Of a DNA stretch of 64,000 nt, positions 1 to 64,000 are shown one piece after another (within the stretch, counting starts at the first letter, position 1; every line of letters starts with the position of its first letter). The notes beneath the pieces are model-generated. The model made no database searches, was not told the DNA's origin, and was given only the letters and a program-made list of their open reading frames with translations. The stretch spans positions 1,450 to 65,449 of the forward strand of contig JAZRNQ010000170.1 in NCBI GenBank assembly GCA_045648285.1, given 5' to 3'. This stretch comes from Bacteroidales bacterium (GTDB lineage: Bacteria; Bacteroidota; Bacteroidia; Bacteroidales; F082). A program made the position numbers and the translations under genes.

Positions 1-129
1 GTTAAAAAAATGCTATGTATTTGAATTATATAAGGAAATAGCGAAAAACAACAAGGTAAAATCAAAGTTCATTCAGCCAAACTATTGGTTTGATTTAGGA
101 ACACAAGAACAATTAAAGGAGGCTTCATC

Positions 130-2964
130 ATGGCTTTTATCACAGAAATAGCAAATTACATCAAAGAGAACTATGATTTATCTAAAGAATCATTAACAAT
201 TATATTTCCTAATAAAAGAGCTGCTTTGAAATTAAGGACAGAATTGATTAACAGCAAATTCGAGAACAATATCTGGCTGCCTCAAATCCTTTCCATTCAA
301 GAAGCCATGTGCTCATGGAGCGGATTGCAACTGCTTGATAACATTGACATTATATTTGAGTTAATCAAGATTATCAATAAAACAGAAAAAATCTTCTCTA
401 ACGACATCTATGGTCTTGCATCACAGATGTTAAAAGATTTTGATGAAATTGACCAATATGCAGTAGATGCAAAAAATCTTTTTCAAAACACAAAAGATGC
501 AAAAGAAATAGACTTGCAATTTCTAAACGAGAACTATGAAATTGACAAGAAACACATTGAGTTTTTCTCTTCCTTAAACGAGTATTACGAATCGTTAAGA
601 AAGGTCTTACTTGAAAGTAATAGCGGTTATTATGGTTTGATTACTAGATACATATACGAATCAGATATTGATAAGCTTCGTGAAATGGTGGGCAACAGAA
701 AAATCATTTTCGCAGGCTTCAACGCTATGACTAAAACTGAAGAAGGTATCATTGTAAGGCTAATTCAAGAAAACATTGCTACTCTTTTATGGGATCTGGA
801 TGAATATTATTTCAACGACAGCAGACAAGAAGCAGGAATCTTCGCCAGAGAATTCTTCGAGAGAAACAAACACATACAATCTATAAAACGCAACTTCATA
901 GGTAAAAAACTTGTCAGTGACAAGAAAAACATAGACATCATTGGAGCTTCAGGAGCTGTAATTCAGACAAATGCACTGCAACTAGAACTTCACAAAGAGC
1001 CTAAAGATAGTGATAATGAAATCATTGTTCTATCTGATGAGTCAATGCTTATACCTGTATTAAACTGCATACCTAATGGTAAAGCTGAAGAAATGCAAGT
1101 CACTATGGGATTTCCATATTCCACAAGTATACTCAACCAGTTCTTGCAACATCTATTTGCTTTTCAAAAAAACATCAGAAACAAGGGTAAAGGAATATAT
1201 TTCTGGTCGCTAGTGAGATTGCTTGATTCGGAACTCGTCAAAATAATATTCACAAATGACGAACTGAAACATTTATTTAAATGGAAAAACGAAAACATAA
1301 AGAAATCAGCATATTACATCAATATAGAAGACTATATAAGCCTAGAAGGATATCACGACATATATGATTTCTTATGTCTTATATCAAAAAAATGGAGCTG
1401 CAATAACGAATGTATCTCTTCCATAAAATCATTGTTAAAAGCAATTTATAAGAAAGTCAAGATTAACGACAAGACCAATTTCATAAGCAATCAAATCAGT
1501 GTCGCCGGAAGAATCATCAACAAGATTGAAAAGCTTCTTGACAAATATGAAGAAATAATTCAAATCGCTGATATTGAGAATCTTTACAGACAATCATCAT
1601 CTGAGATGACTATAAATCTTAAAGGTAATTATGGCGGCTTGCAAATAATGGGTCTACTAGAAACAAGAAATCTTGATTTCAAGACAGTCCATATTCTAAG
1701 TGTCAACGAAGGCATTCTACCTCAGTCTAAAAATGCCAGCAGCCTGATTCCTTTCGATTTAAGAAAGCATTATGGATTGCCAACCTACAACAACAAGCAG
1801 GCTGTGTACGCATATCACTTCTACAGACTATTGCAAAACGCAGAAAACATCAAGATTTATTACAACACTTTGGCAGACGGCATGGGTGAAGGTGAATCCA
1901 GCAGATTTATAAAACAAATCTTACACGAGATGCCTTCAAAAAATCCTAATGTTGAGATAAATGAAAAGATTTACAAATCGCCAAGTAATAAGAACAAGGA
2001 GATCGAAAAGATAGAAGCTAAAAAGACAGACGAAGTATATGATAAAATCATAAAGAAATTATCATTTGTGTCAGAAGAAAAGAAGTCTGGACTATCCCCT
2101 ACTTCTATCTCTTGTTATCTGAAATGTCCACTCAAATTCTATCTGAAATACATAGAAAAGATTAACGATGACATACCACAGGAACTGATACAAAGCAATG
2201 TGATCGGAACCATCATCCATGCTGCATTAGAAAATCTATATAAATATTTTGGCAATGATGATATCACATTGGAAAGCTTCCAAGAAATATACGATAAATA
2301 TTTCAACGACGCTTTAAAGAAAGCGTTGGCAGACAACAACTTCCCTAACGGCTTGCCACATAGCGGATTCAATTATCTAAGTTCCAAAATGATGGACAAG
2401 ATGATTAAAAACTTCATCAATCAAGAAATCAAGTTTTTAAAGGCAAACAAGACCATGAAAATAATTGGTCTTGAAGAAAACCTCTTCACAAGCATCTACC
2501 TCCCTGAATACAAGATAAATGTAAACCTGACAGGTAATGCAGACAGAATAGACCAAGTCGGCAACACAATCAGAATCATCGATTATAAGAGTGGTTCTGT
2601 CAATGATAGCGATGTAGTTATTAAAAAGAATGTCAATGAACTTAAAGATTTGAGCGAGAAATCGCTGCAACTCTTGATATACAAATATTTATACAAGAAA
2701 GCGCATAACAATATCGCAGCAGAAAACATCGAACCTGGAATCATTGGTCTTAGAAAAATCAGTAAAGGAGTATTTTCTTTGTCGAACAACAGCACATTAT
2801 TCGAGGGTGAAAATTTGATAGAAGATTTCGAATCAAAACTTTCAGCCGTATACAATGAAATATTAAACAAAGACATACCGTTTACACAGACCGAAGATGA
2901 AAACAAATGTCTCAACTGCAGTTTCGTTGATATCTGCAAACGAAATCCTAAGAAGTATTTTTAA
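130..2964 (+). CDS. AddB-like PD-(D/E)XK helicase-nuclease subunit
   Basis: 944-aa ORF. The C-terminal part has a RecB-type nuclease motif (DRIDQ...RIIDYKSG). It also has a Cys pattern of one upstream Cys (SCYLKC) plus CLNCSFVDIC (CX2CX5C), typical of the AddB/RexB Fe-S nuclease domain. No Walker A seen, consistent with an inactivated helicase part. Confidence 0.65.
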   Translation: MAFITEIANYIKENYDLSKESLTIIFPNKRAALKLRTELINSKFENNIWLPQILSIQEAMCSWSGLQLLDNIDIIFELIKIINKTEKIFSNDIYGLASQMLKDFDEIDQYAVDAKNLFQNTKDAKEIDLQFLNENYEIDKKHIEFFSSLNEYYESLRKVLLESNSGYYGLITRYIYESDIDKLREMVGNRKIIFAGFNAMTKTEEGIIVRLIQENIATLLWDLDEYYFNDSRQEAGIFAREFFERNKHIQSIKRNFIGKKLVSDKKNIDIIGASGAVIQTNALQLELHKEPKDSDNEIIVLSDESMLIPVLNCIPNGKAEEMQVTMGFPYSTSILNQFLQHLFAFQKNIRNKGKGIYFWSLVRLLDSELVKIIFTNDELKHLFKWKNENIKKSAYYINIEDYISLEGYHDIYDFLCLISKKWSCNNECISSIKSLLKAIYKKVKINDKTNFISNQISVAGRIINKIEKLLDKYEEIIQIADIENLYRQSSSEMTINLKGNYGGLQIMGLLETRNLDFKTVHILSVNEGILPQSKNASSLIPFDLRKHYGLPTYNNKQAVYAYHFYRLLQNAENIKIYYNTLADGMGEGESSRFIKQILHEMPSKNPNVEINEKIYKSPSNKNKEIEKIEAKKTDEVYDKIIKKLSFVSEEKKSGLSPTSISCYLKCPLKFYLKYIEKINDDIPQELIQSNVIGTIIHAALENLYKYFGNDDITLESFQEIYDKYFNDALKKALADNNFPNGLPHSGFNYLSSKMMDKMIKNFINQEIKFLKANKTMKIIGLEENLFTSIYLPEYKINVNLTGNADRIDQVGNTIRIIDYKSGSVNDSDVVIKKNVNELKDLSEKSLQLLIYKYLYKKAHNNIAAENIEPGIIGLRKISKGVFSLSNNSTLFEGENLIEDFESKLSAVYNEILNKDIPFTQTEDENKCLNCSFVDICKRNPKKYF

Positions 2965-4009
2965 GGTCAATATAAACAGGTAGATGATCACTATATCCAC
3001 CTTGATATCTTGGTCCGATATAAGTCCTGAATAATTTCTTGCCACCATAAGTCTCGTCATTAACGAAAAGAAAATCATGATGAAAGATGGTGGCAGAATT
3101 ATTTATATAACTCAATGATTTTGAATCTTCATACAAACTATTACTGATAATAATCTGATCAAAAACCTGCCATCTATATTGATGTTTCAAAGTACCTTCA
3201 AATCCAAGATTATCTGCATCGACAAAAAGATTTATCAAGGTATCATTTACACGATTCCGTTCTGGCGGTTTTGCCTTTAAAACATTCAATATGCTGTTAT
3301 CCAAGGGAGTATCATTGAAGTCACCCATAATGACAATCTTTGGAATAGACTTATTGACATTTACCAAGGAATCCACTTTGCTTTTTAAAATATAAGCAGC
3401 CAACTCCCTAAGATAAATTGTCTCCTTTTCACCACCATAACGCGACGGCCAATGATTTACAAAGCAATGCAAGGTGTCACTCTTTCTATCATAAAACTTT
3501 GCATATAGAATGTCACGTGTCTTAAAATGCTTATTATCAGGATTTCGTATCTTAACGACTTCACTACTTATAAGCTGTAGCTTATCTATAGAATAAGCAA
3601 TAGCAACATCAATCCCTCGTCTATCGTCACCCTCGTAATGAATGACACGATAGTTATGATGTTTCAAGGGTGTTTCCTGAAACAACATTGTAGTGACGAA
3701 AGTATTTTCCAGTTCGCACATCCCCAAAATCGCCAGCGGTTCACCTTCTGAAAGAGACAGAAGAGTTTTATAAATATTGTTTCTTTTCTTGTAAAAACGC
3801 GACAAAGTCCAATGCTGACTACCATTTTCTGTGTATTCGTTATACGAACGTGTTGAATCGACATAAGGATCAAAGAAATTCTCTAGGTTCCAAAAGGCAA
3901 TCCTTAATGTATTGTCATCTTGCGAATGTAATGCACAAGACGTAACAAACTGAAATACAATTAAAAATAAAATAAAATGTAAAAATCTACTATTCATATT
4001 TAGTTTCAA
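2948..4009 (-). CDS. Endonuclease/exonuclease/phosphatase (EEP) family protein, secreted
   Basis: 353-aa ORF with an N-terminal signal-like hydrophobic segment. EEP motifs seen: LRIAFWNLENFFD, MGDFND and SDHLPV near the C-terminus. Convergent 17-nt overlap with the previous gene. Confidence 0.75.
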   Translation of the reverse strand: MKLNMNSRFLHFILFLIVFQFVTSCALHSQDDNTLRIAFWNLENFFDPYVDSTRSYNEYTENGSQHWTLSRFYKKRNNIYKTLLSLSEGEPLAILGMCELENTFVTTMLFQETPLKHHNYRVIHYEGDDRRGIDVAIAYSIDKLQLISSEVVKIRNPDNKHFKTRDILYAKFYDRKSDTLHCFVNHWPSRYGGEKETIYLRELAAYILKSKVDSLVNVNKSIPKIVIMGDFNDTPLDNSILNVLKAKPPERNRVNDTLINLFVDADNLGFEGTLKHQYRWQVFDQIIISNSLYEDSKSLSYINNSATIFHHDFLFVNDETYGGKKLFRTYIGPRYQGGYSDHLPVYIDLKNTS

Positions 4010-4097
4010 TTTTGGTTTGGATTACAAAAGTATATATTATTTTTTGATAAAAAAAATTTTCTGAGTATCTTTGTTGGCTTTTTAACATAAATTAATT

Positions 4098-5336
4098 ATG
4101 AAGTCACTATTTTTTAAGATTTCATGCATATTTTTATTAACACTTCTGCCTTTCAATCTGATATCGCAGGTAAAGATTGGTGTCACTATCAATGACATTA
4201 ACGATAGTGTTTTGTACCTAATAAAATATAAAAGTGAAAAGACTCAGATTGTAATAGATTCTAGTTCAGTATCTTCAAGTAATAAAACTTTCAGCTCACA
4301 AAAAAAATACGACGAAGGCATCTATGTTTTGGCTGACAGCAAACAACAGCCAGTTTTCGAGTTGCTTATAGGCAAAGACCAAAAATTTTCAATAACAGTC
4401 GAAAATCTAATGGATTTAAACACATACAAGATAAAAGGCTGCAAAGAGACTTCCGATTACTTTAAAGTATATTCAAAAACCATTCATGAAAACTTGTATA
4501 TCAGAGCATTAGAAAGCGAATTAAAGCACAATCCTGACAATGCAAAGAAAATAGATTCAATCAAAAAAGAACTTTATGAATATCAAGAATCTATGCTTAG
4601 AAGAAACAAGACATCATTTTTAAATACATATATAAAATTCATCAAGGAAAAACCCGTAACTCATTTTTTTGAAGACCTTCCTTTAAATGACATTCGCATT
4701 TTAAATTCACGACTTCTGAAAAACAAATTAGACGAATTTTTTAATAATTACATGTCAGAACAAAAGCCAGATGTCATTTGTCAAAATATAGATAATTTGA
4801 TTTCAAAAACCAGTGATTGTAAAGAAGTTAGAGATTATATACTTTGGCATTTATACTCAAAATATTTTAACAACGATTGGATTTATATCCATTTATCTGA
4901 CAATTATTTTTCAAAGCTAACAGTCAACAATTTAACAGAAAACATTAGAACTGAGATAATTAAACGAGCCAATGTATTAAGGAAGATAACTATTGGCAGC
5001 CCTGCCCCTACTTTCAAATACACAGACGAAAACGGCAATCTGATTAATTTGTCAGAAACAAACGGCAAACACGTTGTTTTGTTTTTCTATAAACCTGATT
5101 GTCAGAAATGTATAAGAGACAAGAGGATTTTGGAATTAGTAAAGAGAAGACAAAAAGATTTGACTATTTTACATATCAACATAAGCGAAGACAATTATTC
5201 CAATGTAAGTCAAGATATTATAAATCAATATGATATTACGACCACTCCTACTATTTATTTATTAGACAAGGATAAGAAAATAATTGCCAAGCATATTAAA
5301 GCAGAAGAAATTGAGTTTCATATAATTAAAAGATAA
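4098..5336 (+). CDS. Thioredoxin-fold (TlpA/AhpC-TSA-like) thiol-disulfide oxidoreductase with N-terminal accessory domain
   Basis: 412-aa ORF with an N-terminal signal peptide. The C-terminal part reads GSPAPTFKYTDENGNLINLSE..KHVVLFFYKPDCQKC (CxxC in a thioredoxin-like context). Confidence 0.7.
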   Translation: MKSLFFKISCIFLLTLLPFNLISQVKIGVTINDINDSVLYLIKYKSEKTQIVIDSSSVSSSNKTFSSQKKYDEGIYVLADSKQQPVFELLIGKDQKFSITVENLMDLNTYKIKGCKETSDYFKVYSKTIHENLYIRALESELKHNPDNAKKIDSIKKELYEYQESMLRRNKTSFLNTYIKFIKEKPVTHFFEDLPLNDIRILNSRLLKNKLDEFFNNYMSEQKPDVICQNIDNLISKTSDCKEVRDYILWHLYSKYFNNDWIYIHLSDNYFSKLTVNNLTENIRTEIIKRANVLRKITIGSPAPTFKYTDENGNLINLSETNGKHVVLFFYKPDCQKCIRDKRILELVKRRQKDLTILHINISEDNYSNVSQDIINQYDITTTPTIYLLDKDKKIIAKHIKAEEIEFHIIKR

Positions 5337-5340
5337 GAAG

Positions 5341-6846
5341 ATGAGTTTTTTGAAGAACGACACCATTTGTGCCATCGCTACAGCATCAGGAACAGCAGCA
5401 GTTTCAATGATTAGAATATCAGGAAAAGACAGTCACAAGATTACACTTTCGAGATTTGTCAGAAAGAAAGAATTGAAAATCAATGACATTGTTGCAAACA
5501 GAATGTATTATGGAGAGATTACCGATTTAGATGGTAAAATCATTGACGATGTGATGCTTACTTTCTTCAAAGCTCCACATTCATATACAGGCGAAGACTC
5601 TGCCGAGATAGTATGCCATGGCTCACCTTTCATTCAAAACAAGATTTTAGAAATCCTGATACAAAGCGGCGCACGATTGGCAGAAGCTGGCGAATACACC
5701 ATGAGAGCGTTTGTCAACAACAAAATGGATCTAACTCAGGCAGAAGCAGTTGCCGACCTCATCTCATCACAGAACGAGGCAGAACACCGCGTTGCGATGA
5801 ACCAGCTCAAAGGCGGATTCTCAAAAGAGCTGCAAGTATTGAGAAGCAAGCTGTTAGACCTCACCTCTTTGATGGAACTCGAACTCGACTTCAGTGAAGA
5901 AGACGTGGAATTCGCCGACCGCACGAAACTCAACAATTTGATTGAAGAAGCATCGACTCATATCAACAAACTCACTGATTCATTCAGACTTGGCAACACT
6001 ATCAAAAAAGGAACGCCTGTCGCAATAGTCGGTGACGCAAACGCTGGAAAGAGCACCCTGCTCAACGCCTTGCTCGGCGAAGAAAGAGCCATCGTCTCAG
6101 ACATAGCAGGAACGACCCGCGACACCATCGAAGAGACACTGAATATCAGCGGAAAGACATTCAGATTCATCGACACAGCAGGCATCAGAGAGACCGACGA
6201 CACAATTGAAAAAATCGGTATTGAGCGCGCTTTCAAGAAGATTTCAGAAGCCGACATAGTATTAGGACTTCTCGACTTGAAACAAAGTCAGGAAAAATAT
6301 TTCGAGTCAGCAAAATTCATCATTTCCAATGTTAACTTATTGAATCAAAAGCTAATATTGATATTCAACAAAGTCGATTTAAACGAACAAGCTTTGCAGA
6401 TGGACAGCGAGTTGGTTTTAAACAACTTACGTTCTGTCATTGAGAAAAACATTGAACAAAATGGTGGCTATATGCTTGACGAGTACAAATACAGCATCAC
6501 GGGACAAGACTGCCACGACATCAGAAACCTCATCAAATACGACTTCATCTCAGCGAAGAACGAAGAACACATCGAGAAGTTAAAGAAAGACATAGCATTC
6601 TACGGAAGAGACTTAGTCGTTGGCGAAAACGAGGTGTTAGTAACCAACTTACGCCATTACGAAGCCTTGGTAAAAGCAGCAGAGTCGTTGGTCAAGGTAA
6701 AGGAAGGATTAGATTTCGGCATCTCCACCGAGTTCGTTGCACAGGATTTAAAAGAAGTCTTATATTATTTAGGCAGCATCACTGGTGAAATCAGCAGTGG
6801 CGACGTGCTCAATAATATTTTTGGCAGATTCTGCATCGGGAAGTGA
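5341..6846 (+). CDS. mnmE: tRNA modification GTPase MnmE (TrmE)
   Basis: 501 aa. G1 GDANAGKSTLLNAL, G3 DTAGIRET, G4 NKVD, SAK, and the diagnostic C-terminal FCIGK. About 45 extra residues lie between NKVD and SAK compared with typical MnmE. Confidence 0.9.
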   Translation: MSFLKNDTICAIATASGTAAVSMIRISGKDSHKITLSRFVRKKELKINDIVANRMYYGEITDLDGKIIDDVMLTFFKAPHSYTGEDSAEIVCHGSPFIQNKILEILIQSGARLAEAGEYTMRAFVNNKMDLTQAEAVADLISSQNEAEHRVAMNQLKGGFSKELQVLRSKLLDLTSLMELELDFSEEDVEFADRTKLNNLIEEASTHINKLTDSFRLGNTIKKGTPVAIVGDANAGKSTLLNALLGEERAIVSDIAGTTRDTIEETLNISGKTFRFIDTAGIRETDDTIEKIGIERAFKKISEADIVLGLLDLKQSQEKYFESAKFIISNVNLLNQKLILIFNKVDLNEQALQMDSELVLNNLRSVIEKNIEQNGGYMLDEYKYSITGQDCHDIRNLIKYDFISAKNEEHIEKLKKDIAFYGRDLVVGENEVLVTNLRHYEALVKAAESLVKVKEGLDFGISTEFVAQDLKEVLYYLGSITGEISSGDVLNNIFGRFCIGK

Positions 6847-6993
6847 TTTCCAATTTTTTAAAACGAAATAACTACAACACAACCATAATAAAATCTCAAG
6901 TAAAACGAAAACAATCAACAACTTACAAAAAATACAACAAACACCACCCTTTTCGTTTTCTTGGAGATTATTTTACAATCTTTCAATGTTTTC

Positions 6994-7051
6994 TTGGTGC
7001 TATTTTGGTGCTAATAAATATGTAGCACCAAAATAGCACCAAAAGCACCAA
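6994..7051. repeat. Perfect 20-bp inverted repeat built from TTGGTGCTA units, just upstream of int
   Basis: 6994-7013 ttggtgctattttggtgcta, 9-nt spacer, then 7023-7042 tagcaccaaaatagcaccaa (exact reverse complement). A further gcaccaa copy sits at 7045-7051. That gives 2 forward and 3 reverse copies of the unit at 11-bp phasing, ending 22 nt before the int ATG. Confidence 0.85.
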
Positions 7052-7072
7052 ACAAACCATAACAACAACAAA

Positions 7073-8210
7073 ATGAACACTATCAACCTAAGGAAAAGGA
7101 CCATGCAGTCCGGAAACGTGTCCTTGTATCTTGCGATAACAAGGAACGGCAAACGAGAGTACGAGTATTTAAAGTTATACCTCGTGCCAGAATTAACCAA
7201 AGCAGACAAGAAAAAGAATGATGAAACGATGAAGCTCGCAGAAGCAATCAAGGCGAAACGCACCGTAGAACTCATGAACGGCGAATACGGATTCAAGCAG
7301 CATTACAAGACCGATACGCCTTTCTTCGAGTACTACTCTGCAATGTGCGAGAAGCGTTTCAACAACACTGAAAGCAGAGGCAACTGGGGAAACTGGTATT
7401 CCTGCCTTCATCATCTCCGCATCTACGAACATCGAGAGAACATCACTTTTGCAGAGATTGACCAGAAGTGGGTGCAGGGATTCAAGGACTATTTAGAGAC
7501 CAAAGCACTTGCATGGAGCAACGACAAGAAAAAAAGAACCAAGGAACAGCTTCTGTCCCGAAACTCCAAAGTGTCATACTTCGCCAAACTGCGTGCCTGT
7601 CTCAATCAGGCTTTTGAAGAGCGCATCATTCCAGTCAACCCATGCCGAGGCGTGACGAATTTCAAGGCGGAGGAAGGAACGAGAATGTATCTGACCGTTG
7701 AAGAGCTGAAACGGCTTGCTGATACTGACTGCATACAATACCCAGGAGTTAAGACAACATTCCTGTTTTCATGCCTTACAGGTTTGCGAAGAAGCGACAT
7801 CTTGAAGCTGACATGGAGCGAAGTTCACCAACAAGGAAATTTCACAAGACTTATCTTCAAACAAAAAAAAGACTGGCGGACTTGAATACCTCGACATAAA
7901 CCAGCAGGCTGTAGATCTGATGGGACCAAGAGGACAATCCGATGACTTCATATTTTCAGACATGCTGCCCGATATGGACTGCACAAACAAGACTCTGCAA
8001 TCATGGATGTACCGTGCAGGCATTGACAAGAAGATCACATTCCACTGCGGACGACATACTTTCGCTGTGATGATGCTTGACCTCGGCGCTGACATATACA
8101 CCGTGAGCAAGCTGCTCGGACACCGGCAGCTAACCACCACACAGATCTACGCCAAGGTCCTTGACAAGAACAAGCAGAATGCCGTATCTCGTATTCCAAG
8201 TATTTTTTGA
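7073..8210 (+). pseudogene. int: Tyrosine recombinase/integrase, split by a +1 frameshift in an A8 homopolymer
   Basis: ORF 7073-7885 ends ...LIFKQKKDWRT*. In the 7920 frame the reading continues upstream as KKTGGLEYLDINQQAVDLMGPRG. Removing one A from the A8 run (7863-7870) gives a continuous protein of about 378 aa. Catalytic R (GLRRSDIL) lies in part 1; HxxR (HCGRHTFA), H and Y (LLGHRQLTTTQIYAKV) lie in part 2. Confidence 0.8.
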
Positions 8211-8215
8211 ATCAT

Positions 8216-8256
8216 AAAAACCTGCAAAAAACTTTTCTTTTGTAGGTTTTTCTTTT
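8216..8256 (+). terminator. Rho-independent terminator after int
   Basis: aaacctgcaaaa (8218-8229) pairs with ttttgtaggttt (8238-8249) with one G-U pair. An 8-nt loop, then a T-rich tail. Confidence 0.6.
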
Positions 8257-8350
8257 GAAAATTCTATACCTATTTATTTTTTATTATTTTGATTCGCACA
8301 CGCCCGCAGTTGTAGTAGTAGATTAATTAATTTACTTTTCTTTTATAGCC

Positions 8351-8664
8351 AGAATGTATGATTTTCCCCAAAAAATTCATACATTTTAAACTAAAATGAT
8401 GTAATGATTCATACATTTTGGGGCAAAATGTATACATAATCAACTACATAGGATAATCATATTTTATATACTAATTTGCCTGAAAATGGCGTTTTTTGCC
8501 CTCAAATGTTAAATAATTGTTAAATAATCGCTTATTTTCGCTCTGTATTATGTAGGAATCATGTAGGAAAAACAAACCATAATGTATGCATTTTGACGCA
8601 AAATGTTGTAATTTTGGTTTAAAATGATGTAATGATGCTGTAATAATCAACCAAAATGTATGAA
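8351..8664. repeat. Iteron-like cluster of short direct and inverted repeats in a 0.5-kb non-coding region
   Basis: The motif AATGTATG(A/C) and its complement CATACATT occur at least 6 times: 8352, 8375-8387, 8407-8419, 8426, 8581, 8652-8664. A 17-bp direct repeat taaaatgatgtaatgat sits at 8392-8408 and 8620-8636. Tandem gttaaataat x2 lies near 8508-8530 and atgtaggaa x2 near 8549-8568. Confidence 0.6.
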
Positions 8665-8762
8665 TTATGTAATATAAGTGTGTAATTGTGTTTACATGTA
8701 CTCAGCATTTTCGCGAAGTCACGAAAATGATATTTTCTGCTATTCTTTGATAAATTAGCAAG

Positions 8763-8800
8763 AAAAAAAAGAACGAAACCCTGGGAAGGAATCGTTCTTT
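8763..8800 (-). terminator. Rho-independent terminator for the leftward gene ending at 8875
   Basis: On the minus strand: aaagaacga - loop - tcgttcttt followed by T8 (complement of the A-run at 8763-8770). Confidence 0.55.
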
Positions 8801-8874
8801 GAGTAATAAACATTAATAAACTATGAAAAAAAAAAGAATTGGCTTATCTAAAGTCTAAAGTAGAGGAAAATAGA

Positions 8875-9165
8875 CTATTTTCCCTCTTTCTCTCCCATCT
8901 CCCTTAATCTTGCAGATACAATATTAGTCTTAGACTTCACTTCTGCATTGACATCAACACTCTGTAATTTTGGTACGACATAAGCAGCGAGCTTCTCCAT
9001 TATATCTACCCTTTCTTTGGGTTTTAGTTGGTTGATGTCTTCTAATAACGTTTCAGAATTATAATAATCGTTAACGATCTTAGATATTGCCGTGCGAAGC
9101 GTACTGGTAGTTTTGTTAGGTGTACCTTTCTGTCTTCCTCCTGTTTTTTTTCCTTTGTTGTCCAT
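8875..9165 (-). CDS. Small basic phage protein (possible DNA-binding protein)
   Basis: ORF 8875-9192. The ATG at 9165 gives MDNKGKKTGGRQKGTPNKTT..., a basic N-terminus followed by a helical region. No family recognised. Confidence 0.5.
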   Translation of the reverse strand: MDNKGKKTGGRQKGTPNKTTSTLRTAISKIVNDYYNSETLLEDINQLKPKERVDIMEKLAAYVVPKLQSVDVNAEVKSKTNIVSARLREMGEKEGK

Positions 9166-9244
9166 AAGTAAAAAGTTAAACCAATGGTGCAAAATTAACT
9201 GAATAGATTTGCAATCTAAGTATAACTTTTAATCGATTACAAGT

Positions 9245-9790
9245 ATGATAACATTATGGATTGGTGCTGCCATCGGTGCAGGTATGAGTATCGCCGGCAG
9301 TATATATGGCGGTGTAAAGGCTTCCAAGGCTGCAAATGAAGCTGCCGATAAAATAGAGGAACAGAGAAAAAAGAACCAGGAATGGTACAACAGGCGATAC
9401 AACGAGGATGCCACACAACGTGGTGACGCACAGCGTATGCTTACCAGAACGGAAGAGCTAATAAGACAACGTAACAAAGCTGCGCAAGGCGCACAGGCGG
9501 TCATGGGTGGAACGTCCGATAGCATAGCGGCTTCTAAAGATGCTAACAACAAGGCTATATCTGATACTGCCGCCAACATTACAGCCAGTGCAGAGGCTCG
9601 TAAAGACGCTATCGAAGGTACATATATGCAAAATGACAATGCGTATAACGAACAAATGATTGGCGTTGACCAGGCTAAGGCACAAGCTATTGCAGGAGCT
9701 GTACAAGGTATTGCTAATGCAGGAGCTGATATCGCAGGAGCAACTTTTGATGTCAATAAGGATCCAAACATTAATCAGACTGGAGGATAA
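9245..9790 (+). CDS. Virion-associated protein with small-residue-rich N-terminal TM segment and Ala/Gln-rich helical body
   Basis: 181 aa. MITLWIGAAIGAGMSIAGSIYGG followed by a charged coiled region. Co-directional with, and immediately upstream of, the giant gene. The antisense 180-aa ORF is a low-complexity shadow. Confidence 0.55.
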   Translation: MITLWIGAAIGAGMSIAGSIYGGVKASKAANEAADKIEEQRKKNQEWYNRRYNEDATQRGDAQRMLTRTEELIRQRNKAAQGAQAVMGGTSDSIAASKDANNKAISDTAANITASAEARKDAIEGTYMQNDNAYNEQMIGVDQAKAQAIAGAVQGIANAGADIAGATFDVNKDPNINQTGG

Positions 9791-9794
9791 TAAT

Positions 9795-10769
9795 ATGACA
9801 ACAAACAATGATGATTTATCAAATAAAGATGTTGAAGTAAAAGAGCAACAACCTACGACGACTTATGCTGAATTATATGAAAAGCTCTATCCCAAACCTG
9901 ACACCGAACAGTTAAAAAAGAATGCTAAGCATGCGAGGACACGCAATATTATTGCAGCTCTCGGTGATGGTATTTCTGCAATAGCCAATCTGCACTATAC
10001 GACTAAAGGTGCACCTAACATGTATGACGGGAAAAGTACATTGACTGCCAAATCGCAAGCGAGATATGACAAGTTAATGCAAGATTATAAGGATAACCTT
10101 GACAAATACAAACAAGGACAGTTAAAAGCAGAGCAGCTTGACAAAGAGTGGAATCACAGAGCTGAACGGGAAAAAGTAGCCGATGATCATTGGGATAAAT
10201 CGCACCAGTTAGGTTTAGACAAATTTGAGTACCAGAAAGGACGTGATAAAGTAGCCGATGAGCATTGGGAAAAGGATTATACATATCGAGAAAATCGTGA
10301 TAATCAAAGTCAAGAAAACTGGGAAAAAACTTATGATTTGCAAAAACAAACCCAACAAGATAATAAACAATTCCGACAAGACCAAATTGACGCACAAAAT
10401 AGGCGTACGGAAGCTACAAGAGCTAAAGGTGTAAGAGGCAAGGAAACTGTATTCTCCGATGGCAAAGGCAATAATGTAATTATTTATGACAATGTATGGA
10501 AAGGTTCCAAACAATCAGTCATAAATGCATTGAGCGAGGACCCTCAATTTCAAGATAATCACACCTTTAGTAGAATAACCGAAGGATACGCCACCAAAGA
10601 CGAAGTTGATAATTTCATAAATCAAAACTGGTACAAATCTGATAAGGCAAAAGCGATCATGCTTACTTTATCACAACTTGATCCTGCGACAATGACATCT
10701 GAGATAGATAACGATTCTAAAGAACTCAACTGGGGAAGTAGTAATAATAATCAAGATTTAGATTGGTAA
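9795..10769 (+). CDS. Phage protein with Trp-containing internal repeats
   Basis: In-frame ATG at 9795, preceded by ggagga and 5 nt after the previous stop. Repeats REKVADDHWDK / RDKVADEHWEK / NQSQENWEK. Its stop lies 1 nt before the giant ORF start. Confidence 0.55.
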   Translation: MTTNNDDLSNKDVEVKEQQPTTTYAELYEKLYPKPDTEQLKKNAKHARTRNIIAALGDGISAIANLHYTTKGAPNMYDGKSTLTAKSQARYDKLMQDYKDNLDKYKQGQLKAEQLDKEWNHRAEREKVADDHWDKSHQLGLDKFEYQKGRDKVADEHWEKDYTYRENRDNQSQENWEKTYDLQKQTQQDNKQFRQDQIDAQNRRTEATRAKGVRGKETVFSDGKGNNVIIYDNVWKGSKQSVINALSEDPQFQDNHTFSRITEGYATKDEVDNFINQNWYKSDKAKAIMLTLSQLDPATMTSEIDNDSKELNWGSSNNNQDLDW

Positions 10770-10770
10770 T

Positions 10771-13700
10771 ATGAATGAGATAGAAGTAAAGAAATTGTAC
10801 AACGCTTTAATCCAAAAAGGCTATACCATTGACCAGATAGGTAATGAAAACACTTTCTTAAACAATATGAATGATGAAAACAAACGTAGGGATTTATACG
10901 AATATGTTTCATCTAAAGGTAATTTTAAAATAGGTGATTATGATACATACGAAAGTCGTTTGACATCATCTATAGAACAAACAACAGACACTATCGCTCA
11001 ACCTTCCAATCCTGTGGAGGATGTGAAGCAGGTCTACACTCCTAAATACACACCTCGTACTGAAGAAGTTAAGGAAATTGACATGATTACAGGGCATAAA
11101 ACTGAGTATGCTACAGGTTTTGGACAAGGTTTTAGGCAAGGTATAAAAGGTCTTGGTCATGGCATTCAACATTTCGGAGGTGAAGTATTGAATCTTTTTA
11201 CAGGCAGCACTATTGACGAAGAAAAGGCACTTGAACGAATTGCCGAACTTGAACTTGATGGTATTGATATAGAATCTGCCATCGCACCTTTGGATAAGGT
11301 ACAGAGACAGGTCTATGAAACCACGCTAAGTAATGGTGATGTGCAATTATCAGGCATTACTGACGAACAAAAGCAATATGCTCAAATGGCCTTGGAAAAA
11401 GACGCCATTAACAAAACCATCAGAGAGTATATTGAGAAAGCTGGCAGTCTTGAAGAAGCAAAATCAATGCTTGCTGAGAGAGCTAATGAAGAGACACAAG
11501 GAGATAAATGGATAAAGCAAGCCGCTAAAGGACTCGCAGAGCTTAAACCGACAAAAGGTTTTGGAGCATGGGTCGGAAATCTCGCACCTCAAATGATACC
11601 AGCAGCTGTTTCTATTGGTGTAGGTGCTGTTACAAAAAGTCCTACATTAACCAAAGGAGTCGGCATGGTTGGTATGGGAACAATGACTGTTTCAACAGCA
11701 GGTATGTCTATGAACGAAGCAAGAGAAGCTGGTGCTACAGGATTGCAGACATGGGCAGTCGGTATTGCTGATGGTGCCATTGAGTTTGTATCTGAAAAAA
11801 TTCCATTCAACAGATACACATCAAGACTTCTGTCTGGAGTAAAGAAAAATGCAAGTAATCAACTTGCGGATGCTGTCACCAGTTCCCCACAAGTCCGTAA
11901 TGAATTGGAAAGATTGTTACAGGAAGCCAACAAAAAACTTGGCGGCAAACTCTTCAACGGCAAGAATGTAAAAGATTTTGTAGGCGACATTATCGCTGAA
12001 GGTGCGTCGGAATTTACAGCGGAAGCATTACAGACCATAACACCTTTGATATATGAAAATCCTGAAGACTACCCTACTATCGGAGAAATACTCCGTAATG
12101 GATGGGAAGGAGCAAAAGCAGGTATATTCATGGGTTCTGTTCTCGGTGGCGCTTCAAAGACCATGGAGCATTACCAGCAAAGAAACCGTCGCAAAGAACA
12201 AGGTTTTGTTGATATTGTAGAATTTGAAACTGAAGATGGATACAAGATTGGTGAATCTTTAGGAATGACAGACAGAGGTGTTGCAGTGATTACTGACGGT
12301 AAAATCCAATATGTAATACCAGAAGACATTATCTATGATCATAAATTCTCATTCGAAGAATTCGACAGAGCTGAATTGCAGATGGAGAATGAAGAATCGT
12401 TCGACAATGGTTACTCCCTCAGTGAGCAGCAGGAAATGAACGATGCCCAAAACATGCTTAAAGTCAAAAAAGCAGAAATGATCCATACATTCGGTTTTAC
12501 TGATGAATCTGACATCGAAGCATTCCTCGGTGAAAATCCTATCGAGACTGTCGCACAAAGAAGACAGAATGGAGAAAGTGAAGAAAGCACACAGACTATC
12601 ATTGACTATCTCAACGCCAAAGCAACATACGACGGCATGTCACAGCGTGTCAGTGACGACATTGACGGACAAATAGAGCAAAGCAATGCGCTCATCGATT
12701 CTCATACAAACAAGCATACAGGCAAGATTCACGGAGCTGTATCTAAAGAAGACGGCAGACTTGTTTATATCGTCTCAGGCAATGTCGTTCCTTATCAAGA
12801 TGGTTCAGGCATCGACTTGCAGAATTCGGACGAAAACATCATCATCAGAGATGCTGAGACTGGAGAATTGAAACAGATGTCACCTGAGTTCCTTTCTTCC
12901 TTATACGACACACAAGACCCTAACGAGCAGAAGGAAATCAACGCCCAGCAGATAAGAGAAAAGATTCTTTCAGAAGAAAGCAACAAGATTGACGGTGTCG
13001 TTGACTTCAACGACAAGGAGCAGTTCCTTAACGAAGTTGCAAACAAGATTGCCATTACAATAATACTCGCACAAAGAGGCCTTGACGCAGATTACATCAA
13101 GACATTCCTTGGCAATGCTCAGATTGTCGAGAATCCTGACGGAACACTGACTTTCACTGACGGACAGAACGAAGTCGTTGTACCTAAACAGGAAATACAG
13201 CAGCAGGTTGACGCTAACAACATGCAACGTGCCGTTGACTTCAACGACAAGGCTAAAGAAATGCGCAATGCCATCCAACAGGCAACAGCAGCAACAGCAA
13301 CTCTTTCTTATGGAATGGGAGACAATGTTTCATTAAGAGACACTGACGGCAATATCATCAACGGAACTATATCTATGATAGAAGACGACACTTATGTCAT
13401 AGATTACAGCGACAATAACGGCACATGGCATACTCTTGATCTGACCAAACAGCAGCTTGACGATATGGCCGTTGAGCGCAACGAAACAGGAGTAAATGAC
13501 GAACCGGTTACGGAATTGTCACCGGTTGACATGAATAATGATAACACTATAACTGAACAATCTACCACTGACGAAGGAGATTTAACGCTACAATCTACCA
13601 TTGACGAGAATATTCCAACAACTCAGACTGTCACTCCATATATTCCTAAAGACGAATCCGGCAATCCTATTTACGAGCAGGCTGACAGCGAAACGGCTTG

Positions 13701-16700
13701 GGACGCTCTTATGGAAGATGCTGAAGGCGACGAAATAATGGCTGGCGAAGTTGCCAAATCAATGATCGCTGACAAAGAAGCGGAACTCAAGAAACTTGAA
13801 AAGAGCAAAATCAAGGAAGGCAAGACTCCTGCCGAGAAAATGGCAGCTCTTAAAGAACGTAAAGCTGAAGTTGAAAAAATCAAGCAAGATATCGAAGCAT
13901 GGAAGAAAATTGCGGCAGTTCCTATCCATAGACAGATTGCACAGCAGGAACGCATACGTCAGGAAGAAGCAGAAGCAGCCGCACAACGCAAAGCTGATGA
14001 AGAACGTTTGTTGGCTGAACGTAAAGAAGCTGAACGCAAGGAACAAGAAAAGCTCAACGGCATTCCTGACTATTCAGAAGATACTCCGCAGAACGCCCGT
14101 GCAAGAGGCTACAGACGTGTGAATGGCCATATAGAAGAACGCCAGCAACCAATAGAAACGATACAAGGCAAGGAAACAGAAATCGAGTTCAGCAACGATG
14201 CAAGACCTAAAGGTCATTATGCCGTGATAGACGCTTCTCAACTCCAGCCAAGCCACATTCAAGGCAACCGCAATCCTTTGCACTTCCTTGACGAAGCACA
14301 GCCGAAGGAACGCAACGACAAGGCAAGCATCGTTTCCGCACAGAAGATTGCAGGCAACATCAGACCGGCAACAATCACTACAGGAGAGACTGCATACGTC
14401 GGCACTCCTACTGTCAATACCCGTGGAGAGGTTATCCAAGGCAACAGCAGAAGCGACGCATTGAAACTTATGTACGGCAATCATAATGACCAAGCACAGA
14501 CTTACAAGCAATACCTTATGGACAAAGCAGAGCAGTTCGGATTGAATCCAGAAGATGTTTCCAATATGGAAAGTCCTGTTCTCGTCCGTATGCTTGATAT
14601 CAATGATGAGCAGGCAATCACACTCGGACAATATGTGGCGCAAGACACCGAAAGCGGTGGTATAGAACGTATCAAGCCAAAGAACGCAGTCAAGAAGATG
14701 GGTGAAGACATAGGTTCTTTTGCAAATATTTTGTTAAAGAGCAACGACGAAGACGTATCTTTTGCTGAGCTTTTGGACCAGAATGGTGTCGAGGTGCTTA
14801 AATGGATGGCTCAGAAAAGCTACATCACTCCTACTCAATATAACAGTCAATTCGACACAAAGGGAAGTCTTACAGCAGAAGCAAAGAACGACCTTCGTGG
14901 CATTATGTACCAAAGCATATTTGAAGGCGGGAACACACGTCTCGAAGAGATGTTCAACGCCTTGCCTGCAAAGGCACAGAAAGCCATACTTGCTACAGCT
15001 CACAGAGACTTCAACAGTCCGAATAGCGAACGCATGATTGAGGAAATACAGGACTCTATCCGTGCTTTCTATGCGCTTATGCAAGACGAACAGTTTGCTC
15101 AGGCAAAGAATTTAAAAGATGCAACAAAGGCTGTAGAAGCATGGCAAAAGCAATATCAGATGGACGATGTTACTGGAGAAGGATATCTTCCTTCTGAAAA
15201 ATTTAGTAACTTTGCATTGCACTTGGCGAAGCTGTATAAGGGTGAAAAACAATCAAACATCCAAGGTGTATTCGCTGAATTATACGACCTTATCCAAGGG
15301 ACCAAAGAAGATAATCTGTTTGAGCAAGCAGACAAGACACCTCGCACGCTCGTACAGGCAATTAAGGAAGTTTTAAATATAGATTATAATGGACAACGGA
15401 GAAATAATGTATTGGGTGGCGATAATAAAACAAGCCAACAAGGGCAACACGGACGCACAGGAGATGTTGCAAGCAGAGAACGAACTGAGAGCGGAGAACA
15501 ATCTGCCAACGATTCAGGAAGAACTGATGAAGATAGTGGAAGCTCAGCCTTTGAAACTAATAGACAGACTGAAAATGAGAGCGGAGATATTAGGACCGCA
15601 CAAACCGTACATCAATCCAGATCCGAACGAGAAGGACTTGAACAAAATCTTGATGGAAGACGGCAAACAGACGGCACAGGAATGGCTGATGACGCAGCCG
15701 GAATCATGGAGACCAGAAATGACCGAAGCGATATACGAGTGTTTGAAGAGGGGTTGGACGCTTCATACAATGAGTATTCAGAGCACAGCGAGAGAACTCG
15801 ACGCGCAGCGGAATCCGAAAGGCTGGTAAGCCTTGCCAAGCTGCACGGAATGTTTGTTCCTGCCGAAGTTATCAAGACTTTGACAGGTAAGCATCCAAAA
15901 CGCACAGGCGAGAGCTTTGTTTATATAGACAAAGAAGCAGGCAAGGTTACAAAGGTAAAAGACCCATATGCCAAAGCTGCTATTAAAAGCGGTGTTCAGC
16001 CAGAAGATGCTGCCTTTGAATACCTTGTACATAATCTCATATTCCCTGAAACAGCATATACATTTGAGGGTATCAGCGAAGATATGGGTGATGTTCGTAT
16101 TGTCTTATCACAAAGTTTCATTCAATCAAAAGGACATCCTACAAAAGAACAAATTGCCGAAGCACTTGCAGAACGTGGATTGTTCCCTGAAGACAAGTAC
16201 TCTTTTGGCAATGAGTTCGTGTCTGTAACCGATGTTGAAGGTGACAATGTTATCTTAGGCGAAGATGGCAACTTGTACTTCATTGACCCTATCATACGTT
16301 TCAAGAAGCCGTTGAAAGAGATTCTTGACAACTACAACAGAAACAATAACAGCACACTTGGCGAACAAATCAAATCAGCCGAAAAAGAAGTCAACACCTC
16401 TCCTACCGACAAACAGAAAGAAGCAGGCAATTACAAGAAAGGTCATGTTCAGATAGGAACATTCAACATTACCATAGAACAGCCTAAAGGTTCTGTGCGT
16501 AGCGGCGTGGACGCTAACGGCAGGAAATGGGAAACCACAATGCAGAACACCTATGGTTACATCCGTGGCACCGAAGGCGTGGACGGCGACCATATAGACG
16601 TATTCCTATCAGATGACATTGACGGATGGAACGGCAGCAAGGTGTTTGTCGTTGACCAGTATAACGAAGACGGCACTTTCGACGAACACAAGGTAATGCT

Positions 16701-19700
16701 TGGATTCAACACTATCGAAGAAGCCGAGTCCGCATATCTTGCCAACTACGAAAAAGGATGGGAAAAGAAACATAAGATTGTGGTCTCTCCTATCCATACC
16801 GAGAATTTTGAGAAATGGATAGAGTCCTCACATCGCAAAACTAAACCATTTGCGGAGTACAAGAGTGTGAAATCGGAAGAAAATCGTACAAAAAACAACG
16901 AAAATCGTACAAAATCCACGGAAAACAGCAGTAAAGTTGAGGAAAATTCGGTTAAAGATGAATCCAAAAATAAAACCATTGTCGAACAGTCAAAGAAACC
17001 TTCTTCCAAAATAGAAGACTTCGGAGAAAAGATCGGAGGTGCAAGAAAAGATGTAATCCGCAAATATGCCGACAAAATCAACGTCAACGGAACCACATTC
17101 GGTTCTATGTTCCCTAAACCTGACATCGACAAACTCATTGAAGCAGGTCTTCCTATCGACAGAGTCGCTGCATTGAAGTCCGTGTACGATAATGCAAAGC
17201 ACGAGTTTGAACGAAGCAAGAAGCATCGTGGCAAAGAAAGAGCATTGAGAGAAACAGTATTCTATGCCGTATTTGCGAAAGGAATATTATCTGGCAACGA
17301 GGACTTTGAACTACACCATGAAGGTCTCGTCTTTACAGAAGTCGGAGTAAAACTCGTGAAAGCAAATATTGCATTATATCAGGCGGTATTTGACAGATTG
17401 GGTGTTGAATACATCAAGACTGACCTAAGCGCATATGCAATCACTCCACTAACTGAAGAGACAAAGAAGAAACTGAATCTCAAGAGTCTAAATGAACATA
17501 ACGGAAAAATGCAGGAGTCGCTTGCCAAACGTAAAGGCACGGAACCGCCTGTATATAAAGATGGTGACTTAATCAACTTTATCGGAGAAAAATACTACAA
17601 TCCAAAAGACCAGTTCGAGACGCTTGAAGAGGCTATTGATACAATGGTAGAACGCATAGGAAAAGAAGTAAAAGTCGGAGAAGAAATCAAGCATACTCCT
17701 ATCTTGTATTGGAATGTAGATGCTCTTGGAAGAAAAGATTACTCCAAAATATTCATAGGCATCAAGGTTCACGGACACGGCATTGTTAAGCTTATGGAAT
17801 TCAAGTCAAGCAATGAAGCGAACAGTTGGATAGACGAACATGACTCCGACTTCCAACAGATGGCAGCTGCTAAAATAGAACAGCTCAAGTCCGACAAGAG
17901 CAAACCTTTGCCTAAATACCGTATCGACAACATATATGTCCGTGATAATAATGGTTCTATAGTGCGTTATGATGTATATGCGGACTTCGGTAAAGGCATA
18001 ATGCGTCCTCTCAAAAGTTTTGACATACCGGCAAAAGAAACATCTCAAGAAAGATTGAGAGCGCAAAGCGAAGTTTACAAGAATGAGGTGTTGCCATACA
18101 TGAATTCCGAAGAAGCAAAGCAGTCTGCTGACGAACATGCAAGACTCATACAGCAGGAGAAGGAATCCAAGAACAGAAACTACTCTACAGAAAGAAAGAG
18201 CCGTGAACGTGTCGGAAGAGACTGGAGAAACGGCAAGGACGCAACACCTGACATGTTTGTTGATATGGACGGTAACAAGTCCGTATTCGGATTCAGAGCT
18301 GTAGAGTTCGGTAACTATGTAACCAACAAGGAACGCCAGCAGTTCCTCAACGACATTTACGATGCGCTGATGGATATGAGTGATGTTCTTGGCGTATCAC
18401 CTCGTGCATTGTCACTTGGCGGACAACTTGCCATAGCAGTAGGCGCACGAGGCAAAAGTTCGGCATCAGGACATTATGAACCTGAAAAGAACGTCATTAA
18501 CCTTACCAAAACTAGCGGTTACGGCATACTTGCGCATGAGTGGCTCCATGCATTTGACAGATACTTCTCAAACTACAATCCTTCCGCCATCTATGTAGGC
18601 GGCGTTCAATACGCTACAAGCGAGGAATATAAAGACGATATGCGCCAGGAAGTCAAAGATGCATTTGCCGCATTAATGGATGTCATAAAGAAAAGCGACT
18701 ACTACAAACGTTCAATGATGCTCGGTGAATACTGGTCGTCTGATAAGGAACTTGCAGCACGAGCATTGCAGGACCATATCATACGCAAACTCAACGAAAG
18801 AGGTCAAAAGAATGAATTCCTTTCTAATCTCACCGCTACCGAAGACTGGGACGGCGAGGCTGAAAACTATCCATTCCCTCTTGGAGAAGAATCGGAACGT
18901 ATCGGCGAAGCGATAGACAATCTGTTCTCTGTCATAGAAGAAAAGGTTGACGAGAAAGGAAATACCGTCATGTACCAGAAAGGCAAACTTGTAATGGATG
19001 CCGAAAGCGAAGCGTTCAGACGTGCAACTGAAAGGACGATGAAGCAGCTTGAAAGCATCGGAATTGACGTTGAGATTGTTGAGGATGTTGCTATTATTGA
19101 AAAATTTGAAAATAGAGCAATTAGACCTAATTTTTCTCGCTCGGCAGGTATTTTCTATTCCAACGCAAAGAAAGCGGTGCTTGACATCAAGCAGGACAAG
19201 GCGACTCCGGAGCAATGGTTGAAGATGATTGAAAAGAACGGTGGACTTAAAGCAAGCGAGGATAGATGGCTTGGTCTTTCAGACTGGTTGAAAACACAAC
19301 AAAAAAGAAAGAATATTGATGTTCAATACGCAAAAGAGTATGATGGCGAAGCTAAACAAATAGCTCATGGAATCAAAGAGGGTGACATTTCTTCTATTGA
19401 TTTAGCTGCTGTAGAAATGGTAAAACTTGTAAAAGACGGAGATATATTGATACCTATCCCATCAAGAACAGGTAAAGCCACAACGACTCTTGCGTTGGCT
19501 AATAGAATCGCAGAATTAGCTGGCAAAGGAAAGGTTGCAGATGTATTGACTGGAAAGGAAAGAGAATCCTTATATAACATCAAAAAGGAAGGAAAAGAAT
19601 TACCTAAAGCGTCAGAACTTGAATTTGTCTTAAAAAATCAAGATGTCTTGAACGGCAACAACAGAGTAGTTTTTGTTGACAATGTAATGGGAACGGGAAC

Positions 19701-22700
19701 CACACTTGAAGCAGCTGTAGAACTTATTCCTAATGCTACTGCTCTGGTTTATGCAAAAGACAATTCTACACTATCCGATAAAAAGACTCTTACCAAAGAC
19801 GAAATCCTTAATTTTATAAACGAGAACTCTATACAGATTGAAGAGGTTGAATATGAAGAAAATCCAAGTTCGTTTGATGAATTAAAAGATGAATATGAAA
19901 GACTTCTTAGAGAAGAAGGGTATGATTATGCGCAGGAAGTCATGAGAGACCGTTATGGCGATGATTTCGATGTCGCTTTTGCTGATATGGGCGGAGAACT
20001 CGTAATAGACAATGAAGAAGCTGCAGCGACATTGCTTGGCAGTAACAATATCATCAACTCTACCCGACTTCAATACACCACCGAAGGTCTTGATAACAAG
20101 AAAGAAATTGCACTTGTCGTTCCTACTATAGAATCGTACAATAGTCATGACGAGATCCACTTCGGTGATGCCGGTGACGGTCGAGCTGTTGCATGGGTTA
20201 GATTCGGAGAGACTACGGACAGTGATGGCAAGCGTGTGCTTGTGATTGACGAGATTCAATCTAAGAGACATCAGGACGGAAGAGAAAAGGGATATAGAAA
20301 CGATAAGGTTTTGACCGCTCGTCTAGACGCATTGAAAGAAAGTGCAGCTAAAGTAGGAATGACATTCAATGCAGATGTTAGAGGTCGCTCACTTCAATTT
20401 CTTGACATGGAGGGAAATCCTATTGGGACAATAACCCGCAAGCCAACTGATGAACAAAGTGAAATAATGGCACAAGTAAGAAATGTGCTATTCACCAATG
20501 ACGGCGTCCCTTCTGCCCCATTTGAGAAGAATTGGCAAGAACTCGCCATGAAACGTATGCTACGCTATGCCGCTGAAAACGGATTTGATAAAGTGGCATG
20601 GACTACTGGAGAACAGCAGGCAGAGAGATATAGTCTCAGTAAAGCTGTAAAAAAAACAACTGTATCCGTTATGTCTGACAACACAAGAATGGTTACACTT
20701 GATTTCCGTCATGATGAAGGATATATGGACTTCAAGCAGATGCGTGTTGATGAAAAAGGCACTATCATAGGAGGTGACTTTACAGGTTCACAGTTATCAG
20801 ATATTGTCGGAAAAGAGTTCGCAATCAAGATAATGAGTGTAGAAGCAGAAAGAGAGACATTTACTGACAATGATTTAAGAATCGGAGGTGAAGGCATGAA
20901 AGGATTCTATGACAAGATCCTTCCTTCTTTCGTAAGCAAATACACCAAGAAATGGGGCGGTAAAGTCGAAGAGACCGAATTGCCTGAAACAGGTTTGAGC
21001 ATGCATTCCGTTGATGTCACGCCTCAGATGAAGGAAGATGTCATGAAAGGACAGCCGATGTTCCATAAAGGTCAGATGTCTTTTGATTTCTTGAATCAAC
21101 AAAATACACCTTTATCTGATACAAGACTGCGTAAACTTGAAGAAGGTGAAACAAGTAAAATCGAGAGAATCTTTACTGAAAACAAGAACTTTGATTTCAC
21201 TTCAGGCGAAAAGATTGAATCTATTGATGATGTCGCATTTATCTTCAAACAACTGGAAGATGAAAGCATTGAGAATTCATTCGCCGTATTGGTAAAAGAC
21301 GGCAAACCTACAGTCATACATCTCGGTATGGGGTCATACACAGCAACAGGATTGAACGGATCCGCACTCAATGTAGCTGTAGAACGCATACAACCTGACA
21401 AGATTTATTTCATACACAACCATCCTTCAGGCAATCTAACCGCTTCTCGTCAAGATATAGAGCTCTTGAACAGATTGAAAAGCACCTACGGAGATATTTT
21501 TGAAGACGGTATCATTATAAATCTCCGCTCGGGCAAGTTCGCAACATTTAACGCTGAGGAAAAAAACATACATGATGAGAAAAACATCGACAACGCTGTA
21601 CCTGTAAAAGTGTATTCTTTCAATAAGCAAGTATTTGAAAAGAATTATGATCCAGCAGAGACTTTCAAAATAAGGAGTTCATCTGACGTGGCAAAATTTA
21701 TATCTTCACATAGATTGGGCGAAAGACCTAAATTGGGCATACTTGTCTGCAATAATCAGCTCGGAGTCGTTGGCAATGTGTTTACACCATACACTAAGGT
21801 AACCAAAGAAAATGCAAAAGATATTGCAAAAGATATCGTTTACTATACCACTTCTATGGGCGGTACATGTGCTATGATGTTCGGAAATGCCAATATATAT
21901 GAAGTTGGAAGTAAACGTATATCACAACACGTTGAAGATATTTCTACTGGATCCATTAAATTGATGGATTATCTCAATATGCAGAAAGACGGTTCCTATT
22001 GGAGTGCTTCTGATGAAGGAGTCAGTTTCATGCGTACTTCAAGCGGAACAATATACGGATGGACCGTTGACGGCAAGGTCTATCTTACTAAAGACGGTAT
22101 CAACCCGAACACTCCTGTTCATGAATACAGTCACTTATGGGCAGAAGCATTGATGAAAAACAATCCTTTTCTATGGAGTCGTATCGTCAATGGTCTAAAA
22201 GACACTCCTGTATGGAACGAAGTGATGTTGGATGAAGAATATTCAAGCATTCATCATAACGACAATCTCGTTGCAAGTGAAGTGCTGTCCCGTCTTAGCG
22301 GAACAGAGAACTATCGCCGTACTATGGAAGAAGCACAAAGAGAGATTGAATCTGAAAAAGGCATATTCGCAAAGGCAGAGAAGATTACTATTTGGGAACG
22401 TGTAAAGCAAGCATTGAAGGACTTTTGGAACTGGGTCGTCAAGACCTACGGCACAAATAACATCACTCCTGAAGAAGCTGTCAATATGACCTTGAAGGAC
22501 TTCTGGAACGGAGTAAAACCGAAAGGTGCAAGAAGCATTGAAGCTGCCAGCGATATCGCTAATGCAGAAGAAGACGATGAAGTTTTATATAGAAGTGATA
22601 ATGAAGATAGTTTAAATAAAAATAAAGTTAATTATCCAGCTCAACGCAGACAGATGGTTGAGCATGCAGAAAATCTTGCAAAGAGACTGCATCTTGACAA

Positions 22701-25700
22701 CATCGAAATAGTGAACAGCGTGAGCGGTTTGGAAGGAAAGAAGAAATCCGCTAAAGGCTTCTACGACCCTAAGACAGGTAAAATCACAATTGTCATACCT
22801 AACAACACAAGCATAGCAGACATCGAGAAGACATTGCTTCACGAAGCTGTCGCTCACTATGGCTTGCGTCAATTATTCGGGGAACACTTTGACACTTTCC
22901 TTGATAACGTTTACAACAATGCTGACGAGAGCATCCGCAAGCGCATCGCAGAACTCGCCATTAGAAAGTACAACTATGATTTCCGCAAAGCTACTGAAGA
23001 ATATCTTGCATCTCTCGCTGAAAGCACCAACTTTGAGAATGCTCAGCAGTCAAGCTGGTGGCAAAAGGTTAAAGACTTCTTCGCTGATATGCTCAGCAAG
23101 TTAGGATTTAGGGATTTCAGAGGAGTTACTCTTACTGACAACGAACTTCGTTATATCCTATGGAGAAGCTATGAGAACCTTTCTTCTAAAAGACATAAAG
23201 GCGTATTCGGACAAGCAGCTGATATTGCGAAACAATATGAACTTGGCGTAGGTGACTATGCCAAGTCGTCAGAAAACGAAGATGATGTTTTGTTCAGAGA
23301 CGGAGATCCTGAGATTCATGAGAAGGAGTTGGTAAGAGACAAATACGACAGACGTATAAGAACAGGCTGGTATCAGTCAAAAGAAGCCATGCAGGATTCT
23401 ATGCTTTCACTCAAAGAAGCGATGAAAGATATTGCAGGTATGGAAATTGAAGATATTGACGGTTTTGAAAATGCCTATCTCGGGGAAAACCGTCTGTCAA
23501 GCGTCAACAAAGCGGAAGCAGACGCTTTTGCTCGCATATTGTTCAAGCCAATGCTTGATGAAGTTGCTAAATTAGCACCTACAGCAGCGGAAAGACAAGA
23601 ACTCGTTGACTATATGATGGCTAAACATGGTCTTGAACGTAACGAGTATATGAGACAGCAGGCTATGCAAAACGGCGAGGACGCTAACCGTGACTTCGCA
23701 GGTCTGACATCTCTTACAGGTTTTGATGATATAACAGCAGCGGAGGCAGAAGCGCAAATAATGGTTAATGAATACGAACAGAATCACGATACCACCGAGT
23801 TATGGGATAATGTCAACGCCGTAAGCAAAGCTATTCTTTCCAAAACATACGAATGCGGATTGATAGATAAGGATACGTTTGAAAACATTTCAAATATGTA
23901 TGAATTCTATATTCCATTAAGAGGTTTTGAAGAAAAGACAAGTGATGAAGCATACGCATATCTGTCACATATACACAATGCGTTCAATGCTCCTATCAAG
24001 AAAGCGGAAGGACGTACATCAAAAGCAGATGACCCGTTCGCATATCTCCAGTCAATGGCTGAAAGTGCTATAATGCAAGGCAACAGAAACAAGCTTGTCA
24101 AACAACGCTTCCTCAACTTTGTGCTTAACCATCCAAGCGACCTCGTATCCATCAGCGAACTATGGTTGGAATATGATAATGTCGATGATGAATGGAGACC
24201 TGTTTTCCCTGATAACATTGATACCAATGATTCAGGAGAAGTCGTTGAGCAAAAGATGAAGGACTTTGATGAAAAGATGGAGTTATTGTCGCAAAACGAA
24301 CCTGACAGATACAAGAAAGGCCGTGACGCCATCGGCATTCCTTATAGAGTTGTCGAGAAAAGAGACTTGCAGCAACATCAGGTTATCGTCAAACGCAACG
24401 GAAGAGATGTCGTGCTGACCGTTAACGGCAATCCTCGTTTGGCTCAGGCATTAAACGGACAAACCAATCCTGACAACGACATGTCCGGTGCTATTGGCAC
24501 AATACTCCGTAGTGGAGAATGGGTTAACAGACAGCTGAGCGCATTCTATACCACTCGCAACCCTGACTTTATCGTTTCAAACTTCCTGAGAGATATGCTG
24601 TACTCAAATTCAATGGCTTGGATCAAGGAATCCCCTAACTACGCATTGCGTTTCAACAGAAACTATATGATAGCAAATCCTATAACTATGAAACGCTTGT
24701 TGAACAAGTATCGCAAAGGCACGCTTGACACAAGTGATAAAATAGAAGGCATGTTCTATCAGTTTATGATGAATGGTGGAGAAACAGGATATGCCAATGT
24801 AAGAGATATTGAACAACATAAGAATGACATACGCAAAGAATTAAGAAGATCTAACGGCAGACTCAAAATTGGACGTGCGTTTAGTCTGTTGGCAGAACGT
24901 TTCGATGGACTCAACAGGGCTATTGAAAACTGTGCTCGTTTCGCTGCATTCATGACTTCCAAGGAAATGGGCAGAACTACAGACCGAGCCATTTATGACG
25001 CAAAGGAAATCTCCGTAAACTTCAACAAGAAAGGCAGTGGCTCAAAATTCTACGGAGAAATAGGGCAAACAGTTGCTGGCAATACTTCATCGTTAATATC
25101 AGGTTTAGGTCGCAGCAGTTATGTTTTCTGGAATGCAGCAATTCAAGGTACAACTAATTTCGGAAGACAAATCAAACGTCATCCAGCAAAGGCATTCACA
25201 GGAATAGCGTCAATGTTCCTTCTCGGTGCTCTTGTTGCTTTCTTAGGCGGTGACGATGATGACGACGACAATAAGAATTCATACTACAATCTTCCAGAAT
25301 ATGTAAGACGCAGTAATATTCTGTTCAGTGCAGGCAAACACTGGATTTCAATACCATTGCCAGTTGAATACAGAGCAATATACGGATTAGGAGAATTGAT
25401 GATATCTACAATTAGTGGCAAAGAACACTTAACTGACAGTGAAATCGCTGAAGCTATTATCGGCCAAATGTCACAAATACTACCTTTGGACTTCATGGAA
25501 GGCGGTGGCGATTTGAATGCAGTTGTGCCATCAGCCGCAAAACCATTATGGGAAGCATATGTCGCAGAAAAAAGTTGGACCGGTTTGCCTTTATATAAAG
25601 ACACCCCATACAACAAGAATATGCCAGAATGGACCAAGGCATACAGCAGCGCAAACAAGCATATCGTAAACCTAACAGCTTCATTAAACGAAGTAACAGG

Positions 25701-26214
25701 AGGTGACAGATATACAAAAGGTAATATTGATATCAATCCTTCAAAAATAGAATATGTGCTCAAAGGCTATTTCGGAGGTGTATTCAACACAATAGACAAG
25801 ATGGCGAAAATGGCTGAGACAGCAGCTGGAGAAAGAGAATATGACCCTCAAAATTTCTTATTGCTTAACAGAGTTGTCAAAGCTGGCGACGAGCGTACTG
25901 AATACAGGGCTGTTAATAACGAATATTTCCGATTAAAGAAAGAGCATGACGATCTTAAATCTCGTATTAAAAATTACGAAAATGATACTTATAATGGAAT
26001 ATTCGATTATGCTAACAAAATTGATTTTCTTTATAATTCTCCTGAATATCAAAGATACGAAATCTTTGAACTATACAAAAAAGAAATCGAATCTTTGAAC
26101 GATATGATAAAGAACACTTATGATAATGATGAACGAAAAGAACTTGAAACATATCTCAACGAAATCAAAAAAGAGATGATTGAAGAAATGAACAAGACAC
26201 GCAAACGTGCGTAA
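10771..26214 (+). CDS. Giant polyvalent (multi-effector) virion protein, 5147 aa
   Basis: Uninterrupted 15,444-nt ORF. It contains serial enzymatic motifs (listed as separate sub-features) separated by low-complexity and coiled-coil linkers. It lies between small virion-type genes and the portal gene. Confidence 0.85.
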   Translation: MNEIEVKKLYNALIQKGYTIDQIGNENTFLNNMNDENKRRDLYEYVSSKGNFKIGDYDTYESRLTSSIEQTTDTIAQPSNPVEDVKQVYTPKYTPRTEEVKEIDMITGHKTEYATGFGQGFRQGIKGLGHGIQHFGGEVLNLFTGSTIDEEKALERIAELELDGIDIESAIAPLDKVQRQVYETTLSNGDVQLSGITDEQKQYAQMALEKDAINKTIREYIEKAGSLEEAKSMLAERANEETQGDKWIKQAAKGLAELKPTKGFGAWVGNLAPQMIPAAVSIGVGAVTKSPTLTKGVGMVGMGTMTVSTAGMSMNEAREAGATGLQTWAVGIADGAIEFVSEKIPFNRYTSRLLSGVKKNASNQLADAVTSSPQVRNELERLLQEANKKLGGKLFNGKNVKDFVGDIIAEGASEFTAEALQTITPLIYENPEDYPTIGEILRNGWEGAKAGIFMGSVLGGASKTMEHYQQRNRRKEQGFVDIVEFETEDGYKIGESLGMTDRGVAVITDGKIQYVIPEDIIYDHKFSFEEFDRAELQMENEESFDNGYSLSEQQEMNDAQNMLKVKKAEMIHTFGFTDESDIEAFLGENPIETVAQRRQNGESEESTQTIIDYLNAKATYDGMSQRVSDDIDGQIEQSNALIDSHTNKHTGKIHGAVSKEDGRLVYIVSGNVVPYQDGSGIDLQNSDENIIIRDAETGELKQMSPEFLSSLYDTQDPNEQKEINAQQIREKILSEESNKIDGVVDFNDKEQFLNEVANKIAITIILAQRGLDADYIKTFLGNAQIVENPDGTLTFTDGQNEVVVPKQEIQQQVDANNMQRAVDFNDKAKEMRNAIQQATAATATLSYGMGDNVSLRDTDGNIINGTISMIEDDTYVIDYSDNNGTWHTLDLTKQQLDDMAVERNETGVNDEPVTELSPVDMNNDNTITEQSTTDEGDLTLQSTIDENIPTTQTVTPYIPKDESGNPIYEQADSETAWDALMEDAEGDEIMAGEVAKSMIADKEAELKKLEKSKIKEGKTPAEKMAALKERKAEVEKIKQDIEAWKKIAAVPIHRQIAQQERIRQEEAEAAAQRKADEERLLAERKEAERKEQEKLNGIPDYSEDTPQNARARGYRRVNGHIEERQQPIETIQGKETEIEFSNDARPKGHYAVIDASQLQPSHIQGNRNPLHFLDEAQPKERNDKASIVSAQKIAGNIRPATITTGETAYVGTPTVNTRGEVIQGNSRSDALKLMYGNHNDQAQTYKQYLMDKAEQFGLNPEDVSNMESPVLVRMLDINDEQAITLGQYVAQDTESGGIERIKPKNAVKKMGEDIGSFANILLKSNDEDVSFAELLDQNGVEVLKWMAQKSYITPTQYNSQFDTKGSLTAEAKNDLRGIMYQSIFEGGNTRLEEMFNALPAKAQKAILATAHRDFNSPNSERMIEEIQDSIRAFYALMQDEQFAQAKNLKDATKAVEAWQKQYQMDDVTGEGYLPSEKFSNFALHLAKLYKGEKQSNIQGVFAELYDLIQGTKEDNLFEQADKTPRTLVQAIKEVLNIDYNGQRRNNVLGGDNKTSQQGQHGRTGDVASRERTESGEQSANDSGRTDEDSGSSAFETNRQTENESGDIRTAQTVHQSRSEREGLEQNLDGRRQTDGTGMADDAAGIMETRNDRSDIRVFEEGLDASYNEYSEHSERTRRAAESERLVSLAKLHGMFVPAEVIKTLTGKHPKRTGESFVYIDKEAGKVTKVKDPYAKAAIKSGVQPEDAAFEYLVHNLIFPETAYTFEGISEDMGDVRIVLSQSFIQSKGHPTKEQIAEALAERGLFPEDKYSFGNEFVSVTDVEGDNVILGEDGNLYFIDPIIRFKKPLKEILDNYNRNNNSTLGEQIKSAEKEVNTSPTDKQKEAGNYKKGHVQIGTFNITIEQPKGSVRSGVDANGRKWETTMQNTYGYIRGTEGVDGDHIDVFLSDDIDGWNGSKVFVVDQYNEDGTFDEHKVMLGFNTIEEAESAYLANYEKGWEKKHKIVVSPIHTENFEKWIESSHRKTKPFAEYKSVKSEENRTKNNENRTKSTENSSKVEENSVKDESKNKTIVEQSKKPSSKIEDFGEKIGGARKDVIRKYADKINVNGTTFGSMFPKPDIDKLIEAGLPIDRVAALKSVYDNAKHEFERSKKHRGKERALRETVFYAVFAKGILSGNEDFELHHEGLVFTEVGVKLVKANIALYQAVFDRLGVEYIKTDLSAYAITPLTEETKKKLNLKSLNEHNGKMQESLAKRKGTEPPVYKDGDLINFIGEKYYNPKDQFETLEEAIDTMVERIGKEVKVGEEIKHTPILYWNVDALGRKDYSKIFIGIKVHGHGIVKLMEFKSSNEANSWIDEHDSDFQQMAAAKIEQLKSDKSKPLPKYRIDNIYVRDNNGSIVRYDVYADFGKGIMRPLKSFDIPAKETSQERLRAQSEVYKNEVLPYMNSEEAKQSADEHARLIQQEKESKNRNYSTERKSRERVGRDWRNGKDATPDMFVDMDGNKSVFGFRAVEFGNYVTNKERQQFLNDIYDALMDMSDVLGVSPRALSLGGQLAIAVGARGKSSASGHYEPEKNVINLTKTSGYGILAHEWLHAFDRYFSNYNPSAIYVGGVQYATSEEYKDDMRQEVKDAFAALMDVIKKSDYYKRSMMLGEYWSSDKELAARALQDHIIRKLNERGQKNEFLSNLTATEDWDGEAENYPFPLGEESERIGEAIDNLFSVIEEKVDEKGNTVMYQKGKLVMDAESEAFRRATERTMKQLESIGIDVEIVEDVAIIEKFENRAIRPNFSRSAGIFYSNAKKAVLDIKQDKATPEQWLKMIEKNGGLKASEDRWLGLSDWLKTQQKRKNIDVQYAKEYDGEAKQIAHGIKEGDISSIDLAAVEMVKLVKDGDILIPIPSRTGKATTTLALANRIAELAGKGKVADVLTGKERESLYNIKKEGKELPKASELEFVLKNQDVLNGNNRVVFVDNVMGTGTTLEAAVELIPNATALVYAKDNSTLSDKKTLTKDEILNFINENSIQIEEVEYEENPSSFDELKDEYERLLREEGYDYAQEVMRDRYGDDFDVAFADMGGELVIDNEEAAATLLGSNNIINSTRLQYTTEGLDNKKEIALVVPTIESYNSHDEIHFGDAGDGRAVAWVRFGETTDSDGKRVLVIDEIQSKRHQDGREKGYRNDKVLTARLDALKESAAKVGMTFNADVRGRSLQFLDMEGNPIGTITRKPTDEQSEIMAQVRNVLFTNDGVPSAPFEKNWQELAMKRMLRYAAENGFDKVAWTTGEQQAERYSLSKAVKKTTVSVMSDNTRMVTLDFRHDEGYMDFKQMRVDEKGTIIGGDFTGSQLSDIVGKEFAIKIMSVEAERETFTDNDLRIGGEGMKGFYDKILPSFVSKYTKKWGGKVEETELPETGLSMHSVDVTPQMKEDVMKGQPMFHKGQMSFDFLNQQNTPLSDTRLRKLEEGETSKIERIFTENKNFDFTSGEKIESIDDVAFIFKQLEDESIENSFAVLVKDGKPTVIHLGMGSYTATGLNGSALNVAVERIQPDKIYFIHNHPSGNLTASRQDIELLNRLKSTYGDIFEDGIIINLRSGKFATFNAEEKNIHDEKNIDNAVPVKVYSFNKQVFEKNYDPAETFKIRSSSDVAKFISSHRLGERPKLGILVCNNQLGVVGNVFTPYTKVTKENAKDIAKDIVYYTTSMGGTCAMMFGNANIYEVGSKRISQHVEDISTGSIKLMDYLNMQKDGSYWSASDEGVSFMRTSSGTIYGWTVDGKVYLTKDGINPNTPVHEYSHLWAEALMKNNPFLWSRIVNGLKDTPVWNEVMLDEEYSSIHHNDNLVASEVLSRLSGTENYRRTMEEAQREIESEKGIFAKAEKITIWERVKQALKDFWNWVVKTYGTNNITPEEAVNMTLKDFWNGVKPKGARSIEAASDIANAEEDDEVLYRSDNEDSLNKNKVNYPAQRRQMVEHAENLAKRLHLDNIEIVNSVSGLEGKKKSAKGFYDPKTGKITIVIPNNTSIADIEKTLLHEAVAHYGLRQLFGEHFDTFLDNVYNNADESIRKRIAELAIRKYNYDFRKATEEYLASLAESTNFENAQQSSWWQKVKDFFADMLSKLGFRDFRGVTLTDNELRYILWRSYENLSSKRHKGVFGQAADIAKQYELGVGDYAKSSENEDDVLFRDGDPEIHEKELVRDKYDRRIRTGWYQSKEAMQDSMLSLKEAMKDIAGMEIEDIDGFENAYLGENRLSSVNKAEADAFARILFKPMLDEVAKLAPTAAERQELVDYMMAKHGLERNEYMRQQAMQNGEDANRDFAGLTSLTGFDDITAAEAEAQIMVNEYEQNHDTTELWDNVNAVSKAILSKTYECGLIDKDTFENISNMYEFYIPLRGFEEKTSDEAYAYLSHIHNAFNAPIKKAEGRTSKADDPFAYLQSMAESAIMQGNRNKLVKQRFLNFVLNHPSDLVSISELWLEYDNVDDEWRPVFPDNIDTNDSGEVVEQKMKDFDEKMELLSQNEPDRYKKGRDAIGIPYRVVEKRDLQQHQVIVKRNGRDVVLTVNGNPRLAQALNGQTNPDNDMSGAIGTILRSGEWVNRQLSAFYTTRNPDFIVSNFLRDMLYSNSMAWIKESPNYALRFNRNYMIANPITMKRLLNKYRKGTLDTSDKIEGMFYQFMMNGGETGYANVRDIEQHKNDIRKELRRSNGRLKIGRAFSLLAERFDGLNRAIENCARFAAFMTSKEMGRTTDRAIYDAKEISVNFNKKGSGSKFYGEIGQTVAGNTSSLISGLGRSSYVFWNAAIQGTTNFGRQIKRHPAKAFTGIASMFLLGALVAFLGGDDDDDDNKNSYYNLPEYVRRSNILFSAGKHWISIPLPVEYRAIYGLGELMISTISGKEHLTDSEIAEAIIGQMSQILPLDFMEGGGDLNAVVPSAAKPLWEAYVAEKSWTGLPLYKDTPYNKNMPEWTKAYSSANKHIVNLTASLNEVTGGDRYTKGNIDINPSKIEYVLKGYFGGVFNTIDKMAKMAETAAGEREYDPQNFLLLNRVVKAGDERTEYRAVNNEYFRLKKEHDDLKSRIKNYENDTYNGIFDYANKIDFLYNSPEYQRYEIFELYKKEIESLNDMIKNTYDNDERKELETYLNEIKKEMIEEMNKTRKRA
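11557..11800 (+). other. Giant protein: Gly/Ala/Met-rich hydrophobic (TM-like) region
   Basis: GFGAWVGNLAPQMIPAAVSIGVGAVTKSPTLTKGVGMVGMGTMTVSTAGMSM...WAVGIADGAIEF. Confidence 0.5.
14212..14700 (+). other. Giant protein: ParB/Srx-fold (ddrB-ParB-like) domain
   Basis: GHYAVIDASQLQPSHIQGNRNP...RGEVIQGNSRSDALKLMY. The GNxR box in a ParB-like context is recalled from polyvalent-protein ParB domains. Confidence 0.45.
15820..16310 (+). other. Giant protein: protein-kinase-like fold domain
   Basis: Catalytic-loop-like DVEGDN (D-x4-N, D1821/N1826), followed 10 residues later by YFIDP (DFG-equivalent Asp). Preceded by ...FVYIDKEAGKVTKVKDPY (candidate Lys region). Confidence 0.4.
16411..16860 (+). other. 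Giant protein: inorganic-pyrophosphatase-like domain
   Basis: GNYKKGHVQIGTFNITIEQPKGSVRSG...YGYIRGTEGVDGDHIDVFL. DGDHIDV resembles the family I PPase signature D-x-D-[PE]-x-D-x but has His at the fourth position. Confidence 0.4.
18211..18810 (+). other. Giant protein: zincin metallopeptidase (MPTase-PolyVal-like) domain
   Basis: FGFRAVEFGNYV...LSLGGQLAIAVGARGKSSASGHYEPEKNVINLTKTSGYGILAHEWLHAFD (HExxH at 18535-18549) ...DKELAARALQDHI. Confidence 0.55.
19341..19765 (+). other. Giant protein: phosphoribosyltransferase (PRTase, ComF-like) domain
   Basis: PRPP-loop motif VVFVDNVMGTGTTLEAAV, preceded by ILIPIPSRTGKATTTLALA. It lies between WLGLSDWLK and TLTKDEILNFINENSIQIEEVEY, which looks like an insertion into a linker. 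Confidence 0.55.
21175..21555 (+). other. Giant protein: JAB/MPN (RadC-like) metallopeptidase domain
   Basis: ENSFAVLV...IYFIHNHPSGNLTASRQDIELL (HxHPSG...S..D motif; His3549 at 21415). Confidence 0.65.
22021..22330 (+). other. Giant protein: second HExxH zincin-like motif region
   Basis: GWTVDGKVYLTKDGINPNTPVHEYSHLWAEAL (HEYSH at 22120-22134). Confidence 0.4.
25192..25269 (+). other. Giant protein: C-terminal TM helix followed by a hexa-Asp run
   Basis: AFTGIASMFLLGALVAFLGG then DDDDDD (25252-25269). Confidence 0.6.
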
Positions 26215-26288
26215 AGAGTTAAACTTATGATGAGTGCTTGGGGTGTTACATTTGCACCTCGAGTACTCATTTAATTAAGTTAACAACA

Positions 26289-28256
26289 ATGCCAACAAAA
26301 AACAACAAAATACTATCCCTTAGCCGTGTAAAGCCCAAACAAAGTGATGACACGGAAATGGATAGCGTTAAGTCGGAAAAGAAAAACGACAACCGAAGGG
26401 CGTTCAATATTCTCATGGAAGCCCAGCATTATTGGAATATGATGGACGATTTCCGTAAGGAACGCGAACGTAACAAACGCTACACTTACGGCAAACAATG
26501 GGACGACGTAATCAATGTGGACGGTCGTGCTATGACAGAAGAGAACTACATCAAGAGTCAAGGCAATATTCCTTTAAAAAACAACCTTATCAGAAGGCTT
26601 GTCAAGAATGTATTGGGCGTATATCGCTCGCAATGCAAAGAGCCTACATGCGTAGCCCGTGACGGAGACGAACAGAAATTAGGTGAAACGATGTCAACCA
26701 TACTGCAATGCAACATGCAGCTCAACCGAAAAGATGACCTTTATCCACGCTGCCTGGAAGAGTTTCTTATTAGCGGTTTTGTTTCTGGGCGCAAGTCTTT
26801 CGGTTGGCGCAACGGCATGCTGGACTGCTGGACCGACTATGTACAGCCTAACAATTTCTTTATCGACAATAAGATGAGAGATATAAGAGGATGGGACGTA
26901 ACATGTCTCGGAGAGATACACGACATTACGTTCGGCCAGCTCTGCGAGCAGTTTGCCACATCTCCAGAAGAGTTCCAGAAGCTAAAAAACATCTATAACT
27001 TAGCATCAGACAGGAACTACCTTGCATCAACAGCGAAGAGTTTCGGTTATAGCAAGCTTGAGAATTACGATTTTCTTCTTACAACCGAACCTGGGTTATG
27101 CCGTGTCATAGAGGTATGGCGTAAGGAACAGCGTCCACGATACAGATGTCACGACTATAATAACGGAGACATTTACAAGATTAATATCGATGATTATGGC
27201 AGTATGGTCAAGAACGTTAATGATGAACGTTTGAGAATGGCAGCCGAAATGGGTATGCCAGAAGATAATGTTGCCTTGATTGAAGCAACGTGGTTTATTG
27301 ATGATTATTGGTATTTCTATTACCTCTCTCCTTTCGGAGATATTTTAGCGGAAGGAGAAACACCATACGAACACGGTTCCCATCCGTATGTTTTCAAAGC
27401 ATATCCATTCATAGACGGGGAGATACATTCCTTTGTCGCAGATGTTATTGACCAGCAAAGATATACTAACAGACTTATAACCCTTTACGACTGGATTATG
27501 AGAGCCAGTGCAAAAGGAGTGCTTATGATGCCTGAAGATGCAATTCCTGACGGAATGTCCATAGATGACATCGCAAGCGAATGGTCTCGTTTCAACGGTA
27601 TCATATTGTACAAACCAAGCAAGTATGGGAATATACCTCAGCAAGTATCGTCCAACTCTACAAATATCGGCATTTCTGAGCTGCTTAACCTACAGCTCAA
27701 GTTTTTCGAGGACATTTCAGGCGTAAACGGAGCATTACAGGGGAAACCAGGATTCTCCGGCCAAAGCGCAGCGCATTTTAATATGCAGACGCAAAACGCC
27801 ACCATGTCATTGCTGGATATTTTAGATACATTCAGCAGTTTCGTCATTGACGGAGCATACAAAGATGTGAAGAACATGCAACAGTTCTATGACACTAAAA
27901 GAGTGTTCAACATCGCTGGCAAAAGCGGTGCAAGCATCGTATATGACCCTAAGAAAATCCGTAACGTTGAATTCGATTTAAGCATAACCGAAAGCACTAC
28001 TACACCTGCATACAGAATGCTTGCCAATGATTTCCTGATGGAGCTTTACAAATCACAAGCCATAAGCGTAGAACAGCTTTTAGAGTTCGGCTCCTTCCCG
28101 TTCGCAAAAGACATGTTGCAAAGCATCAAGTCACAGAAAGAACAGATGGAGCAAGGCCAAGTTCCTGACGGCATATCTCCACAGCTTATGCTGCAGGCAC
28201 AGCAAGGTGCGAATATGAATGCTGTAAACAGATTGTACGGAGCAATGAGAGCATAA
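26289..28256 (+). CDS. Portal protein (putative)
   Basis: ORF 26238-28256. The likely start is MPTKNNK at 26289. About 655 aa, sited between the virion giant gene and the terminase operon. Called on size and position only. Confidence 0.5.
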   Translation: MPTKNNKILSLSRVKPKQSDDTEMDSVKSEKKNDNRRAFNILMEAQHYWNMMDDFRKERERNKRYTYGKQWDDVINVDGRAMTEENYIKSQGNIPLKNNLIRRLVKNVLGVYRSQCKEPTCVARDGDEQKLGETMSTILQCNMQLNRKDDLYPRCLEEFLISGFVSGRKSFGWRNGMLDCWTDYVQPNNFFIDNKMRDIRGWDVTCLGEIHDITFGQLCEQFATSPEEFQKLKNIYNLASDRNYLASTAKSFGYSKLENYDFLLTTEPGLCRVIEVWRKEQRPRYRCHDYNNGDIYKINIDDYGSMVKNVNDERLRMAAEMGMPEDNVALIEATWFIDDYWYFYYLSPFGDILAEGETPYEHGSHPYVFKAYPFIDGEIHSFVADVIDQQRYTNRLITLYDWIMRASAKGVLMMPEDAIPDGMSIDDIASEWSRFNGIILYKPSKYGNIPQQVSSNSTNIGISELLNLQLKFFEDISGVNGALQGKPGFSGQSAAHFNMQTQNATMSLLDILDTFSSFVIDGAYKDVKNMQQFYDTKRVFNIAGKSGASIVYDPKKIRNVEFDLSITESTTTPAYRMLANDFLMELYKSQAISVEQLLEFGSFPFAKDMLQSIKSQKEQMEQGQVPDGISPQLMLQAQQGANMNAVNRLYGAMRA

Positions 28257-28260
28257 CAAC

Positions 28261-28286
28261 AAAAGGTGTCAAATTTGACACCTTTT
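28261..28286. terminator. Bidirectional hairpin terminator between convergent operons
   Basis: Perfect palindrome aaaaggtgtcaaa/tttgacacctttt, with an A-run and a T-run on either side. Confidence 0.65.
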
Positions 28287-28291
28287 GTATT

Positions 28292-28387
28292 TTATTTCCC
28301 AACACTGTGTGTAGCAAGCGGGTCGTTTGTCAATGTGGCAATTCCGTCAATGCCGTTCTTGTCTTCATAGTTATAGTTACTTCTCAT
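28292..28387 (-). CDS. Small ORF (31 aa), translationally coupled
   Basis: MRSNYNYEDKNGIDGIATLTNDPLATHSVGK. TAATG overlap with the upstream gene's stop. It ends just before the terminator. Not in the ORF track (under 60 aa). Confidence 0.3.
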   Translation of the reverse strand: MRSNYNYEDKNGIDGIATLTNDPLATHSVGK

Positions 28388-28755
28388 TATTTTTTCTCCT
28401 TATTGTTTCGTTTGTCCTTTCCACCTTTTCTTTTTGCGTTATTCAACGATTCTACCCAATGATAGTATTGCATTCTCTTCAAGTCAACCAGTTCATCAGT
28501 GGATTTTCCTTCTCCGTTCTTATGTGCAGTATAATAGAATGACGCTTTTTTGACATCTATCATCTTGGCACTATTTTGATAATAACCTTTATGTCTCAAC
28601 TGTCTGTAGTTGTTTCGGTCCGTGACTATCAGCTTGTGAGTTTTGCCATTTGGAAGAACGTAATAACGCTTTCCGTTTTCTTCATGCGCCTTGTCCGCAA
28701 TTCTGATCGCTTCCTTCAATCTTAGGTAAGCGAGAAATTTTTCAATTATATTCAT
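28387..28755 (-). CDS. Hypothetical phage protein
   Basis: 122-aa ORF downstream of the terminase on the same strand, with a basic C-terminus. Confidence 0.5.
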   Translation of the reverse strand: MNIIEKFLAYLRLKEAIRIADKAHEENGKRYYVLPNGKTHKLIVTDRNNYRQLRHKGYYQNSAKMIDVKKASFYYTAHKNGEGKSTDELVDLKRMQYYHWVESLNNAKRKGGKDKRNNKEKK

Positions 28756-28777
28756 AGTTGCTTTTGATTAAAGTTGT

Positions 28778-30904
28778 TTATATTGTTGCTTCTGAAATGA
28801 TTCTTGTTTTCCTCTTGATACTACCTTGTTGCTGTTTCTTGATGATTACCGGCAAATCCATCTCGTTGAAACAGATGTGCAATCCTATCGCCCTTGTCAT
28901 AAGCAAGTCGTCATGCTTGCCTGTTATCGCACCATACGAGCCGTTCTTTCTCTTCTCGTAGCACTGATATTCGAATATGCATCTTTCATCCCTCTCGACA
29001 TACATCCTATCTCTTATGACCTTGACAAGATTATGTATAATCATAGGTTTTGTCGCCGTGTTGGTATGAAATCCATATTTGACAGGAAGTTTCGCGCGAA
29101 TATCCTCTTCGGACCTTTTTCTTGCATACAATTCACCTGGATAGACATCAGCAATAAGATTGAGAATAAAGTGCGACATATCGCCTTCAACATTTCTTTC
29201 CTTATCGTGCGTCTCCAAAGTGTTAGACTCTATAACCAACAGAGAGTTGTTGTAATACGCAGCTATCTGCGCAGCTTTCCATGCGAGAAGGTCTATATCG
29301 GTATGTCCGTACCATTGTGCCACAACTGCAGGCTTGTCACCGTCCATCATGAACAGCCTGTCGAACACCACAATCACGGAGAAGTCCGCCTTGTTAGAAC
29401 GGCCTCCGACATCCACAACTGTAAGATAACGGTTCTTGCATAACACATCATCGAATACCTCAGGCTTTGACCATATATACAAAGGACCTTGACTATCTTC
29501 TTTGAAGCGTAGATTCTGAAACGCCTTCTTTCCATCGTCTCCATCGGCATACACATCGCCGATGTACTTAGGCTTCTTGCATGACGATTTCAGTTCTTCT
29601 ACCTGATATTTGTCGAATACCCGTGCGCCTGAGTGAACGAACGCTTCAACGTCATCAGATGGATATTCAGAAGCCATAAGGCCATGATCTGTGTATTTCC
29701 TGCGTTCATGAATATACCAGTTGATAGCTTCAAGCGTAGCACCTTTTTCCCACAGCCACCAGAGATATTTGCCAGACACCTCTCTTGAAGAAGGTTCGTG
29801 GTCGCTGTTCCTGTTACTGTACAAACGATGAGCGAACTGTTCTTTTTCTTTTTTGCTTATGAATGGCATTGAATATATGTCGATGTCAAACCAGCTAATG
29901 AATAATGCTTCAAACTGTGACTTGCCTTTCTTGGCATCGTCGTACTCGATATGAAAGAAGTTGCCAGCTCCATTAGCGGTGCTCTCATATACTATCATCG
30001 TATATGGCTTATATAAAATACCTGATGTAGCTGAGCGGACTATATCTTCAGGTTTCTTCCCATCCGTTTCCTTCCATATACCTACTTCGGAAAGATGCAC
30101 AAGGTTATAGTCACCGCCACGACACGAGTCTGGACGCTCAGCTGTGCCTATCTTAATCTTGCAGTTTCTCTGTGGTACCCTATGAGTGCTTCCTGACTTT
30201 CCGACAGATACAAGCTTCGGTTCGTTTTCATCATAAGTCTCATCAATCTTATACAACATATCTATAGGATACGCCTTGATCATCCTGTCAAACATATCCT
30301 TAATCTCGTCAGAACCTGTTCCCTGATGAGCGATGATAAGACTGTTAAGACCTACCTTATGAACGAGCTGAAGCCAAGCTATATAAATCTGTGATGTTGT
30401 TGAGCCACCCCACTGACGTGCTTTAAGAAGTATAAGACGAATAGGTTTGCCCGCCTTGCGCAATGCTTCAAGACGTTCAACAAATTTTCGTTGAGGACGT
30501 GTCAAACGAAATAGAACATCATCGCCACCGCCCTTGTTCTTGATATAGACAAAAAATGCTGCCCAGAAAGGAAAGTCATATCTGCATCTAAGCTTTATGA
30601 ACTGACAGACGACTTTTTCATATTCCTCGTCATAATTTTCTATGTAGAAATCCTCGTCCTTCGTACGTTCCTCCAGCTCTATCTCTTCCAACAGTCCCCT
30701 AACGGTTCCATGTTTGACGAGTTTTTTTACAAGAGGAATGTTCATCATCTCGACAGGAAGATATTGTTGGTGAATGGGAAAATCTTTAATGACTACCAGC
30801 TTCCTCTCTCCTATTGAGTTTTTACCTGTAATAGGACAGAAAGGCGCATTGATAACATCAAGCCTTTTTTCATTCTCTTTCAATATCTCGAACACCTTTG
30901 CCAT
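28778..30904 (-). CDS. terL: Terminase large subunit
   Basis: ORF 28778-30958. The likely start is MAKVFEIL at 30904. Walker-A-like LLKARQWGGSTTSQ, ATPase-type LIIAHQGTGSDE, and a C-terminal nuclease-type acidic strand VVDVGGRSNKADFSVIVVFD. Confidence 0.7.
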   Translation of the reverse strand: MAKVFEILKENEKRLDVINAPFCPITGKNSIGERKLVVIKDFPIHQQYLPVEMMNIPLVKKLVKHGTVRGLLEEIELEERTKDEDFYIENYDEEYEKVVCQFIKLRCRYDFPFWAAFFVYIKNKGGGDDVLFRLTRPQRKFVERLEALRKAGKPIRLILLKARQWGGSTTSQIYIAWLQLVHKVGLNSLIIAHQGTGSDEIKDMFDRMIKAYPIDMLYKIDETYDENEPKLVSVGKSGSTHRVPQRNCKIKIGTAERPDSCRGGDYNLVHLSEVGIWKETDGKKPEDIVRSATSGILYKPYTMIVYESTANGAGNFFHIEYDDAKKGKSQFEALFISWFDIDIYSMPFISKKEKEQFAHRLYSNRNSDHEPSSREVSGKYLWWLWEKGATLEAINWYIHERRKYTDHGLMASEYPSDDVEAFVHSGARVFDKYQVEELKSSCKKPKYIGDVYADGDDGKKAFQNLRFKEDSQGPLYIWSKPEVFDDVLCKNRYLTVVDVGGRSNKADFSVIVVFDRLFMMDGDKPAVVAQWYGHTDIDLLAWKAAQIAAYYNNSLLVIESNTLETHDKERNVEGDMSHFILNLIADVYPGELYARKRSEEDIRAKLPVKYGFHTNTATKPMIIHNLVKVIRDRMYVERDERCIFEYQCYEKRKNGSYGAITGKHDDLLMTRAIGLHICFNEMDLPVIIKKQQQGSIKRKTRIISEATI

Positions 30905-31386
30905 TATCTCTGAATAGGTTTGTTCAACAAAGCATAGAATAGGCCTAATACATAACAATACATATGTATCATTCCATTGGTATTAGGCAATAAGAATCCC
31001 AATGCGAGATAGAAAAGCATCCAAGACTGATAGTATGCCTTTCGCTGTACTTCAAACGATATTGAAGCAAACAGAAAGAATACGACACCCGACATTCCAA
31101 GTGTAGGGATATCGCTCAGCATAAACGAAGGCACCGAAACGGCAGCTAAATATGATAGATTTAATCTCAATATGCTAATGTCATAGAGAAATACCACACT
31201 CAACAAGCACCAGGCATTAAGTGAGGCATGTAGTATATTGGCATGAAAGAATGGATATAATAAACGTTCATAATATTCACATTCAGAATACGCCTCGACT
31301 TTATAATCGCTATTCAACAAAGAAGCGACAATAACCAACACCGCTATTACAATAGATGTAATCTTTTCATTCGTTCTCTTATCCAT
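30904..31386 (-). CDS. Compact rhomboid-family intramembrane serine protease
   Basis: 160 aa with about 6 predicted TM segments. TM2 FFHANILHASLNAW (HxxxN), TM4 TLGMSGVVFFLF (GxSG) and TM6 GMIHMYCYVLGLF (catalytic His). Its stop overlaps the terL ATG (TAATG). Confidence 0.65.
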   Translation of the reverse strand: MDKRTNEKITSIVIAVLVIVASLLNSDYKVEAYSECEYYERLLYPFFHANILHASLNAWCLLSVVFLYDISILRLNLSYLAAVSVPSFMLSDIPTLGMSGVVFFLFASISFEVQRKAYYQSWMLFYLALGFLLPNTNGMIHMYCYVLGLFYALLNKPIQR

Positions 31387-31781
31387 TGCTTTCTGTATTT
31401 GCTTATCATTACCTTGGCCGTTCCTGGCGATAGATAGAATTTAGGTGCTTCCTGATATATTGCCATAGTACATAGTTCTATCAACGTCTTGTTTGGATAT
31501 TGTCTCTTCAGAACCATGACACGACCATACAATTCTTGAAACATTTCTCTCTTTGTGGGCCACATAGTGTCAAGAACATCTTCCCCTCTAATCATGGCGG
31601 ACACTACCAGCGCACAGCGTGTTTCGCTTACCCAAAATCTTTTTGACGGTTTATCCACGATAGTTTTATAGAGTTCGGTCATACTGATATACTTGCATGA
31701 GTCAATGTATTCATCATGCGCTCTCATCAAGTCTCTGACACGCTCTTCTGAATATTCTATCTTGGTTCCTGGCTGTTTCAT
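31347..31781 (-). CDS. Hypothetical phage protein (small-terminase position)
   Basis: 144-aa ORF, first gene of the leftward packaging operon. No motif recognised; function suggested by position only. Confidence 0.45.
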   Translation of the reverse strand: MKQPGTKIEYSEERVRDLMRAHDEYIDSCKYISMTELYKTIVDKPSKRFWVSETRCALVVSAMIRGEDVLDTMWPTKREMFQELYGRVMVLKRQYPNKTLIELCTMAIYQEAPKFYLSPGTAKVMISKYRKQWIRERMKRLHLL

Positions 31782-31854
31782 CGCATTGTCATTTCTTTCA
31801 AAAATAATGGTTTTATGCGTTAAAAGATAAACCTATGGTATGCTTTGCCGTCTT

Positions 31855-31862
31855 TAATTTTG
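31855..31862 (+). promoter_or_regulatory. Candidate Bacteroides-type -7 promoter box (TAnnTTTG) for the head operon
   Basis: taattttg lies 38 nt upstream of the ATG at 31900, in the divergent intergenic region. Confidence 0.3.
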
Positions 31863-31899
31863 CTCTTGTTTCAAAATATAAACCAACAATTTAACAGTT

Positions 31900-32682
31900 A
31901 TGTCTGATATTAAAAAAGTTAAAAGTAACAGAGAGCTATACAATGAAAGATTGAAAGCTAAATATCCTGACAGAGAATTTGCTGACGACGAAGCAATCTT
32001 CGGTCAAATCAACGATGATTTTGCACATTACGAACAAGAATTATCCGGCTATCAGGAGAGAGAGAAATCACTTTCTGACCTTTTTTCTTCAAATCCAAGA
32101 AGTGCCGCATTCCTTATGGATTGGAGCAAAGGAGAAGATCCTATGATCAACATGATAAAAAAATACGGTGACGATTTCAAAGCTGCCCTTGAAGACCCTG
32201 AAAAACAAGATGCACTCGCCGCCGCAAGCAAGGAGTATGCAGAACGTATCGCTAAGGAAAAGGATTACGAGGAACAGTATAAAAAAAATATCACAGAAAC
32301 TCTTGTCATTATCGAAAATCTTCAGAAAGAAGAAAACATCAGCGACAATGAGATTGACGACTGTATTGGATTCCTTTCTGGTATCATGAAAGATGCTATC
32401 CTCGGCAAATACAGTAAAGAAAGCATACTTATGGCCCGCAAGGCTCTCAATCATGACATTGATGTAGAAACAGCAGACCGAGAGGGTGAAGTTCGTGGAA
32501 AGAATGCCAAGATTGAAGAGAAGCTTCGCAAGAACAGAAAGAACGACGGTACTGCTAACCTTTCAGGCAAGAACAACACCGGATCTAAACCTATGCCTGA
32601 CCTTGGAGCCATAGGACGCTACGGACAAGGATATGAAAACATCTGGGAACGTGGCGGAGAGAAACGAAAAAAATACAAATAA
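31900..32682 (+). CDS. Scaffolding protein (putative)
   Basis: 260 aa, highly charged and helical, immediately upstream of the capsid gene. Confidence 0.5.
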   Translation: MSDIKKVKSNRELYNERLKAKYPDREFADDEAIFGQINDDFAHYEQELSGYQEREKSLSDLFSSNPRSAAFLMDWSKGEDPMINMIKKYGDDFKAALEDPEKQDALAAASKEYAERIAKEKDYEEQYKKNITETLVIIENLQKEENISDNEIDDCIGFLSGIMKDAILGKYSKESILMARKALNHDIDVETADREGEVRGKNAKIEEKLRKNRKNDGTANLSGKNNTGSKPMPDLGAIGRYGQGYENIWERGGEKRKKYK

Positions 32683-32713
32683 TCCATTATCAACCAATTA
32701 AATTATTACAAAA

Positions 32714-34123
32714 ATGAAAAAAACATTCAAATTTCTTGGTCGCTTATTGCTGATGGTATTGGCATGTGCGACAGGTGCATCATCCGATGTGCTCATGGCT
32801 AACGCCACGGATTTACCAGATGCAGGTGTAATTGAAGCAGGCGCTGCTGGTACAGACGCTACTGCTGGTATAGCAACTGAAACAGCGGGACGAGACTACG
32901 GTGACCCCGACTTCTACCTTGAAGACGTTGACAAACGCATCGTAAAAATTAGACCGATGGCTACACCTATCGACCAGATCAGCCGATATGCGAAGTCGTC
33001 AGAAACCAAATCATTCGAAGTCAAGTACTATTCTGTTGGCACTCGCGAAATCACATGTACTACAACAGAAAAAATCGCAGCAATGACAAGCGGAGCAAGC
33101 ACCGTATTGCATATCAGTGATGAAAACATGTTCACCCTCGATGATACCATCAGAGTCGTAGGAATCAAGGGTATAACCAATTACAAAGGTAACGCTTACG
33201 AACCTTCAAAAGAAATAATTCCTGATTTGGTATTATGCGTTTGCGGCAAAGACCCTCAATCCAATAAACCTATTGTATTTGCAGTCAATGGCAACATGCT
33301 CAACGGACAGCCAATCGGCGTGCCAGAGATTCCAGCCGGTACAACATTAGTGCGCATGGGCAAGGCATGTGGTGAGCTTGATGCTCAGACTGGACGTTTC
33401 AATAGTCTTCCAACCTCAGAATTACAATACTGTCAAAACTTCATGATGCAAGTGGAACAATCTACACTAGACAAGATAGCTGCAAAAGAAGTCAACTGGG
33501 GATTCAGCGATATTGAAGAAGATGGCATCTATGACATGCGTATAGCCATGGAAAACTCATTCCTCTTCGGTGACATGAACAAAATCAAGCATACAACTAA
33601 AGACAACATGGCCCAATGGTTCACACGAGGCATCTGGTGGATGGCTGCAAAAGATATCGAAGTTGGAGTATTGGAGAATAACAAAGCTGTTATCACAGAC
33701 GACAATCTTGTTGACATCACAAAAGAATTATTCGTCGGCACAGGTATCGGCAACAAGAGAAAGATTTTATTCTGCGGTTCTGACATGCTTAGCGCATTCT
33801 CTAAAATAAAATCAGAAAAATTCAGACTTAAAGATAGTGTGGACGTTTGGCACCTCAAGTTTAAATCATGGGACACAGACTTCGGTGAAGTCCTTACAAT
33901 CCACCACGAATTGTTCGATCTTAATGGTATGAGCGATTGCGGATTCGCTATGGACCCTGATTACCTCTCAAAGAAAACACACGTGTCATGGTCAAGAAGC
34001 ATGTTGGACTTGAAAACTGCAGGTATCAGAATGACAGAAGCTGCTGTTATCAGAGAAATTTCATGCTTGTATTTGCGTAACGCAAAAGCACATGCACGTA
34101 TGAAACTCGTTCAAGCAGCTTAA
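32714..34123 (+). CDS. Major capsid protein (putative, HK97-fold type)
   Basis: 469 aa, follows the scaffold gene and precedes a strong terminator. The N-terminal 27 aa look like a signal or lipoprotein peptide (an alternative start, MANATD, lies at 32795). Confidence 0.55.
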   Translation: MKKTFKFLGRLLLMVLACATGASSDVLMANATDLPDAGVIEAGAAGTDATAGIATETAGRDYGDPDFYLEDVDKRIVKIRPMATPIDQISRYAKSSETKSFEVKYYSVGTREITCTTTEKIAAMTSGASTVLHISDENMFTLDDTIRVVGIKGITNYKGNAYEPSKEIIPDLVLCVCGKDPQSNKPIVFAVNGNMLNGQPIGVPEIPAGTTLVRMGKACGELDAQTGRFNSLPTSELQYCQNFMMQVEQSTLDKIAAKEVNWGFSDIEEDGIYDMRIAMENSFLFGDMNKIKHTTKDNMAQWFTRGIWWMAAKDIEVGVLENNKAVITDDNLVDITKELFVGTGIGNKRKILFCGSDMLSAFSKIKSEKFRLKDSVDVWHLKFKSWDTDFGEVLTIHHELFDLNGMSDCGFAMDPDYLSKKTHVSWSRSMLDLKTAGIRMTEAAVIREISCLYLRNAKAHARMKLVQAA

Positions 34124-34145
34124 CATCAATAGATTCAACAAAGAC

Positions 34146-34181
34146 AAAGGGATGGGAATTTTGAAATCCCTTCCCTTTTTT
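34146..34181 (+). terminator. Rho-independent terminator after the capsid gene
   Basis: aaagggatggga / tcccttcccttt stem (one T-T mismatch) followed by a T-run. Confidence 0.55.
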
Positions 34182-34200
34182 CATATAAAAACACATAACC

Positions 34201-34767
34201 ATGACAACAAAAACATACAAATCACCATCAAATATAGCCATCAACGTCGTGTTGTCTAACGGCAGCAACCTGCTGGTTTCTTTCTCTTCTAAGACTATAG
34301 GAGGAAGCATATTCACGACATCTAACGAAGAAGTCCAACAGGCTATTGAAAGACATTATAACTACAACAAGTTATTTTTCTTGGAAAGAACTGTGATTAC
34401 AGAAGACAAGGTTTCAAAAACAAAAAAGAATACCCCTGTTAATACTGTTAATAAAGAATCTGCTAAATCGGAAAACATCAACAACGATGAACCGAAAGAA
34501 GACAATTCTGAATCTACAGAAGAAGAAACAGATAAAGATGAGGAATTGACTGTTGAAGAGGATAATGAAGAAACTGAAGCTACAGAAGAAGTTGCCGAAA
34601 GCGATGTCATTACAGACGGGATGACCGAAGTAGAGATTTCAGATTTGGTAAGTGCCAGAGAATATCTCAACGAGAATTTCGGCATTGCAAAACAGAAAAT
34701 TTTGTCGAAGGCAAGCATCATAGAAGCTGCCAGAGCATATAATATCGTATTTGTAGGACTGTCATAA
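34201..34767 (+). CDS. Highly acidic phage protein (head decoration or accessory?)
   Basis: 188 aa with a central Glu/Asp-rich tract, DEPKEDNSESTEEETDKDEELTVEEDNEETEATEEVAESD. Confidence 0.5.
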   Translation: MTTKTYKSPSNIAINVVLSNGSNLLVSFSSKTIGGSIFTTSNEEVQQAIERHYNYNKLFFLERTVITEDKVSKTKKNTPVNTVNKESAKSENINNDEPKEDNSESTEEETDKDEELTVEEDNEETEATEEVAESDVITDGMTEVEISDLVSAREYLNENFGIAKQKILSKASIIEAARAYNIVFVGLS

Positions 34768-34778
34768 AACTTAGCATT

Positions 34779-35417
34779 ATGGCAACCTACCAAATCGATA
34801 AAATATTAGAAGACGTCAGAGTGTCGCTTGATATGAATCAGACCAGCGATGCTCTGATTGACTTTAATGATGAAAGCACACTTTCAATCAACGATATAAT
34901 CAAATCCAAGATTATAGAAGCTGTCAAACGTGTACATATCACAGCGCCTCCACACCTGCTTGATTTCGGAAATCATTTCGCTAATTCCATCACTTGGAAT
35001 CCAAATGGCAAAAGCGGATGGACAATCCTGCCTGATGACTTCATGAGACTGATAGTATTTGAGATGAGCGACTGGGAAAGACCATGCTTTGAAGCTATAG
35101 GCACGGATGAACCTAAATACAGGCTTGTACGTTCAAAATATCCTGTCATTGGAACACCTCAAAAACCGATAGTAGCGATAACAATCGGACCTAACGGCAA
35201 GATGCTGGAGTTCTATTCCTGTAAGGACGACAGTGCAACTGTAAACAAAGCTGTTTATCTGCCTTATCCCGTAATTGATGAATTTGACAGCATAGAGATT
35301 TCCCAAAGATGTTATGAAAGTGCTGTTTACATAATCGCCGCATTAGTCCTCGCCGCATTAGGCGAGAACGATAAAAGCGCACAATTCAATGAATTAGCCA
35401 AAACTAACTTAATATAA
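34779..35417 (+). CDS. Hypothetical structural protein (head-tail region)
   Basis: 212-aa ORF, tightly packed between the head genes and the fibre gene. Confidence 0.5.
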   Translation: MATYQIDKILEDVRVSLDMNQTSDALIDFNDESTLSINDIIKSKIIEAVKRVHITAPPHLLDFGNHFANSITWNPNGKSGWTILPDDFMRLIVFEMSDWERPCFEAIGTDEPKYRLVRSKYPVIGTPQKPIVAITIGPNGKMLEFYSCKDDSATVNKAVYLPYPVIDEFDSIEISQRCYESAVYIIAALVLAALGENDKSAQFNELAKTNLI

Positions 35418-35424
35418 ACTAATT

Positions 35425-38400
35425 ATGGCAAACGACACAACAAACAACGGATATAAAAACACACATTTCCCTGGTGATGTCAGTGTGTCCCGAAATGTTA
35501 ATATCGGCGGAACTCTTACACAGCAAGGGAGTGCACATATCAAAGGAAGCGTTAAAATTGACGGATGGCTTGATGCAAAGAATATCAAAGGTGATTTAGT
35601 CAATAAAGGTTTGTTTGAGAATAAGGAAAGACTGAAAAAAGCACTTCCTAAACCAAAATCGGGGTGGTATGCTCTGGTGCTTGATCATTCTGATGATAAA
35701 GCAGTGTTCAAACCTAAAATCTATTTGGCAAAGTCTGGAGAATGGTGCTCCACTGAGCAATACTTTGATGGTATATATATAGACTACGATTATTATGATG
35801 AAAAGTTAAAATCGCTGGGATACACTTTTTTAGATGACGCAACACCGACAACTAAACCTCAGCCTATCACCACAGACAGCAAGGTGTTCTACATCGCCAC
35901 AGAAGAAGGTGAGTATTCAAATTTCGGCTTGGGAAATATCAGCGAATTATCTATTATCAAGAGCGACGGAGGTACTTGGAAGACTGAGGGATTGGGAGTG
36001 CCACTTAATCTTTTTGAATCAGTATTAAAATCGAGTCAAACATATTATACGACCGACAATGACGCAGGAATAATGTCTAACTTTAATCAATCAACAAACG
36101 AAAGTTCTGTTATAAGCACATCTGGTCTTGGCTATTGGGGTGTTATTGCTAATTTCAACAAGCCAATAACTATACACTCAGCACTTTCAGTAGCGACATT
36201 TAGTTCTATGCCTAAAGTTGGTGCTCAAGATTTACGTTACATTAGACCAAATGGAAGTACAATTATTCTATCTCCAGAAGAAAATGAAAATTACATACTA
36301 ATAACTATTGATAGTAAATTCAAGGCAATAATTGTTGAAACAGAGAATCTAGATAAGCGCATTACTAATATTGAAGAAAGTTTAGCAAGTTATACTAACC
36401 TTGCTCCTGATTTAAGAAATGGGATTTATAAATTGGTAAATAGTGGTCTTGTGTTTGCATCATCTGATTCATATAAGACAATACAAGTGGATGTTAATTC
36501 TGGTGATACTTACTTATATAGAGCTGTTCTCGCCGAAACATCAGACATAGCAGCTGTTTGTTTTACAAATGATAATTCGGAAATAATAGCTCCTCTATAC
36601 AGAGTTTCCACTGCTAATAAAGGGAACATCGCAAAGGGTGTCGTTAAAGTTCCGGAAGGTGTGACAAAAATTACTTTCACAACAACTGTTAATGACGACA
36701 ATCCTATTTTTGCAAAAATAGACGGTCTTCTGAATGTTCAGGAAGAATTAAATAAAATTCAAAAGAATATAGACAATTATGAACCTATATTAGATGTTAT
36801 TGACGTTAAATCAAAGAATCTGTATAATGGAAAATATATTGATGCTTTAATTAACACTGGAGGCGGCATACAGTATATCGACAACTATGCTACAACAGAA
36901 CTGATACCTATACTTCCTAATCATTATTATTATCTTAGCGGCCGTAATAAAACCACAACTACTTCCATACGATGCGTTGATGCGGAAGGCAAGAGCTTGA
37001 AAGTGTTAGCTGCAGCAACAGGAGAAGAATATAGTCAATATTATTATATGCCTAACGCCACTGCGACAGGCGCACAGTCAAATGGACAGTTCAAGACCCC
37101 AAATGACGCAGTTGCTGTGCAATTCATAATAAAGTCACCGAATACAAATTCCGATGCATTCAATAACGTAATGCTAGAAGATGTCGGAGTTGAATATGAC
37201 CCTACATTCGAGCCATCGCCTTATGAGCCTTATGAGCTGAAGGCTTTTATCAAAGAAGATGCGTTGCCAGAAGAAGTTATTGAAAACATAACAGGACAAA
37301 ATAAGCGCAAAGCTCCAAGAATATTGCTTATAGGCTCATCGCATGGCATGAACACTATTAGTCAAGTTCCATGGATGTTTTATCGCAACGGCTATGACGA
37401 AGTATATGTAGGCAATGTTTACTTGGGTAGTTTTATGATTCAAGAGCTTGCGCAACGTATAGCATTAGGGCAGTCTCTATCTTATCAAGCGTTCAAAGAT
37501 GGAGCTTGGGGCAAGGACAGAGGAAATTTAGTAATGAATGATTTGCTCAATAAAGAATGGGATGTTATAATATTACAACGTTCAGCCAACACTTGCCAGA
37601 AATGGGGTGTCGCAGAATCCACATCATTCGGTTATGTTGTTGATTATATCACCAGTTATGTTAAAGAGACCAAATTGAAAACACCGAGAATACTCTTTAA
37701 TTCTGGATTTTCTGATGGCAAGGCCAACACAACAGAACAGATAATGTCAACTGCGCTTCAGTGTAAAGATGAATACGGCGTGGAAATAATACCTAACGCT
37801 TACGCATTAGCTAACGCAAGAAACACTTGGATGAAGAGTATCGGCACTACAGGGTATCTATGTTACGACAAGCAACACCTTGACTATGGAATAGGATGTT
37901 GGCTTGCTGGCGCAACGCTATACGAAGCGGTCATGAGACCCTTGGGAGAATCTATAGAATGCGTAAGCGGCTATGGCACACAGCAGGAGCAGTATGTATT
38001 TACAACAGCGGCAAATGCAGAAAATTATACAGAACCTACCGAGAAAATGATAAGAGTAGCCAAGGATTGTGTTCTAGCAGCTTTTAATGCAAACGAACTT
38101 AATACCGAATTGGAAACCAAGTATAAATACAAAAACCAAGTCAAGGTGTTCCCTGGATGGGCTAACATAGAAGGTCCTGATGCAAATACTAAGTGTATTC
38201 CTGACAATGGCGCATATAGCATCACATTCAGTATATGGAGTGGTTCTTATATCGACGATACAAAAGCGCAACCAGTGATAGTAAAAATGGGTGATGCTGA
38301 TATTACCGATACAGCCTATACTGTTAATAGCGATAATAGAGGTGGTACAATCAGCATTTCCAATGTAACAGATGATATTGTAGTAATTATACAAACAACA

Positions 38401-38430
38401 AGGGATGACCCAAACAACCATCCTGCATAA
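35425..38430 (+). CDS. Tail fibre/spike protein with C-terminal-half SGNH/DUF4886-like esterase domain
   Basis: 1001 aa with an N-terminal fibre-anchor-like segment. Residues encoded at about 37318-37960 read RILLIGSSHG...WDVIILQRSANT...IIPNAYALANARNT...CYDKQHLDYGIGCWLAGATLYEAV (Ser block plus DxxH block of SGNH/DUF4886). Confidence 0.6.
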   Translation: MANDTTNNGYKNTHFPGDVSVSRNVNIGGTLTQQGSAHIKGSVKIDGWLDAKNIKGDLVNKGLFENKERLKKALPKPKSGWYALVLDHSDDKAVFKPKIYLAKSGEWCSTEQYFDGIYIDYDYYDEKLKSLGYTFLDDATPTTKPQPITTDSKVFYIATEEGEYSNFGLGNISELSIIKSDGGTWKTEGLGVPLNLFESVLKSSQTYYTTDNDAGIMSNFNQSTNESSVISTSGLGYWGVIANFNKPITIHSALSVATFSSMPKVGAQDLRYIRPNGSTIILSPEENENYILITIDSKFKAIIVETENLDKRITNIEESLASYTNLAPDLRNGIYKLVNSGLVFASSDSYKTIQVDVNSGDTYLYRAVLAETSDIAAVCFTNDNSEIIAPLYRVSTANKGNIAKGVVKVPEGVTKITFTTTVNDDNPIFAKIDGLLNVQEELNKIQKNIDNYEPILDVIDVKSKNLYNGKYIDALINTGGGIQYIDNYATTELIPILPNHYYYLSGRNKTTTTSIRCVDAEGKSLKVLAAATGEEYSQYYYMPNATATGAQSNGQFKTPNDAVAVQFIIKSPNTNSDAFNNVMLEDVGVEYDPTFEPSPYEPYELKAFIKEDALPEEVIENITGQNKRKAPRILLIGSSHGMNTISQVPWMFYRNGYDEVYVGNVYLGSFMIQELAQRIALGQSLSYQAFKDGAWGKDRGNLVMNDLLNKEWDVIILQRSANTCQKWGVAESTSFGYVVDYITSYVKETKLKTPRILFNSGFSDGKANTTEQIMSTALQCKDEYGVEIIPNAYALANARNTWMKSIGTTGYLCYDKQHLDYGIGCWLAGATLYEAVMRPLGESIECVSGYGTQQEQYVFTTAANAENYTEPTEKMIRVAKDCVLAAFNANELNTELETKYKYKNQVKVFPGWANIEGPDANTKCIPDNGAYSITFSIWSGSYIDDTKAQPVIVKMGDADITDTAYTVNSDNRGGTISISNVTDDIVVIIQTTRDDPNNHPA

Positions 38431-38593
38431 TGAACCTCCACCTTAATACCACCTAAGACATCGGGCATGGAGTGACAATCATCTTCATGTGCTTCATGCT
38501 CGTCGCCTTTATTAAAAAGGCATAATTCGTTTTTAAATTTTTGATTTTGTGATATAAATAAAAAGATAAAACTTCAATATCAAATTAAGCTAA

Positions 38594-38601
38594 TATTTTT
38601 G
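38594..38601 (+). promoter_or_regulatory. Candidate -7 box (TAnnTTTG) ahead of the lysis cassette
   Basis: tatttttg lies 30 nt upstream of the ATG at 38631, within a 200-bp AT-rich gap. Confidence 0.3.
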
Positions 38602-38630
38602 CATTTAACCAATAATTATAAAATTATAAA

Positions 38631-39002
38631 ATGAGTACCGTAGAAATAGTAACAATAATTGGAACACTGGGTGGATTTGAATTGATAAAATATTTTTTAA
38701 ATCGTAAAAGCAATTCACGTATGGCAGCCGCAGATGCAGATAGCGCTGAGTTGAAGAATAATGTTGATGAATTTCATTTCCTTAGAGAGCGTATTGAATT
38801 TAAAGACAAACAGCTTCTTGAAAAAGAGGAACGATTTGTCAAACAGACTGAACATGTAATGCAGCTCAACAGACAACTGCTTGAGCAGACCATAGAAAAC
38901 GGCAAGCTGCAAGCTGAAAACAGTGCGTTACGAGCCGAAAGGAAAATGAAGTTATGTGAGGTCAGAAACTGCTCTGCACGTGAACCACAAAGCGGATATT
39001 GA
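38631..39002 (+). CDS. Lysis-cassette protein with N-terminal TM segment and coiled coil (holin/spanin-like)
   Basis: MSTVEIVTIIGTLGGFELIKYFL followed by a heptad-like region. Immediately precedes the amidase. Confidence 0.4.
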   Translation: MSTVEIVTIIGTLGGFELIKYFLNRKSNSRMAAADADSAELKNNVDEFHFLRERIEFKDKQLLEKEERFVKQTEHVMQLNRQLLEQTIENGKLQAENSALRAERKMKLCEVRNCSAREPQSGY

Positions 39003-39003
39003 T

Positions 39004-39606
39004 ATGAAAATACTAATTGACAATGGGCATGGCAAAGATACGCCAGGCAAACGCAGTCCTGACGGAAAATTCAGGGAATACCAATACACCCGTGAAATAG
39101 CGAGAAAAATAGTTGACGAATTGTTGACATCAGGTTTCGACGCTCAACTATTAGTTCCGGAAGAAGACGATATACCACTCAAAGAACGAGTTGAAAGAGT
39201 CAATAAAGCATGTTCCGACTTAGGGAAAGAGAATGTATTGCTCATTTCCATTCATGTCAATGCCTTTAAAGATGGTAACGAATGGCAGTCACCTCGTGGT
39301 TGGAGCTGTTATACAACAAAAGGGAATACCTTGTCAGACCAATTGGCTACAATTTTATACGAGGAAGCCGTCACTATACTTACCGGCCATCGGATAAGAA
39401 TGGAGATGTCGGACGGTGATGCAGACTGGGAAGAAGATTTCTATATTCTCAAAAAGACATTATGCACAGCAGTACTTACAGAAAACTTTTTCATGGACAA
39501 TAAAGAGGACGTTGCATTTCTTCTTTCTGATAACGGAAGAAATGCCATTGTCAGAACTCACGTCAATTCAATTAAAAAGTATATAGACAAAAGGAAATTA
39601 TTATGA
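39004..39606 (+). CDS. N-acetylmuramoyl-L-alanine amidase (Amidase_3-type endolysin)
   Basis: Start MKILIDNGHGKDTPGKRSP at 39004 (the ORF track starts at 38956). LLISIHVNAF and a later TENFFMDN match the MurNAc-LAA motif pattern. Confidence 0.8.
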   Translation: MKILIDNGHGKDTPGKRSPDGKFREYQYTREIARKIVDELLTSGFDAQLLVPEEDDIPLKERVERVNKACSDLGKENVLLISIHVNAFKDGNEWQSPRGWSCYTTKGNTLSDQLATILYEEAVTILTGHRIRMEMSDGDADWEEDFYILKKTLCTAVLTENFFMDNKEDVAFLLSDNGRNAIVRTHVNSIKKYIDKRKLL

Positions 39607-40118
39607 AAGAACTCAAGGCAGTGTGTTTTGCTTTAATAATAGCGACTCTTATCGTGTTGATAAGTGTAGGCGGACGCTATCTAATAGAACATCCAGAATA
39701 TAACGAACCTATAAGAGATACGGTATTTGACACTATCCCCTACTACCATCCTGTGCCTAAAGACAGTACAGTAATCAACTACATAACTGTTGAATTGCCT
39801 ATCGCAGATGATGAGGAAGATAACATCCTTATCACCAACGATTCAGATAGTACAATTGTCGTCTTACCTATAACACAAAAGATATATACAGACGACAGCA
39901 CATATAAAGCATACATAAGCGGATATATGACATCGTTAGACAGTCTTTTACTTACAAGACGAACAGAAACGATAATAAAGAATATCCCCTGCCCTGATTA
40001 CAATGACAAGAGATGGTCGGTAGGCGTTCACATTGGATATGGTCTAACAGTATCATCAACGCCACAATTCACACCATATATAGGAATTGGATTAAGCTAC
40101 AAATTATTTAATTTTTAA
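39603..40118 (+). CDS. Membrane-anchored lysis accessory protein (spanin-like position)
   Basis: 171 aa with an N-terminal TM (VCFALIIATLIVLISVGG). ATGA overlap with the amidase stop. Confidence 0.45.
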   Translation: MKELKAVCFALIIATLIVLISVGGRYLIEHPEYNEPIRDTVFDTIPYYHPVPKDSTVINYITVELPIADDEEDNILITNDSDSTIVVLPITQKIYTDDSTYKAYISGYMTSLDSLLLTRRTETIIKNIPCPDYNDKRWSVGVHIGYGLTVSSTPQFTPYIGIGLSYKLFNF

Positions 40119-40122
40119 AACC

Positions 40123-40569
40123 ATGACTGAAAGTTTCTTACTAAATAAGGATGATATTTACGAGGAAGTCGCCAAGACCACATTATACACCGGTGCGAAA
40201 ATGGATGATGACGAGAAGGCATACGATAGAATCTTCACTACAGATGAAGACAAAATCATTCTGAACAGATTTTGGGAAGAATCAAAGATCACAGTCTGCA
40301 ACTATCTGAAAAGAATATTGCATTCTGAAAAAGAAGACGATAATGTGTTGGAAATAAAGCTTGAATTGTCATCATCTTTTAACACATCATTGAAAAGCAG
40401 TATGCAAAGCAGTCTTACATCTTTTTTTGTCATGAATATCACATCCAAGTGGTTTAATTTGACAAACAAACAAGAAGCTGCAGGTTGCGCAGCCGAAGCA
40501 GCAACATATCTTGAAGATGTCAAAAGGAAAGCGCTTTATAAGAAAAAACCTACAAGACCAATATATTAA
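40123..40569 (+). CDS. Hypothetical structural protein
   Basis: 148-aa ORF in a tight co-directional array. Confidence 0.5.
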   Translation: MTESFLLNKDDIYEEVAKTTLYTGAKMDDDEKAYDRIFTTDEDKIILNRFWEESKITVCNYLKRILHSEKEDDNVLEIKLELSSSFNTSLKSSMQSSLTSFFVMNITSKWFNLTNKQEAAGCAAEAATYLEDVKRKALYKKKPTRPIY

Positions 40570-40589
40570 CAAATTAAAACATATATACA

Positions 40590-41096
40590 ATGGCAACTAT
40601 ACCAATCAATGTACAACTTGAAGTCAAGGAAATAATCTATGACATTCAAAACAAGGCATTCTTGACTGGTCAAGCAAGAGAAGCCAGTGGAATCAACTAC
40701 GAGGCTGCTTCGAATATGCAAGTTAGCGATGATGAAGAAAACAGCTACCAGATTAGACGTTCACTTTCAACGTCTCTAGCTGTGCTGAAAAGCATTCTTA
40801 GTGAGCACCTGACAAACGAGAGCGAAAGCTGCGACAATAAGCTCGATAACGAGATTGATAACGGCGGAAGCATCATCCTCGCTTTTGACATGCCTTCTAA
40901 TTACAACAAATCTTCTGTTGACGCACTCGGAAAGTCTATTCATTCTTATCTAGTTGACAAATCACTTGCTGATTGGTTTGCAATAAATTCAACAGCAGAC
41001 GCAAGCATCTATCTTGACCGTTCTTTAGTTGACTTGGATAATATCAAGAGAGCATTATGCAAACGTTCACGTCCAGACAGACCAACATATAATTAA
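40590..41096 (+). CDS. Hypothetical structural protein
   Basis: 168-aa ORF in a tight co-directional array. Confidence 0.5.
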   Translation: MATIPINVQLEVKEIIYDIQNKAFLTGQAREASGINYEAASNMQVSDDEENSYQIRRSLSTSLAVLKSILSEHLTNESESCDNKLDNEIDNGGSIILAFDMPSNYNKSSVDALGKSIHSYLVDKSLADWFAINSTADASIYLDRSLVDLDNIKRALCKRSRPDRPTYN

Positions 41097-41101
41097 AGGC
41101 T

Positions 41102-41605
41102 ATGAATAGTAATAGAACTGTAGTACTGGTATTTAAGCGTTCAGAACTTCTTTATGATGCATCTAACTACTCTTTCTTAGAAGCTGATATCATGAAAGGA
41201 GATGACGAGCACCTCAAACATCAAGTTTTTGACATTGACCAAAATGGGAATGTTGACAGAGTAACAAGAGTGCTCAACCTCGCACATGCAGAATGTGTCG
41301 AAATGCTATTTCCTTATACCAATAGAGAGACAGAAACAAATGAAATTGACGACACCCTTACATCGCCAGAGTTCTACCGTATTGAGATGAGCATTCCTTG
41401 CACTTTCTCAGCAACAACTATTGAGTTACTCAAAAACCTCATCCATGAATATTTAATATGCAGAGTTCTTGAAGACTGGATGAGCATTACTAAGCCCGAA
41501 AGTCAATCCAATTGGCGTGAGAAACTGGAAGCCGCCAAAAGAAAGATACAAGTTTCTTTGACATCAAGAGGAAAAGTATTGAGACGAAAACAAAGTCCTT
41601 TCTAA
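41102..41605 (+). CDS. Hypothetical structural protein
   Basis: 167-aa ORF, last gene of the rightward late operon, followed by a terminator. Confidence 0.5.
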   Translation: MNSNRTVVLVFKRSELLYDASNYSFLEADIMKGDDEHLKHQVFDIDQNGNVDRVTRVLNLAHAECVEMLFPYTNRETETNEIDDTLTSPEFYRIEMSIPCTFSATTIELLKNLIHEYLICRVLEDWMSITKPESQSNWREKLEAAKRKIQVSLTSRGKVLRRKQSPF

Positions 41606-41610
41606 AAATA

Positions 41611-41633
41611 AAAGCCGAGTTTTGCTCGGCTTT
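41611..41633. terminator. Bidirectional hairpin terminator between convergent late and early operons
   Basis: aaagccgag tttt gctcggcttt, flanked by an A-run and a T-run. Confidence 0.65.
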
Positions 41634-41639
41634 ATTATT

Positions 41640-44600
41640 TTATCTTAATCTGTTAGTTAGTCTTGTTTCATATTGTATCGAGAAACCTCGCAGACTTTCC
41701 TCCTTGCACAATCCACGTATTATTGCCAGTCTGTAACATTTGTATGGAGTTCCTCTAAAACCGTTCATCTTGGCATCATTTGACGACCATACAACAAACC
41801 AATTTTTCATATCATTAGAACCATACAGCACTTGTGCGATAGCCATATTATTAAGATTGCCTCTCTGAATTATAGTAGAAATCGTCTTATAGACATCAGG
41901 CATTTCCATTTTGACCGGACGTGTGACAATAATCGCTGAAGCTTTATCATTAACGGATTTTGAGAAGTCCACAAGCTTATTATCAATGGTCATAGCCAAT
42001 GCTTCAGGATAAGAATTTACGTTATCCTTTATATTGCTTGTCATCATCCCCCATTGCTGCGATTTCAATGAATATACATACGCATATCTTGCTTTAGGAT
42101 TATATACAATTATATGCTGATGCGGATAGTCATACAGCATCTTGCAGCTCAATAAAAATTCACCAAATGGCAATAATGTTATGTCATTCAATGAAACAGA
42201 ACATGTGACATTGATACTATTATATAACTCAACAAGTTTGTCTGCTTTAGGAAGTTTGTCCAGAGTGAACATATCCATGGTGTTTATCCTGTCGCTGATG
42301 CAGGTTACCTGAGAACCGCTGACGAGCATGATACCTCTGTCGGTGGCGAACAGAACGGAATTATCAATCTGTGTTATGCTTTCTTTGTTTATTACCACGT
42401 CACGTGAAATAGGCTGACGTGCGGAATATGTACCCGTTGATGTCAGTTCAAGAGCCCATATTCCATCTGAAGTGAATGCATATAAAGGATACTGACCGAA
42501 CTGTCCTTGTGACAAAGCCTTAGCTGCAGTTGACAAGGCATAAACCTCCATGACAGGAAGCGACACGGTATATTCCTCTGAGAACCGGAACGGATTATTC
42601 ACATCTGAAAGACGTATGATATTGCCGTATTCTATGGTATCATTGGATGGAATAACAAAATCAGATTCAGTTATTTGCTCTGAAGATGCAAAATCAAGTG
42701 GAGCGAACATATTGAAAGCATATGAAAGATTTAGAAATTCATGTTGCTTTAAAGGAATTTCATACCATATAGAACCACTTCTAACATATAGTTTTTTTGC
42801 ATTATTATGAGGAAATGAAAACATAAGCAAATCATCCGCTCTGAAAGATTGGGATTCCAATGGTATTTCAACATAAGACTTCTGCCCGTTTTCATTTATT
42901 TCAACATAAGCCTTCTCAAATGCATTACCACTCGTAGATGTATTTACCGCAGGATTCTGCTTTTTAAACGATGTACATGCATTCTTTATTTGTTCCTTTT
43001 CCAGGATGACATTAAGACGGCCGTTATAGCTGAATGTCTGCTTTGATATAGGTTTGTTGTGTCTTTGGCCTAAATCAGATAATGTCTGACGTGTTGTAAG
43101 AGATGGCAAAGTTCCTTCAATTATGTTTATCATTCCATCCCATTCATTATTGTTTAATTCTGATAAGTTTAATTCAGATATTTTGTAAAAAGAATTACAA
43201 CTTGTTAATATGTTTTTATAGCTCTGACCGTCAACTCTTTTAGTTTCAATATAATATCCTCCTGATATAGAACCAATAGCCCCTTTGCTTATTATATACA
43301 TGTTTATTTTAGCAACATCAGTTTCTGATATTTGCTCTATGGTTTTGAATGCATAAGCTTGATCAGTTTCATTCAAAGCGAAATAATCACTCATTTTATA
43401 TACGGAATATTTACCAGCAGGGACAGTAAATCCTTCTGGTTGGCTTTCATCAAGAACATCTGAACAAACAGTGTACCTACTACAATCGAATGCGATATAA
43501 CACTCCGATAATATTTCTGTATAGTTTGTGAAATAGAATCGTGTTTCAGTTTGTCCTTTACCCTCATTGTTTTTATGAAACCATGCTTCAACATAAAAAT
43601 TCATATTATATTCATCTGCGCCTTCAGCCAATTCTGATACATTTTTCCATTCTTGTTCCGTCATTACTTTCATAGGAATTTTCCCACCATCGTATGACAA
43701 TTTTCTGATTGACACCAACGATTGTGCACTGTCCGAATAATCCATCAACGGTTCGGTAACAAATATATCAATATCAGTAATTATATCCTTCCAATTACTT
43801 ATGGTATCCGACACGTCAATTTCTGCATGCAATTTGCCGGCAAAATAGATTGGTTCAAATAAGGCTTTTGTCGTAGATTCATTATTAGAGCCTGTCCCCT
43901 TGTTTATTATTACAGAAAACAACGGCTTGCCCCATGTCATAGGAACCATCAATACCGGAACCGTATGACGCACATGAGAACCGTCAAACATACGATATGC
44001 AAATCTTACATAAAAAGGTTCAAAGAAATATCCTTTTTCTTTCAGAATCATGGAACGAGGATTGATAGTAGAAAAGACCTTTTCATATATATTTTGCTGT
44101 TGCTTGTAGTTTAAACCTATTGTGTCAAGAGTTCCATCGCATAGTTTGTCGCATAGTTCTGGATATAATATCTCATCCAAATTGTCCCCGATGCCATTTA
44201 TTTCCTCCGACAACTGAGGATTATCCAATGTCTGTTCAAAAATCTCTTTAAACGAATTTGTATTCATCAAATTCGTGCTTATATACGGTCTCACATTCAG
44301 TTCAGGCAGTTCATTCCCAAGAGAAATGTAGCTGTCATCCTTCCATAGGAAGTAATATATGCCATCGGAAGTAGAGACAACGAGAGTATTTCCGACAGGT
44401 GTTATCTGATATATATCTTTGTCACCAAAACTTTCTATACGAGCATAGCCGCCATTAACAGTCCGCCATCCCAAGTCATTATTGTCCGTAACTACAACAT
44501 AGTTGATCGAAACGCTTGTCTCATGAACACATTTGACCATGGCATTATTTAATTCCATGATTTCATCCGGCTGCAATATCGGTCTTAACGCACCGTCTTC

Positions 44601-44696
44601 TTGTATCATATTTAAGCTCATAGCAAGCTCTCCGTCAGAGCTCTCGTAATCTGAAGGAGAAGCTGCATATCCTTTGTATTGTATATCTTTAATCAT
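41640..44696 (-). CDS. Large repeat-containing phage protein (possible beta-propeller tail/nozzle component)
   Basis: 1018 aa. Recurrent blade-like motifs STSDGIYYF, FTSDGIWAL and ATDRGIMLV. Last gene of the leftward operon. Confidence 0.5.
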   Translation of the reverse strand: MIKDIQYKGYAASPSDYESSDGELAMSLNMIQEDGALRPILQPDEIMELNNAMVKCVHETSVSINYVVVTDNNDLGWRTVNGGYARIESFGDKDIYQITPVGNTLVVSTSDGIYYFLWKDDSYISLGNELPELNVRPYISTNLMNTNSFKEIFEQTLDNPQLSEEINGIGDNLDEILYPELCDKLCDGTLDTIGLNYKQQQNIYEKVFSTINPRSMILKEKGYFFEPFYVRFAYRMFDGSHVRHTVPVLMVPMTWGKPLFSVIINKGTGSNNESTTKALFEPIYFAGKLHAEIDVSDTISNWKDIITDIDIFVTEPLMDYSDSAQSLVSIRKLSYDGGKIPMKVMTEQEWKNVSELAEGADEYNMNFYVEAWFHKNNEGKGQTETRFYFTNYTEILSECYIAFDCSRYTVCSDVLDESQPEGFTVPAGKYSVYKMSDYFALNETDQAYAFKTIEQISETDVAKINMYIISKGAIGSISGGYYIETKRVDGQSYKNILTSCNSFYKISELNLSELNNNEWDGMINIIEGTLPSLTTRQTLSDLGQRHNKPISKQTFSYNGRLNVILEKEQIKNACTSFKKQNPAVNTSTSGNAFEKAYVEINENGQKSYVEIPLESQSFRADDLLMFSFPHNNAKKLYVRSGSIWYEIPLKQHEFLNLSYAFNMFAPLDFASSEQITESDFVIPSNDTIEYGNIIRLSDVNNPFRFSEEYTVSLPVMEVYALSTAAKALSQGQFGQYPLYAFTSDGIWALELTSTGTYSARQPISRDVVINKESITQIDNSVLFATDRGIMLVSGSQVTCISDRINTMDMFTLDKLPKADKLVELYNSINVTCSVSLNDITLLPFGEFLLSCKMLYDYPHQHIIVYNPKARYAYVYSLKSQQWGMMTSNIKDNVNSYPEALAMTIDNKLVDFSKSVNDKASAIIVTRPVKMEMPDVYKTISTIIQRGNLNNMAIAQVLYGSNDMKNWFVVWSSNDAKMNGFRGTPYKCYRLAIIRGLCKEESLRGFSIQYETRLTNRLR

Positions 44697-44697
44697 T

Positions 44698-45066
44698 TTA
44701 TAATAGATGTTTGGTTATTATTGGTAACATATTTCCGTATCTGTTATCTTTTACCAGCTCTCCTACCGTCAGCCTCGCAACATCATTCACATTGCATTCT
44801 TCAAGTATGACTTTGCTCAATCTGACTGACCAAATCCGGCAGTGTCTTCCGTACTTGCCGCTTGAGCTAATTCTGCCTTCATATTTTCCAGCCATAGGCG
44901 AGCGATGTTTGACATACAGGTAAAATTCCTCATCATCAGTCAATATATCAATCACGTCCCCGACAGACAAGCGGAGACGTGAAACTATACCTGATGTAAT
45001 GTCAATCTTTCCAGAAGCGTGGAAGATGATATCAGGTTTTCTTGCATTTCCCAAGACGCTTTTCAT
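44698..45066 (-). CDS. Hypothetical protein (weak AbrB/SpoVT-like look)
   Basis: 122 aa. GKIDITSGIVSRLRLSVGDVIDIL resembles a swapped-hairpin DNA-binding segment. Weak evidence. Confidence 0.4.
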   Translation of the reverse strand: MKSVLGNARKPDIIFHASGKIDITSGIVSRLRLSVGDVIDILTDDEEFYLYVKHRSPMAGKYEGRISSSGKYGRHCRIWSVRLSKVILEECNVNDVARLTVGELVKDNRYGNMLPIITKHLL

Positions 45067-45466
45067 AAGGCTTCCGTATTTGGTAATATGTTTCGTTGTT
45101 GACGGTTTTTCTTACTGATATGGGCAGTCTTTTCTGCTTGTCAGCTGACAATCCGTAGTCATAGAATATTCTTCCGACCGTCGGACATAGTGTCTCGAAA
45201 CCGATACATTTATATTTTGCGTTATACTGTATCTCGCACATCTGTGTTTCCTGCTCTATGTTCGGATTGACCATAAACGCGTATCTGTCCTCGTCAGGAA
45301 CGAAGAAAACAAATACCTTTGCCATTCCGTCTCCGTCGGCGTTTCTTCTGATATGTGCAAAAAGTCTTTTAGACAATGTAATCGAATTGTCTTTAGGGTC
45401 GGCAATCACATAACATCGGCGTGACTGTAACCATAGCTTAAATTCATCCATCTTAATCATGCTCAA
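45032..45466 (-). CDS. Hypothetical phage protein
   Basis: 144-aa ORF, co-directional. Confidence 0.45.
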   Translation of the reverse strand: MSMIKMDEFKLWLQSRRCYVIADPKDNSITLSKRLFAHIRRNADGDGMAKVFVFFVPDEDRYAFMVNPNIEQETQMCEIQYNAKYKCIGFETLCPTVGRIFYDYGLSADKQKRLPISVRKTVNNETYYQIRKPYEKRLGKCKKT

Positions 45467-45486
45467 AACTACAATTTAATGATGAG

Positions 45487-45738
45487 TTATCGGTTTAACT
45501 TTTTCCTGCTGTTGTCGTAATATACCATTCTTGAACGGAACGTGATTGTTTCGATGAAAGTGTATGTCAATGTAGCGTTGAGCGATGCTATATGTTCTCT
45601 GACCGCTTCTTCGCTGCTGAATATGTAGGCACATATTTCACATTCGTTAGTACCCCTGACGTTGACGATGTTGGCGTAATACTTGCGTCCGAACAAGAAC
45701 GCCATGATTTCTTTTAATGGTGTTGTTTTTGTTTTCAT
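45487..45738 (-). CDS. Hypothetical phage protein
   Basis: 83-aa ORF, co-directional. Confidence 0.45.
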   Translation of the reverse strand: MKTKTTPLKEIMAFLFGRKYYANIVNVRGTNECEICAYIFSSEEAVREHIASLNATLTYTFIETITFRSRMVYYDNSRKKLNR

Positions 45739-45887
45739 GATCTGTAGCTTTTAAGTTTTTGTGTAAATCCTTGTGTTTTTCCGATAAGAATACTGCGCTG
45801 ACGCATATATTCCTCATAGGATATTATATTTTTATCGAAAGCCCTTTCGAGCTCAAATAATCTCTCTTCAATTTCTTTGAGTGTCAT
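45735..45887 (-). CDS. Small ORF (50 aa)
   Basis: MTLKEIEERLFELERAFDKNIISYEEYMRQRSILIGKTQGFTQKLKSYRS. GGAGGA lies 6 nt upstream, and there is an ATGA overlap with the next gene. Not in the track (under 60 aa). Confidence 0.45.
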   Translation of the reverse strand: MTLKEIEERLFELERAFDKNIISYEEYMRQRSILIGKTQGFTQKLKSYRS

Positions 45888-45927
45888 GTTTTATTCCTCC
45901 ATTGTTTTAATCTTTCTATCACATCAT

Positions 45928-46152
45928 TTATTTTTTTAATCTCCAATGTGTATAAAGATCAAATGATGACCAGGTATATGCATTATCCTCTCGAAGTGCT
46001 GCATAAGGACCTGACATATCAATAAATATATGTCCATTATGGATAATATTGCCATTTTTATCCAAAAATTCAACATCGGTCGACATTGTTGGTATTTCTT
46101 CCTTGCAGTTATGCCACTTATTGTCGTTTGGATTTATAGTTATGTATTTCAT
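45928..46152 (-). CDS. Hypothetical phage protein
   Basis: 74-aa ORF, overlaps the upstream gene by 4 nt. Confidence 0.45.
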   Translation of the reverse strand: MKYITINPNDNKWHNCKEEIPTMSTDVEFLDKNGNIIHNGHIFIDMSGPYAALREDNAYTWSSFDLYTHWRLKK

Positions 46153-46559
46153 TTATTATTTTTTAAATATTCGAGTTCTTTTTCAGTCTCTTTAAGTCTT
46201 TTCTTTAAATATTCGAGTTCCTCTTCCTTTTCTGCAATCTGCATATCTTTCACCTTTCCATTCCATTCCAACCATCTTGCTTTGGTTGTATCCCTAAATG
46301 TTGGAAGAAAAGTATTTCTTTCAATATATTCCATTTCATTACAATGATCTTCGAAATATATTCTAATTTTAGGTGAGACACTCGCATCAATTACACGGAG
46401 ATAAATCATATCCTCATAATCATCTGGATATTCCTTTATGAAATCCTGAACTTCTTTGTTGCATATCCAGTTAAATATGTAATGCTCGGTATTTAGGATG
46501 TAATCTAATATATCCTTTTCCACATTTTCTATTTTAGAAAGTAAATTTTTTAATTCCAT
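46149..46559 (-). CDS. Hypothetical phage protein with C-terminal coiled coil
   Basis: 136 aa. A duplicated ELEYLK segment corresponds to a 16-bp direct repeat near 46162 and 46205. Confidence 0.45.
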   Translation of the reverse strand: MELKNLLSKIENVEKDILDYILNTEHYIFNWICNKEVQDFIKEYPDDYEDMIYLRVIDASVSPKIRIYFEDHCNEMEYIERNTFLPTFRDTTKARWLEWNGKVKDMQIAEKEEELEYLKKRLKETEKELEYLKNNK

Positions 46560-46571
46560 AATTATTATATT

Positions 46572-47024
46572 TTAATTTTCATCATCCATACCTCTCCATT
46601 TTTCGGTTAATATTTCGGGATTGTCATAAATATTGCCGATGATTTCTTTGGATGCATTCCATCTTCCAGAGTCAAAACCACATAACCAAAAATCATCGTC
46701 TAAGTTCCCATTTAAAGCAGCCATGAATCTACCTTGACGTTCATTATAGAATACCAAGTGTTTTATTTTTGGATTAGCACAACCTAATATATCCCCCTCG
46801 TAAATCTCCTTACCGTTTTTATCTTTCATTCCTGTGAATTGTCCTACGGTGTCAACATCAATCGGGTACTTATCCATTCCCTCATGAATGTGAGGAATTG
46901 TACTTTGTAGATGAACCTCACCATACGTCCATTCTCCCTCGTTTTTAGGCTTTCCTGCCATAGCCAACTTTACTCTGAAATCTTTTGCTTTAATTTTAGC
47001 TCTGAATTTAATTTCTCTTTTCAT
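46572..47024 (-). CDS. YopX-family protein
   Basis: REIKFRAK...VGQFTGMKDKNGKEIYEGDIL...IIGNIYDNPEIL matches the YopX motif pattern. Confidence 0.75.
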   Translation of the reverse strand: MKREIKFRAKIKAKDFRVKLAMAGKPKNEGEWTYGEVHLQSTIPHIHEGMDKYPIDVDTVGQFTGMKDKNGKEIYEGDILGCANPKIKHLVFYNERQGRFMAALNGNLDDDFWLCGFDSGRWNASKEIIGNIYDNPEILTEKWRGMDDEN

Positions 47025-47029
47025 ATGAT

Positions 47030-47308
47030 TTAGTCTTTTATATCAAACTTCCTTTTAATTATTCTTTCGACGCCAACCACCGGCAATGCTATGAGCAAAA
47101 AGGCTAGTACAATTGGCCAAAACAATGCACATGTACATATCATATCCGCATAGTATGATTTCTCTAACCAGTAATCAAATTTTAGATTTGAATCCTCTTT
47201 CTTGTACTCTTTTATAGCGCAGATGTAAATACCTGTGCATATGATTGCCGAACATAAGAAGTACAATGCTATTGATATTAAAATTATCCAAGGTTTATTC
47301 ATAATCAA
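47030..47308 (-). CDS. Small membrane protein
   Basis: 92 aa with three hydrophobic segments. Confidence 0.45.
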   Translation of the reverse strand: MIMNKPWIILISIALYFLCSAIICTGIYICAIKEYKKEDSNLKFDYWLEKSYYADMICTCALFWPIVLAFLLIALPVVGVERIIKRKFDIKD

Positions 47309-47670
47309 CTGTGTCTTTTTAAAAACTCTTCAATGCCTTTCTTTAAATTCTTCAATCTTAACTCGGGTGTTTCCTCTCCGAATATGAACTGACGCAACAT
47401 CGGTTCTAGTTCGTAGTATTCTTTATTAAGCGTTTCCCAGTCGGTTACATAACGGCGAAGCCTTACTTCAAATCTATTCAGCATTTTTATACAAGAGACA
47501 AAATCATGCTTGAAGTCAAATCCGTAAGCTCCTGTCGCTTTGAGGTTGTCTTCCGCTTCGTCCCACCATAAACAGATAACGGATAGCAACTGGTAAATAC
47601 CACCGAGATAGAATGCCGCATCGTTAAACTCCTTGCTGTTCATTAATTTATCTATCTGCTGTTGTGTCAT
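47305..47670 (-). CDS. Hypothetical phage protein
   Basis: The ORF track gives 47305-47703. An ATG at 47670 (MTQQQIDKL) forms an ATGA overlap with the upstream stop, so I prefer that start. Confidence 0.45.
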   Translation of the reverse strand: MTQQQIDKLMNSKEFNDAAFYLGGIYQLLSVICLWWDEAEDNLKATGAYGFDFKHDFVSCIKMLNRFEVRLRRYVTDWETLNKEYYELEPMLRQFIFGEETPELRLKNLKKGIEEFLKRHS

Positions 47671-47855
47671 TTCTTTGCGTTTTTGATTATTCTCCTTTCC
47701 CATTTTCTTATCATTGTCTTGTCTTTATTACCAAGTCTTGTAATGCCTTCTCTTTCAAGGAAAGCTGCGAACTTATCAGGATGGAACAGAGCAAACATCG
47801 CCATGAGCCCGTCGCCTTCCTTTCGGTTTTGCTTTTTTCTTTGTCGTTTTTTCAT
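47667..47855 (-). CDS. Small basic protein
   Basis: 62 aa, MKKRQRKKQNRKEG..., co-directional and coupled to the next gene. Confidence 0.4.
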   Translation of the reverse strand: MKKRQRKKQNRKEGDGLMAMFALFHPDKFAAFLEREGITRLGNKDKTMIRKWERRIIKNAKK

Positions 47856-47865
47856 AATATCTTTT

Positions 47866-48288
47866 TTAGAATACCACTACCATTGAAGGGAATGGTGCTG
47901 CGTTTTTACTTTGTCCGAACTTTAATCTTCCTTTCACAAACCTAATCTCTTTAGCTTTATGATAGATATAATCATGGAAATAAGCAGTGTCTGTACGGGC
48001 TGGGATAAGCATCACAACTGTTGTATTGCTTTTCTTGCTTTCCTCATAAGCCTTCTTGACCCATTTACCAATTTCCTTTCCGTATGGAGGGTTACAGAAG
48101 ACTCTGTTACCCCCCCAATTTTGAGTTAAGCCATTCATTTCCTTTGTGAAAAACATTTCACACTTCGCATTTTCTGGAGTAGCGCACGGATCTAATGTAA
48201 ATTGAAACTCTTTGTCGAGTTCATCATAAAACGACTGTGGCGTTTCCCATAAGTCCGTTTTTGAAGAAAACATTATATCAGTATTCAT
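47866..48288 (-). CDS. Phage-type DNA N6-adenine methyltransferase (small Dam family)
   Basis: MFSSKTDLWETPQSFYDELDKEFQFTLDPCA...VFCNPPYGKEIGKWV...VVMLIPARTDTAYF. Confidence 0.8.
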   Translation of the reverse strand: MNTDIMFSSKTDLWETPQSFYDELDKEFQFTLDPCATPENAKCEMFFTKEMNGLTQNWGGNRVFCNPPYGKEIGKWVKKAYEESKKSNTTVVMLIPARTDTAYFHDYIYHKAKEIRFVKGRLKFGQSKNAAPFPSMVVVF

Positions 48289-48653
48289 AGCCTTTCCCCT
48301 AATTTAATAACGAACACTTCTTCAGCAGGTGCACCCCAATCTGATTTTCCATAGCCAATGGTAATGCTTTCAATTAGATAAGACATTGTAACATTAGTAT
48401 ATCCTCGATGAAAACGAACCACATTATAGCCTCCTGATATTAATGTTAAATCTGCCAGATTTTCACATTTACGCCTTCTGCAATGTTCTATCTCATTTTC
48501 ATCGTACAAATATCCAATTGAACACCATTTTAAGCAACCCATCAATCTTTTAATCCAATATGGTTTAATCGCTCTGTATTCTTCTTTCTTCTCACCGCAG
48601 GCAATCATATCATACCATTTGTGTTTAAGAACTAAGTCAAGTGTTTTCATCAT
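48285..48653 (-). CDS. ASCH/PUA-like domain protein (putative)
   Basis: LVLKHKWYDMIACGEKKEEYRAIKPYWIKRL resembles the N-terminus of phage ASCH-type proteins. Confidence 0.45.
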   Translation of the reverse strand: MMKTLDLVLKHKWYDMIACGEKKEEYRAIKPYWIKRLMGCLKWCSIGYLYDENEIEHCRRRKCENLADLTLISGGYNVVRFHRGYTNVTMSYLIESITIGYGKSDWGAPAEEVFVIKLGERL

Positions 48654-50248
48654 GCAACTTTTTTAACTTCAATTATTTTCTTTATCAACGCTTCACACCA
48701 TACTCGTGCAATGGTAACTTCTACAGCATTGCCGATATACTTCTTCTGCTCTGCCTGAGTTCCGACAAGAACATAATCTTCAGGAAAGCCCATTATCTTT
48801 TTAAGTTCAATAATCTTCAGCATTCTCATCTTTATGTCTATGATTCCATACATAGCCATAAACTCCTTTATCTTTGCCGTCATTGGACTATCTGTGGAAT
48901 ATACTTCAATAGCAGCTTCCCCATTTTCAGTAGCAATAAGATAAGGCGGCATTTTATCCATTCTTGCTATAAGAGTGAAGCAAGGTTTTTCAATTGAACC
49001 ACCTTTAGACTTGTACTGAGGATTCATCAGATAATGTCGATGAACAGTGACAAGATTGAATTTGGGTGTGGTAGTTACAGTATTGGCAGGTGATTCTATA
49101 TCGCTTGGAGTCCCGTTGCCGTATTGCATATCCATAAAATATTCCGGTTGGATCAGCGAAAGACGGTCCTTTGTGGTCAATGTTGGAGAGGGATTGTCGC
49201 AAGAATGGTTATGACCATTGCCATAATACGCAGATACGAACGCATGATGATCTATAGTTGTGATTGTTCCTGCAGGACCTTCTATAGAATGGTTCTTGCT
49301 GTCTGGATGTCCTGAATACTGCTTTGACAGAAATGTCACTTTCGCCATTCCCAATCTGTTCTGTGTCGCCACAACAGGTGAAGGTTCGTCAATGCTCGGT
49401 GCTTGGTACTTGCCATTCTTATTCATAGAATTCCATTTGACAAGAAATGCGTCCTTACCGCCTGCCACAAACTTAATCAGACCTGCATAGATACGTTCCA
49501 ATGTTGCTTCTACCAAAGGTTTCTTGCGTCCGAAGATTGATTCGCCCTCGTCTTCAAGATCCAGACATTCCTTTACAGGTTTCCATTTTTCCAAAGAACC
49601 GAAAATGGTGTCTGAACCAGTCTTGCAATGCGTAGCTTCCGGGAATACGATAGGAAGTCCGTGTTTGGCGAATATTCCAAAGAAACGAGTCCTCGATGTG
49701 TATGCGCCATAATTGGCAGCGTTGAGGATTCTCCAGTCAAAATCATAACCATAACTCTTTACATTGTTGACCCATCGCATATAGCAACGACCTTTATCCT
49801 TCGATATAGGTTTGCCTTTTTCGTCAATATCTCCCCACGACATAAATTCCTCTACATTTTCAATTTGAATATAGTGTGGATTTATAGCTTCAATATATCT
49901 GAACAGATGTTCGGCAAGAGTCCTGCTGTCAGCATCACGAGGTTGTCCGCCTTTCGCCTTGCTGAAATTGGTACATTCCAACGAAGCCCACAGCACTATG
50001 ACAGCATTCGGATTCTGTTCCTTGCATTTCTCGATGTGTGCAACCAACGGAGACAGTTCCAATGTGCGTATGTCTTCTGTAAAGTGCAACGCATCGGGAT
50101 GATTGGCAGCATGAGATGCAATGGCGTTTTTGTCGTGGTTCACGCAAGCAATAACCTTTGCGCATTGCTCACCGTTGAATCTCGCTGAGTTGACACCTGT
50201 AGAAGTACCGCCAGCACCGCAGAATAAATCTATGTATAGTAAATTCAT
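48650..50248 (-). CDS. DNA (cytosine-5)-methyltransferase
   Basis: Motif I DLFCGAGG, a catalytic Cys context SLECTNFSKAKGG, motif VI IQIENVEEF, and a C-terminal YIGNAVEV. Confidence 0.8.
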   Translation of the reverse strand: MNLLYIDLFCGAGGTSTGVNSARFNGEQCAKVIACVNHDKNAIASHAANHPDALHFTEDIRTLELSPLVAHIEKCKEQNPNAVIVLWASLECTNFSKAKGGQPRDADSRTLAEHLFRYIEAINPHYIQIENVEEFMSWGDIDEKGKPISKDKGRCYMRWVNNVKSYGYDFDWRILNAANYGAYTSRTRFFGIFAKHGLPIVFPEATHCKTGSDTIFGSLEKWKPVKECLDLEDEGESIFGRKKPLVEATLERIYAGLIKFVAGGKDAFLVKWNSMNKNGKYQAPSIDEPSPVVATQNRLGMAKVTFLSKQYSGHPDSKNHSIEGPAGTITTIDHHAFVSAYYGNGHNHSCDNPSPTLTTKDRLSLIQPEYFMDMQYGNGTPSDIESPANTVTTTPKFNLVTVHRHYLMNPQYKSKGGSIEKPCFTLIARMDKMPPYLIATENGEAAIEVYSTDSPMTAKIKEFMAMYGIIDIKMRMLKIIELKKIMGFPEDYVLVGTQAEQKKYIGNAVEVTIARVWCEALIKKIIEVKKVA

Positions 50249-50255
50249 GTTCTTT

Positions 50256-50642
50256 TTAATTTTTAGAGGAAATTTTCCGATTATTTCCGCTGATTTCTCT
50301 TAATATGCTTTTTTGTCTTTTCGACTTTTTACAAAGTTCTTTGACTTCTTTAAGTGTCATGTTTTTCTTTACACATTCAATGATTTTATCCCTGCCTAAT
50401 TTCTTATAGTATGGTATCCATTCTTCAAGGACGAGGTCGGCAGGTTCTCCTGGTTCTATGGCTTTCTTGACACCATCGCCGACATAGTAAGGACTATCGG
50501 GGTCGCTTAACTCGAATATCGTCGCACCTTGCTTGTTGACAATCTTGTAACTTTTACCACCGATTGTGAGCCCACCATAATAACGGGCTACTGAAAATTG
50601 AGAGTTTGCCCAATACTCTTCTGTCATTATTACTGCGTTCAT
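50256..50642 (-). CDS. Hypothetical phage protein
   Basis: 128-aa ORF, co-directional. Confidence 0.45.
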   Translation of the reverse strand: MNAVIMTEEYWANSQFSVARYYGGLTIGGKSYKIVNKQGATIFELSDPDSPYYVGDGVKKAIEPGEPADLVLEEWIPYYKKLGRDKIIECVKKNMTLKEVKELCKKSKRQKSILREISGNNRKISSKN

Positions 50643-50974
50643 TGTTCTTTGGATTTGGATTTGAATTTGAATACTACGTTTGCTTCATACATCTTGCAGA
50701 ATTCCCTCATTCGACCGCTTTTGGTGTAACACTCATCGAAGCGGTCGCAACTCTCACATTTGTTTGGCACGGATGGCGACATCTTTTTGAGGGTCCATTT
50801 GGTTAGTTCTTCTTCCTTTGTTGTTTTTACATAATTTTTACATTGTTTTGATTCTTTTATGTATTTCGGTTCTACCCACAATAACACCATATCAGGTGGG
50901 TTAGGAAGGTATCTTTTGCAACTCTGGCGTATCTCACATGTCACGCCACTGCAATAGCTGTAATCTCTGTTCAT
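50639..50974 (-). CDS. Cys-rich hypothetical protein
   Basis: 111 aa with several CxxC-like spacings (YCSGVTCEIRQSCKRY, CESCDRFDEC). Confidence 0.45.
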   Translation of the reverse strand: MNRDYSYCSGVTCEIRQSCKRYLPNPPDMVLLWVEPKYIKESKQCKNYVKTTKEEELTKWTLKKMSPSVPNKCESCDRFDECYTKSGRMREFCKMYEANVVFKFKSKSKEQ

Positions 50975-50975
50975 A

Positions 50976-51140
50976 TCAAAATAATCCTGGTTGTTTTGGG
51001 TTAAAATATGCTTCTATCATATCATCTACTCGTTTTTCCAAAGCCTTGCTTTTTCTTAAAGAGTCATGACTTCTCGTGCGGAAATATTCTTTCTGTGCTT
51101 CTCGCATTGCTTTAACTGCTGTAATGATTTCTTTTTCCAT
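50976..51140 (-). CDS. Small ORF (54 aa)
   Basis: MEKEIITAVKAMREAQKEYFRTRSHDSLRKSKALEKRVDDMIEAYFNPKQPGLF. It fills the gap between flanking genes. Not in the track (under 60 aa). Confidence 0.4.
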   Translation of the reverse strand: MEKEIITAVKAMREAQKEYFRTRSHDSLRKSKALEKRVDDMIEAYFNPKQPGLF

Positions 51141-51150
51141 AGCTTGATTT

Positions 51151-51963
51151 TTAGAATAATAGATTCTCTTCTTTTTTAAAGTTGCTGATTAATACTTCTG
51201 TTTTGATGGTTGTTTTAGCGTTACCAAAGTTGGCAAGCATTAAAGGCATGTCTATTTCCCTCTTATGCCAATCGTTAAGAGATACATAAGAGTCTAATAA
51301 TTGGGAATTGTAATTTGATAAGATAAATTTGCCTTTTATATCCTGCAGAATAATGAGAAGATCCTCCAGATTTTCTAAACTATATCCTTTATAATGCTTC
51401 TGATCTGCACCAGGATACGGAGGGTCAAGGTAAAAGAAAGTGTCTTTACTATCCCTGCTTTTGATAACATCTAAAGCCTCTCTGCATGATATCTGAACAT
51501 CTTGAAGTCTCTGTTTGAGATAAACATTGAATTCTTCACGTTTGTGTCTAATCACAACACCTGTATGGGATCCGGCAGAACCATTGCACCATTTCCAACC
51601 GCCCATTGGCGAGCCATTGAATGACATGTTGATTAATACCCAGACAGACCATGCTATTTCAATATCTGTAGCTTCAATATTACCGTAATATATCTTGTGG
51701 GCTCTTCGATATTCAGATTCAGAACAGAGTGTACATTGCACCATATCATTTAATTCCTCGAAATGATTCTGTATGGCTCTGTAGAAAGTGACAAGTCTGT
51801 CATTCTTATCATTGATTACCTCAAGATAACTTTTGGGTTTTGCGAAAAATACAGCACCACCACCGAAGAAAGGTTCACAATAGATCCTATGCTTCGGCAT
51901 CATTTCAATGATAGTTTTCGCCATCTTCTGCTTTCCACCGTAATATGTTAGAGGTGTTTTCAT
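51151..51963 (-). CDS. Dam-type DNA adenine methyltransferase (MethyltransfD12 family)
   Basis: LTYYGGKQKMAKTIIEMMP...EPFFGGGAVFF...FFYLDPPYPG. Confidence 0.8.
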   Translation of the reverse strand: MKTPLTYYGGKQKMAKTIIEMMPKHRIYCEPFFGGGAVFFAKPKSYLEVINDKNDRLVTFYRAIQNHFEELNDMVQCTLCSESEYRRAHKIYYGNIEATDIEIAWSVWVLINMSFNGSPMGGWKWCNGSAGSHTGVVIRHKREEFNVYLKQRLQDVQISCREALDVIKSRDSKDTFFYLDPPYPGADQKHYKGYSLENLEDLLIILQDIKGKFILSNYNSQLLDSYVSLNDWHKREIDMPLMLANFGNAKTTIKTEVLISNFKKEENLLF

Positions 51964-51970
51964 ATTGCTT

Positions 51971-52639
51971 TTATTTTCGATAACTTCCGTCGTTAAACAC
52001 TATCTTTTCTATCATCTCTCTAAATCTGTCAGTTATTCTCTCGCCATACTTGTCTTTGAATTCTTCGGGTGTGAGATTTGTTGTAATGAATGTCGTTAGC
52101 TGTTTGTCATACCGATATTCTATAAGGTCAATAACCGGATTACATACATTGCCGTAATCAAGCACTTCTTTAGGTTCTTTGCCCATGTCGTCTATTCCGA
52201 GATATGGTGTTTTTTTGTACACCTCCATCATCTGATAATCCTTACAGTTAGCGATGATATCTTTTACGTCGATGATACTAATTGCAATCTTCTCTTCCTT
52301 ATCGCTTCTGACTTCGTATTTCAGCTTAAGGAAATTGGTCGCCGATTGTATCGCATTCAGAAGTGACGTTTTACCGTTACCACAAGTTCCTGCCAGCATC
52401 AAACCGAACTTCTTTGGAGCGACCAGATGTCTGGCTATTCTTGAGATATTATTGCGAGTATTGCTGTCATCAATATAAACTCTGTTTCGGCTTTCGACCT
52501 CAGCCATGTAAGCGGCAAGCAATAAATCCTCTGCCTGTTGCTGTGTCAACGGCCATTTAAAATACGCCCTCGAAGTCTTTTGATGTAGTAGCTGTAACTT
52601 CACTGCCTCTACGTTTATCTTTATATCCTTGTCTATCAT
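51971..52639 (-). CDS. DnaC/IstB-like AAA+ helicase loader
   Basis: Walker A LAGTCGNGKTSLL and Walker B YLGIDDMG. The start is uncertain (83-nt overlap with the upstream gene). Confidence 0.65.
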   Translation of the reverse strand: MIDKDIKINVEAVKLQLLHQKTSRAYFKWPLTQQQAEDLLLAAYMAEVESRNRVYIDDSNTRNNISRIARHLVAPKKFGLMLAGTCGNGKTSLLNAIQSATNFLKLKYEVRSDKEEKIAISIIDVKDIIANCKDYQMMEVYKKTPYLGIDDMGKEPKEVLDYGNVCNPVIDLIEYRYDKQLTTFITTNLTPEEFKDKYGERITDRFREMIEKIVFNDGSYRK

Positions 52640-53339
52640 TGTTTCCCCTTTCTTTATAAAATCTCAACCATGAATTAAAATGTGATTTTGCGTCTTTAAT
52701 ATTGGCGTGTCCCATTTCCTTGCCATCTGCAATACATTGTGATTTGAACTCCTTGCCAAGGAGCAGCTTTAATTTTCCTTTATCCATATCGTGAAGCACC
52801 TGCAGCTGATCAAGCCAATATTCCTCATTCATAAGCTGGCTGATTTCTTCGTCAAGGGTTACAGGCTGCACTGACAATATTGGATTCTCTTCATGGAATG
52901 GCTGTTGCATAGCAGTTTCTCTTGGTCCCGAGGTATTGTCGTCTGTATCTACTAAAAGATAATCTTTGGGAATAGCAAAACCTTTACGTCTTGACTTGGA
53001 ACACATCTCCATGTAGCGAAGCTGTATTGATGCCGAGGTTATAACTCCTTTTTCAAGCAACTCTTTGTTGAACAAACCGACATTACCGCAGTGTTCAATG
53101 ATATTCGCGACAATCTTTTCATCAATGTCGAAGTATTCAGCCACGTCAAAGAGAATGTTAGTATCGAATTCCAGATAACATCCCTTGTCACGATACACCT
53201 CGCACAGAAGGTAATCATATACGGCAATACCGTTGCAACCGAATGCCTTTTTCAATCGCTTGATTTTCCTGTCCTGATACCTATCTGTATCAACAGAGTA
53301 GAAAGAGAATCCTGTTTTTGTGTAAGCTGCCATATCCAT
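52557..53339 (-). CDS. Replication initiation-type protein (DUF4373/Lin1244-like N-terminal domain)
   Basis: FSFYSVDTDRYQDRKIKRLKKAFGCNGIAVYDYLLCEVYRDKGCYLEFD...VAEYFDIDE. Pattern recalled from the DUF4373 family. Sits upstream of the loader. Confidence 0.5.
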   Translation of the reverse strand: MDMAAYTKTGFSFYSVDTDRYQDRKIKRLKKAFGCNGIAVYDYLLCEVYRDKGCYLEFDTNILFDVAEYFDIDEKIVANIIEHCGNVGLFNKELLEKGVITSASIQLRYMEMCSKSRRKGFAIPKDYLLVDTDDNTSGPRETAMQQPFHEENPILSVQPVTLDEEISQLMNEEYWLDQLQVLHDMDKGKLKLLLGKEFKSQCIADGKEMGHANIKDAKSHFNSWLRFYKERGNNDRQGYKDKRRGSEVTATTSKDFEGVF

Positions 53340-53342
53340 TAG

Positions 53343-53759
53343 TTATTGATCGTTCAAATATTCCGTTATCACTTTTATAAATTCGTCAAGCGACCTGCAT
53401 ACAACGTATTTGTATTCGCCTTTTGCGGTAACTATCTTTTCCCATTGTTTCTGAACCGGTTGCTGATATTTGCCTGGAGCCTTCATTTCGATGAGCAACG
53501 CTCCGTAACGTTTGTTCTTTACAAGCAGGATAAGGTCCGAGACACCAGCTACCACGCCTTCATCTTTCATGTCGCTGGCCGTCTTGGGATTTCTGAATCC
53601 TCCGTTCGGCACAGCGAACAGTCTTCCTTTCAGTTCGGGATAGTGGTCTGAGAACCACTGCACACATTTACATTGTATGCAGTGTTCCTCATTGCCTTGT
53701 GGTTTCTTGACATCTTTGGCATGCAGTGCCCTGTATTCGTCAATCGTCAGCATTGCCAT
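53343..53759 (-). CDS. VRR-NUC domain nuclease
   Basis: LFAVPNGGFRNPKTASDMKDEGVVAGVSDLILL...ALLIEMKAPG (D...ExK core). Confidence 0.75.
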   Translation of the reverse strand: MAMLTIDEYRALHAKDVKKPQGNEEHCIQCKCVQWFSDHYPELKGRLFAVPNGGFRNPKTASDMKDEGVVAGVSDLILLVKNKRYGALLIEMKAPGKYQQPVQKQWEKIVTAKGEYKYVVCRSLDEFIKVITEYLNDQ

Positions 53760-54030
53760 TGTTCATCTGCCTTTTTAACTCTTTGGATAAAATAAGCTTT
53801 ACTGAACGTCTGGCAGGCATTTCCATTGAATGACCTGCAGAGATATTGCGAACTTTCTTCGCTTTTCTTATCACTTGTCTGAAGGTTGCAAATCCTCTGA
53901 GGTAGATGCTCTCGCCTTTGACAATAGATTCTTCAAAAACCGCAATTACAGCTTCAACTGCCAGTGTCGCTTCTCTGCTTGTAAGTTCTGTTTTTCTGAC
54001 CACTTGGTCGATGATGTCTTGTCTTTTCAT
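53740..54030 (-). CDS. HU-family DNA-binding protein
   Basis: 96 aa. LRGFATFRQVIRKAKKVRNISAGHSMEMPARRSVKL is the arm region typical of HU/IHF. Confidence 0.75.
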   Translation of the reverse strand: MKRQDIIDQVVRKTELTSREATLAVEAVIAVFEESIVKGESIYLRGFATFRQVIRKAKKVRNISAGHSMEMPARRSVKLILSKELKRQMNNGNADD

Positions 54031-54033
54031 AGC

Positions 54034-54630
54034 TTAAATATTTAATGGGTTGAAATAATAGTCAGCATATACATCAATGAACTGCTGGCCTGCATATTCA
54101 GCAAGCTCATTATTTTTGAAGGCGAGCCGAGAACCGCTGCTCGTGTTCGCGTGCGAAGAAGCGTAGCTCGCGCTCGCACAAACGAGACCGCAGTACGCAA
54201 ACGCATTGTAACCCCCACGACCAACGACCCGGCTGGGAGAATCATAGATGTTATTATCAAACTCTTCTTTTGTACATAATCTGAAATACGGATACCAACG
54301 TCTCTCGTCCTGAGTAAATTCAGGTCGCCAGCCTTCATTAAGTGCTTCTGCGATAATACGGAGTTTGCAATATGCTAACAAATCGCAACTAACAGTATTA
54401 TGGTTATTATACTCATATTCATCAACCAACATTTTTGCATGGTTATCTCCATTATCTATTCTTTCATGCAATTCAACCAAAGCATCATCAAATGTTTTTA
54501 TTCGATTTCGTATGTCTAATTGCTTGAACATATCACTGCCAAACATATGTTCAAGCAATTCTTTTTGTTCTCTATTGGCACTTTTATATGCACTAAAAAC
54601 TGTTTCTTTTTTAATTTCTATGTTATTCAT
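54034..54630 (-). CDS. Hypothetical phage protein
   Basis: 198-aa ORF, co-directional. Confidence 0.45.
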   Translation of the reverse strand: MNNIEIKKETVFSAYKSANREQKELLEHMFGSDMFKQLDIRNRIKTFDDALVELHERIDNGDNHAKMLVDEYEYNNHNTVSCDLLAYCKLRIIAEALNEGWRPEFTQDERRWYPYFRLCTKEEFDNNIYDSPSRVVGRGGYNAFAYCGLVCASASYASSHANTSSGSRLAFKNNELAEYAGQQFIDVYADYYFNPLNI

Positions 54631-54634
54631 GATT

Positions 54635-56104
54635 TTAAAAATTAATTGGTTTAAGTAATATGTGATGTGATTCTACAAACTGATCTATAAGCTCTTCAAA
54701 ATACATCTCATCTGTAGGGATGTCGTCATCCGAGTTCATTATCTCGTTGGCTATGGACTTCTTCTTATGTATGAGGCTATATATGGTCCTGTCTATTGTG
54801 TCGTTTCCGAGCAGGTAATAGCAAGTAACATTGTCTTTTTGTCCTATGCGGTGCGCTCTGTCTTCGCACTGGCAGCAATCTGCATATGTCCATGGAAGCT
54901 CCAGGAAAGCCACCGATGAAGATGATGTAAGGGTCAGTCCGACACCAGCGGCCTTGATGGAACAGATGATTAACATACATTCAGGATTGTTTTGAAACGC
55001 ATCGACTGAATTTTGTTTGCTTATGGCGGTGTCACGTCCTGTTACCGTCACCGCTTTAGGGAATGCCTTCTGCAACATGTCAACCACTTCGTGCAATGCG
55101 CAGAACACAATGAGTTTCTTTCCGTTAGCCAAATGGTTTTTAATGAAGTCTATTGCTTGTCTTACCTTGCCTTTCGTCGCCAGCGAGCGCAAGGTCATAA
55201 ACTTTACAAGAGCTTCCATTCTCATCTTGCGACGTATGTCCCTGTCGGTGCATTCTGTATATTGGCGAAGATATTCCGCAAGGTCGTTGACGGCAAGACT
55301 GTATTCCTCTTCATTGGAAATCTCGACATACAGGTCTATTCTCGTCTTGTCGGGAAGCTGTGGCAGAACCTTGGACTTCTCACGTCTGATCATGCAGTTG
55401 TCATAAAGTCTTTTTGACAATTCAGACAACGGCACGGCTGGCTGAGCGTTCTTGTCTTTAGGGTCTGTACAGAAGTCAGCGACGAATTGGCTGTATCCTC
55501 CGAAGTCTTTAAGCCTGTTCATGATGGAAAGCTGAGCGACCAAATCGTCAGGACGGTTCACTACAGGAGTACCCGACAGCATTATCACATACTCTTTTCC
55601 GACTGATATTCCTTTCGCGAAAATGGTCTGCTGTGCGCCTGCATCTTTAACTCTGTGGCTTTCGTCAATGATGATAGACTTGAATACTCTGATGAAGTCT
55701 GAGAAAACGACATCTTTCAATCTGAATGTCTTGCCTTGGCTCTTGATGTCCCATACAAAATACTTTTTCAAGCTCTCGTAGTTGACTATCGCCACATGAT
55801 GAACACCCATCTTCATAAGGTATCCGAATGTCGCCTTGGTATTGTTGTTTAACACCAAAGCCGACTTATCCGTAAACTTCTCGAACTCCCTCTGCCAGTT
55901 AATCTTCAACGAAGAAGGACATATCACAAGGCATGGATAAGCATTCGCAGTATCGACAATTCCGATAGATTGCAATGTCTTGCCAAGTCCCGGTTCGTCG
56001 CCTATGATGAGACGCTTCTTGTCAAGACCGTACAAGATGCCTTCCTGCTGATACTGATATGGCTCTACTTTAAGATTATGTTTAAGAGTGCTGTTCATTT
56101 TCAA
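54635..56104 (-). CDS. SNF2-family helicase
   Basis: Motif I DEPGLGKTLQ, motif II DESHRVKD, LSGTPVVNRPDDL, and motif VI QCEDRAHRIGQ. Confidence 0.85.
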   Translation of the reverse strand: MKMNSTLKHNLKVEPYQYQQEGILYGLDKKRLIIGDEPGLGKTLQSIGIVDTANAYPCLVICPSSLKINWQREFEKFTDKSALVLNNNTKATFGYLMKMGVHHVAIVNYESLKKYFVWDIKSQGKTFRLKDVVFSDFIRVFKSIIIDESHRVKDAGAQQTIFAKGISVGKEYVIMLSGTPVVNRPDDLVAQLSIMNRLKDFGGYSQFVADFCTDPKDKNAQPAVPLSELSKRLYDNCMIRREKSKVLPQLPDKTRIDLYVEISNEEEYSLAVNDLAEYLRQYTECTDRDIRRKMRMEALVKFMTLRSLATKGKVRQAIDFIKNHLANGKKLIVFCALHEVVDMLQKAFPKAVTVTGRDTAISKQNSVDAFQNNPECMLIICSIKAAGVGLTLTSSSSVAFLELPWTYADCCQCEDRAHRIGQKDNVTCYYLLGNDTIDRTIYSLIHKKKSIANEIMNSDDDIPTDEMYFEELIDQFVESHHILLKPINF

Positions 56105-56775
56105 TTGTTTTTAGGAGTTAAAAGCCACCATCTGAATGCGAGTTCCTCATACTTCTCACGACCTCTGCTGTAGTTCTCGTCACCTCGATTAAAGAACTTC
56201 TTAAATATTTTGAAATTCTTCTTCGATATAGCGTAGATGAAATCCTTGTCGCTTCCAGCTATATCCATATACCATGCACGAGAACGGTCCCAATCGAAGA
56301 AGTCTATTGCATTCTCAAACTCTTCCACTGTAGTGGCGAATGTGGTCTTGAGGTCACCTCCGAATCCGAATGACGGCATCCACCAGTCCCATTTGCAGCG
56401 TGTATCTAATGTGAACTCGAAGTCGCAATATGAGAATCGCTGAGCATGGTTTATCATTATCTTCTGCGTGTCTGATGTTTCCAGTACTTTGGCAAGGAAA
56501 GGATCCTTCTTCGCTTCCATACGCAATGCCCTGTTCATTTCCTTACCCCAAGCGAATTCCTCATCGGTGTACTGCACATCATCAACCTTATAGAGACAAT
56601 AATCCACACGTTCAGGTTCTGTCACGATGGCATCAACCAAGCTGCCGAGACGGAACGCCTTCTCCTTGTCGCCGAACTGCATACGAGGATAAAGCATGTT
56701 CTTGAGTTCGGTGAGGTCAGAGTTGCTGACCTCACTTCTCTCGTAGTAATTCGTAGGATTATTTATGGCATTCAT
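56101..56775 (-). CDS. PD-(D/E)XK nuclease-like protein (DUF3799-type, putative recombination exonuclease)
   Basis: GSLVDAIVTEP ... GGDLKTT. Positioned near the RecT-like gene. Confidence 0.5.
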   Translation of the reverse strand: MNAINNPTNYYERSEVSNSDLTELKNMLYPRMQFGDKEKAFRLGSLVDAIVTEPERVDYCLYKVDDVQYTDEEFAWGKEMNRALRMEAKKDPFLAKVLETSDTQKIMINHAQRFSYCDFEFTLDTRCKWDWWMPSFGFGGDLKTTFATTVEEFENAIDFFDWDRSRAWYMDIAGSDKDFIYAISKKNFKIFKKFFNRGDENYSRGREKYEELAFRWWLLTPKNN

Positions 56776-56778
56776 GGG

Positions 56779-57987
56779 TTACTTGGCTTTTACATCGTCA
56801 ACGTATATTATATTCTTGTCTTCAATGAAGACATCTTCTTTGGCGAGTTTCTCACAGAATGTGATCTGCTTCTTGAATATCTTGCACAGCTCTTCCAGTT
56901 CAAGATTCACACCTTCTCTTGTGAACCACATATTGATGATAGGCACTATGCCGTTGGCATTGATAATCTTAATCTTCTTTGAAACCTTGACCGATGTCTT
57001 CGCTACAGGCTGAGCGGCCTCCGCCATGGCAAACAGACTGTTCATCTCGTTCATCTGCTGAGCGGCCTCCGCCTTCTGCTGTTGTTCAAGTTCTCTCGCC
57101 TTGCGTTCATCTTCCATTTTAGCGGCTTCTTTGACATTGTTGGTCTCCATTGCTTCCTTTATAAGAACTGCTTCCTCTGGACTAGACTTCGCTATCTTTT
57201 CAAGATTCATCTTCTTGGATGGAAGACGCTCCTGAACATATACTTTTGTAGATTCAATCTCATAGAGATACTGTTCACTGAATTCCTTATAAAGCTCTTT
57301 CTTGACGTCGATTTCAATCTGTTTTAACTCGTCAATGTTAATTGGTATATTAGTTGGATTTTTTATAGTGTGTTTTAGATTCTTGTACCATTCCAATGGA
57401 AGTTCAGTCTGGAAGTCGTCAATGAAATCATAAGTTCTCTGATAGTTTTCAAGAGTCACATTATTATCTAATTCCATCAAGGTCTTACAGCTGCTGTTAA
57501 TAGCTTCACTGACCAATCGTCTGTAATCATCTTTGACGGATTGGATATAATTGTTCTTGACAGCTATTATTCGCTGACGTTCCTCCTCTTCCTTTCTTAG
57601 GCGTTCAGCTGCTTCAAACTTCTGTTTTGCGTATGCGTTGCGCAATGCCTGAAGACGGAAAGGAAGTGAGCCTGTTTTGGTTTTGTCGATGTCGTTTTCA
57701 AGTGCAGTGAAAACCTTCTTAATGTCATCAAACAATCTGGTGACAGGAGTTCTCGTATCGTTGATTTTTTTAAGAGTAGTTCCGACTCTCACGAGATAAT
57801 CAGCCACCTGTGCGTCGAGTTCATCGTTCAATCCGCCGTTCTCTTCTATTTTCTTCAAGAGTGCGTTGCCGAATTCGAGACATTTGTCGTGAGAGATCTT
57901 TCCGGTCTCGTATGCCTTAGGCGCAGATTGAACTATCGCCTGTATGTTTTCCTGCTTTACTAATGCTGTTGATTCTTGTGTTGCCAT
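56779..57987 (-). CDS. Hypothetical coiled-coil phage protein
   Basis: 402-aa ORF between the RecT-like and nuclease genes. Confidence 0.45.
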   Translation of the reverse strand: MATQESTALVKQENIQAIVQSAPKAYETGKISHDKCLEFGNALLKKIEENGGLNDELDAQVADYLVRVGTTLKKINDTRTPVTRLFDDIKKVFTALENDIDKTKTGSLPFRLQALRNAYAKQKFEAAERLRKEEEERQRIIAVKNNYIQSVKDDYRRLVSEAINSSCKTLMELDNNVTLENYQRTYDFIDDFQTELPLEWYKNLKHTIKNPTNIPINIDELKQIEIDVKKELYKEFSEQYLYEIESTKVYVQERLPSKKMNLEKIAKSSPEEAVLIKEAMETNNVKEAAKMEDERKARELEQQQKAEAAQQMNEMNSLFAMAEAAQPVAKTSVKVSKKIKIINANGIVPIINMWFTREGVNLELEELCKIFKKQITFCEKLAKEDVFIEDKNIIYVDDVKAK

Positions 57988-58006
57988 GACTTTTACTTTT
58001 TAAGTG

Positions 58007-58960
58007 TTAGAATGCTCCGTCGTATTCTCCTTTGTTATCTTCTTCTATAATGACACCTGTTGACGTATCTACTGCAGGTCCGAACGCTTCCTGCTTTGCT
58101 GGTGCCTGTGATTCCACTCCGCCGTATGGGTCAAATCCGTCTTGCTGTTCTTGCAATTCCGGCATCTCGGATTCAAGCATCATACCCTTGCCAATCTTCA
58201 GCTTAGGATAAGTCTTGAAAGCATGCTTGATACATTTGGCGATGAGGAAACCGGTATCTATCTGACCTTTATCTACTGTATATAAACTATTTGCGCCTCT
58301 TTTCACCATCTGACCGGTTTTGAAATCCTTATACATTCCATTATTTTTTTCAGAGTAATACTCAAGACGCTTCCAGTCAACCTCTGTCATGACCGCATAG
58401 TCAACGCTGCCGTCAGCTCTTGTTATTTTTATAAAGCATGCAATTATTTTGTTAGATGTTCTTGGGAACGCTGACATATAGTTGACCACCTTATGACCGT
58501 TCTGTTCTCCGAACTGGAATGTGTCGCCTTCATAGACAATGATAGGATTGTCGGCATGACGTATCTGTCCTGCTCTTGTTCTCAATACGAGTTCACCATA
58601 TGCGCTGATAGTAAGATTACATATTTTCTCATATATAACATTACCATTGCGATCTGTGCCGATGTTGTTGCTTTTTGCTAATAGGTAGCACAATGCCTGT
58701 GAGCCAGGAGCGAGTGTAAGACCCTTGACGGCAAGGTCGATGAAGCAGTAATAGACGGATATAGCTGTGCATTGCAGCAAATCTTTCTTGTCTCTAAGCT
58801 GCTGGTTGAAGTAGATGGCTTCACGTTCATAGACATGTTCGCCGCCTTCCTGCCATATAGAATTGTAAACACTGATAAATTGTTCTCTGACGAGTTCGTT
58901 TCTGACGACATCGCCTGCTGACATCTGTTTCAGCTCATTCATTAAGTTTGATGCGCTCAT
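58007..58960 (-). CDS. RecT-like single-strand annealing protein (putative)
   Basis: 317 aa. Called on context (nuclease partner, early operon), overall RecT-like length and an acidic C-terminal tail. No decisive motif. Confidence 0.45.
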   Translation of the reverse strand: MSASNLMNELKQMSAGDVVRNELVREQFISVYNSIWQEGGEHVYEREAIYFNQQLRDKKDLLQCTAISVYYCFIDLAVKGLTLAPGSQALCYLLAKSNNIGTDRNGNVIYEKICNLTISAYGELVLRTRAGQIRHADNPIIVYEGDTFQFGEQNGHKVVNYMSAFPRTSNKIIACFIKITRADGSVDYAVMTEVDWKRLEYYSEKNNGMYKDFKTGQMVKRGANSLYTVDKGQIDTGFLIAKCIKHAFKTYPKLKIGKGMMLESEMPELQEQQDGFDPYGGVESQAPAKQEAFGPAVDTSTGVIIEEDNKGEYDGAF

Positions 58961-58996
58961 AATAATTTGTTTTTAAATGTTAGTTAATCATTGTCT

Positions 58997-59123
58997 TGGG
59001 GTTCAGGGCAGAATCGAACCGCCTCCTTATGGTCTGCGTGAAAAAGTCATGAGTAATCAACAGAACAGAAATAAATCAATAAAAAAACCGCTTTCCATAT
59101 ATGCACCATTACACCTCAGAACC
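58997..59123 (-). ncRNA. tRNA-like element with canonical T-arm but a 62-nt insertion in place of the anticodon loop
   Basis: Minus strand: GGTTCTG-AG-GTGT-AATGGT-GCAT-A-TATGG-[62 nt]-CCATA-AGGA-GGCGG-TTCGATT-CTGCC-CTGAACC-CCA. The acceptor pairs 6/7, the D-loop has GG, the anticodon stem pairs 5/5, and the T-loop is near consensus. Position 8 is A, not U. Confidence 0.35.
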
Positions 59124-59132
59124 TGTTGTTTA

Positions 59133-59429
59133 TTATTGGTTGTTGTTAAAAGGCTTTTTACGTCTCACATACGCTTCCGCTTTCTCGTCTATCTCCTTAT
59201 TGCTCGCCTTCTTATTTTTAAGAAGCCAACTCTCTATCTCAGACTTCTTGAAATACAGCCTGCCATCTCTCGGCTTGTAGTGCGGTATCTGACGCTTCGA
59301 TGTCATATCATACAGCGTGCTTTTGGCAAGACCTGTGAACAATGCGCACTCTTCAATGTTGAGGACTTCTTTAGAACCTATCAGTATCATCTTCTCGATG
59401 CTGTCTAACTTTGCCATTATCTTGCTCAT
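59133..59429 (-). CDS. Excisionase-type HTH (HTH_17/MerR-like) DNA-binding protein
   Basis: VLNIEECALFTGLAKSTLYDMTSKRQIPHYKPRDGRLYFKKSEIESWL. Confidence 0.75.
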   Translation of the reverse strand: MSKIMAKLDSIEKMILIGSKEVLNIEECALFTGLAKSTLYDMTSKRQIPHYKPRDGRLYFKKSEIESWLLKNKKASNKEIDEKAEAYVRRKKPFNNNQ

Positions 59430-59646
59430 AAATTTCTTTCTTTATTCTGTTTTCATTATCATTAAATTCTTTGATTTCAGCCCATGATAAAAGAACTATC
59501 GATCCCAAGAGAGAAAGGAATGTAACGGCGAATGAAATTCCATTAATTCCTATCGTTCCTATTGCGATGTTCTTTATCACCAATACCAGCACACAGAGGT
59601 ATGCCATCAGGCAGAGAACAAATTGAAGACGCTTCCAGAATTTCAT
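59371..59646 (-). CDS. Small membrane protein
   Basis: ATG at 59646 (MKFWKRLQFVLCLMAYLCVLVLVI...). Two TM segments. Confidence 0.45.
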   Translation of the reverse strand: MKFWKRLQFVLCLMAYLCVLVLVIKNIAIGTIGINGISFAVTFLSLLGSIVLLSWAEIKEFNDNENRIKKEIYEQDNGKVRQHREDDTDRF

Positions 59647-59656
59647 AAACACCACC

Positions 59657-59842
59657 TTACTTTATTCTTGTTACTACCAGACATTGTCTTTCCCTGTCTC
59701 TTTTTCTCTTATACTTACGTCCGTACTTGAATTGTGTACGATCTATTATGTTCGATACGGAATCGTATGTTATGCTTGGGAACTCGATCTGCTCCCCAAC
59801 TTCCATCATCACGATTTGTTCTGTAAAATTGATTCTTGCCAT
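59657..59842 (-). CDS. Hypothetical small protein
   Basis: 61-aa ORF, co-directional. Confidence 0.4.
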   Translation of the reverse strand: MARINFTEQIVMMEVGEQIEFPSITYDSVSNIIDRTQFKYGRKYKRKRDRERQCLVVTRIK

Positions 59843-59860
59843 TTTTATGTTTTTTAATTA

Positions 59861-60115
59861 TTACTTGCACTCCTTTTTGGCGTGTTCTGCCGCATGTATC
59901 GAAGAGACTATCATCTCTCTTAACTCTTCGCTTTTAACCATACCCATTGACAATGCGGACAAGGCATTAATATTATTTCCCAATACAACCGTACCGCCGC
60001 CGGTGTCGTCACCAAAGAATATCATAAGTCCGTAATTCTTACCCAACGCTCTCTCCATCTGGTCATTGAAGATTTCAATTGTCCGTTCGATTCTTTCAAC
60101 TCTTTCGTCTTTCAT
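59861..60115 (-). CDS. Hypothetical small protein
   Basis: 84-aa ORF, co-directional. Confidence 0.45.
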   Translation of the reverse strand: MKDERVERIERTIEIFNDQMERALGKNYGLMIFFGDDTGGGTVVLGNNINALSALSMGMVKSEELREMIVSSIHAAEHAKKECK

Positions 60116-60126
60116 AGTGTTTTGTT

Positions 60127-60567
60127 TTATTTGTTAATCCATTTCTTGACTCTGTTAATGTATGTTGGAGGTATGTAATCCAACTTATAAGATCCATTCT
60201 CCAATTCACTTTTCTTCTGTCTAAGTTTCTCTATCCTTTCCGCATGAGATTTACTTACATTTCCGAAAAGATCGTCATTCACTATCGTATTCTCACTTTT
60301 CTTCAACTCACCTTTACAATGCTTTAAAAGGCCTTTCATTTTCTCTTTCACATAATCATCACCGCACCGAACATTTTGTGGACCTATTATCAATTCGACC
60401 TTATTCTTAGGATTAGAAACCTTTATACGAGCTGCCAAATATTCAAAATACCACTTCCATTTATCTATAAGCGGTACAGACATATTGTATCTGTAATACA
60501 CTGTTTCAAATGGATGAGCACCTTGATAGACTAGTATTTTTACCGCTATGCCGTTATTTTTTATCAT
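60127..60567 (-). CDS. Hypothetical phage protein
   Basis: 146-aa ORF, co-directional. Confidence 0.45.
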   Translation of the reverse strand: MIKNNGIAVKILVYQGAHPFETVYYRYNMSVPLIDKWKWYFEYLAARIKVSNPKNKVELIIGPQNVRCGDDYVKEKMKGLLKHCKGELKKSENTIVNDDLFGNVSKSHAERIEKLRQKKSELENGSYKLDYIPPTYINRVKKWINK

Positions 60568-60603
60568 AATTTTACTCGTTAGTTGCCATGGTCTTGATTT
60601 TAG

Positions 60604-60801
60604 TTATTGACGACTCATTTCAGCAGCTGTAACTGTGATTGAAAGCAATTCCATTTGCAATGCTATCTCACGACCTTCAAGATTTAATTCCGAAAGTTTT
60701 TTGCTATCATTATTGAGGATTCTTGCAGCTTTATGCACCAACATGCCTAACTCTTTCAATTCCTCTAATGACAATCTTGATAATTCTTCTCTGTTACTCA
60801 T
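60604..60801 (-). CDS. First gene of the leftward early operon (cro position), helical
   Basis: 65-aa ORF divergent from the repressor gene. No HTH recognised. Confidence 0.45.
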   Translation of the reverse strand: MSNREELSRLSLEELKELGMLVHKAARILNNDSKKLSELNLEGREIALQMELLSITVTAAEMSRQ

Positions 60802-60945
60802 GATTTCTAATGTTTTTCTTGTTTGTTTAATGTTTATTGTTTAACTTTGGACTGCAAAAGTAGTGTTTATTGAACATATATGCAAGTTTTTTGGACATTA
60901 TTTTTATAAAAAATTAAACTTTTTTGAACGTAAATTTATAAATCT
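60802..60945. promoter_or_regulatory. Divergent lysis/lysogeny switch region with overlapping candidate -7 boxes and repeated half-sites
   Basis: TAACTTTG (60842-60849, plus strand) and TACTTTTG (complement of 60855-62), both matching TAnnTTTG. TTTGGAC at 60846-52 and 60890-96. TTGAAC at 60870-75 and 60924-29. Confidence 0.35.
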
Positions 60946-61317
60946 ATGGATTTCAAGCTGTTAAACAAACTCGTAAACGAAAGTAAATTGAACAAAGCAC
61001 AGATTGCAGAAATGGCAAATATGTCAAGAACAACCCTTGACAACGCCTTAAATGGCGCTGACATCAAAGTTTCTACCATAGAGAACCTTGCTAAAGTACT
61101 TGGAGTTAGCGCAAGTATCTTCTTCGGTGGAGATAGTTCAATAAGCGAAGAAAACCTAAACATGTACGAAAGAGAAATCCAAAGACTGCAAAGTTTATTG
61201 GACAGTCAGAAAAAGTCCACTAAAGTTGTCGTTGAGCTTGATGTAACACAAGATGAATTTATAAAGATGGGACTAAAAGATAAGGTTATCCAGATATTGA
61301 ACAGAGAGGAGGATTGA
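60946..61317 (+). CDS. cI-like XRE-family HTH repressor (no S24 peptidase domain)
   Basis: LNKAQIAEMANMSRTTLDNALNGADIKVSTIENLAKVLGVSASIFFG, followed by a short helical C-terminal part. Confidence 0.7.
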   Translation: MDFKLLNKLVNESKLNKAQIAEMANMSRTTLDNALNGADIKVSTIENLAKVLGVSASIFFGGDSSISEENLNMYEREIQRLQSLLDSQKKSTKVVVELDVTQDEFIKMGLKDKVIQILNREED

Positions 61318-61319
61318 TA

Positions 61320-62063
61320 ATGGATACCATTGATGACGAAATTAAAAGAGTAAAAGAATTAGAAAATATATACAATTATAATGTAAATAAAAGTCACGCC
61401 AATTCACAAGAAAGCATAAGTTCTTACAATGAGTGGTATAGTGTCGCTTTAGTTTTGTTCAGAAAACACATCCATAGAGACGACCCGGATATGCAAATAT
61501 TCTCTAATGTTGACAATAGCGGTAATGGTAATACATTAAGAGATAATTACAAAAAGATATGTGCCATTTATAAAGTTATGATTGAACGTATCAAATCTTC
61601 TGATATAACAAAACCTATGAATAACAAAAATATATTTATTGTACACGGGCATGATAACGCCATTAAATTAGAGGTCGCTAGACTTATTGAAAAAATTGGA
61701 TATAAAGCAATTATTCTTCACGAACAACCCGATGCAGGAAGAACTATTATTGAGAAACTTGAAGAGAATATTTCGAATTCATGTTTTGGCATTGTGATTT
61801 ATACTGGATGCGACGAAGGTAGATGTAGTGGTGAAACAGAATTACGAAAAAGAGCTCGTCAAAATGTAGTGTTTGAACATGGCTATCTGCGAGCAAAATT
61901 AGGTCCCAATCGTATTTGCTCTTTATATGAAGAAAATGTTGAATTACCAACAGATTTAAGCGGAGTATTATATAAACCAATTGACAAAAATGGTGCATGG
62001 AAATACGAAGTTGCCAAGGAAATGAAAGCTGCAGGTCTTGAAGTTGATATGAACAATATATGA
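61320..62063 (+). CDS. TIR-like nucleotide-binding domain protein (COG4271 / CAP12-PycTIR-type domain) with an unknown N-terminal domain of about 105 aa
   Basis: NIFIVHGHDNAIKLEVARLIEKIGYKAIILHEQPDAGRTIIEKLEE...FGIVIYTGCDEG...RARQNVVFEHGYLRAKLGPNRICSLY..VELPTDLSGVLY..IDKNGAWKYEVAKEMKAAGLEVD. The ATG is 2 nt after the repressor stop, with GGAGGA upstream. Confidence 0.7.
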   Translation: MDTIDDEIKRVKELENIYNYNVNKSHANSQESISSYNEWYSVALVLFRKHIHRDDPDMQIFSNVDNSGNGNTLRDNYKKICAIYKVMIERIKSSDITKPMNNKNIFIVHGHDNAIKLEVARLIEKIGYKAIILHEQPDAGRTIIEKLEENISNSCFGIVIYTGCDEGRCSGETELRKRARQNVVFEHGYLRAKLGPNRICSLYEENVELPTDLSGVLYKPIDKNGAWKYEVAKEMKAAGLEVDMNNI

Positions 62064-62100
62064 AACTTGTGTTAACGGTTAAACTAATTGAAAAATAAGT

Positions 62101-62817
62101 ATGTGTAAAAATAAAAAGGGCATTTTTCCAATCATTCTTGGAATTATAAATTTTGCTTTATTAATTCCATTATTATGCATGCATTTCCCACGAATTATCG
62201 ATTCTAATTTAGGATTTGATTACATGGGTGTTATTGTTGGCGTTTTGTCTCTTCTTGTTACAGTTCTTGTCGGATGGAATATCTTCAATACTTTAGAATT
62301 CAAAAAGGAACTTGAACAGATTAAGCAACAATTAGAAGAAAAAGAGAAGACGTTAAAAGAACTAAAAGAAGAAATAGAGAAGACGTTAAAAGAACTAAAA
62401 GAAGAAAAAGAGAAGACGTTAAAAGAACTAAAAGAAGAAATAGATGACAATTTCAAGGAGTATTCATGTAAAGGATATGAAATATTAGCAGATATAAGCA
62501 AAGAGTTTATCATAACATCCGTACCAAATTTAAAAAATACCGGCAAAGAATTAAGCTTATTCAATATAATAAGACATATTGTTAATACAATATGTTTTTA
62601 CGAACAAGCAGGAAAATACAAAGATGCTGATGATTATATCGATTTAATGGTTGATATTATTCCTAAAACAAAATACGATGCACTTTTGCCAAAATACAAA
62701 AACGAGATTATGAATAAGATAAAAACCATTTCTAACCCTAATAAGTTAGAAAAATACATAAAACTATCCGCTTATGTATTTACAGAAGATAAAAAACCAA
62801 GCACTCATGAGCAATGA
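62101..62817 (+). CDS. 2-TM protein with repeat-encoded coiled coil and helical C-terminal domain
   Basis: The N-terminus has two hydrophobic helices (IFPIILGIINFALLIPLL, GVIVGVLSLLVTVLVGW), followed by 3.3 copies of EEKEKTLKELK. Confidence 0.55.
   Translation: MCKNKKGIFPIILGIINFALLIPLLCMHFPRIIDSNLGFDYMGVIVGVLSLLVTVLVGWNIFNTLEFKKELEQIKQQLEEKEKTLKELKEEIEKTLKELKEEKEKTLKELKEEIDDNFKEYSCKGYEILADISKEFIITSVPNLKNTGKELSLFNIIRHIVNTICFYEQAGKYKDADDYIDLMVDIIPKTKYDALLPKYKNEIMNKIKTISNPNKLEKYIKLSAYVFTEDKKPSTHEQ
62335..62444 (+). repeat. 33-bp tandem repeat, 3.3 copies, in frame within the 2-TM protein gene
   Basis: gaagaaa(a/t)agagaagacgttaaaagaactaaaa at 62335, 62368 and 62401, plus a partial copy at 62434. 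Confidence 0.9.
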
Positions 62818-63377
62818 CACCCCTCAAAGAAAACTTAAAAAAATCCAGGTTCAGCCTAATTGCTTTGCTTGTTTCACTAACATTTACAGCAACTGCATTT
62901 GCAAGTACATATGTATGGGATATAGAATACGGATATCCCTGTAGTATCTTTATGGCCTCTGGAGCCATATTATTGCTTATAGCATATATCATCGATAAAG
63001 AATGTATAATTAACTCTCGTCTTCCATTTATCCAAAGCTGCAATAATAAAGTTCCAAAATTAAGCAGTACTGGCGGTATCGGTACACAGTTCGTTGAACC
63101 TGACAATCTGAGAAGATACAAAGAAGATGGCACCCAGTATAAAGTCAGATACGCATTTTTTGAATTTTTCGGATTGCCAATATTTCCACTTGGGTGTTTT
63201 GCTACCGAACAAACATTTTTCAACATGAGATACAAAACAACAACAACATATTACACGATATACGGAAAACAAAAACAATACGCTTGCGAATTGGCTTATA
63301 TTTATTTGAGAGGTTGGGGTATTGGAATTTTTATAATCGGCATTATAGTTTCACTTATCAACTTTTCTGCGAACTAA
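62814..63377 (+). CDS. Multi-pass membrane protein
   Basis: 187 aa with 3-4 hydrophobic segments. ATGA overlap with the previous gene. Confidence 0.5.
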   Translation: MTPLKENLKKSRFSLIALLVSLTFTATAFASTYVWDIEYGYPCSIFMASGAILLLIAYIIDKECIINSRLPFIQSCNNKVPKLSSTGGIGTQFVEPDNLRRYKEDGTQYKVRYAFFEFFGLPIFPLGCFATEQTFFNMRYKTTTTYYTIYGKQKQYACELAYIYLRGWGIGIFIIGIIVSLINFSAN

Positions 63378-63436
63378 CGCCCTACCCTTCCTCATACCTA
63401 TTCCACCAAAGATAAAAATTTAAAAAGAAAAGAAAT

Positions 63437-63874
63437 ATGGAACTAAAAGACTTTGTGAAAAACGTGATAAAGGATATAACGACGGCGATAGAGGAATGCC
63501 AAGACGAATTATCACCCAAAGCGTCGGTCGTGCCATTCTTGGGAAGCAAAGACCAGAATCCTAACGTTATAAGAACAGTATTAGGATATGCTCAGATTAA
63601 CAACATCGACTTCGACATCGCACTTACAACAGAGACACAGGAACAGACATCATCAGGCATATCTGCAGGAATACGGGTATTCGACATCATGAGACTTGGA
63701 GGCGAGAATAAAGATATGAATCAGAACATAGCCCAATGCGTATCAAGAGTAAAATTTACGATTCCTGTTGTCTATCCCCATTCGGAAGTGTCGATTCAGG
63801 CGACTTTGGCGCAAAACAAACCGCAACGCCCCACATACGGAGAAGAGACGAATCAGAACCAGTCCTCCTTATAA
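63437..63874 (+). CDS. Trypco2-like small protein (putative)
   Basis: An N-terminal helix (MELKDFVKNVIKDITTAIEECQDE), then beta-rich INNIDFDIALTTE...GIRVFDIMRLGGENK...VSRVKFTIPV. This resembles the trypsin-co-occurring domain 2 pattern as I recall it. Confidence 0.35.
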   Translation: MELKDFVKNVIKDITTAIEECQDELSPKASVVPFLGSKDQNPNVIRTVLGYAQINNIDFDIALTTETQEQTSSGISAGIRVFDIMRLGGENKDMNQNIAQCVSRVKFTIPVVYPHSEVSIQATLAQNKPQRPTYGEETNQNQSSL

Positions 63875-64000
63875 GGCACCCCTTGGGTCAGATAGTTGTA
63901 AATGGTTTGGGCTTCAATACAGGATTCAAGACTTTCATCAGCTTTGCAGTTATCAAAATGCTTAGCGACAAATTTAAGACACCATCTGCGGAGCAGGAAT
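63853..64000 (-). CDS. C-terminal fragment of a leftward gene entering from beyond the window
   Basis: The open frame reads ...FLLRRWCLKFVAKHFDNCKADESLESCIEAQTIYNYLTQGVPYKEDWF*. Convergent 22-nt overlap with the previous gene. Confidence 0.3.
   Translation of the reverse strand, partial: FLLRRWCLKFVAKHFDNCKADESLESCIEAQTIYNYLTQGVPYKEDWF

Follow-up and report, generated by a model that had tools for sequence, protein, structure and literature searches.

The window analysed here, a 64,000-nucleotide stretch of Bacteroidales DNA, contains one very large gene (10771..26214, +) whose ATG start is one base past the stop of the preceding gene and which is listed as an ORF of 5147 aa. The initial annotation described a single uninterrupted 15.4-kb reading frame next to the portal gene and spanning about a quarter of the window, and both descriptions hold: the 5147-aa translation contains no internal stops, the ORF takes up 24% of the window, and a gene for a P22-type portal protein (26238..28256, +; PHROG 156, 1.6e-94; Pfam P22_portal, 4.6e-36) lies directly downstream. 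A portal homologue also follows the giant ORF at loci L001, L002 and L005 and at 12 of 16 IMG/VR loci. Upstream are the genes for a 181-aa Gly-zipper protein (9245-9790, +) and a 369-aa protein (9660-10769, +), both with counterparts at the same position in relatives; because the listed TTG start of the second overlaps the gene before it, the true start may be further in. These two genes (9245..10769) may encode further internal or ejection proteins.

The phage context is fixed by the genes for a large terminase (28778-30958, -), which is a packaging gene, and for an SU10-type major capsid protein of the head (32714-34123, +). Endolysin and other phage genes are found near the giant gene, and a DNA methyltransferase and a helicase are encoded by separate genes elsewhere in the phage. 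Host genes flank the element and an integrase is present; the element is a temperate phage inserted downstream of mnmE, and its host is an uncultured Bacteroidales bacterium from the herbivore gut. There are no direct repeats of at least 11 nt between 6700-7150 and 58900-61600 that would represent att sites, no tRNA genes within the window, and no indexed contig with an exact match to the portal protein, and a neighbouring MAG contig stops short of the window's right flank. The lack of a tail tube and tape measure fits a short-tailed phage with a portal of P22 type and a capsid protein of SU10 type, and the phage is probably short-tailed, by extrapolation from Proteobacteria phages in which the C-terminal module of the giant protein is only 21-25% identical to that here.

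The giant protein begins with a leader (aa 1-82; 10771..11016, +; phrog_24532), 33% identical to aa 5-81 of gp68 of the Bacteroides phage BF1-TP2, which in an alignment is a twofold LYDxL..GY..xG..xF repeat common to many relatives; phage BS-TP4 has another type of leader, MPIFEYNG. The leader may be a packaging signal. It is followed by a conserved N-terminal module (aa 112-540; 11104..12390, +) with 36-48% identity to proteins P0232-P0242, a Gly-rich hydrophobic stretch at about aa 255-345 and no matching family in Pfam, and then by a region (aa 542-1140; 12394..14190, +) that is conserved with BS-TP4 and BKO1-TP3 (53% identity by BLASTP) and is helical and rich in Lys and Glu around aa 990-1090. 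Three motifs noted initially in this half of the protein, a ParB-like GNxR box, a kinase-like signature and a pyrophosphatase-like DGDHIDV, are all supported by matching profiles. The first is the GNSR at aa 1224 inside a ddrB-like ParB domain (aa 1144-1275; 14200..14595, +; Pfam PF18763, 2.1e-25). The second corresponds to a Kinase-PolyVal domain (aa 1680-1845; 15808..16305, +; Pfam PF18762, 3.7e-26), a protein-kinase-like domain without a C-lobe (Iyer et al. 2017, PMC5512222), and is preceded by a polar linker recognised in a composition scan (aa 1517-1678; 15319..15804, +), which is probably disordered. The third, at aa 1938, is part of a type I pyrophosphatase-like InPase domain (aa 1881-2018; 16411..16824, +; Pfam PF18823, 1e-53) that is also matched by the C-terminal end of a phage portal protein of solved structure (9b41_L, 1.6e-24); this fusion of an InPase domain to a portal was counted toward virion association.

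The central part of the protein opens with a block in which a zincin is flanked by LPD5 and LPD1 (aa 2071-2770; 16981..19080, +; Pfam LPD5 6.5e-8 and LPD1 4.6e-14; phrog_616). The zincin HEWLH motif proposed initially is present here as HEWLHAFD at aa 2589 (nt 18535-18558), in the HExxH-x2-D form described for phage-type peptidases (Iyer et al. 2017, PMC5512222), and the zincin region matches the NCBIfam model CLCA_X at 3.4e-36, but below that model's cut-off. Matches to the block were obtained by tblastn in 193 phage records, mostly of Stx phages.

Next is a widespread and unannotated cassette, which we refer to as EIQS, with a PRTase-like and a RadC-JAB domain sitting within it. The cassette comprises a small N-terminal subdomain (aa 2791-2845; 19141..19305, +), covered by about 77 homologues, and the EIQS module itself (aa 3002-3440; 19774..21090, +), which has 109 homologues and invariant E, Q, S, H and Q residues. 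The AlphaFold2 model of this module has a pLDDT of 91 and a pTM of 0.84, with no match in the PDB below 1e-3 and matches to 24 uncharacterised phage proteins in BFVD. Weak GNAT-fold matches to the model were seen in both the PDB and BFVD with TM-scores below 0.3, and we note these as a hint rather than a finding. The PRTase-like domain (aa 2855-3000; 19333..19770, +) is inserted between the two parts, and here the initial call of a PRTase with a PRPP loop stands in part. By itself the domain scores 20-21 bits against the Pribosyltran profile, below the cut-off of 26.3, but the call is supported through its family, of which 21 of 48 members match Pribosyltran, while the family profile itself has 20 PDB matches, every one a type-I PRTase (best, 4.9e-4). 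The PRPP loop is VFVDNVMGTGTT (VDNVMGTGT, aa 2969), the conserved PSR arginine is present, and within the family the first Asp of the loop is invariant and the consensus has Asn at the second position; a PRPP-binding loop is expected to show two acidic residues and then (S/T)-G-x-T, and that of polyvalent PRTases was described with a DD motif (Iyer et al. 2017, PMC5512222). The RadC-like JAB module (aa 3450-3735; 21118..21975, +; Pfam PF04002, 1.9e-6; NCBIfam RadC, 3.4e-6) scores 28.3 bits against a Pfam cut-off of 22.1, with a PDB match to 2qlc at 0.0073 and 34% identity to homologue P0010. The HNHPSG motif on which the JAB call was originally based is part of an intact JAMM motif, HNHPSGNLTASRQD, at aa 3549, in the metal-binding form H-x-H-x7-S-x2-D.

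Two further modules bear metallopeptidase-type motifs. The first (aa 3751-3920; 22021..22530, +) contains HEYSH at aa 3784, with conserved H40, E41, Y42, H44, W46 and E93. This second HExxH had been proposed at the outset, and it does lie in a conserved module, but the module's profile matches no peptidase family, nor anything else, in Pfam or the PDB; from the motif we infer a putative zincin-like peptidase. The other (aa 3960-4165; 22648..23265, +) has LLHEAVAHYGLR (HEAVAH) at aa 4024, corresponding to the HExxxH peptidase type (Iyer et al. 2017, PMC5512222), and opens the conserved C-terminal region; it is a third motif of this kind that the initial annotation overlooked. Thus, there are three candidate metallopeptidase modules, one of them supported (HEWLHAFD) and two at the level of the motif (HEYSH, HEAVAH). 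The remainder is a conserved C-terminal module (aa 4170-5147; 23278..26211, +; phrog_14770 and phrog_10089), in accord with the originally proposed module of about 980 aa with a transmembrane helix: one strong hydrophobic helix, transmembrane-like, is at aa 4808-4826 (nt 25192-25248, +), followed by a run of six Asp residues and by LPD38 (aa 4836-5023; nt 25276-25839, +; Pfam, 1.7e-38). An AlphaFold2 model of these 978 aa has a pLDDT of 72, and Foldseek finds no structural neighbour for it in the PDB (best E-value 0.9, all unrelated transporters), so that any role for the module is a guess.

Six families of the polyvalent set, together with RadC, match above their Pfam cut-offs within this one ORF. 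The giant protein is a phage-type polyvalent protein, an already described class, as had been suggested from the motifs with reference to Iyer et al. 2017, and most of the motif-based domain calls are supported by the profile searches. The same searches agree that methylase and helicase motifs are lacking, as no methyltransferase family matched any segment at E-values up to 0.1 in Pfam and NCBIfam and no helicase family in Pfam matched. Nor were Pfam matches found to Phage_Mu_F or MuF_C, so this is not a MuF-fused effector, or to peptidoglycan hydrolase or RNA polymerase domains. PDB sequence searches with the protein divided into three thirds returned only the InPase/portal match and the weak match to RadC.

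The domain combination had been thought to be without a match, but this is not so. A public ortholog of 5561 aa is 85-92% identical and carries the same cargo, and three cultured temperate Bacteroides phages (Gut Microbes 2025, PMC12694917) encode close giants, namely gp3 of BS-TP4 (PQ571277; 5391 aa), gp55 of BKO1-TP3 (PQ571269; 5553 aa) and gp68 of BF1-TP2 (PQ571263; 3633 aa), all left functionally uncharacterised in that study. BS-TP4 and BKO1-TP3 share the gene order seen here, with two small genes, the giant gene and the portal gene, and their portal proteins are about 76% identical to that of this prophage, whereas in BF1-TP2 the portal gene is about 4 kb away on the opposite strand. The ParB, InPase and C-terminal parts are common to all three Bacteroides phage proteins, and residues 542-1140 to two of them (BS-TP4 and BKO1-TP3). 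For these two, BLASTP gives 53% identity over aa 542-1601 and 52% over aa 1767-2058, and the last 1250 aa (aa 3900-5145) are 71% or 55% identical, but the approximately 1850 aa between (aa 2058-3900) are unrelated. In place of the LPD5/zincin/LPD1 block, EIQS cassette, PRTase, JAB and HEYSH modules present here, BS-TP4 has a Strawberry-notch-type helicase with a weak, sub-threshold methylase match, BKO1-TP3 has an SNF2-type helicase, and BF1-TP2 has ART-PolyVal and PBECR5 (an ART plus an RNase). A reverse transcriptase is also encoded by both BS-TP4 and BKO1-TP3, and a diversity-generating retroelement was identified in BS-TP4 (PMC12694917); the corresponding region of this prophage has no reverse transcriptase. 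Among these related phages the ends are kept and the central modules are swapped, and as judged from the alignments the protein is a conserved scaffold at its two ends, made up of the leader and N-terminal module and of a C-terminal block of about 1200 aa that includes HExxxH, the hydrophobic helix and LPD38, with exchangeable cargo in the middle.

We favour, with a probability of about 0.8, a polyvalent protein of a temperate and probably short-tailed phage in which this scaffold and cargo are packaged in the virion and delivered together with the DNA. Packaging is predicted by analogy with two homologues: Burkholderia phage JC1 gp69 (4515 aa) gave 51 unique peptides in CsCl-purified virions (PMC9144972), and phi24B gp47 is abundant in the virion proteome and missing from the cryo-EM map (bioRxiv 10.64898/2026.04.10.717836). 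Judging from such homologues in purified virions, the capsid would hold a few copies close to the portal, and these would exit together with the DNA when the phage infects. A homologue is also needed for plaque formation by E. coli phage PTXU04 (PMC11879866), which fits a role in infection. The subsequent steps are suggested by the domain content and the model of Iyer et al. (2017): the conserved C-terminal module would serve packaging, passage through the envelope, or both, the peptidase modules would cut the chain into pieces, and the freed enzymes, with the ParB-, kinase-, pyrophosphatase- and PRTase-like and RadC-JAB domains as the predicted enzymatic parts, could target nucleotides, nucleic acids or host proteins within minutes of the start of infection, such that host defences would be blunted before any phage gene is expressed.

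A more specific proposal concerns the EIQS cassette. Its confidently predicted fold and invariant polar residues suggest that the two parts (aa 2791-2845 and 3002-3440) may constitute an enzyme family specific to phage polyvalent proteins, and the cassette appears to act as a landing pad for inserted effectors, in this instance the PRTase and RadC-JAB domains. An injected kit made up of the cassette and the ParB-, kinase- and pyrophosphatase-like domains could serve in Bacteroidales to destroy immune signals based on nucleotides, or to counterfeit them. Taken as a whole, a new enzyme family, landing pad and part of a toolkit against such signals, the proposal is speculative and we consider it unlikely to be correct in full.

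A plausible alternative, although one we hold only tentatively, is that the protein is mainly a structural ejection protein, in which the N- and C-terminal modules form, or help to form, a DNA channel across the envelope and the enzymatic domains are either dispensable passengers or act on the cell wall rather than on defence systems. The phi24B authors proposed such a role for gp47 (bioRxiv 10.64898/2026.04.10.717836), and the part that is universally conserved is the C-terminal module with its hydrophobic helix. Moreover, knock-down of PTXU04_00025 strongly reduced the plating efficiency of E. coli phage PTXU04 (PMC11879866); like JC1 gp69 and phi24B gp47, this homologue bears LPD38, and its requirement for plaques suits a structural or delivery role better than accessory anti-defence. 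However, Pfam finds no peptidoglycan hydrolase domain, the cargo domains target nucleotides, nucleic acids or proteins, and close relatives swap cargo for methylase/helicase or ART/RNase sets, a pattern of an arms race and not of a channel. Ejection and the blunting of defences are in any case compatible, and this alternative overlaps the packaged scaffold-and-cargo protein that we prefer.

Much less probable is a DarB-type antirestriction protein that modifies or shields the incoming DNA against type I restriction. The profile phrog_10089, labelled DarB-like antirestriction, matches aa 1853-2058 as well as the C-terminal module, and BKO1-TP3 gp55 carries the same automatic annotation, but these matches cover the InPase and LPD38 parts and not the catalytic parts of DarB. 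Unlike the BS-TP4 and BKO1-TP3 proteins, the giant protein has no methyltransferase or helicase domain, and the phage encodes these functions in separate genes; membership of the DarB type was rejected with neither methylase nor helicase found.

We also consider it very improbable that the single ORF arose as an artefact of assembly or is a pseudogene in decay, with several smaller proteins as the true products. A metagenome scaffold with 97.5% identity (L004) does have a 22-nt deletion corresponding to window positions 14219-14240, which splits the giant gene near aa 1150, and the integrase of this prophage is frameshifted; given these two defects, the element may be decaying. Nonetheless, a stop-free run of 5147 codons has a chance of about 1e-150 with the ORF's own base composition, and continuity is supported by the unbroken homologous ORFs of the 5561-aa public ortholog and the three cultured phages (5391, 5553 and 3633 aa). 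Open frames of more than 4500 aa occur in 10 of 16 IMG/VR viral contigs, related viral contigs commonly have frames of 4000-6184 aa, and the domains are colinear with those of the ortholog, the cultured-phage homologues and related viral contigs. Least likely of all is that the protein belongs to a conjugative element or plasmid and is delivered by a type IV secretion system rather than a virion, an origin that we reject with a negligible likelihood since its gene is surrounded by genes for portal, terminase, capsid and endolysin with no conjugation genes nearby, the C-terminal module is found in 336 phage records and 8 plasmid records, InPase, ddrB-ParB and LPD38 are exclusively phage-type in Iyer et al. 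(2017, PMC5512222), and RadC, which was listed there as specific to conjugative elements, is combined with LPD38, LPD5 and LPD1 in several database proteins.

Of all phage weapons, giant polyvalent proteins are thought to arrive at the cell first, yet biochemical tests exist for almost none of them and for none from Bacteroidales. This locus and the three cultured Bacteroides phages provide a natural swap experiment in which the scaffold is constant and the cargo varies, and the contrast between the nucleotide-enzyme set here and the methylase/helicase or ART/RNase sets elsewhere could be used to link cargo to particular defence systems of gut bacteria. The EIQS module also comes to notice as a conserved domain that is widespread, lacks annotation and has a confidently predicted fold. 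The current picture of polyvalent proteins is unchanged, with one more well-annotated example.

Like the polyvalent proteins of Iyer et al. (2017, PMC5512222), the giant protein combines numerous effector domains of unrelated kinds in a single chain and is encoded amid virion genes, and it has the phage-type hallmarks InPase, ddrB-ParB, LPD38 and Kinase-PolyVal, the last of these being found mainly in (pro)phages of Bacteroidetes and Verrucomicrobia. It departs from that description in having a RadC-JAB domain, and a PRTase, which was reported mainly from Proteobacteria and Verrucomicrobiae, with DN rather than DD in the loop. Its 5147 aa place it among the larger polyvalent proteins, though not as the largest, since these extend to 7387 aa. 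The core order of InPase, LPD5, zincin/LPD1, HExxxH and LPD38 is the same as in gp47 of the Stx phage phi24B (2811 aa) and in LPD38 domain-containing proteins of Aeromonas, Vibrio and other prophages, although the C-terminal module is only 21-25% identical to phi24B gp47-type proteins and about 25% to those of Vibrio phages. Relative to gp47 the giant protein is about 2300 aa longer, with an extra N-terminal region containing the ParB and kinase domains and about 1100 aa more cargo between LPD1 and HExxxH. The DarB-like profile phrog_10089 (4647 positions) matches its C-terminal module. Phage P1 DarB, however, has methylase and helicase parts, and the giant protein has neither. The virion RNA polymerase gp50 of phage N4 is likewise a very large protein; it travels in the capsid, is injected together with the DNA, and carries zincin-type peptidase modules (Iyer et al., PMC5512222), as the giant protein is predicted to do, but there is no RNA polymerase domain here. 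Another giant virion-associated protein is gp69 of the Bcep22-like podovirus JC1, a short-tailed temperate phage with more than 20% of its genome given over to this one protein; LPD38 is mentioned for gp69 (PMC9144972), which has a HepA/SNF2-type helicase match that is absent from the giant protein.

The giant gene (10771..26214, +) opens with an ATG one base past the stop codon of the upstream gene (end 10769) and encodes a protein of 5147 aa, to which all residue numbers below refer. Its translation contains no internal stop, and a stop-free run of 5147 codons is expected by chance at about 1e-150 given the base composition of the ORF itself. The next gene (26238..28256, +) encodes the portal protein (PHROG 156, 1.6e-94; Pfam P22_portal, 4.6e-36). 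A metagenome scaffold (L004; ENA ERZ28653791 scaffold_13592) aligns to 9242-14820 with 97.5% DNA identity over the first 4 kb, and carries a 22-nt deletion at 14219-14240, at the start of the ParB domain; the resulting frameshift causes gene callers to split its giant gene after residue 1223, and the deletion may reflect either a genuinely disrupted allele or an error of assembly. The two genes before the giant gene encode a 181-aa protein whose N-terminus has a hydrophobic, Gly-zipper-like segment (9245-9790, +) and a 369-aa Gln/Lys/Asp-rich protein (9660-10769, +). Genes of similar size occupy these positions in L004 and in the cultured temperate Bacteroides phages BS-TP4, BKO1-TP3 and BF1-TP2, and their products may be further internal or ejection proteins.

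The G+C content is 0.37-0.45 across about 7.0 to 60.5 kb, compared with 0.33 in the flanks, and profile matches identify a large terminase (28778..30958, -) and an SU10-type major capsid protein (32714..34123, +). An endolysin, a RecT-like protein and, in the early region, two stand-alone DNA methyltransferases and a helicase (48650-50248, 51151-51963 and 54635-56104, all -) are also encoded. A tyrosine integrase gene lies directly after the host gene mnmE, whose product is 89% identical to MnmE of a Bacteroidales MAG from the rectum of water buffalo, the next-closest relatives coming from red deer and horse; colinearity with the water-buffalo MAG ends exactly at the end of mnmE. The element is therefore a prophage, and its host an uncultured Bacteroidales bacterium of the herbivore gut. 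The integrase is split over two frames (7073-8210): one ORF (7073-7885) covers the arm-binding domain, the SAM-like domain and the first part of the catalytic domain, and the other (7920-8210) covers the remaining catalytic part including HxxR...Y; this reflects either a frameshift mutation in a decaying prophage or a sequencing error. As in the initial annotation, neither a tail tube nor a tape-measure gene could be recognised in the annotated gene set, which, together with the P22-type portal and SU10-type capsid protein, points to a probably short-tailed phage. Immediately before the large terminase, at the position expected for a small terminase, a gene (30904-31386, -) encodes a 160-aa protein whose rhomboid-like match is weak and misses the cut-off (E 0.0028), and a 'rhomboid' gene is annotated at this site in BS-TP4, BF1-TP2 and a contig with a related locus (L005). 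The gene at 35425-38430 encodes a 1001-aa DUF4886 protein and is not followed by a reverse transcriptase. In the corresponding regions of BS-TP4 (L001 26961-37477) and BKO1-TP3 (L002 29559-38103) the counterpart gene encodes about 2640 aa, with a reverse transcriptase directly downstream in BKO1-TP3 and after two small genes in BS-TP4, whose counterpart, gp14, is named as a target of a diversity-generating retroelement (PMC12694917); such an element seems to be absent from the window prophage.

The short motifs listed in the initial annotation were all found at their expected places, and Pfam searches with five overlapping segments of the giant protein supported most of the domains assigned from them. 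These searches identified ddrB-ParB (aa 1144-1275, 2.1e-25), Kinase-PolyVal (aa 1680-1845, 3.7e-26), InPase (aa 1881-2018, 1e-53), LPD5 (about aa 2447-2498 with an N-terminal part near 2075, 6.5e-8), LPD1 (aa 2652-2724, 4.6e-14) and LPD38 (aa 4836-5023, 1.7e-38). The RadC-like JAB domain (aa 3487-3572) scores above its cut-off (1.9e-6) and has an intact JAMM motif, HNHPSGNLTASRQD, confirming that assignment. In a PDB sequence search the InPase region also aligned with the C-terminus of a phage portal protein of solved structure (9b41_L, 1.6e-24), showing that the domain can sit inside capsids. The HEWLH motif (aa 2589) lies between LPD5 and LPD1, inside an NCBIfam CLCA_X match (3.4e-36) that at 125 bits is below the model cut-off of 260. 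It has the form of the widespread phage-type metallopeptidase described by Iyer et al. (PMC5512222), with HExxH, an Asp three residues on and a conserved upstream His, here in HYEP, and its identification as a zincin is supported. In the module containing the second HExxH motif, HEYSH (aa 3751-3920), the His, Glu, Tyr, His and Trp of the motif and a Glu some 50 positions downstream are nearly invariant, and a profile of the module has no match in PDB or Pfam; the module is conserved, and its proposal as a second zincin stays at the level of the motif. At the same motif level, a HExxxH overlooked previously (LLHEAVAHYG, aa 4024) suggests that aa 3960-4165 may form a metallopeptidase. In a linker (aa 1539-1595; 15385-15555), the motif YNGQRR.NVL.GG precedes a stretch rich in Ser, Gly, Asp and Arg; this combination recurs at the extreme N-terminal end of a second polyvalent protein (P0003, aa 7-63, 47% identity) and might mark a domain boundary or cleavage site.

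The PRTase was the weakest of the proposed domains, the region alone giving 20-21 bits against a Pribosyltran cut-off of 26.3, with weak in-register matches to APRT, OPRT and PyrR models in NCBIfam. An exhaustive HMMER search found 872 relatives of aa 2850-3010, many of which are stand-alone proteins 150-200 aa long, and Pribosyltran is matched by 21 of 48 aligned family members (best 2.5e-7). All 20 PDB matches of the family profile are type-I PRTases, the best being PyrR (4.9e-4, over most of the fold). The fold assignment is thus supported through the family profile, although not for the single sequence, and we accept a type-I PRTase-like fold for aa 2855-3000, which may be a putative enzyme. 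Members carry the 'PSR' arginine, linked by Iyer et al. to ComFC-like PRTases, whereas the PRPP loop of the family has DN in the consensus rather than the DD motif of that paper (PMC5512222).

This domain interrupts a conserved, unannotated block, the 'EIQS' cassette (aa 2791-2845 and 3002-3440), a single widespread unit usually carried by proteins of 600-1150 aa. About 77 of 116 homologues cover aa 2791-2845 and 70 to 100 cover aa 3001-3430, while just one covers aa 2860-2997, indicating that the PRTase-like domain was inserted into the cassette; the identical insertion is present in the database homologues P0244, P0245 and P0251. In the usual carriers a HEYTH module directly follows the cassette (family consensus), and here a RadC-JAB module (aa 3450-3735) lies between the cassette core and the HEYSH module. 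The core has an invariant E-I-Q-S..HQ motif and many conserved polar residues, and its confident AlphaFold2 model (pLDDT 91, pTM 0.84) has no PDB structural neighbours at E < 1e-3 and 24 matches in a viral structure library, all uncharacterised large phage proteins. Weak matches to a GNAT fold in both structure libraries were unconvincing.

Comparison with related phages showed which modules are swapped. The homologues in BS-TP4, BKO1-TP3 and BF1-TP2 (Gut Microbes 2025, PMC12694917) are 5391, 5553 and 3633 aa, and the order of two small genes, giant gene and portal is shared with BS-TP4 and BKO1-TP3, whereas in BF1-TP2 the portal is about 4 kb away on the opposite strand. By BLASTP, BS-TP4 and BKO1-TP3 retain aa 542-1601 (53% identity), aa 1767-2058 (52%) and aa 3900-5145 (71% and 55%, respectively), with no detectable similarity across aa 2058-3900. 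The corresponding interval encodes a Strawberry-notch-type helicase and a weak methylase match in BS-TP4 and a SNF2-type helicase in BKO1-TP3, and the BF1-TP2 protein carries ART-PolyVal and PBECR5. We therefore regard the ends as scaffold and the middle as exchangeable cargo. The helicase cargo is absent from the window's giant protein, and a stand-alone helicase gene is present. The cargo region gave 1851 relatives in a homology search, and no match among those listed covers more than 39% of it.

At the N-terminus, aa 1-80 form a twofold short repeat common to many relatives, others having one alternative leader type, and aa 112-540 form a conserved module that contains a hydrophobic, Gly-rich stretch. 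The C-terminal 978 residues are predicted to be mostly helical (pLDDT 72), without structural neighbours in PDB. The sole strong transmembrane-like helix of the protein lies here (aa 4808-4826), and after it come a conserved acidic run and a 'Y..LP.W/Y' motif. The C-terminal module is present in 336 phage records (from Stx, Vibrio, Ralstonia, Burkholderia and Bacteroides phages) and only 8 plasmid records. In four IMG/VR contigs (L086, L087, L091 and L092) the portal is 50-56% identical to that of the window, and the giant ORF, at least 4700 aa long, carries the EIQS cassette and gives no match to the LPD38 C-terminal module at E 1e-10; even the C-terminal scaffold may be replaceable.

Related proteins are found in virions. 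Burkholderia phage JC1 gp69 (4515 aa) had the second-best score in CsCl-purified virions, with 51 unique peptides, and LPD38 is mentioned in that study (PMC9144972); phrog_10089, 'DarB-like antirestriction', matches the C-terminal module of the giant protein. The virion proteome of Stx phage phi24B contains abundant gp47 (LPD5, LPD1, LPD38), which is nevertheless invisible in the cryo-EM map, so that the authors of that study place it inside the capsid as a proposed ejection protein (bioRxiv 10.64898/2026.04.10.717836). The plating efficiency of E. coli phage PTXU04 falls strongly when its 2198-aa polyvalent protein is knocked down (PMC11879866). The giant gene is portal-adjacent in BS-TP4, BKO1-TP3, L005 and 12 of 16 IMG/VR loci. 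By analogy, the best reading of these data is that the giant protein is packed inside the capsid near the portal and exits with the DNA at infection, delivering its enzymes before phage transcription. Following the model of Iyer et al., the conserved ends would serve packaging and envelope passage, the peptidase modules would cut the chain into pieces, and the ParB-like, kinase-like, InPase, PRTase-like and JAB domains would counter defence by acting on nucleotides, nucleic acids or host proteins.

A DarB-type protein is very unlikely, as no methylase or helicase family is matched anywhere in the giant protein (Pfam, NCBIfam), consistent with the lack of such motifs noted initially, and the automatic 'DarB-like' label is therefore misleading. 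The giant protein has the testable defining features of phage-type polyvalent proteins, as originally proposed, and belongs to this already known class. Its novelty was overestimated. The domain combination, thought to be unmatched, recurs in P0244 (5561 aa), which is colinear and 85-92% identical over aa 788-5145, and the order InPase, LPD5, zincin/LPD1, HExxxH, LPD38 turns up very often in 2.7-2.9-kaa prophage proteins named 'LPD38 domain-containing protein' by NCBI. Nor is the size exceptional, open frames of 4000-6184 aa being common in related viral contigs (IMG/VR) and the PRTase-like domain also occurring in proteins of up to 7387 aa. The differences from the 2017 survey of Iyer et al. 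are minor: a RadC-JAB domain in a phage-type protein, for which several database proteins are now alike, and a PRTase in a Bacteroidales element.

Follow-up and report, generated by a model that had tools for sequence, protein, structure and literature searches.

The window (the whole 64,000-nt stretch of DNA that was analysed) carries a gene for a giant protein in which Pfam recognizes the ddrB-ParB, Kinase-PolyVal, InPase (inorganic pyrophosphatase), LPD5, LPD1, RadC/JAB and LPD38 domains. A portal protein gene follows it directly and terminase and capsid genes are close by; a portal gene next door is the head-module setting expected for virion-packaged polyvalent proteins. The giant protein is a polyvalent protein of a Bacteroides temperate phage. 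Such proteins are thought to be injected by phages or plasmids to disarm the host, but experiments exist for hardly any of their modules. Following the proposal of Iyer et al. for the protein class, this one would be packaged in the phage head and ejected with the DNA. The features considered here, all on the + strand, are the following:

10771..26214, +, giant polyvalent protein gene, 5147 aa (ORF and Pfam domains)
16411..16824, +, InPase domain of the giant protein, aa 1881-2018 (Pfam)
19132..19293, +, L element, aa 2788-2841, conserved, FYSNA..KATPEQW..GGLK..ED.W.GLSDWLK
19204-19293, +, left flank of the insert, aa 2812-2841, TPEQWLKMIEKNGGLKASEDRWLGLSDWLK
19294..19773, +, inserted PRT-fold cassette, aa 2842-3001, 160 residues (homologue comparison, AF2, Foldseek, GC3)
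19444-19467, +, ILIPIPSR, aa 2892-2899
19444..19482, +, strand and PPi-loop motif ILIPIPSRTGKAT, family consensus PxP[SG][HR]xGxAT
19561..19587, +, putative flexible-loop motif RESLYNIKK, R.S.Y..K in the family
19666-19719, +, VVFVDNVMGTGTTLEAAV, aa 2966-2983
19666..19707, +, PRPP loop VVFVDNVMGTGTTL
19678-19683, +, D-N codons gac aat of the PRPP loop
19774..19785, +, SDKK, ancestral linker kept at the distal junction, aa 3002-3005
19786-19854, +, right flank of the insert, aa 3006-3028, TLTKDEILNFINENSIQIEEVEY
19786..21069, +, R part of the host module, aa 3006-3433, from TLTKDEILNF to GQPMFHK
26238..28256, +, portal protein gene, directly 3' of the giant gene

All the motifs quoted in the initial annotation were located in the giant ORF. 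The position given there for the inserted domain (19341-19765) falls within the insert, but its frame is off by one base and it misses about 50 nt on the 5' side.

The cassette interrupts a conserved module of about 480 residues that has no Pfam family. The L element is the helical N-terminal part of this module; the R part, kept in all of the 120 giant homologues compared, matched neither a Pfam family nor a PDB sequence, the latter also when a profile of the host module was used as query. The two flanks had been supposed to be normally adjacent and cleanly separated here, and this is borne out by the homologues: L and R are joined through 3-13 residues in 95 of the 120 (exactly 5 in 65, typically ASDKK or SSDKK), and SDKK is kept at the distal junction in the window. 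About 160 extra residues are present at the identical L/R site in 10 of the 120, which form the window's lineage. The closest insert-free relative, P0010 (5692 aa), is 93% identical in R. The inserts of P0001-P0009 are 97-99% identical, while part of the R flank drops to 69-71%. The evidence for insertion is a comparison at the protein level, and the IMG/VR relatives are distant (34-52% identity). Stretches of 661-1478 aa found at the L/R junction in P0012, P0014, P0015, P0021 and P0039 were examined as insertions and rejected: in these proteins the entire L-R unit is duplicated in tandem.

The AF2 model of the insert (pLDDT 86.7, pTM 0.82) matched, with a Foldseek probability of 1.00, the APRT structures 6fsp and 1vch and the ComF structure 7p0h from the PDB; PurF, PyrR and HPRT were also returned, as were PRTases from the viral structure library BFVD. 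The nearest solved structures are APRT and Helicobacter pylori ComFC. A profile search of PDB sequences matched PyrR and APRT, with the PRPP loop in register with both. The Pfam Pribosyltran family gave weak but consistent matches, sub- or near-threshold, in 11 of 13 family members; the window's own domain missed the PF00156 threshold (21 bits against a gathering value of 26.3), and NCBIfam gave weak matches to the APRT and comF models. The Pfam, NCBIfam and PADLOC scores for the domain were all under the curated cut-offs. The model of the complete L-insert-R unit (646 aa) was mediocre (pLDDT 67.4, pTM 0.48); apart from APRT for the insert, Foldseek found nothing with it at E <= 0.001, the low-probability matches being GNAT-like and SRP-GTPase-like. 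The PRTase-type (ComF/APRT-like) fold initially proposed is thus upheld, at a level that chance does not explain: judged from the model, the insert is a type-I PRT domain, with an alpha/beta core whose parallel sheet can be superposed on solved PRTases. We consider it highly probable that the cassette has this identity and was inserted precisely into the 5-residue L/R linker. Even if the domain proved to be ordinary, its annotation would be improved, as no Pfam or NCBIfam model captures the clade at a trusted cut-off.

The family is restricted to mobile elements, where the domain is either part of a giant protein or encoded by a solo gene of a phage or plasmid. It amounts to 1048 cluster representatives at E<1e-10, with 122 instances of the domain in proteins of at least 1500 aa and 29 in proteins of less than 300 aa. 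The solo homologues (154-167 aa) are annotated as phosphoribosyltransferase; those of phages lie on contigs with SSB and orphan methylase genes, or with RNA-repair genes, and those of plasmids adjoin ArdC/LPD16/SNF2. Among deposited phage and plasmid records, only one phage and two plasmids matched the domain, and the related cultured Bacteroides phages BKO1-TP3, BS-TP4 and BF1-TP2 gave no match to the domain-plus-flanks query or to the R module. The same-site inserts form one clade, to which solo proteins are sisters (SH-like support 0.86-0.92). The GC3 of the insert is 0.237 against 0.389 for the whole ORF, the lowest value among all its 480-nt windows. This anomaly, together with the solo genes being the nearest relatives, argues for a horizontally acquired cassette, most likely derived from a family member that a phage or plasmid encodes as a solo gene. 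Ancestral presence followed by loss elsewhere was rejected on the 10/120 distribution, the GC3 anomaly and the solo sisters.

The family signature consists of an N-terminal Tyr, an invariant Lys, PxP[SG][HR]xG (PPi loop), RxSxY..K (flexible loop) and D-N-V..[ST]G.T (PRPP loop). About 14 positions are invariant family-wide among 182 instances taken from representatives clustered at 50% identity. K2869 and D2970 are found in all 182, G2976 in 181, N2971 and K2938 in 180 each, and T2978 in 179. After strand 2, where a conserved Arg shared with ComFC has been described for the PRTase of polyvalent proteins, the loop carries His in 128 instances, Arg in 47 (R2899 in the window) and Ser in 5; a second candidate for that Arg is R2931, where Arg is present in 163. 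A hydrophobic strand leads into [ST]-G-x-[ST], the part of the PRPP loop that binds the 5'-phosphate in this fold (VVFV-DN-VMGTGTT in the window). As to the acidic residues that the initial annotation looked for in this loop, the first is there (D2970) and the second is Asn, so that the window has D2970-N2971 in place of two adjacent acidic residues. The two instances departing from Asn at this position have Gly, both being gammaproteobacterial solo proteins, and no DD-type loop was found among 265 retrieved proteins. Such invariance across the family points to a selected feature and not to decay.

PRTase domains with a catalytic DD motif have already been described in polyvalent proteins, as ComFC-like domains of "enigmatic" function for which a role in DNA entry was proposed (Iyer, Burroughs, Anand, de Souza & Aravind 2017, J Bacteriol 199:e00245-17, PMC5512222). 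The window's domain is a D-N variant of these. Both are PRT folds embedded in giant phage or plasmid proteins, with solo versions in the same elements. They differ in the motif (DD there; invariant D-N, rarely D-G, here) and in their setting: mainly Proteobacteria and Verrucomicrobia, and mostly MuF fusions, there; a Bacteroides phage, and a position within another module, here.

The best superposition was with H. pylori ComFC (7P0H; Foldseek E 4.6e-5, TMq 0.58, rmsd 4.2 over 167 columns). The PRPP loops are in exact register (DDIITTGTTL in ComFC, DNVMGTGTTL in the window), and T165, whose change to Ala abolishes nucleotide binding by ComFC, lies within this register. The ComF motif PVPLH is also resembled by the family's P-x-P-x-[HR] strand and loop. 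However, ComF/ComFC proteins (TIGR00201, COG1040) have an N-terminal 4-Cys zinc finger that is absent from the insert (there is no Cys in aa 2842-3005), the insert scores 16 bits against a TIGR00201 cut-off of 233.55, the loop is D-D there and D-N here, and the insert is not a cellular competence protein. APRT (Thermus thermophilus 6FSP/5ZGO, human 1ORE) had the lowest Foldseek E-values and led the NCBIfam and PDB sequence matches, and its S-R-G PPi loop is resembled by the SR(T)G loop of the insert; yet identity is only about 20%, the second acidic residue is absent here, adenine hood residues are not identifiable and the scores are far under the cut-offs. Uracil PRTases are active type-I PRTases with a single PRPP-loop Asp (D-P). 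They share the single acidic residue with the insert and one family member matches Pfam UPRTase at E 0.006, but the two are not specifically related in sequence, and the loop has Pro there and Asn here. Lastly, the ShosT toxin of ShosTA (8ZVB/8ZVC) also has a PRT domain, which binds PRPP, acts in phage-host conflict and is accompanied by a pyrophosphatase in the same polypeptide. The PADLOC ShosT model matches the window's domain at E 0.0019 and 11 of 13 family members, with a best E of 1.4e-6. This similarity (E 1e-3 to 1e-6) is to a host toxin and not to a phage virion protein; moreover, ShosT needs D331/D332 and its pyrophosphatase is an adjacent Rossmann-type hydrolase, whereas the polyvalent-type InPase is 950 residues away here.

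With its 5'-phosphate loop, its PPi loop and a single ribose-binding Asp kept, the cassette is predicted to bind PRPP or a nucleoside 5'-monophosphate. That it catalyses PRPP-dependent phosphoribosyl transfer is the reading we tentatively prefer, its probability falling just short of even. The near-invariant, active-site-like residues (K2869, K2938, D2970, N2971, G2976, T2978) speak for it; the Asn (rarely Gly) in place of the second acidic PRPP-loop residue speaks against it, as do the loss of ShosT toxicity in the D331A/D332A double mutant and the fact that the protein matched best in structure, ComFC, is not known to catalyse a reaction. Early in infection, after ejection, the domain would transfer phosphoribosyl from PRPP to some acceptor and so would disturb the host's pools of PRPP or nucleotides, or a response based on nucleotides. 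By analogy with ShosT, the InPase of the same polypeptide could clear the PPi released. InPase is not enriched with the domain, being present, by hand count, in 11 of 30 carriers against 26 of 90 other proteins, and in only 3 of 21 carriers outside the window's clade; obligate coupling of PRTase and InPase as a general rule was rejected on these figures.

The main alternative, serious but doubtful, is that the domain does not catalyse but senses a ligand or handles DNA in the manner of ComFC, PurR or PyrR; it would bind PRPP, NMP or (p)ppGpp-type nucleotides, possibly ssDNA, and would regulate or localise neighbouring modules where the DNA enters. The top TM-score goes to ComFC, which binds PRPP, AMP and ssDNA, and the missing second acidic residue, the SSB and orphan methylase neighbours of solo relatives (a typical establishment-gene set) and a position inside another module, which would fit an allosteric role, all go in the same direction. 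Against this, the many polar residues that are invariant (two Lys, Arg, Ser, Tyr, Asp, Asn, Thr) resemble a catalytic site more than a binding pocket, the segment has no Zn finger or other nucleic-acid-binding element, and enzymes make up the majority of polyvalent-protein modules (Iyer et al. 2017, PMC5512222).

A role outside primary metabolism, in which the domain would counter host defence by acting on one of its signalling nucleotides (ADPR-derived, cyclic or a ShosT-type product) as an enzyme or a sponge, is unlikely. Delivery by the virion at the start of infection is probable, the weak similarity to the ShosT PRTase is repeated and places the same fold on the host side, and the non-canonical D-N loop could mean a ribosyl ligand other than PRPP; but the idea is speculative, known anti-defence families show no similarity, and the domain is found on plasmids too and in a wide range of unrelated settings. 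A broader scheme, to which we likewise give a low probability, would make the D-N(G) clade (at least 1000 cluster representatives) a distinct and hitherto undescribed class of virion- or plasmid-delivered PRT-fold enzymes, to be kept apart from polyvalent PRTases of the DD type. In this clade the altered ribose/Mg site would suit a non-canonical ribosyl substrate (e.g. ADPR-derived, deoxyribosyl or a defence signal), and the L/R linker would serve specifically for the docking of interchangeable nucleotide-handling cassettes, PRT-like here and a minimal nucleotidyltransferase in other phages. If true, phages would have a new early counter-defence chemistry. An inert remnant, i.e. a decayed pseudo-PRTase that only lengthens a linker, would fit the D-N loop in place of D-D and the sub-threshold model scores, but is very improbable given the family-wide invariant positions, the near identity of the P0001-P0009 inserts next to a diverged part of the R flank, and the confident fold prediction.

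The 160-aa cassette is well delimited and has natural empty-site relatives (P0010-type) and solo homologues, which makes an enigmatic mobile-element PRTase testable; the Asp-Asn loop and the two invariant lysines are the obvious residues for mutation. Depending on the phage, the same 5-residue L/R linker takes a PRT-like domain or a nucleotidyltransferase, which shows that the insertion of cassettes, besides end-to-end fusion, contributes to the diversity of these giant proteins.

The initial annotation had placed a ComF/PRTase-type domain at 19341-19765, inserted between two conserved segments of the giant protein; this observation is confirmed and its structural interpretation is supported. 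The domain belongs to one unbroken frame of 5147 aa, in which Pfam detected hallmark domains of polyvalent proteins. It separates a helical conserved element on its N-terminal side (L) from a conserved part on its C-terminal side (R), which together make up the host L-R module. The features are as follows (window coordinates or residues of the giant protein):

10771-26214, + strand: ORF of the giant polyvalent protein, 5147 aa
aa 1144-1275: ddrB-ParB (Pfam)
aa 1680-1845: Kinase-PolyVal (Pfam)
aa 1881-2018: InPase (Pfam)
LPD5 and LPD1, RadC/JAB, and LPD38 near the C-terminus (Pfam)
19132-19293 and 19786-21069: host L-R module (~480 aa)
19294-19773 (aa 2842-3001): inserted piece
26238-28256: portal gene, directly after the giant gene

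The genes for the large terminase and the major head protein are close to the giant gene, an integrase is found upstream, and the capsid protein shares 74% identity with its counterparts in BKO1-TP3 and BS-TP4, both temperate Bacteroides phages. Together with the portal gene, this identifies the window as a Bacteroides (pro)phage whose head module encodes a giant effector protein. The integrase-like ORF (7073-7885) is of 270 aa only.

All the motifs quoted in the initial annotation are present in the ORF (ILIPIPSR at aa 2892-2899, VVFVDNVMGTGTTLEAAV at aa 2966-2983), as are the quoted flanks (left, aa 2812-2841; right, aa 3006-3028); the interval proposed for the domain falls within the segment, but is out of frame and slightly short. 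Relatives were searched for with aa 2700-3250, and the best 120 of 922 giant relatives were analysed by running BLAST with each flank and with the middle segment on its own and then projecting the junctions. The spacing between the flanks was distributed as follows:

3-13 residues: 95/120 (exactly 5 in 65, mostly ASDKK or SSDKK)
14-80 residues: 5/120
128 residues: 3/120 (P0026, P0028, P0085), a different cassette
162-164 residues: 10/120 (P0001-P0009 and P0011), PRT-like segment at exactly the same site
more than 600 residues: 5/120, whole L-R unit tandemly duplicated
flanks out of order: 2/120, multi-copy proteins

The flanks are thus normally adjacent, as stated in the initial annotation, and the domain is inserted between them. 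The long junctions of P0012, P0014, P0015, P0021 and P0039 were set aside, being two to three tandem copies of the L-R module in one polypeptide. The junction in the window reads ...SDWLK / TQQKRK...AKDNSTL / SDKK / TLTKDEI..., where the distal SDKK is the surviving ancestral linker. P0010 is the closest of the insert-free relatives, with BLAST identities of 84% for the left flank and 93% for the right, and the presence of the insert therefore varies among close relatives. The different cassette is a 128-aa minimal nucleotidyltransferase (GSYARGE...DSDIDV; aa 1708-1835 of P0026) lodged at the same linker, in the place that corresponds to 19294-19785 of the window; this 5-aa linker thus has the look of an insertion hot spot.

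Among the best 120 of 922, the L and R flanks form a single co-inherited unit of 419-661 aa in 120/120 proteins. The module is rich in invariant residues (motifs IDEIQSKRHQxGRExGY, PFEKNWxELAMKR..R.AAENG and GGEGMKGFYD) and gave no match in Pfam and PDB sequence searches. The AlphaFold2 model of the whole L-insert-R unit was mediocre, and Foldseek returned for the module only low-probability GNAT-like (SSAT, ICL2 C-terminal domain, NAT10) and SRP-GTPase matches.

Composition and phylogeny both point to horizontal acquisition of the insert. Its GC and GC3 (0.367 and 0.237) are below those of the ORF (0.418 and 0.389), and its GC3 is the minimum over all 480-nt windows of the 15.4-kb ORF; the lowest total GC is found not in the insert but around 25591-26190. 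A tree built from 182 domain instances groups the 10 same-site inserts in a single clade (the node uniting P0011 with the other nine is weakly supported, 0.49), and the sisters of this clade, its nearest relatives, are solo proteins of 154-209 aa (SH-like support 0.86-0.92).

From the window copy, sequence models detect the PRPP loop only, and its score against Pfam Pribosyltran (21 bits) is below the gathering score of 26.3. The signal nevertheless agrees across the searches: Pribosyltran was matched by 11 of 13 diverse family members (best E 1.4e-6), and the PADLOC ShosT model also by 11 of 13 (best E 1.4e-6); NCBIfam gave weak matches to APRT, PyrE, PyrR and comF, and the family profile run against PDB sequences found PyrR and APRT (E from 0.0035). 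The AlphaFold2 model of the domain, built on a 13-sequence alignment, had a pLDDT of 86.7 and a pTM of 0.82. Foldseek against the PDB returned 41 matches with E <= 0.001, to PRT-fold proteins only and nearly all with a probability of 0.99-1.00: T. thermophilus APRT (6fsp, 5zgo), 1vch, PurF, PyrR, PurR and HPRTs, the top TM-score (0.58) being that of H. pylori ComF (7p0h). A search of a viral structure library also yielded PRTases. On this evidence, the ComF/PRTase-type call is correct.

The family profile, searched over 1.84 billion representatives, collected 2075 proteins at E<1e-3; the stricter cut-offs of E<1e-10 and E<1e-30 left 1048 and 302, respectively. Of the 182 retrieved instances, 122 reside in proteins of 1500 aa or more, 31 in proteins of 300-1500 aa and 29 in proteins of less than 300 aa; solo members are annotated as "phosphoribosyltransferase" or "predicted amidophosphoribosyltransferase". 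Conservation (window numbering) was as follows:

Y2857: 174/182
K2869: 182/182
P2895: 179/182
P2897: 180/182
G2901: 181/182
R2931: 163/182 (His in 18)
S2933: 158/182
Y2935: 160/182
K2938: 180/182
D2970: 182/182
N2971: 180/182 (Gly in 2)
V2972: 174/182
G2976: 181/182
T2978: 179/182

The family PRPP loop, D-N-V-x-x-[ST]-G-x-T, aligns in exact register with DDIITTGTTL of H. pylori ComFC, a protein in which T165A abolishes nucleotide binding (PMC9005727), and is devoid of the canonical acidic pair: of the acidic residues expected by the initial annotation, the first is always present and the second is Asn. No DD-type loop was found among the 265 retrieved proteins. The two exceptions to Asp-Asn are gammaproteobacterial solo proteins with a D-G loop, one on a Teredinibacter plasmid (L001, 5992-6570; VVLIDGVCDTGAT) and one from Marinagarivorans (P0300; IILIDGVCATGIT), in which the second acidic residue is missing in a different way. 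The invariance of the Asn across the family argues for a selected variant and not for decay. Uracil PRTases are active with one Asp (D-P) in the loop, so the missing acid alone does not exclude catalysis. Some giants (P0121-P0126, P0094) carry two copies of the D-N domain.

Iyer et al. 2017 (PMC5512222) described PRTase domains of polyvalent proteins, from phages as well as plasmids and with related solo proteins, and the domain type was thus already known in this class. According to the paper these domains make up a group of their own in the superfamily, occur mainly in Proteobacteria and Verrucomicrobia, carry "the characteristic catalytic DD motif" and have an Arg in common with ComFC; for their "enigmatic" role, nucleotide production or sensing at DNA entry was proposed (PMC5512222). 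Compared with this published description, the window domain is of the same kind, but it is without DD, lies inserted inside another module and belongs to a Bacteroides phage; the D-N clade may be the published family or a sister of it. Three points are new: the insertion falls precisely inside a module and has natural empty-site relatives, the same linker also takes up a nucleotidyltransferase cassette, and the D-N loop runs through the whole family.

Fold, insertion, family signature and genomic context are established, and the mechanism is inferred from them. As proposed for its class, the giant protein would be packaged in the virion and ejected. The domain would bind a 5-phosphoribosyl ligand through Asp2970 together with the 5'-phosphate and PPi loops, which are intact, and its dense invariant set of Lys, Arg, Ser, Tyr, Asp and Asn suggests that it turns this ligand over, PRPP-dependent phosphoribosyl transfer being the most plausible reaction. 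The InPase of the same polypeptide could remove the PPi, as in ShosT, a PRTase+pyrophosphatase toxin whose acceptor is not known and whose D331A/D332A mutant is non-toxic (PMC11961720). By hand count over the 120 giants, InPase is not enriched with the domain (11/30 domain-bearing versus 26/90 other proteins; 3/21 outside the window's clade), so that the coupling is at best an opportunistic one. Turnover has one main rival, a real possibility: a non-catalytic sensor similar to ComFC or PurR. ComFC binds PRPP, AMP and ssDNA, and catalysis has not been demonstrated for it (PMC9005727). A specific counter-defence chemistry, offered as speculation in the initial annotation, is unlikely. That the domain is an inert remnant is very improbable.

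In 75/120 other giant proteins the domain is followed by an LPD3 module, and a zincin-like (HEYTHLW) or ART-PolyVal module is often found N-terminal of it; P0017 (aa 3199-3366) and P0074 (aa 2497-2666) are examples of this usual order. There the domain is an ordinary bead on a string, its placement in the L/R linker being peculiar to the window's clade. Solo homologues were found directly behind SSB and two orphan DNA methyltransferase genes, N6/N4 and C5 (L021, 103-4154), in a 68-kb phage contig (L019, stretch 1-16504) with RNA ligase, Thg1, NADAR, RNase T-like and SMC-like genes and one for a 2665-aa protein, and within an array of small genes on the Teredinibacter plasmid. On the Treponema plasmid pTRESU01, the match is inside a ~957-aa "ATP-binding protein" adjoined by ArdC-like, LPD16 and SNF2 genes. 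The settings of these solo and plasmid relatives are all establishment or early-function contexts.

Follow-up and report, generated by a model that had tools for sequence, protein, structure and literature searches.

SpbK (YddK), encoded by the B. subtilis mobile element ICEBs1, is a proven one-protein abortive-infection NADase that is activated by the phage portal protein and yields ADPR and cADPR. SpbK is composed of a four-helix bundle (residues 1-94), an 18-residue linker, and a TIR domain modelled for residues 111-266, and the role of the N-terminal domain has been described (PMC12847820). TIR domains of PF10137, the CAP12/Pycsar type, represent an NAD-depleting effector clade, and clade-6 TIRs are characterized by a CC-loop hairpin and a catalytic Glu (bioRxiv 10.64898/2026.04.30.722052). 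PDC-S35 is a single-gene phage defence candidate in PADLOC-DB v2 and one of 145 candidates; such candidates (PDCs) comprise one or several genes and were recognized by their location inside BREX, DISARM, and type I RM loci (Payne et al., bioRxiv 10.1101/2024.01.29.577857). Type VII Thoeris pairs a ThsB TIR protein with the SLATT effector ThsH through a cADPR signal, in a study that excluded stand-alone TIRs and TIRs in CBASS, Pycsar, and pAgo contexts (Yirmiya et al., bioRxiv 10.64898/2025.12.03.692087). The locus analysed here carries, as cargo in a prophage slot, a TIR gene whose product is probably a self-contained abortive-infection candidate of the PDC-S35 family that acts as a single protein and has SpbK architecture.

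Results

Organization of the repressor operon

The window, the whole 64,000-nucleotide stretch of DNA analysed, contains four consecutive plus-strand genes, all of which had been named in an earlier note and are present in the ORF list: an HTH repressor gene (60946-61317, 123 amino acids, also identified by profile matches), a TIR protein gene (61320-62063, 247 amino acids, ATG start at 61320), a 2-TM coiled-coil protein gene (62101-62817, 238 amino acids), and a multi-pass membrane protein gene (62814-63377, 187 amino acids). As described there, the ATG of the TIR gene lies 2 nt past the TGA of the HTH gene. An in-frame TTG at 61314 is an alternative start. The TIR and 2-TM genes are 37 nt apart, the 2-TM and multi-pass genes overlap by 4 nt, and a terminator scan detected no intrinsic-terminator-like site between the genes of the operon. 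Given this tight spacing, the repressor, TIR, and membrane protein genes are predicted to be co-transcribed.

The HTH protein matches PF01381 (1e-7) and PHROG transcriptional regulator/repressor families, and its gene is divergent from RecT, helicase, and methylase early genes. It is presumably an Xre/cI-type prophage repressor and the first gene of a rightward lysogeny operon. The intergenic region at 60802-60945, splitting the leftward early genes from this operon, presumably comprises the promoters and operators of divergent transcription; related prophages with a different repressor share 97-99% identity over positions 60782-60862 (blastn). The promoter scan covered sigma-70-type sites and is uninformative for Bacteroidota-type promoters. 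The TIR gene is positioned directly after the repressor, as already recognized in the earlier note, points away from the early genes for RecT, helicase, and methylases, and is separated from the repressor by no terminator. It is therefore plausible that the gene is expressed in the lysogen and serves in defence.

The absence of a cyclase, CD-NTase, or ThsA partner from the window, also claimed before, agrees with the PADLOC and Pfam scans of the 57 other ORFs, in which none appears among the matches listed (the top 25 families per scan). A megablast search of positions 54000-64000 returned no match among 50,697 phage records, and among the GTDB representative genomes, which do not include the window's contig, the best hit was 46%. 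The gut-type prophage lineage harbouring this hotspot is uncharacterised and, judging by related loci, apparently Bacteroidales: L086 is a Prevotella MAG, and the host flanks of L001 contain glnS, OEP, and TM1506.

A PDC-S35 family protein with a CAP12-type TIR domain

The TIR protein matches five PDC-S35 models of PADLOC, led by PDLC05007 (5.3e-74, residues 57-247) and PDLC05005 (5.4e-69, residues 15-247), with the other three at 3e-62 or weaker, and it matches phrog_16442 at 1.6e-51. An architecture that had been taken for no described system is thus that of a catalogued single-gene candidate. PF10137 (CAP12-PCTIR_TIR) aligns to residues 104-222 over profile positions 1-118 of 119, with an E-value of 6.8e-38 and a score of 129.8 bits against a gathering cut-off of 24.7; TIR_2 reaches an E-value of 0.01, below its cut-off. 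Sequence matches in the PDB are Cap12 (1.9e-10 and 3e-9) and PycTIR (3e-3), and the NCBIfam Cap12 model scores 32-34 bits against a cut-off of 450. The AlphaFold model (pLDDT 88.8) has TIR domains as its best Foldseek matches, namely 7un8 and 9lmq (E about 1e-6) and SPARTA; the top matches include the TIR domain of TIR-STING/Cap12 and cover the TIR part only. The PF10137 and 7un8/9lmq matches bear out the CAP12/PycTIR-type fold proposed earlier, and every TIR motif quoted then is found in the translation.

The TIR domain (61629-62030, plus strand, residues 104-237) has the invariant residues F106, V108, H109, G110, R178, A179, R180, N182, V183, F185, E186, and G188. E186 (nt 61875-61877), invariant in 39 sequences and aligned with the Glu of the Cap12 FEFG motif, is the predicted catalytic Glu. 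The surrounding RARQNVVFEHG aligns with R(D)NVVFEFG of Cap12, and a CC-loop β-hairpin is predicted from strands 165-167 and 176-178 of the model. Cap12 and PycTIR are thus the nearest TIRs by sequence and fold, with the NVVFE(F/H)G motif and the CC-loop hairpin in common, although the window protein has no STING or cNMP-binding sensor and no cyclase among the matches listed. By analogy, NAD+ depletion via filament or oligomer formation is the chemistry expected of this domain.

An N-terminal four-helix bundle shared with proteins matching the spbK model

The N-terminal domain (61320-61604, plus strand, residues 1-95), previously described as unknown, is a four-helix bundle (helices 4-24, 30-50, 56-62, and 70-95 in the model) that profile searches also find in SpbK-family proteins, as recognized by the PADLOC spbK model. 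The conserved D-N-S-G-N-G-Y motif of the family is located in the α3-α4 loop, with the window version being NVDNSGNGN (residues 63-71, nt 61506-61532). A flexible linker (61605-61628, plus strand, residues 96-103), with model pLDDT below 50 at residues 97-99, connects the bundle to the TIR domain and is analogous to the 18-residue linker of SpbK (PMC12847820).

The domain recurs in 95 representative clusters. Among 51 sampled proteins carrying it, TIR_2 is present in 32 and PF10137 in four, and the PADLOC spbK model matches 37, extending end to end in members of ~270 amino acids. Alignment of PDC-S35-type with SpbK-type N-domains by hhalign yields 99.95% (E 7.8e-38). A profile of the TIR_2 proteins with this domain matches B. 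subtilis SpbK (9phb) at 8.7e-34, with the full-length profile aligning only from about helix α4 onward, and an N-domain-only profile has no match to 9phb at E-values up to 10, 9phb being built for the TIR domain only. The connection to SpbK therefore runs via the PADLOC spbK HMM and the shared architecture; the TIR protein itself reaches an E-value of only 0.16 against that HMM. Since this bundle also forms the N-terminus of proteins that the spbK model matches over their whole length, the modelled architecture appears to be that of SpbK combined with a CAP12-type TIR.

The window protein and SpbK are one-protein systems on mobile elements, and in both (for the window protein, in the model) a four-helix bundle of ~95 residues is joined by a short flexible linker to a TIR domain at the C-terminus. 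They differ in the TIR domain, which is of PF10137 in the window protein and of a TIR_2-like clade in SpbK. Pfam and PADLOC searches of the N-terminal domain gave no match to STING, SAVED, or a cNMP-binding module. By analogy with SpbK, the bundle may serve as a trigger-sensing or docking module.

The TIR gene as swappable prophage cargo

Grouping of the TIR, 2-TM, and multi-pass genes into one module, as the earlier note had suggested, is not supported. Across the contexts examined (four TIR relatives, seven 2-TM relatives, one of them without a record, and the sole third-gene homologue), the exact trio occurs only in the window's own contig, and because the TIR and 2-TM genes each occur without the other, the three form no system. 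The 2-TM gene is found with the same repressors but without TIR in L011-14, L059-66, L147, and L149, and the TIR gene lacks the 2-TM gene in L009, L007/8, and ~120 other loci. Sister prophages with the same repressor (94-99% amino acid identity) and the same 2-TM gene carry another defence candidate, PDC-S31/DUF2971 (L062-64), or two small ORFs (L011/12) as cargo. In L065/66, the same repressor (95.5% nucleotide identity) heads a TIR-less operon, with the 2-TM gene directly behind it. TIR deletion relics and a pseudogene lie beside an intact 2-TM gene in L147, L149, L011, and L152.

Adjacency of the TIR and 2-TM genes recurs in the related prophages L001-6, L010, and L150/151, the last with repressor, TIR, and 2-TM genes present and a different third gene. 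In ~4 of ~12 distinct contexts of the lineage the 2-TM gene is directly preceded by an intact TIR gene, and two more contexts have a decayed or partial TIR copy. A 975-bp mosaic block (61308-62282, plus strand), which covers the TIR gene and runs 182 nt into the 2-TM gene, shows 97.4% identity to L001 (blastn), the rest of which is 80-85% identical or unalignable. Unrelated TM proteins follow full-length relatives in L007, L086, and L067. Together, this adjacency, the mosaic block, and these TM neighbours leave some room for a functional link to a membrane protein.

Neighbour statistics were compiled family-wide from 44 viral and 80 genome loci. The ORF immediately downstream of the TIR gene on the same strand contains one or more TM segments in 12 of 54 cases, compared with a background of 17% (121 diverse loci); in these 121 loci membrane proteins are not enriched and no neighbour recurs. 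Neighbours of the family include BrxL, AbiEii-like ATPases, and integrases, and a homologue is present in five of 50,697 deposited phage genomes. HTH genes are not enriched upstream of TIR relatives (69 loci); coupling to a repressor is a trait of this phage lineage and not of the TIR family.

The lack of a recurrent partner and the separability of the TIR and 2-TM genes agree with the single-gene definition of PDC-S35, which the window protein resembles in its full-length HMM match, two-domain layout, and single-gene status, with no structural difference. The window copy differs in its setting: it is cargo of a prophage, placed after the repressor, and does not lie within a BREX, DISARM, or RM locus. 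The TIR gene is swappable cargo in a slot between the prophage repressor and the conserved 2-TM gene, with the slot holding PDC-S35, PDC-S31, small ORFs, TIR relics or pseudogenes, or nothing in sister prophages. Defence and exclusion genes are known from other lysogeny modules: lambda rexAB lies beside cI, lactococcal and streptococcal phages have sie genes between repressor and integrase, and P2 and P4 possess defence hotspots. The window shares with these the cargo beside a repressor, the variable slot between conserved phage genes, and membrane proteins between repressor and integrase, but its genes are not known to be related in sequence to rexAB, sie, or the P2/P4 hotspot genes.

The downstream membrane protein genes

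The 2-TM protein contains two TM segments (residues 5-30 and 37-65, hydropathy scan), the second of which runs on in the model as one long helix as far as about residue 146, followed by a variable, weakly TPR-like C-terminal helical bundle. Homologue alignments revealed invariant hairpin residues D40, Y41, G43, G47, T54, G58, W59, and N60. A 33-nt tandem repeat (62334-62444, plus strand; 3.4 copies, 96% matches) encodes heptad-like EKTLKELKEEI repeats, with the copy number varying between homologues as alignment gaps. The two-TM, coiled-coil topology reported before therefore stands, whereas the SLATT likeness suggested with it lacks a Pfam or fold signal. A SLATT identity was rejected: Pfam lists only coiled-coil/TM noise for the family (DUF4446, DivIC, ZapG-like, and TPR_21), with no SLATT family among the matches listed for the window protein and 23 family members, and Foldseek returns nothing below E 0.18 for the model (pLDDT 83.9), this best PDB match being TPR-like and not significant. 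Relatives of the 2-TM protein were not found in viral contigs. Within this prophage lineage, the 2-TM gene is a conserved member of the lysogeny module and is independent of TIR; from its position and topology, it may have a superinfection-exclusion-type role.

The third gene is overlapping and multi-pass as described, with about three TM segments in its 187 residues (hydropathy scan). A search of 5.8 billion proteins gave a single homologue cluster (95% identity); both contigs examined from this cluster (L065/66) place the gene in a TIR-less prophage, after the window's repressor type and a 2-TM variant. This ORFan is accessory and unlinked to TIR. The two membrane proteins are separate lysogeny-module genes, possibly of exclusion type.

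Discussion

The proposed mode of action of the TIR protein builds on its observed fold and family, the bundle shared with SpbK-family proteins, the separability of the gene, and its mosaic slot; NADase activity, a protein trigger, and abortive infection would follow by analogy with SpbK and CAP12-type TIRs. In the lysogen, the protein would be made from the repressor operon and kept inactive. Upon infection by another phage, the N-terminal bundle would dock onto a multimeric phage protein, for which the counterpart in SpbK is the clip domain of the portal. Docking may then cluster the TIR domains head-to-tail, creating composite active sites around E186, and NAD+ would be hydrolysed until the infected cell no longer supports phage growth. 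A literature search found no paper on PDC-S35 and no NADase or defence phenotype for any of its members, nothing functional on COG4271/PF10137 for the combination of bundle and CAP12-type TIR, and nothing on SpbK homologues beyond the SpbK papers. To our knowledge, the characterised CAP12-type TIRs are activated by nucleotides via a fused sensor and not by proteins, which counts against a protein trigger.

A coupled system, in which the TIR protein makes or senses a nucleotide signal and membranes are disrupted by the 2-TM protein, alone or together with the multi-pass protein, as in type VII Thoeris, is very unlikely. Its appeal lies in the tight, terminator-free packing (gaps of 2 and 37 nt, 4-nt overlap), the adjacency in L001-6, L010, and L150/151, the 97%-identical block that extends from the TIR gene into the 5' end of its 2-TM neighbour, and the precedent of TIR-plus-SLATT operons as a validated defence type (bioRxiv 10.64898/2025.12.03.692087). 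The likeness to type VII Thoeris is nevertheless superficial, consisting of a TIR gene followed by a 2-TM gene: the 2-TM protein has no detectable SLATT domain, with no SLATT Pfam listed for the 23 members and no fold match, and the TIR is of the PF10137 clade of NAD-depleting effectors and is not a ThsB-type domain. Even among near-isogenic prophages, the TIR and 2-TM genes are each found without the other, TIR decays while the 2-TM gene remains intact, the ORFan third gene is also present without TIR, and TM neighbours are not enriched family-wide. Gene separability thus largely refutes this coupling, and what the data show is only that neither the TIR nor the 2-TM gene needs the other for retention. 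That the 2-TM protein is a shared membrane-anchored output or scaffold for whichever cassette lies upstream, perhaps gated by ADPR/cADPR from the TIR protein, seems very unlikely; the protein combines an invariant TM hairpin carrying a D-Y-x-G...G-W-N signature with a fast-varying cytoplasmic helical domain. If true, the 2-TM proteins would form a new effector family distinct from SLATT, and the operon would be a modular prophage defence unit that swaps its cassettes.

Readings that link the TIR protein to other partners fare no better. RES toxins of Xre-RES pairs are NADases, the HTH and TIR genes are 2 nt apart, and the HTH protein weakly matches Xre antitoxin-type models (NCBIfam Xre_ParS_antitoxin, E 0.011), so that the HTH protein might, as a dedicated antitoxin or regulator, keep in check a TIR NADase with constitutive toxicity and so stabilise the prophage. 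This toxin-antitoxin or addiction pair is very improbable, however, as the fixed HTH-toxin pairing of type II Xre systems is not seen: the same repressor heads TIR-less operons in L065/66 and L147, 98%-identical TIR genes lie behind an unrelated repressor (L001), a 53%-identical TIR gene lies behind an IS transposase with no HTH (L007/8), HTH genes are not enriched upstream across the 69 loci, and the HTH gene occupies a classical repressor position. The closeness of the TIR domain to the Cap12 and PycTIR effectors would also fit an orphan effector switched on in trans by a cyclic (oligo)nucleotide from a host or phage cyclase elsewhere. Against this highly improbable arrangement, the N-domain is a four-helix bundle with no STING, SAVED, or cNMP-binding match in Pfam or PADLOC and is common to SpbK-family proteins, which are protein-triggered, and neither a cyclase among the window matches listed nor a recurrent neighbour in 121 loci was seen. 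Just as improbable is a function serving the phage itself, in which the protein, for example as an NADase or an enzyme of the ADPR-cyclase type, would degrade or mimic host immune signals or reprogram host metabolism. The gene is phage-borne, and some phages encode enzymes and sponges acting on NAD-derived signals, but it is located in the lysogeny operon rather than among early lytic genes, and its family occurs in chromosomal defence contexts, both through the BREX, DISARM, and RM origin of PDC-S35 and through nearby BrxL and AbiEii-like ATPases. Homologues in only five of the 50,697 phage genomes, and repeated loss in sister prophages, typical of defence cargo, further argue against it.

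A single-protein TIR candidate thus remains the preferred reading, and the locus reveals no new kind of system, as PDC-S35 is already catalogued as a candidate. What it provides is a tie between this candidate family and SpbK through an N-terminal four-helix module that appears to be shuffled between two TIR clades. From this tie follows the hypothesis that a multimeric phage protein triggers TIR clustering and then NAD+ depletion. The small, unannotated 2-TM family (23 clusters) is flagged as a conserved lysogeny-module gene, and the slot beside it, with occupied, swapped, decayed, and empty alleles, offers handy material for studying defence-gene turnover in Bacteroidales lysogens.

A four-gene prophage lysogeny module

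Four rightward ORFs lie toward the right end of the window and agree exactly with the description in the earlier note. The first (60946-61317, + strand) encodes an HTH protein that matches PF01381 at 1e-7, along with PHROG repressor and regulator families, and occupies the repressor position. The 247-aa TIR ORF opens with the ATG at 61320 (+), 2 nt past the HTH stop codon (...GAT TGA TA ATG...). After a 37-nt gap follows the 238-aa ORF of a two-transmembrane (2-TM) coiled-coil protein (62101-62817, +), which overlaps by 4 nt the third gene, a 187-aa ORF encoding a multi-pass membrane protein (62814-63377, +). No terminator-like site is found between the four ORFs. Leftward phage early genes, encoding a RecT-like protein, an SNF2-type helicase, and DNA methyltransferases, diverge from these four ORFs, and a P22-like portal, an SU10-type capsid protein, an amidase, and other phage functions are encoded farther left in the window. 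The four-ORF region is a prophage lysogeny module.

Near position 63500, the GC content rises from ~0.30-0.35 to 0.44, and the identity of the related locus L065 to the window stops at 63480; a module or prophage boundary may lie near 63480-63500. No integrase is seen right of the module up to the window end. The 145-aa ORF after the module (63437-63874) is without a family match. It is distributed far more widely than the module's own genes, with its 90% cluster present on dozens of contigs of ≤98 kb. Upstream of the prophage structural genes, one unbroken ORF of 5,147 aa spans positions 10771-26214 (+).

The TIR protein belongs to a catalogued candidate family

PF10137, the Pfam family of CAP12/Pycsar-type TIR domains, matches residues 104-222 of the TIR protein (E = 6.8e-38), and a profile of 39 sequences matches Cap12 structures (1.9e-10 and 3e-9) and PycTIR (3e-3). 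In the AlphaFold model (pLDDT 88.8), a low-confidence linker (96-103) joins four helices (residues 4-95) to an α/β domain (104-237), whose top Foldseek matches are all TIR domains: SfSTING (7un8), TIR-STING (9lmq), and SPARTA TIR-APAZ. These matches uphold the TIR-like fold proposed earlier. Because the segment RARQNVVFEHG aligns with R-D-NVVFEFG of Cap12, the invariant E186 is the predicted catalytic glutamate.

The earlier note did not recognise the architecture as a described system; the TIR protein already falls within the PADLOC candidate family PDC-S35, five models of which match it (best 5.3e-74), one spanning residues 15-247. The gene is a new member of an already catalogued candidate family. 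This family is very large: a single search gave >7,700 matches, and species-representative genomes from many phyla contain at least 421 stretches. Two viral contigs each carry two nearby PF10137-type TIR genes on the same strand (L037, 3832-4674 and 5019-5705; L046, 4914-5621 and 6005-6880), which are either paralogues or stacked cargo.

An N-terminal domain shared with SpbK-type proteins

In SpbK, a single-gene abortive-infection NADase on ICEBs1, an 18-residue linker joins a four-helix bundle (residues 1-94) to a TIR domain. The N-terminal bundle uses its α3-α4 loop to dock at the clip domains of YonE, the dodecameric SPβ portal, and this docking brings the TIR domains together in active assemblies (PMC12847820, PMC11984713). 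The TIR protein shares this bundle-linker-TIR layout, and the most conserved N-domain motif of its family, D-N-S-G-N-G-Y (residues 63-71 in the window protein), is positioned within the predicted α3-α4 loop.

A search of 1.8 billion representative proteins with residues 1-99 revealed 95 clusters carrying the N-domain. Among 51 sampled proteins, TIR_2, the TIR type of SpbK-like proteins, is present in 32 and PF10137 in only 4. The PADLOC SpbK model matches 37 of the 51 and, in members of ~270 aa, aligns end to end with the N-domain included, as in P0152, where residues 2-269 align with profile positions 50-307 of 308. Profile-profile comparison between the N-domains of PF10137-type and SpbK-type proteins yields a probability of 99.95% (E = 7.8e-38, 98 columns), and a TIR_2-type protein profile matches B. 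subtilis SpbK (PDB 9phb) at 8.7e-34. [quoted passage not shown]

Among the proteins recovered with the N-domain (P0145-P0232), the domain is occasionally fused to non-TIR domains: Hypoth_Ymh in two, and metallophosphoesterase, DUF4062, or TPR arrays in single members. Some match PADLOC Aga_HEPN or PD-Lambda-3_B, and in several the domain starts only after an additional N-terminal stretch of 90-170 aa. Such variety suggests that the SpbK-type N-domain is a portable sensor module.

The TIR and membrane genes are separable

The earlier note had combined the TIR, 2-TM, and third genes into one candidate defence or exclusion module coupled to the repressor. Among related loci compared with the window, the TIR and 2-TM genes separate in both directions. 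L011/12 and L062-64 carry the same 2-TM gene and a repressor of the L001 type (94-99% aa identity; L001 itself has the TIR gene), with other cargo between them, either two small ORFs or a DUF2971 protein. L065/66 lack TIR: there, a 2-TM variant (local hmmsearch, 5e-54) comes straight after the window's repressor type (95.5% nt identity), and the third gene (96% nt) comes next. In L059-61, too, no gene separates an HTH gene from the 2-TM gene. In the other direction, L009 and L010 encode identical TIR proteins, and only L010 also has the 2-TM gene; in L009, TIR is the last gene before host genes. The TIR of L007/8, 53% identical, neighbours an IS element, and the membrane proteins encoded after it are unrelated ones.

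For the third gene, an ORFan, 5.8 billion proteins include a single homologue cluster, and a different gene takes its place in L150/151, where repressor, TIR, and 2-TM genes are retained at 92% nt identity. In a set of 121 diverse loci, 12 of 54 same-strand ORFs downstream of TIR encode one or more TM segments, versus a background of 17% of all ORFs, and no neighbour cluster is larger than 4-5 closely related loci. With the two genes separating both ways, an ORFan third gene, and no family-wide neighbour pattern, the three genes are not a system. Their architecture is an accident of mosaic prophage structure, and the TIR gene is very likely independent of the membrane genes.

Other cargo downstream of TIR relatives includes genes for a 619-aa FRG-domain protein (L010:1540-3399) and a Bro-N-like protein (L007:5661-6533). 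L007, L010, and L013 also share a small conserved protein of ~80 aa (30-39% identity).

A cargo hotspot with repeated TIR loss

L001 matches window positions 61308-62282, where the TIR gene and 182 nt of the 2-TM gene lie, at 97.4% identity; outside this segment, the two phages are 80-85% identical or unalignable, and their repressor genes are unrelated. L001, L011, L013, and L149 share the conserved 5' segment of the 2-TM gene at 97-99% identity. The slot between the repressor and this conserved 5' end is a cargo hotspot. It behaves as a defence-cargo hotspot because, in L062 (4326-4946; also L063 and L064), TIR is replaced by a 206-aa DUF2971 protein matching PDC-S31, another single-gene defence candidate of PADLOC (E = 7e-19).

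At the divergent promoter region, an intergenic segment of ~80 nt (60782-60862) is 97-99% identical in L001 and L011, which encode a repressor unrelated to the window's and are otherwise only 80-97% identical. It may represent either a regulatory site that the phages share or an anchor for recombination; this segment and the 2-TM 5' segment both look like such anchors. Divergent from the repressor, L001 carries a pentapeptide-repeat protein gene (4002-4655, - strand; also in L002-L006 and L013), whose product varies from 186 to 217 aa among otherwise near-identical contigs, owing to differing numbers of ADLSG repeats; the equivalent position in the window holds just a 65-aa ORF (60604-60801).

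Loss of the TIR gene has recurred in this prophage lineage. L147 lacks window positions 61311-61890 (580 nt), leaving the last 173 nt of the gene (L147:559-735), and L152 has an internal 180-nt deletion (L152:632-709), while L011 (4916-5000) and L149 (3810-3860) keep only the last ~48 nt. All four relics adjoin an intact 2-TM gene. In L011, the retained TIR end is captured as the C-terminus of a lipoprotein-like ORF; a G-to-T change creates its stop codon, and the ORF therefore ends ...KEMKAAGL.

A probable mechanism for the TIR protein

The best-supported mechanism overall, and a probable one, is a stand-alone SpbK-like abortive-infection NADase, for which we infer NADase activity, trigger, and co-transcription. 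Expression of the repressor operon in the lysogen would supply the TIR protein, whose N-terminal bundle would bind a multimeric protein of a superinfecting phage as the trigger. Such binding would cluster the CAP12-type TIR domains; filament formation is known to turn domains of this type into NADases. Triggering by a protein is, taken separately, a tentative proposal with slightly less than even chances.

A coupled TIR-2TM system would resemble type VII Thoeris (TIR + SLATT), validated in 2025 (bioRxiv 10.64898/2025.12.03.692087). The SLATT-type resemblance suggested earlier for the 2-TM protein finds no backing, with no SLATT Pfam family listed for its family and a best PDB fold match of only E = 0.18, and the two genes occur apart; we judge such coupling highly improbable. 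An Xre-TIR toxin-antitoxin pair would unite the TIR protein with the HTH protein encoded immediately upstream. Upstream neighbours of the TIR family show no HTH enrichment, and this pairing is very unlikely. Equally slim chances attach to an orphan effector, carrying the CAP12/Pycsar-type domain and switched on by a cyclic nucleotide made elsewhere, and to a TIR function benefiting the phage.

The 2-TM family is small (23 clusters) and combines an invariant TM hairpin (D40, Y41, G43, G47, T54, G58, W59, and N60) with a variable C-terminal helical domain. A 33-nt tandem repeat (62334-62444; 3.4 copies, 96% matches) encodes the EKTLKELKEEI units of the coiled coil, and stalk length varies because homologues differ by whole-repeat insertions or deletions.

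Still of interest at this locus are an SpbK-type N-domain that occurs with TIRs of two clades and a prophage defence hotspot that is well populated, its natural alleles including empty, swapped, and decayed ones.
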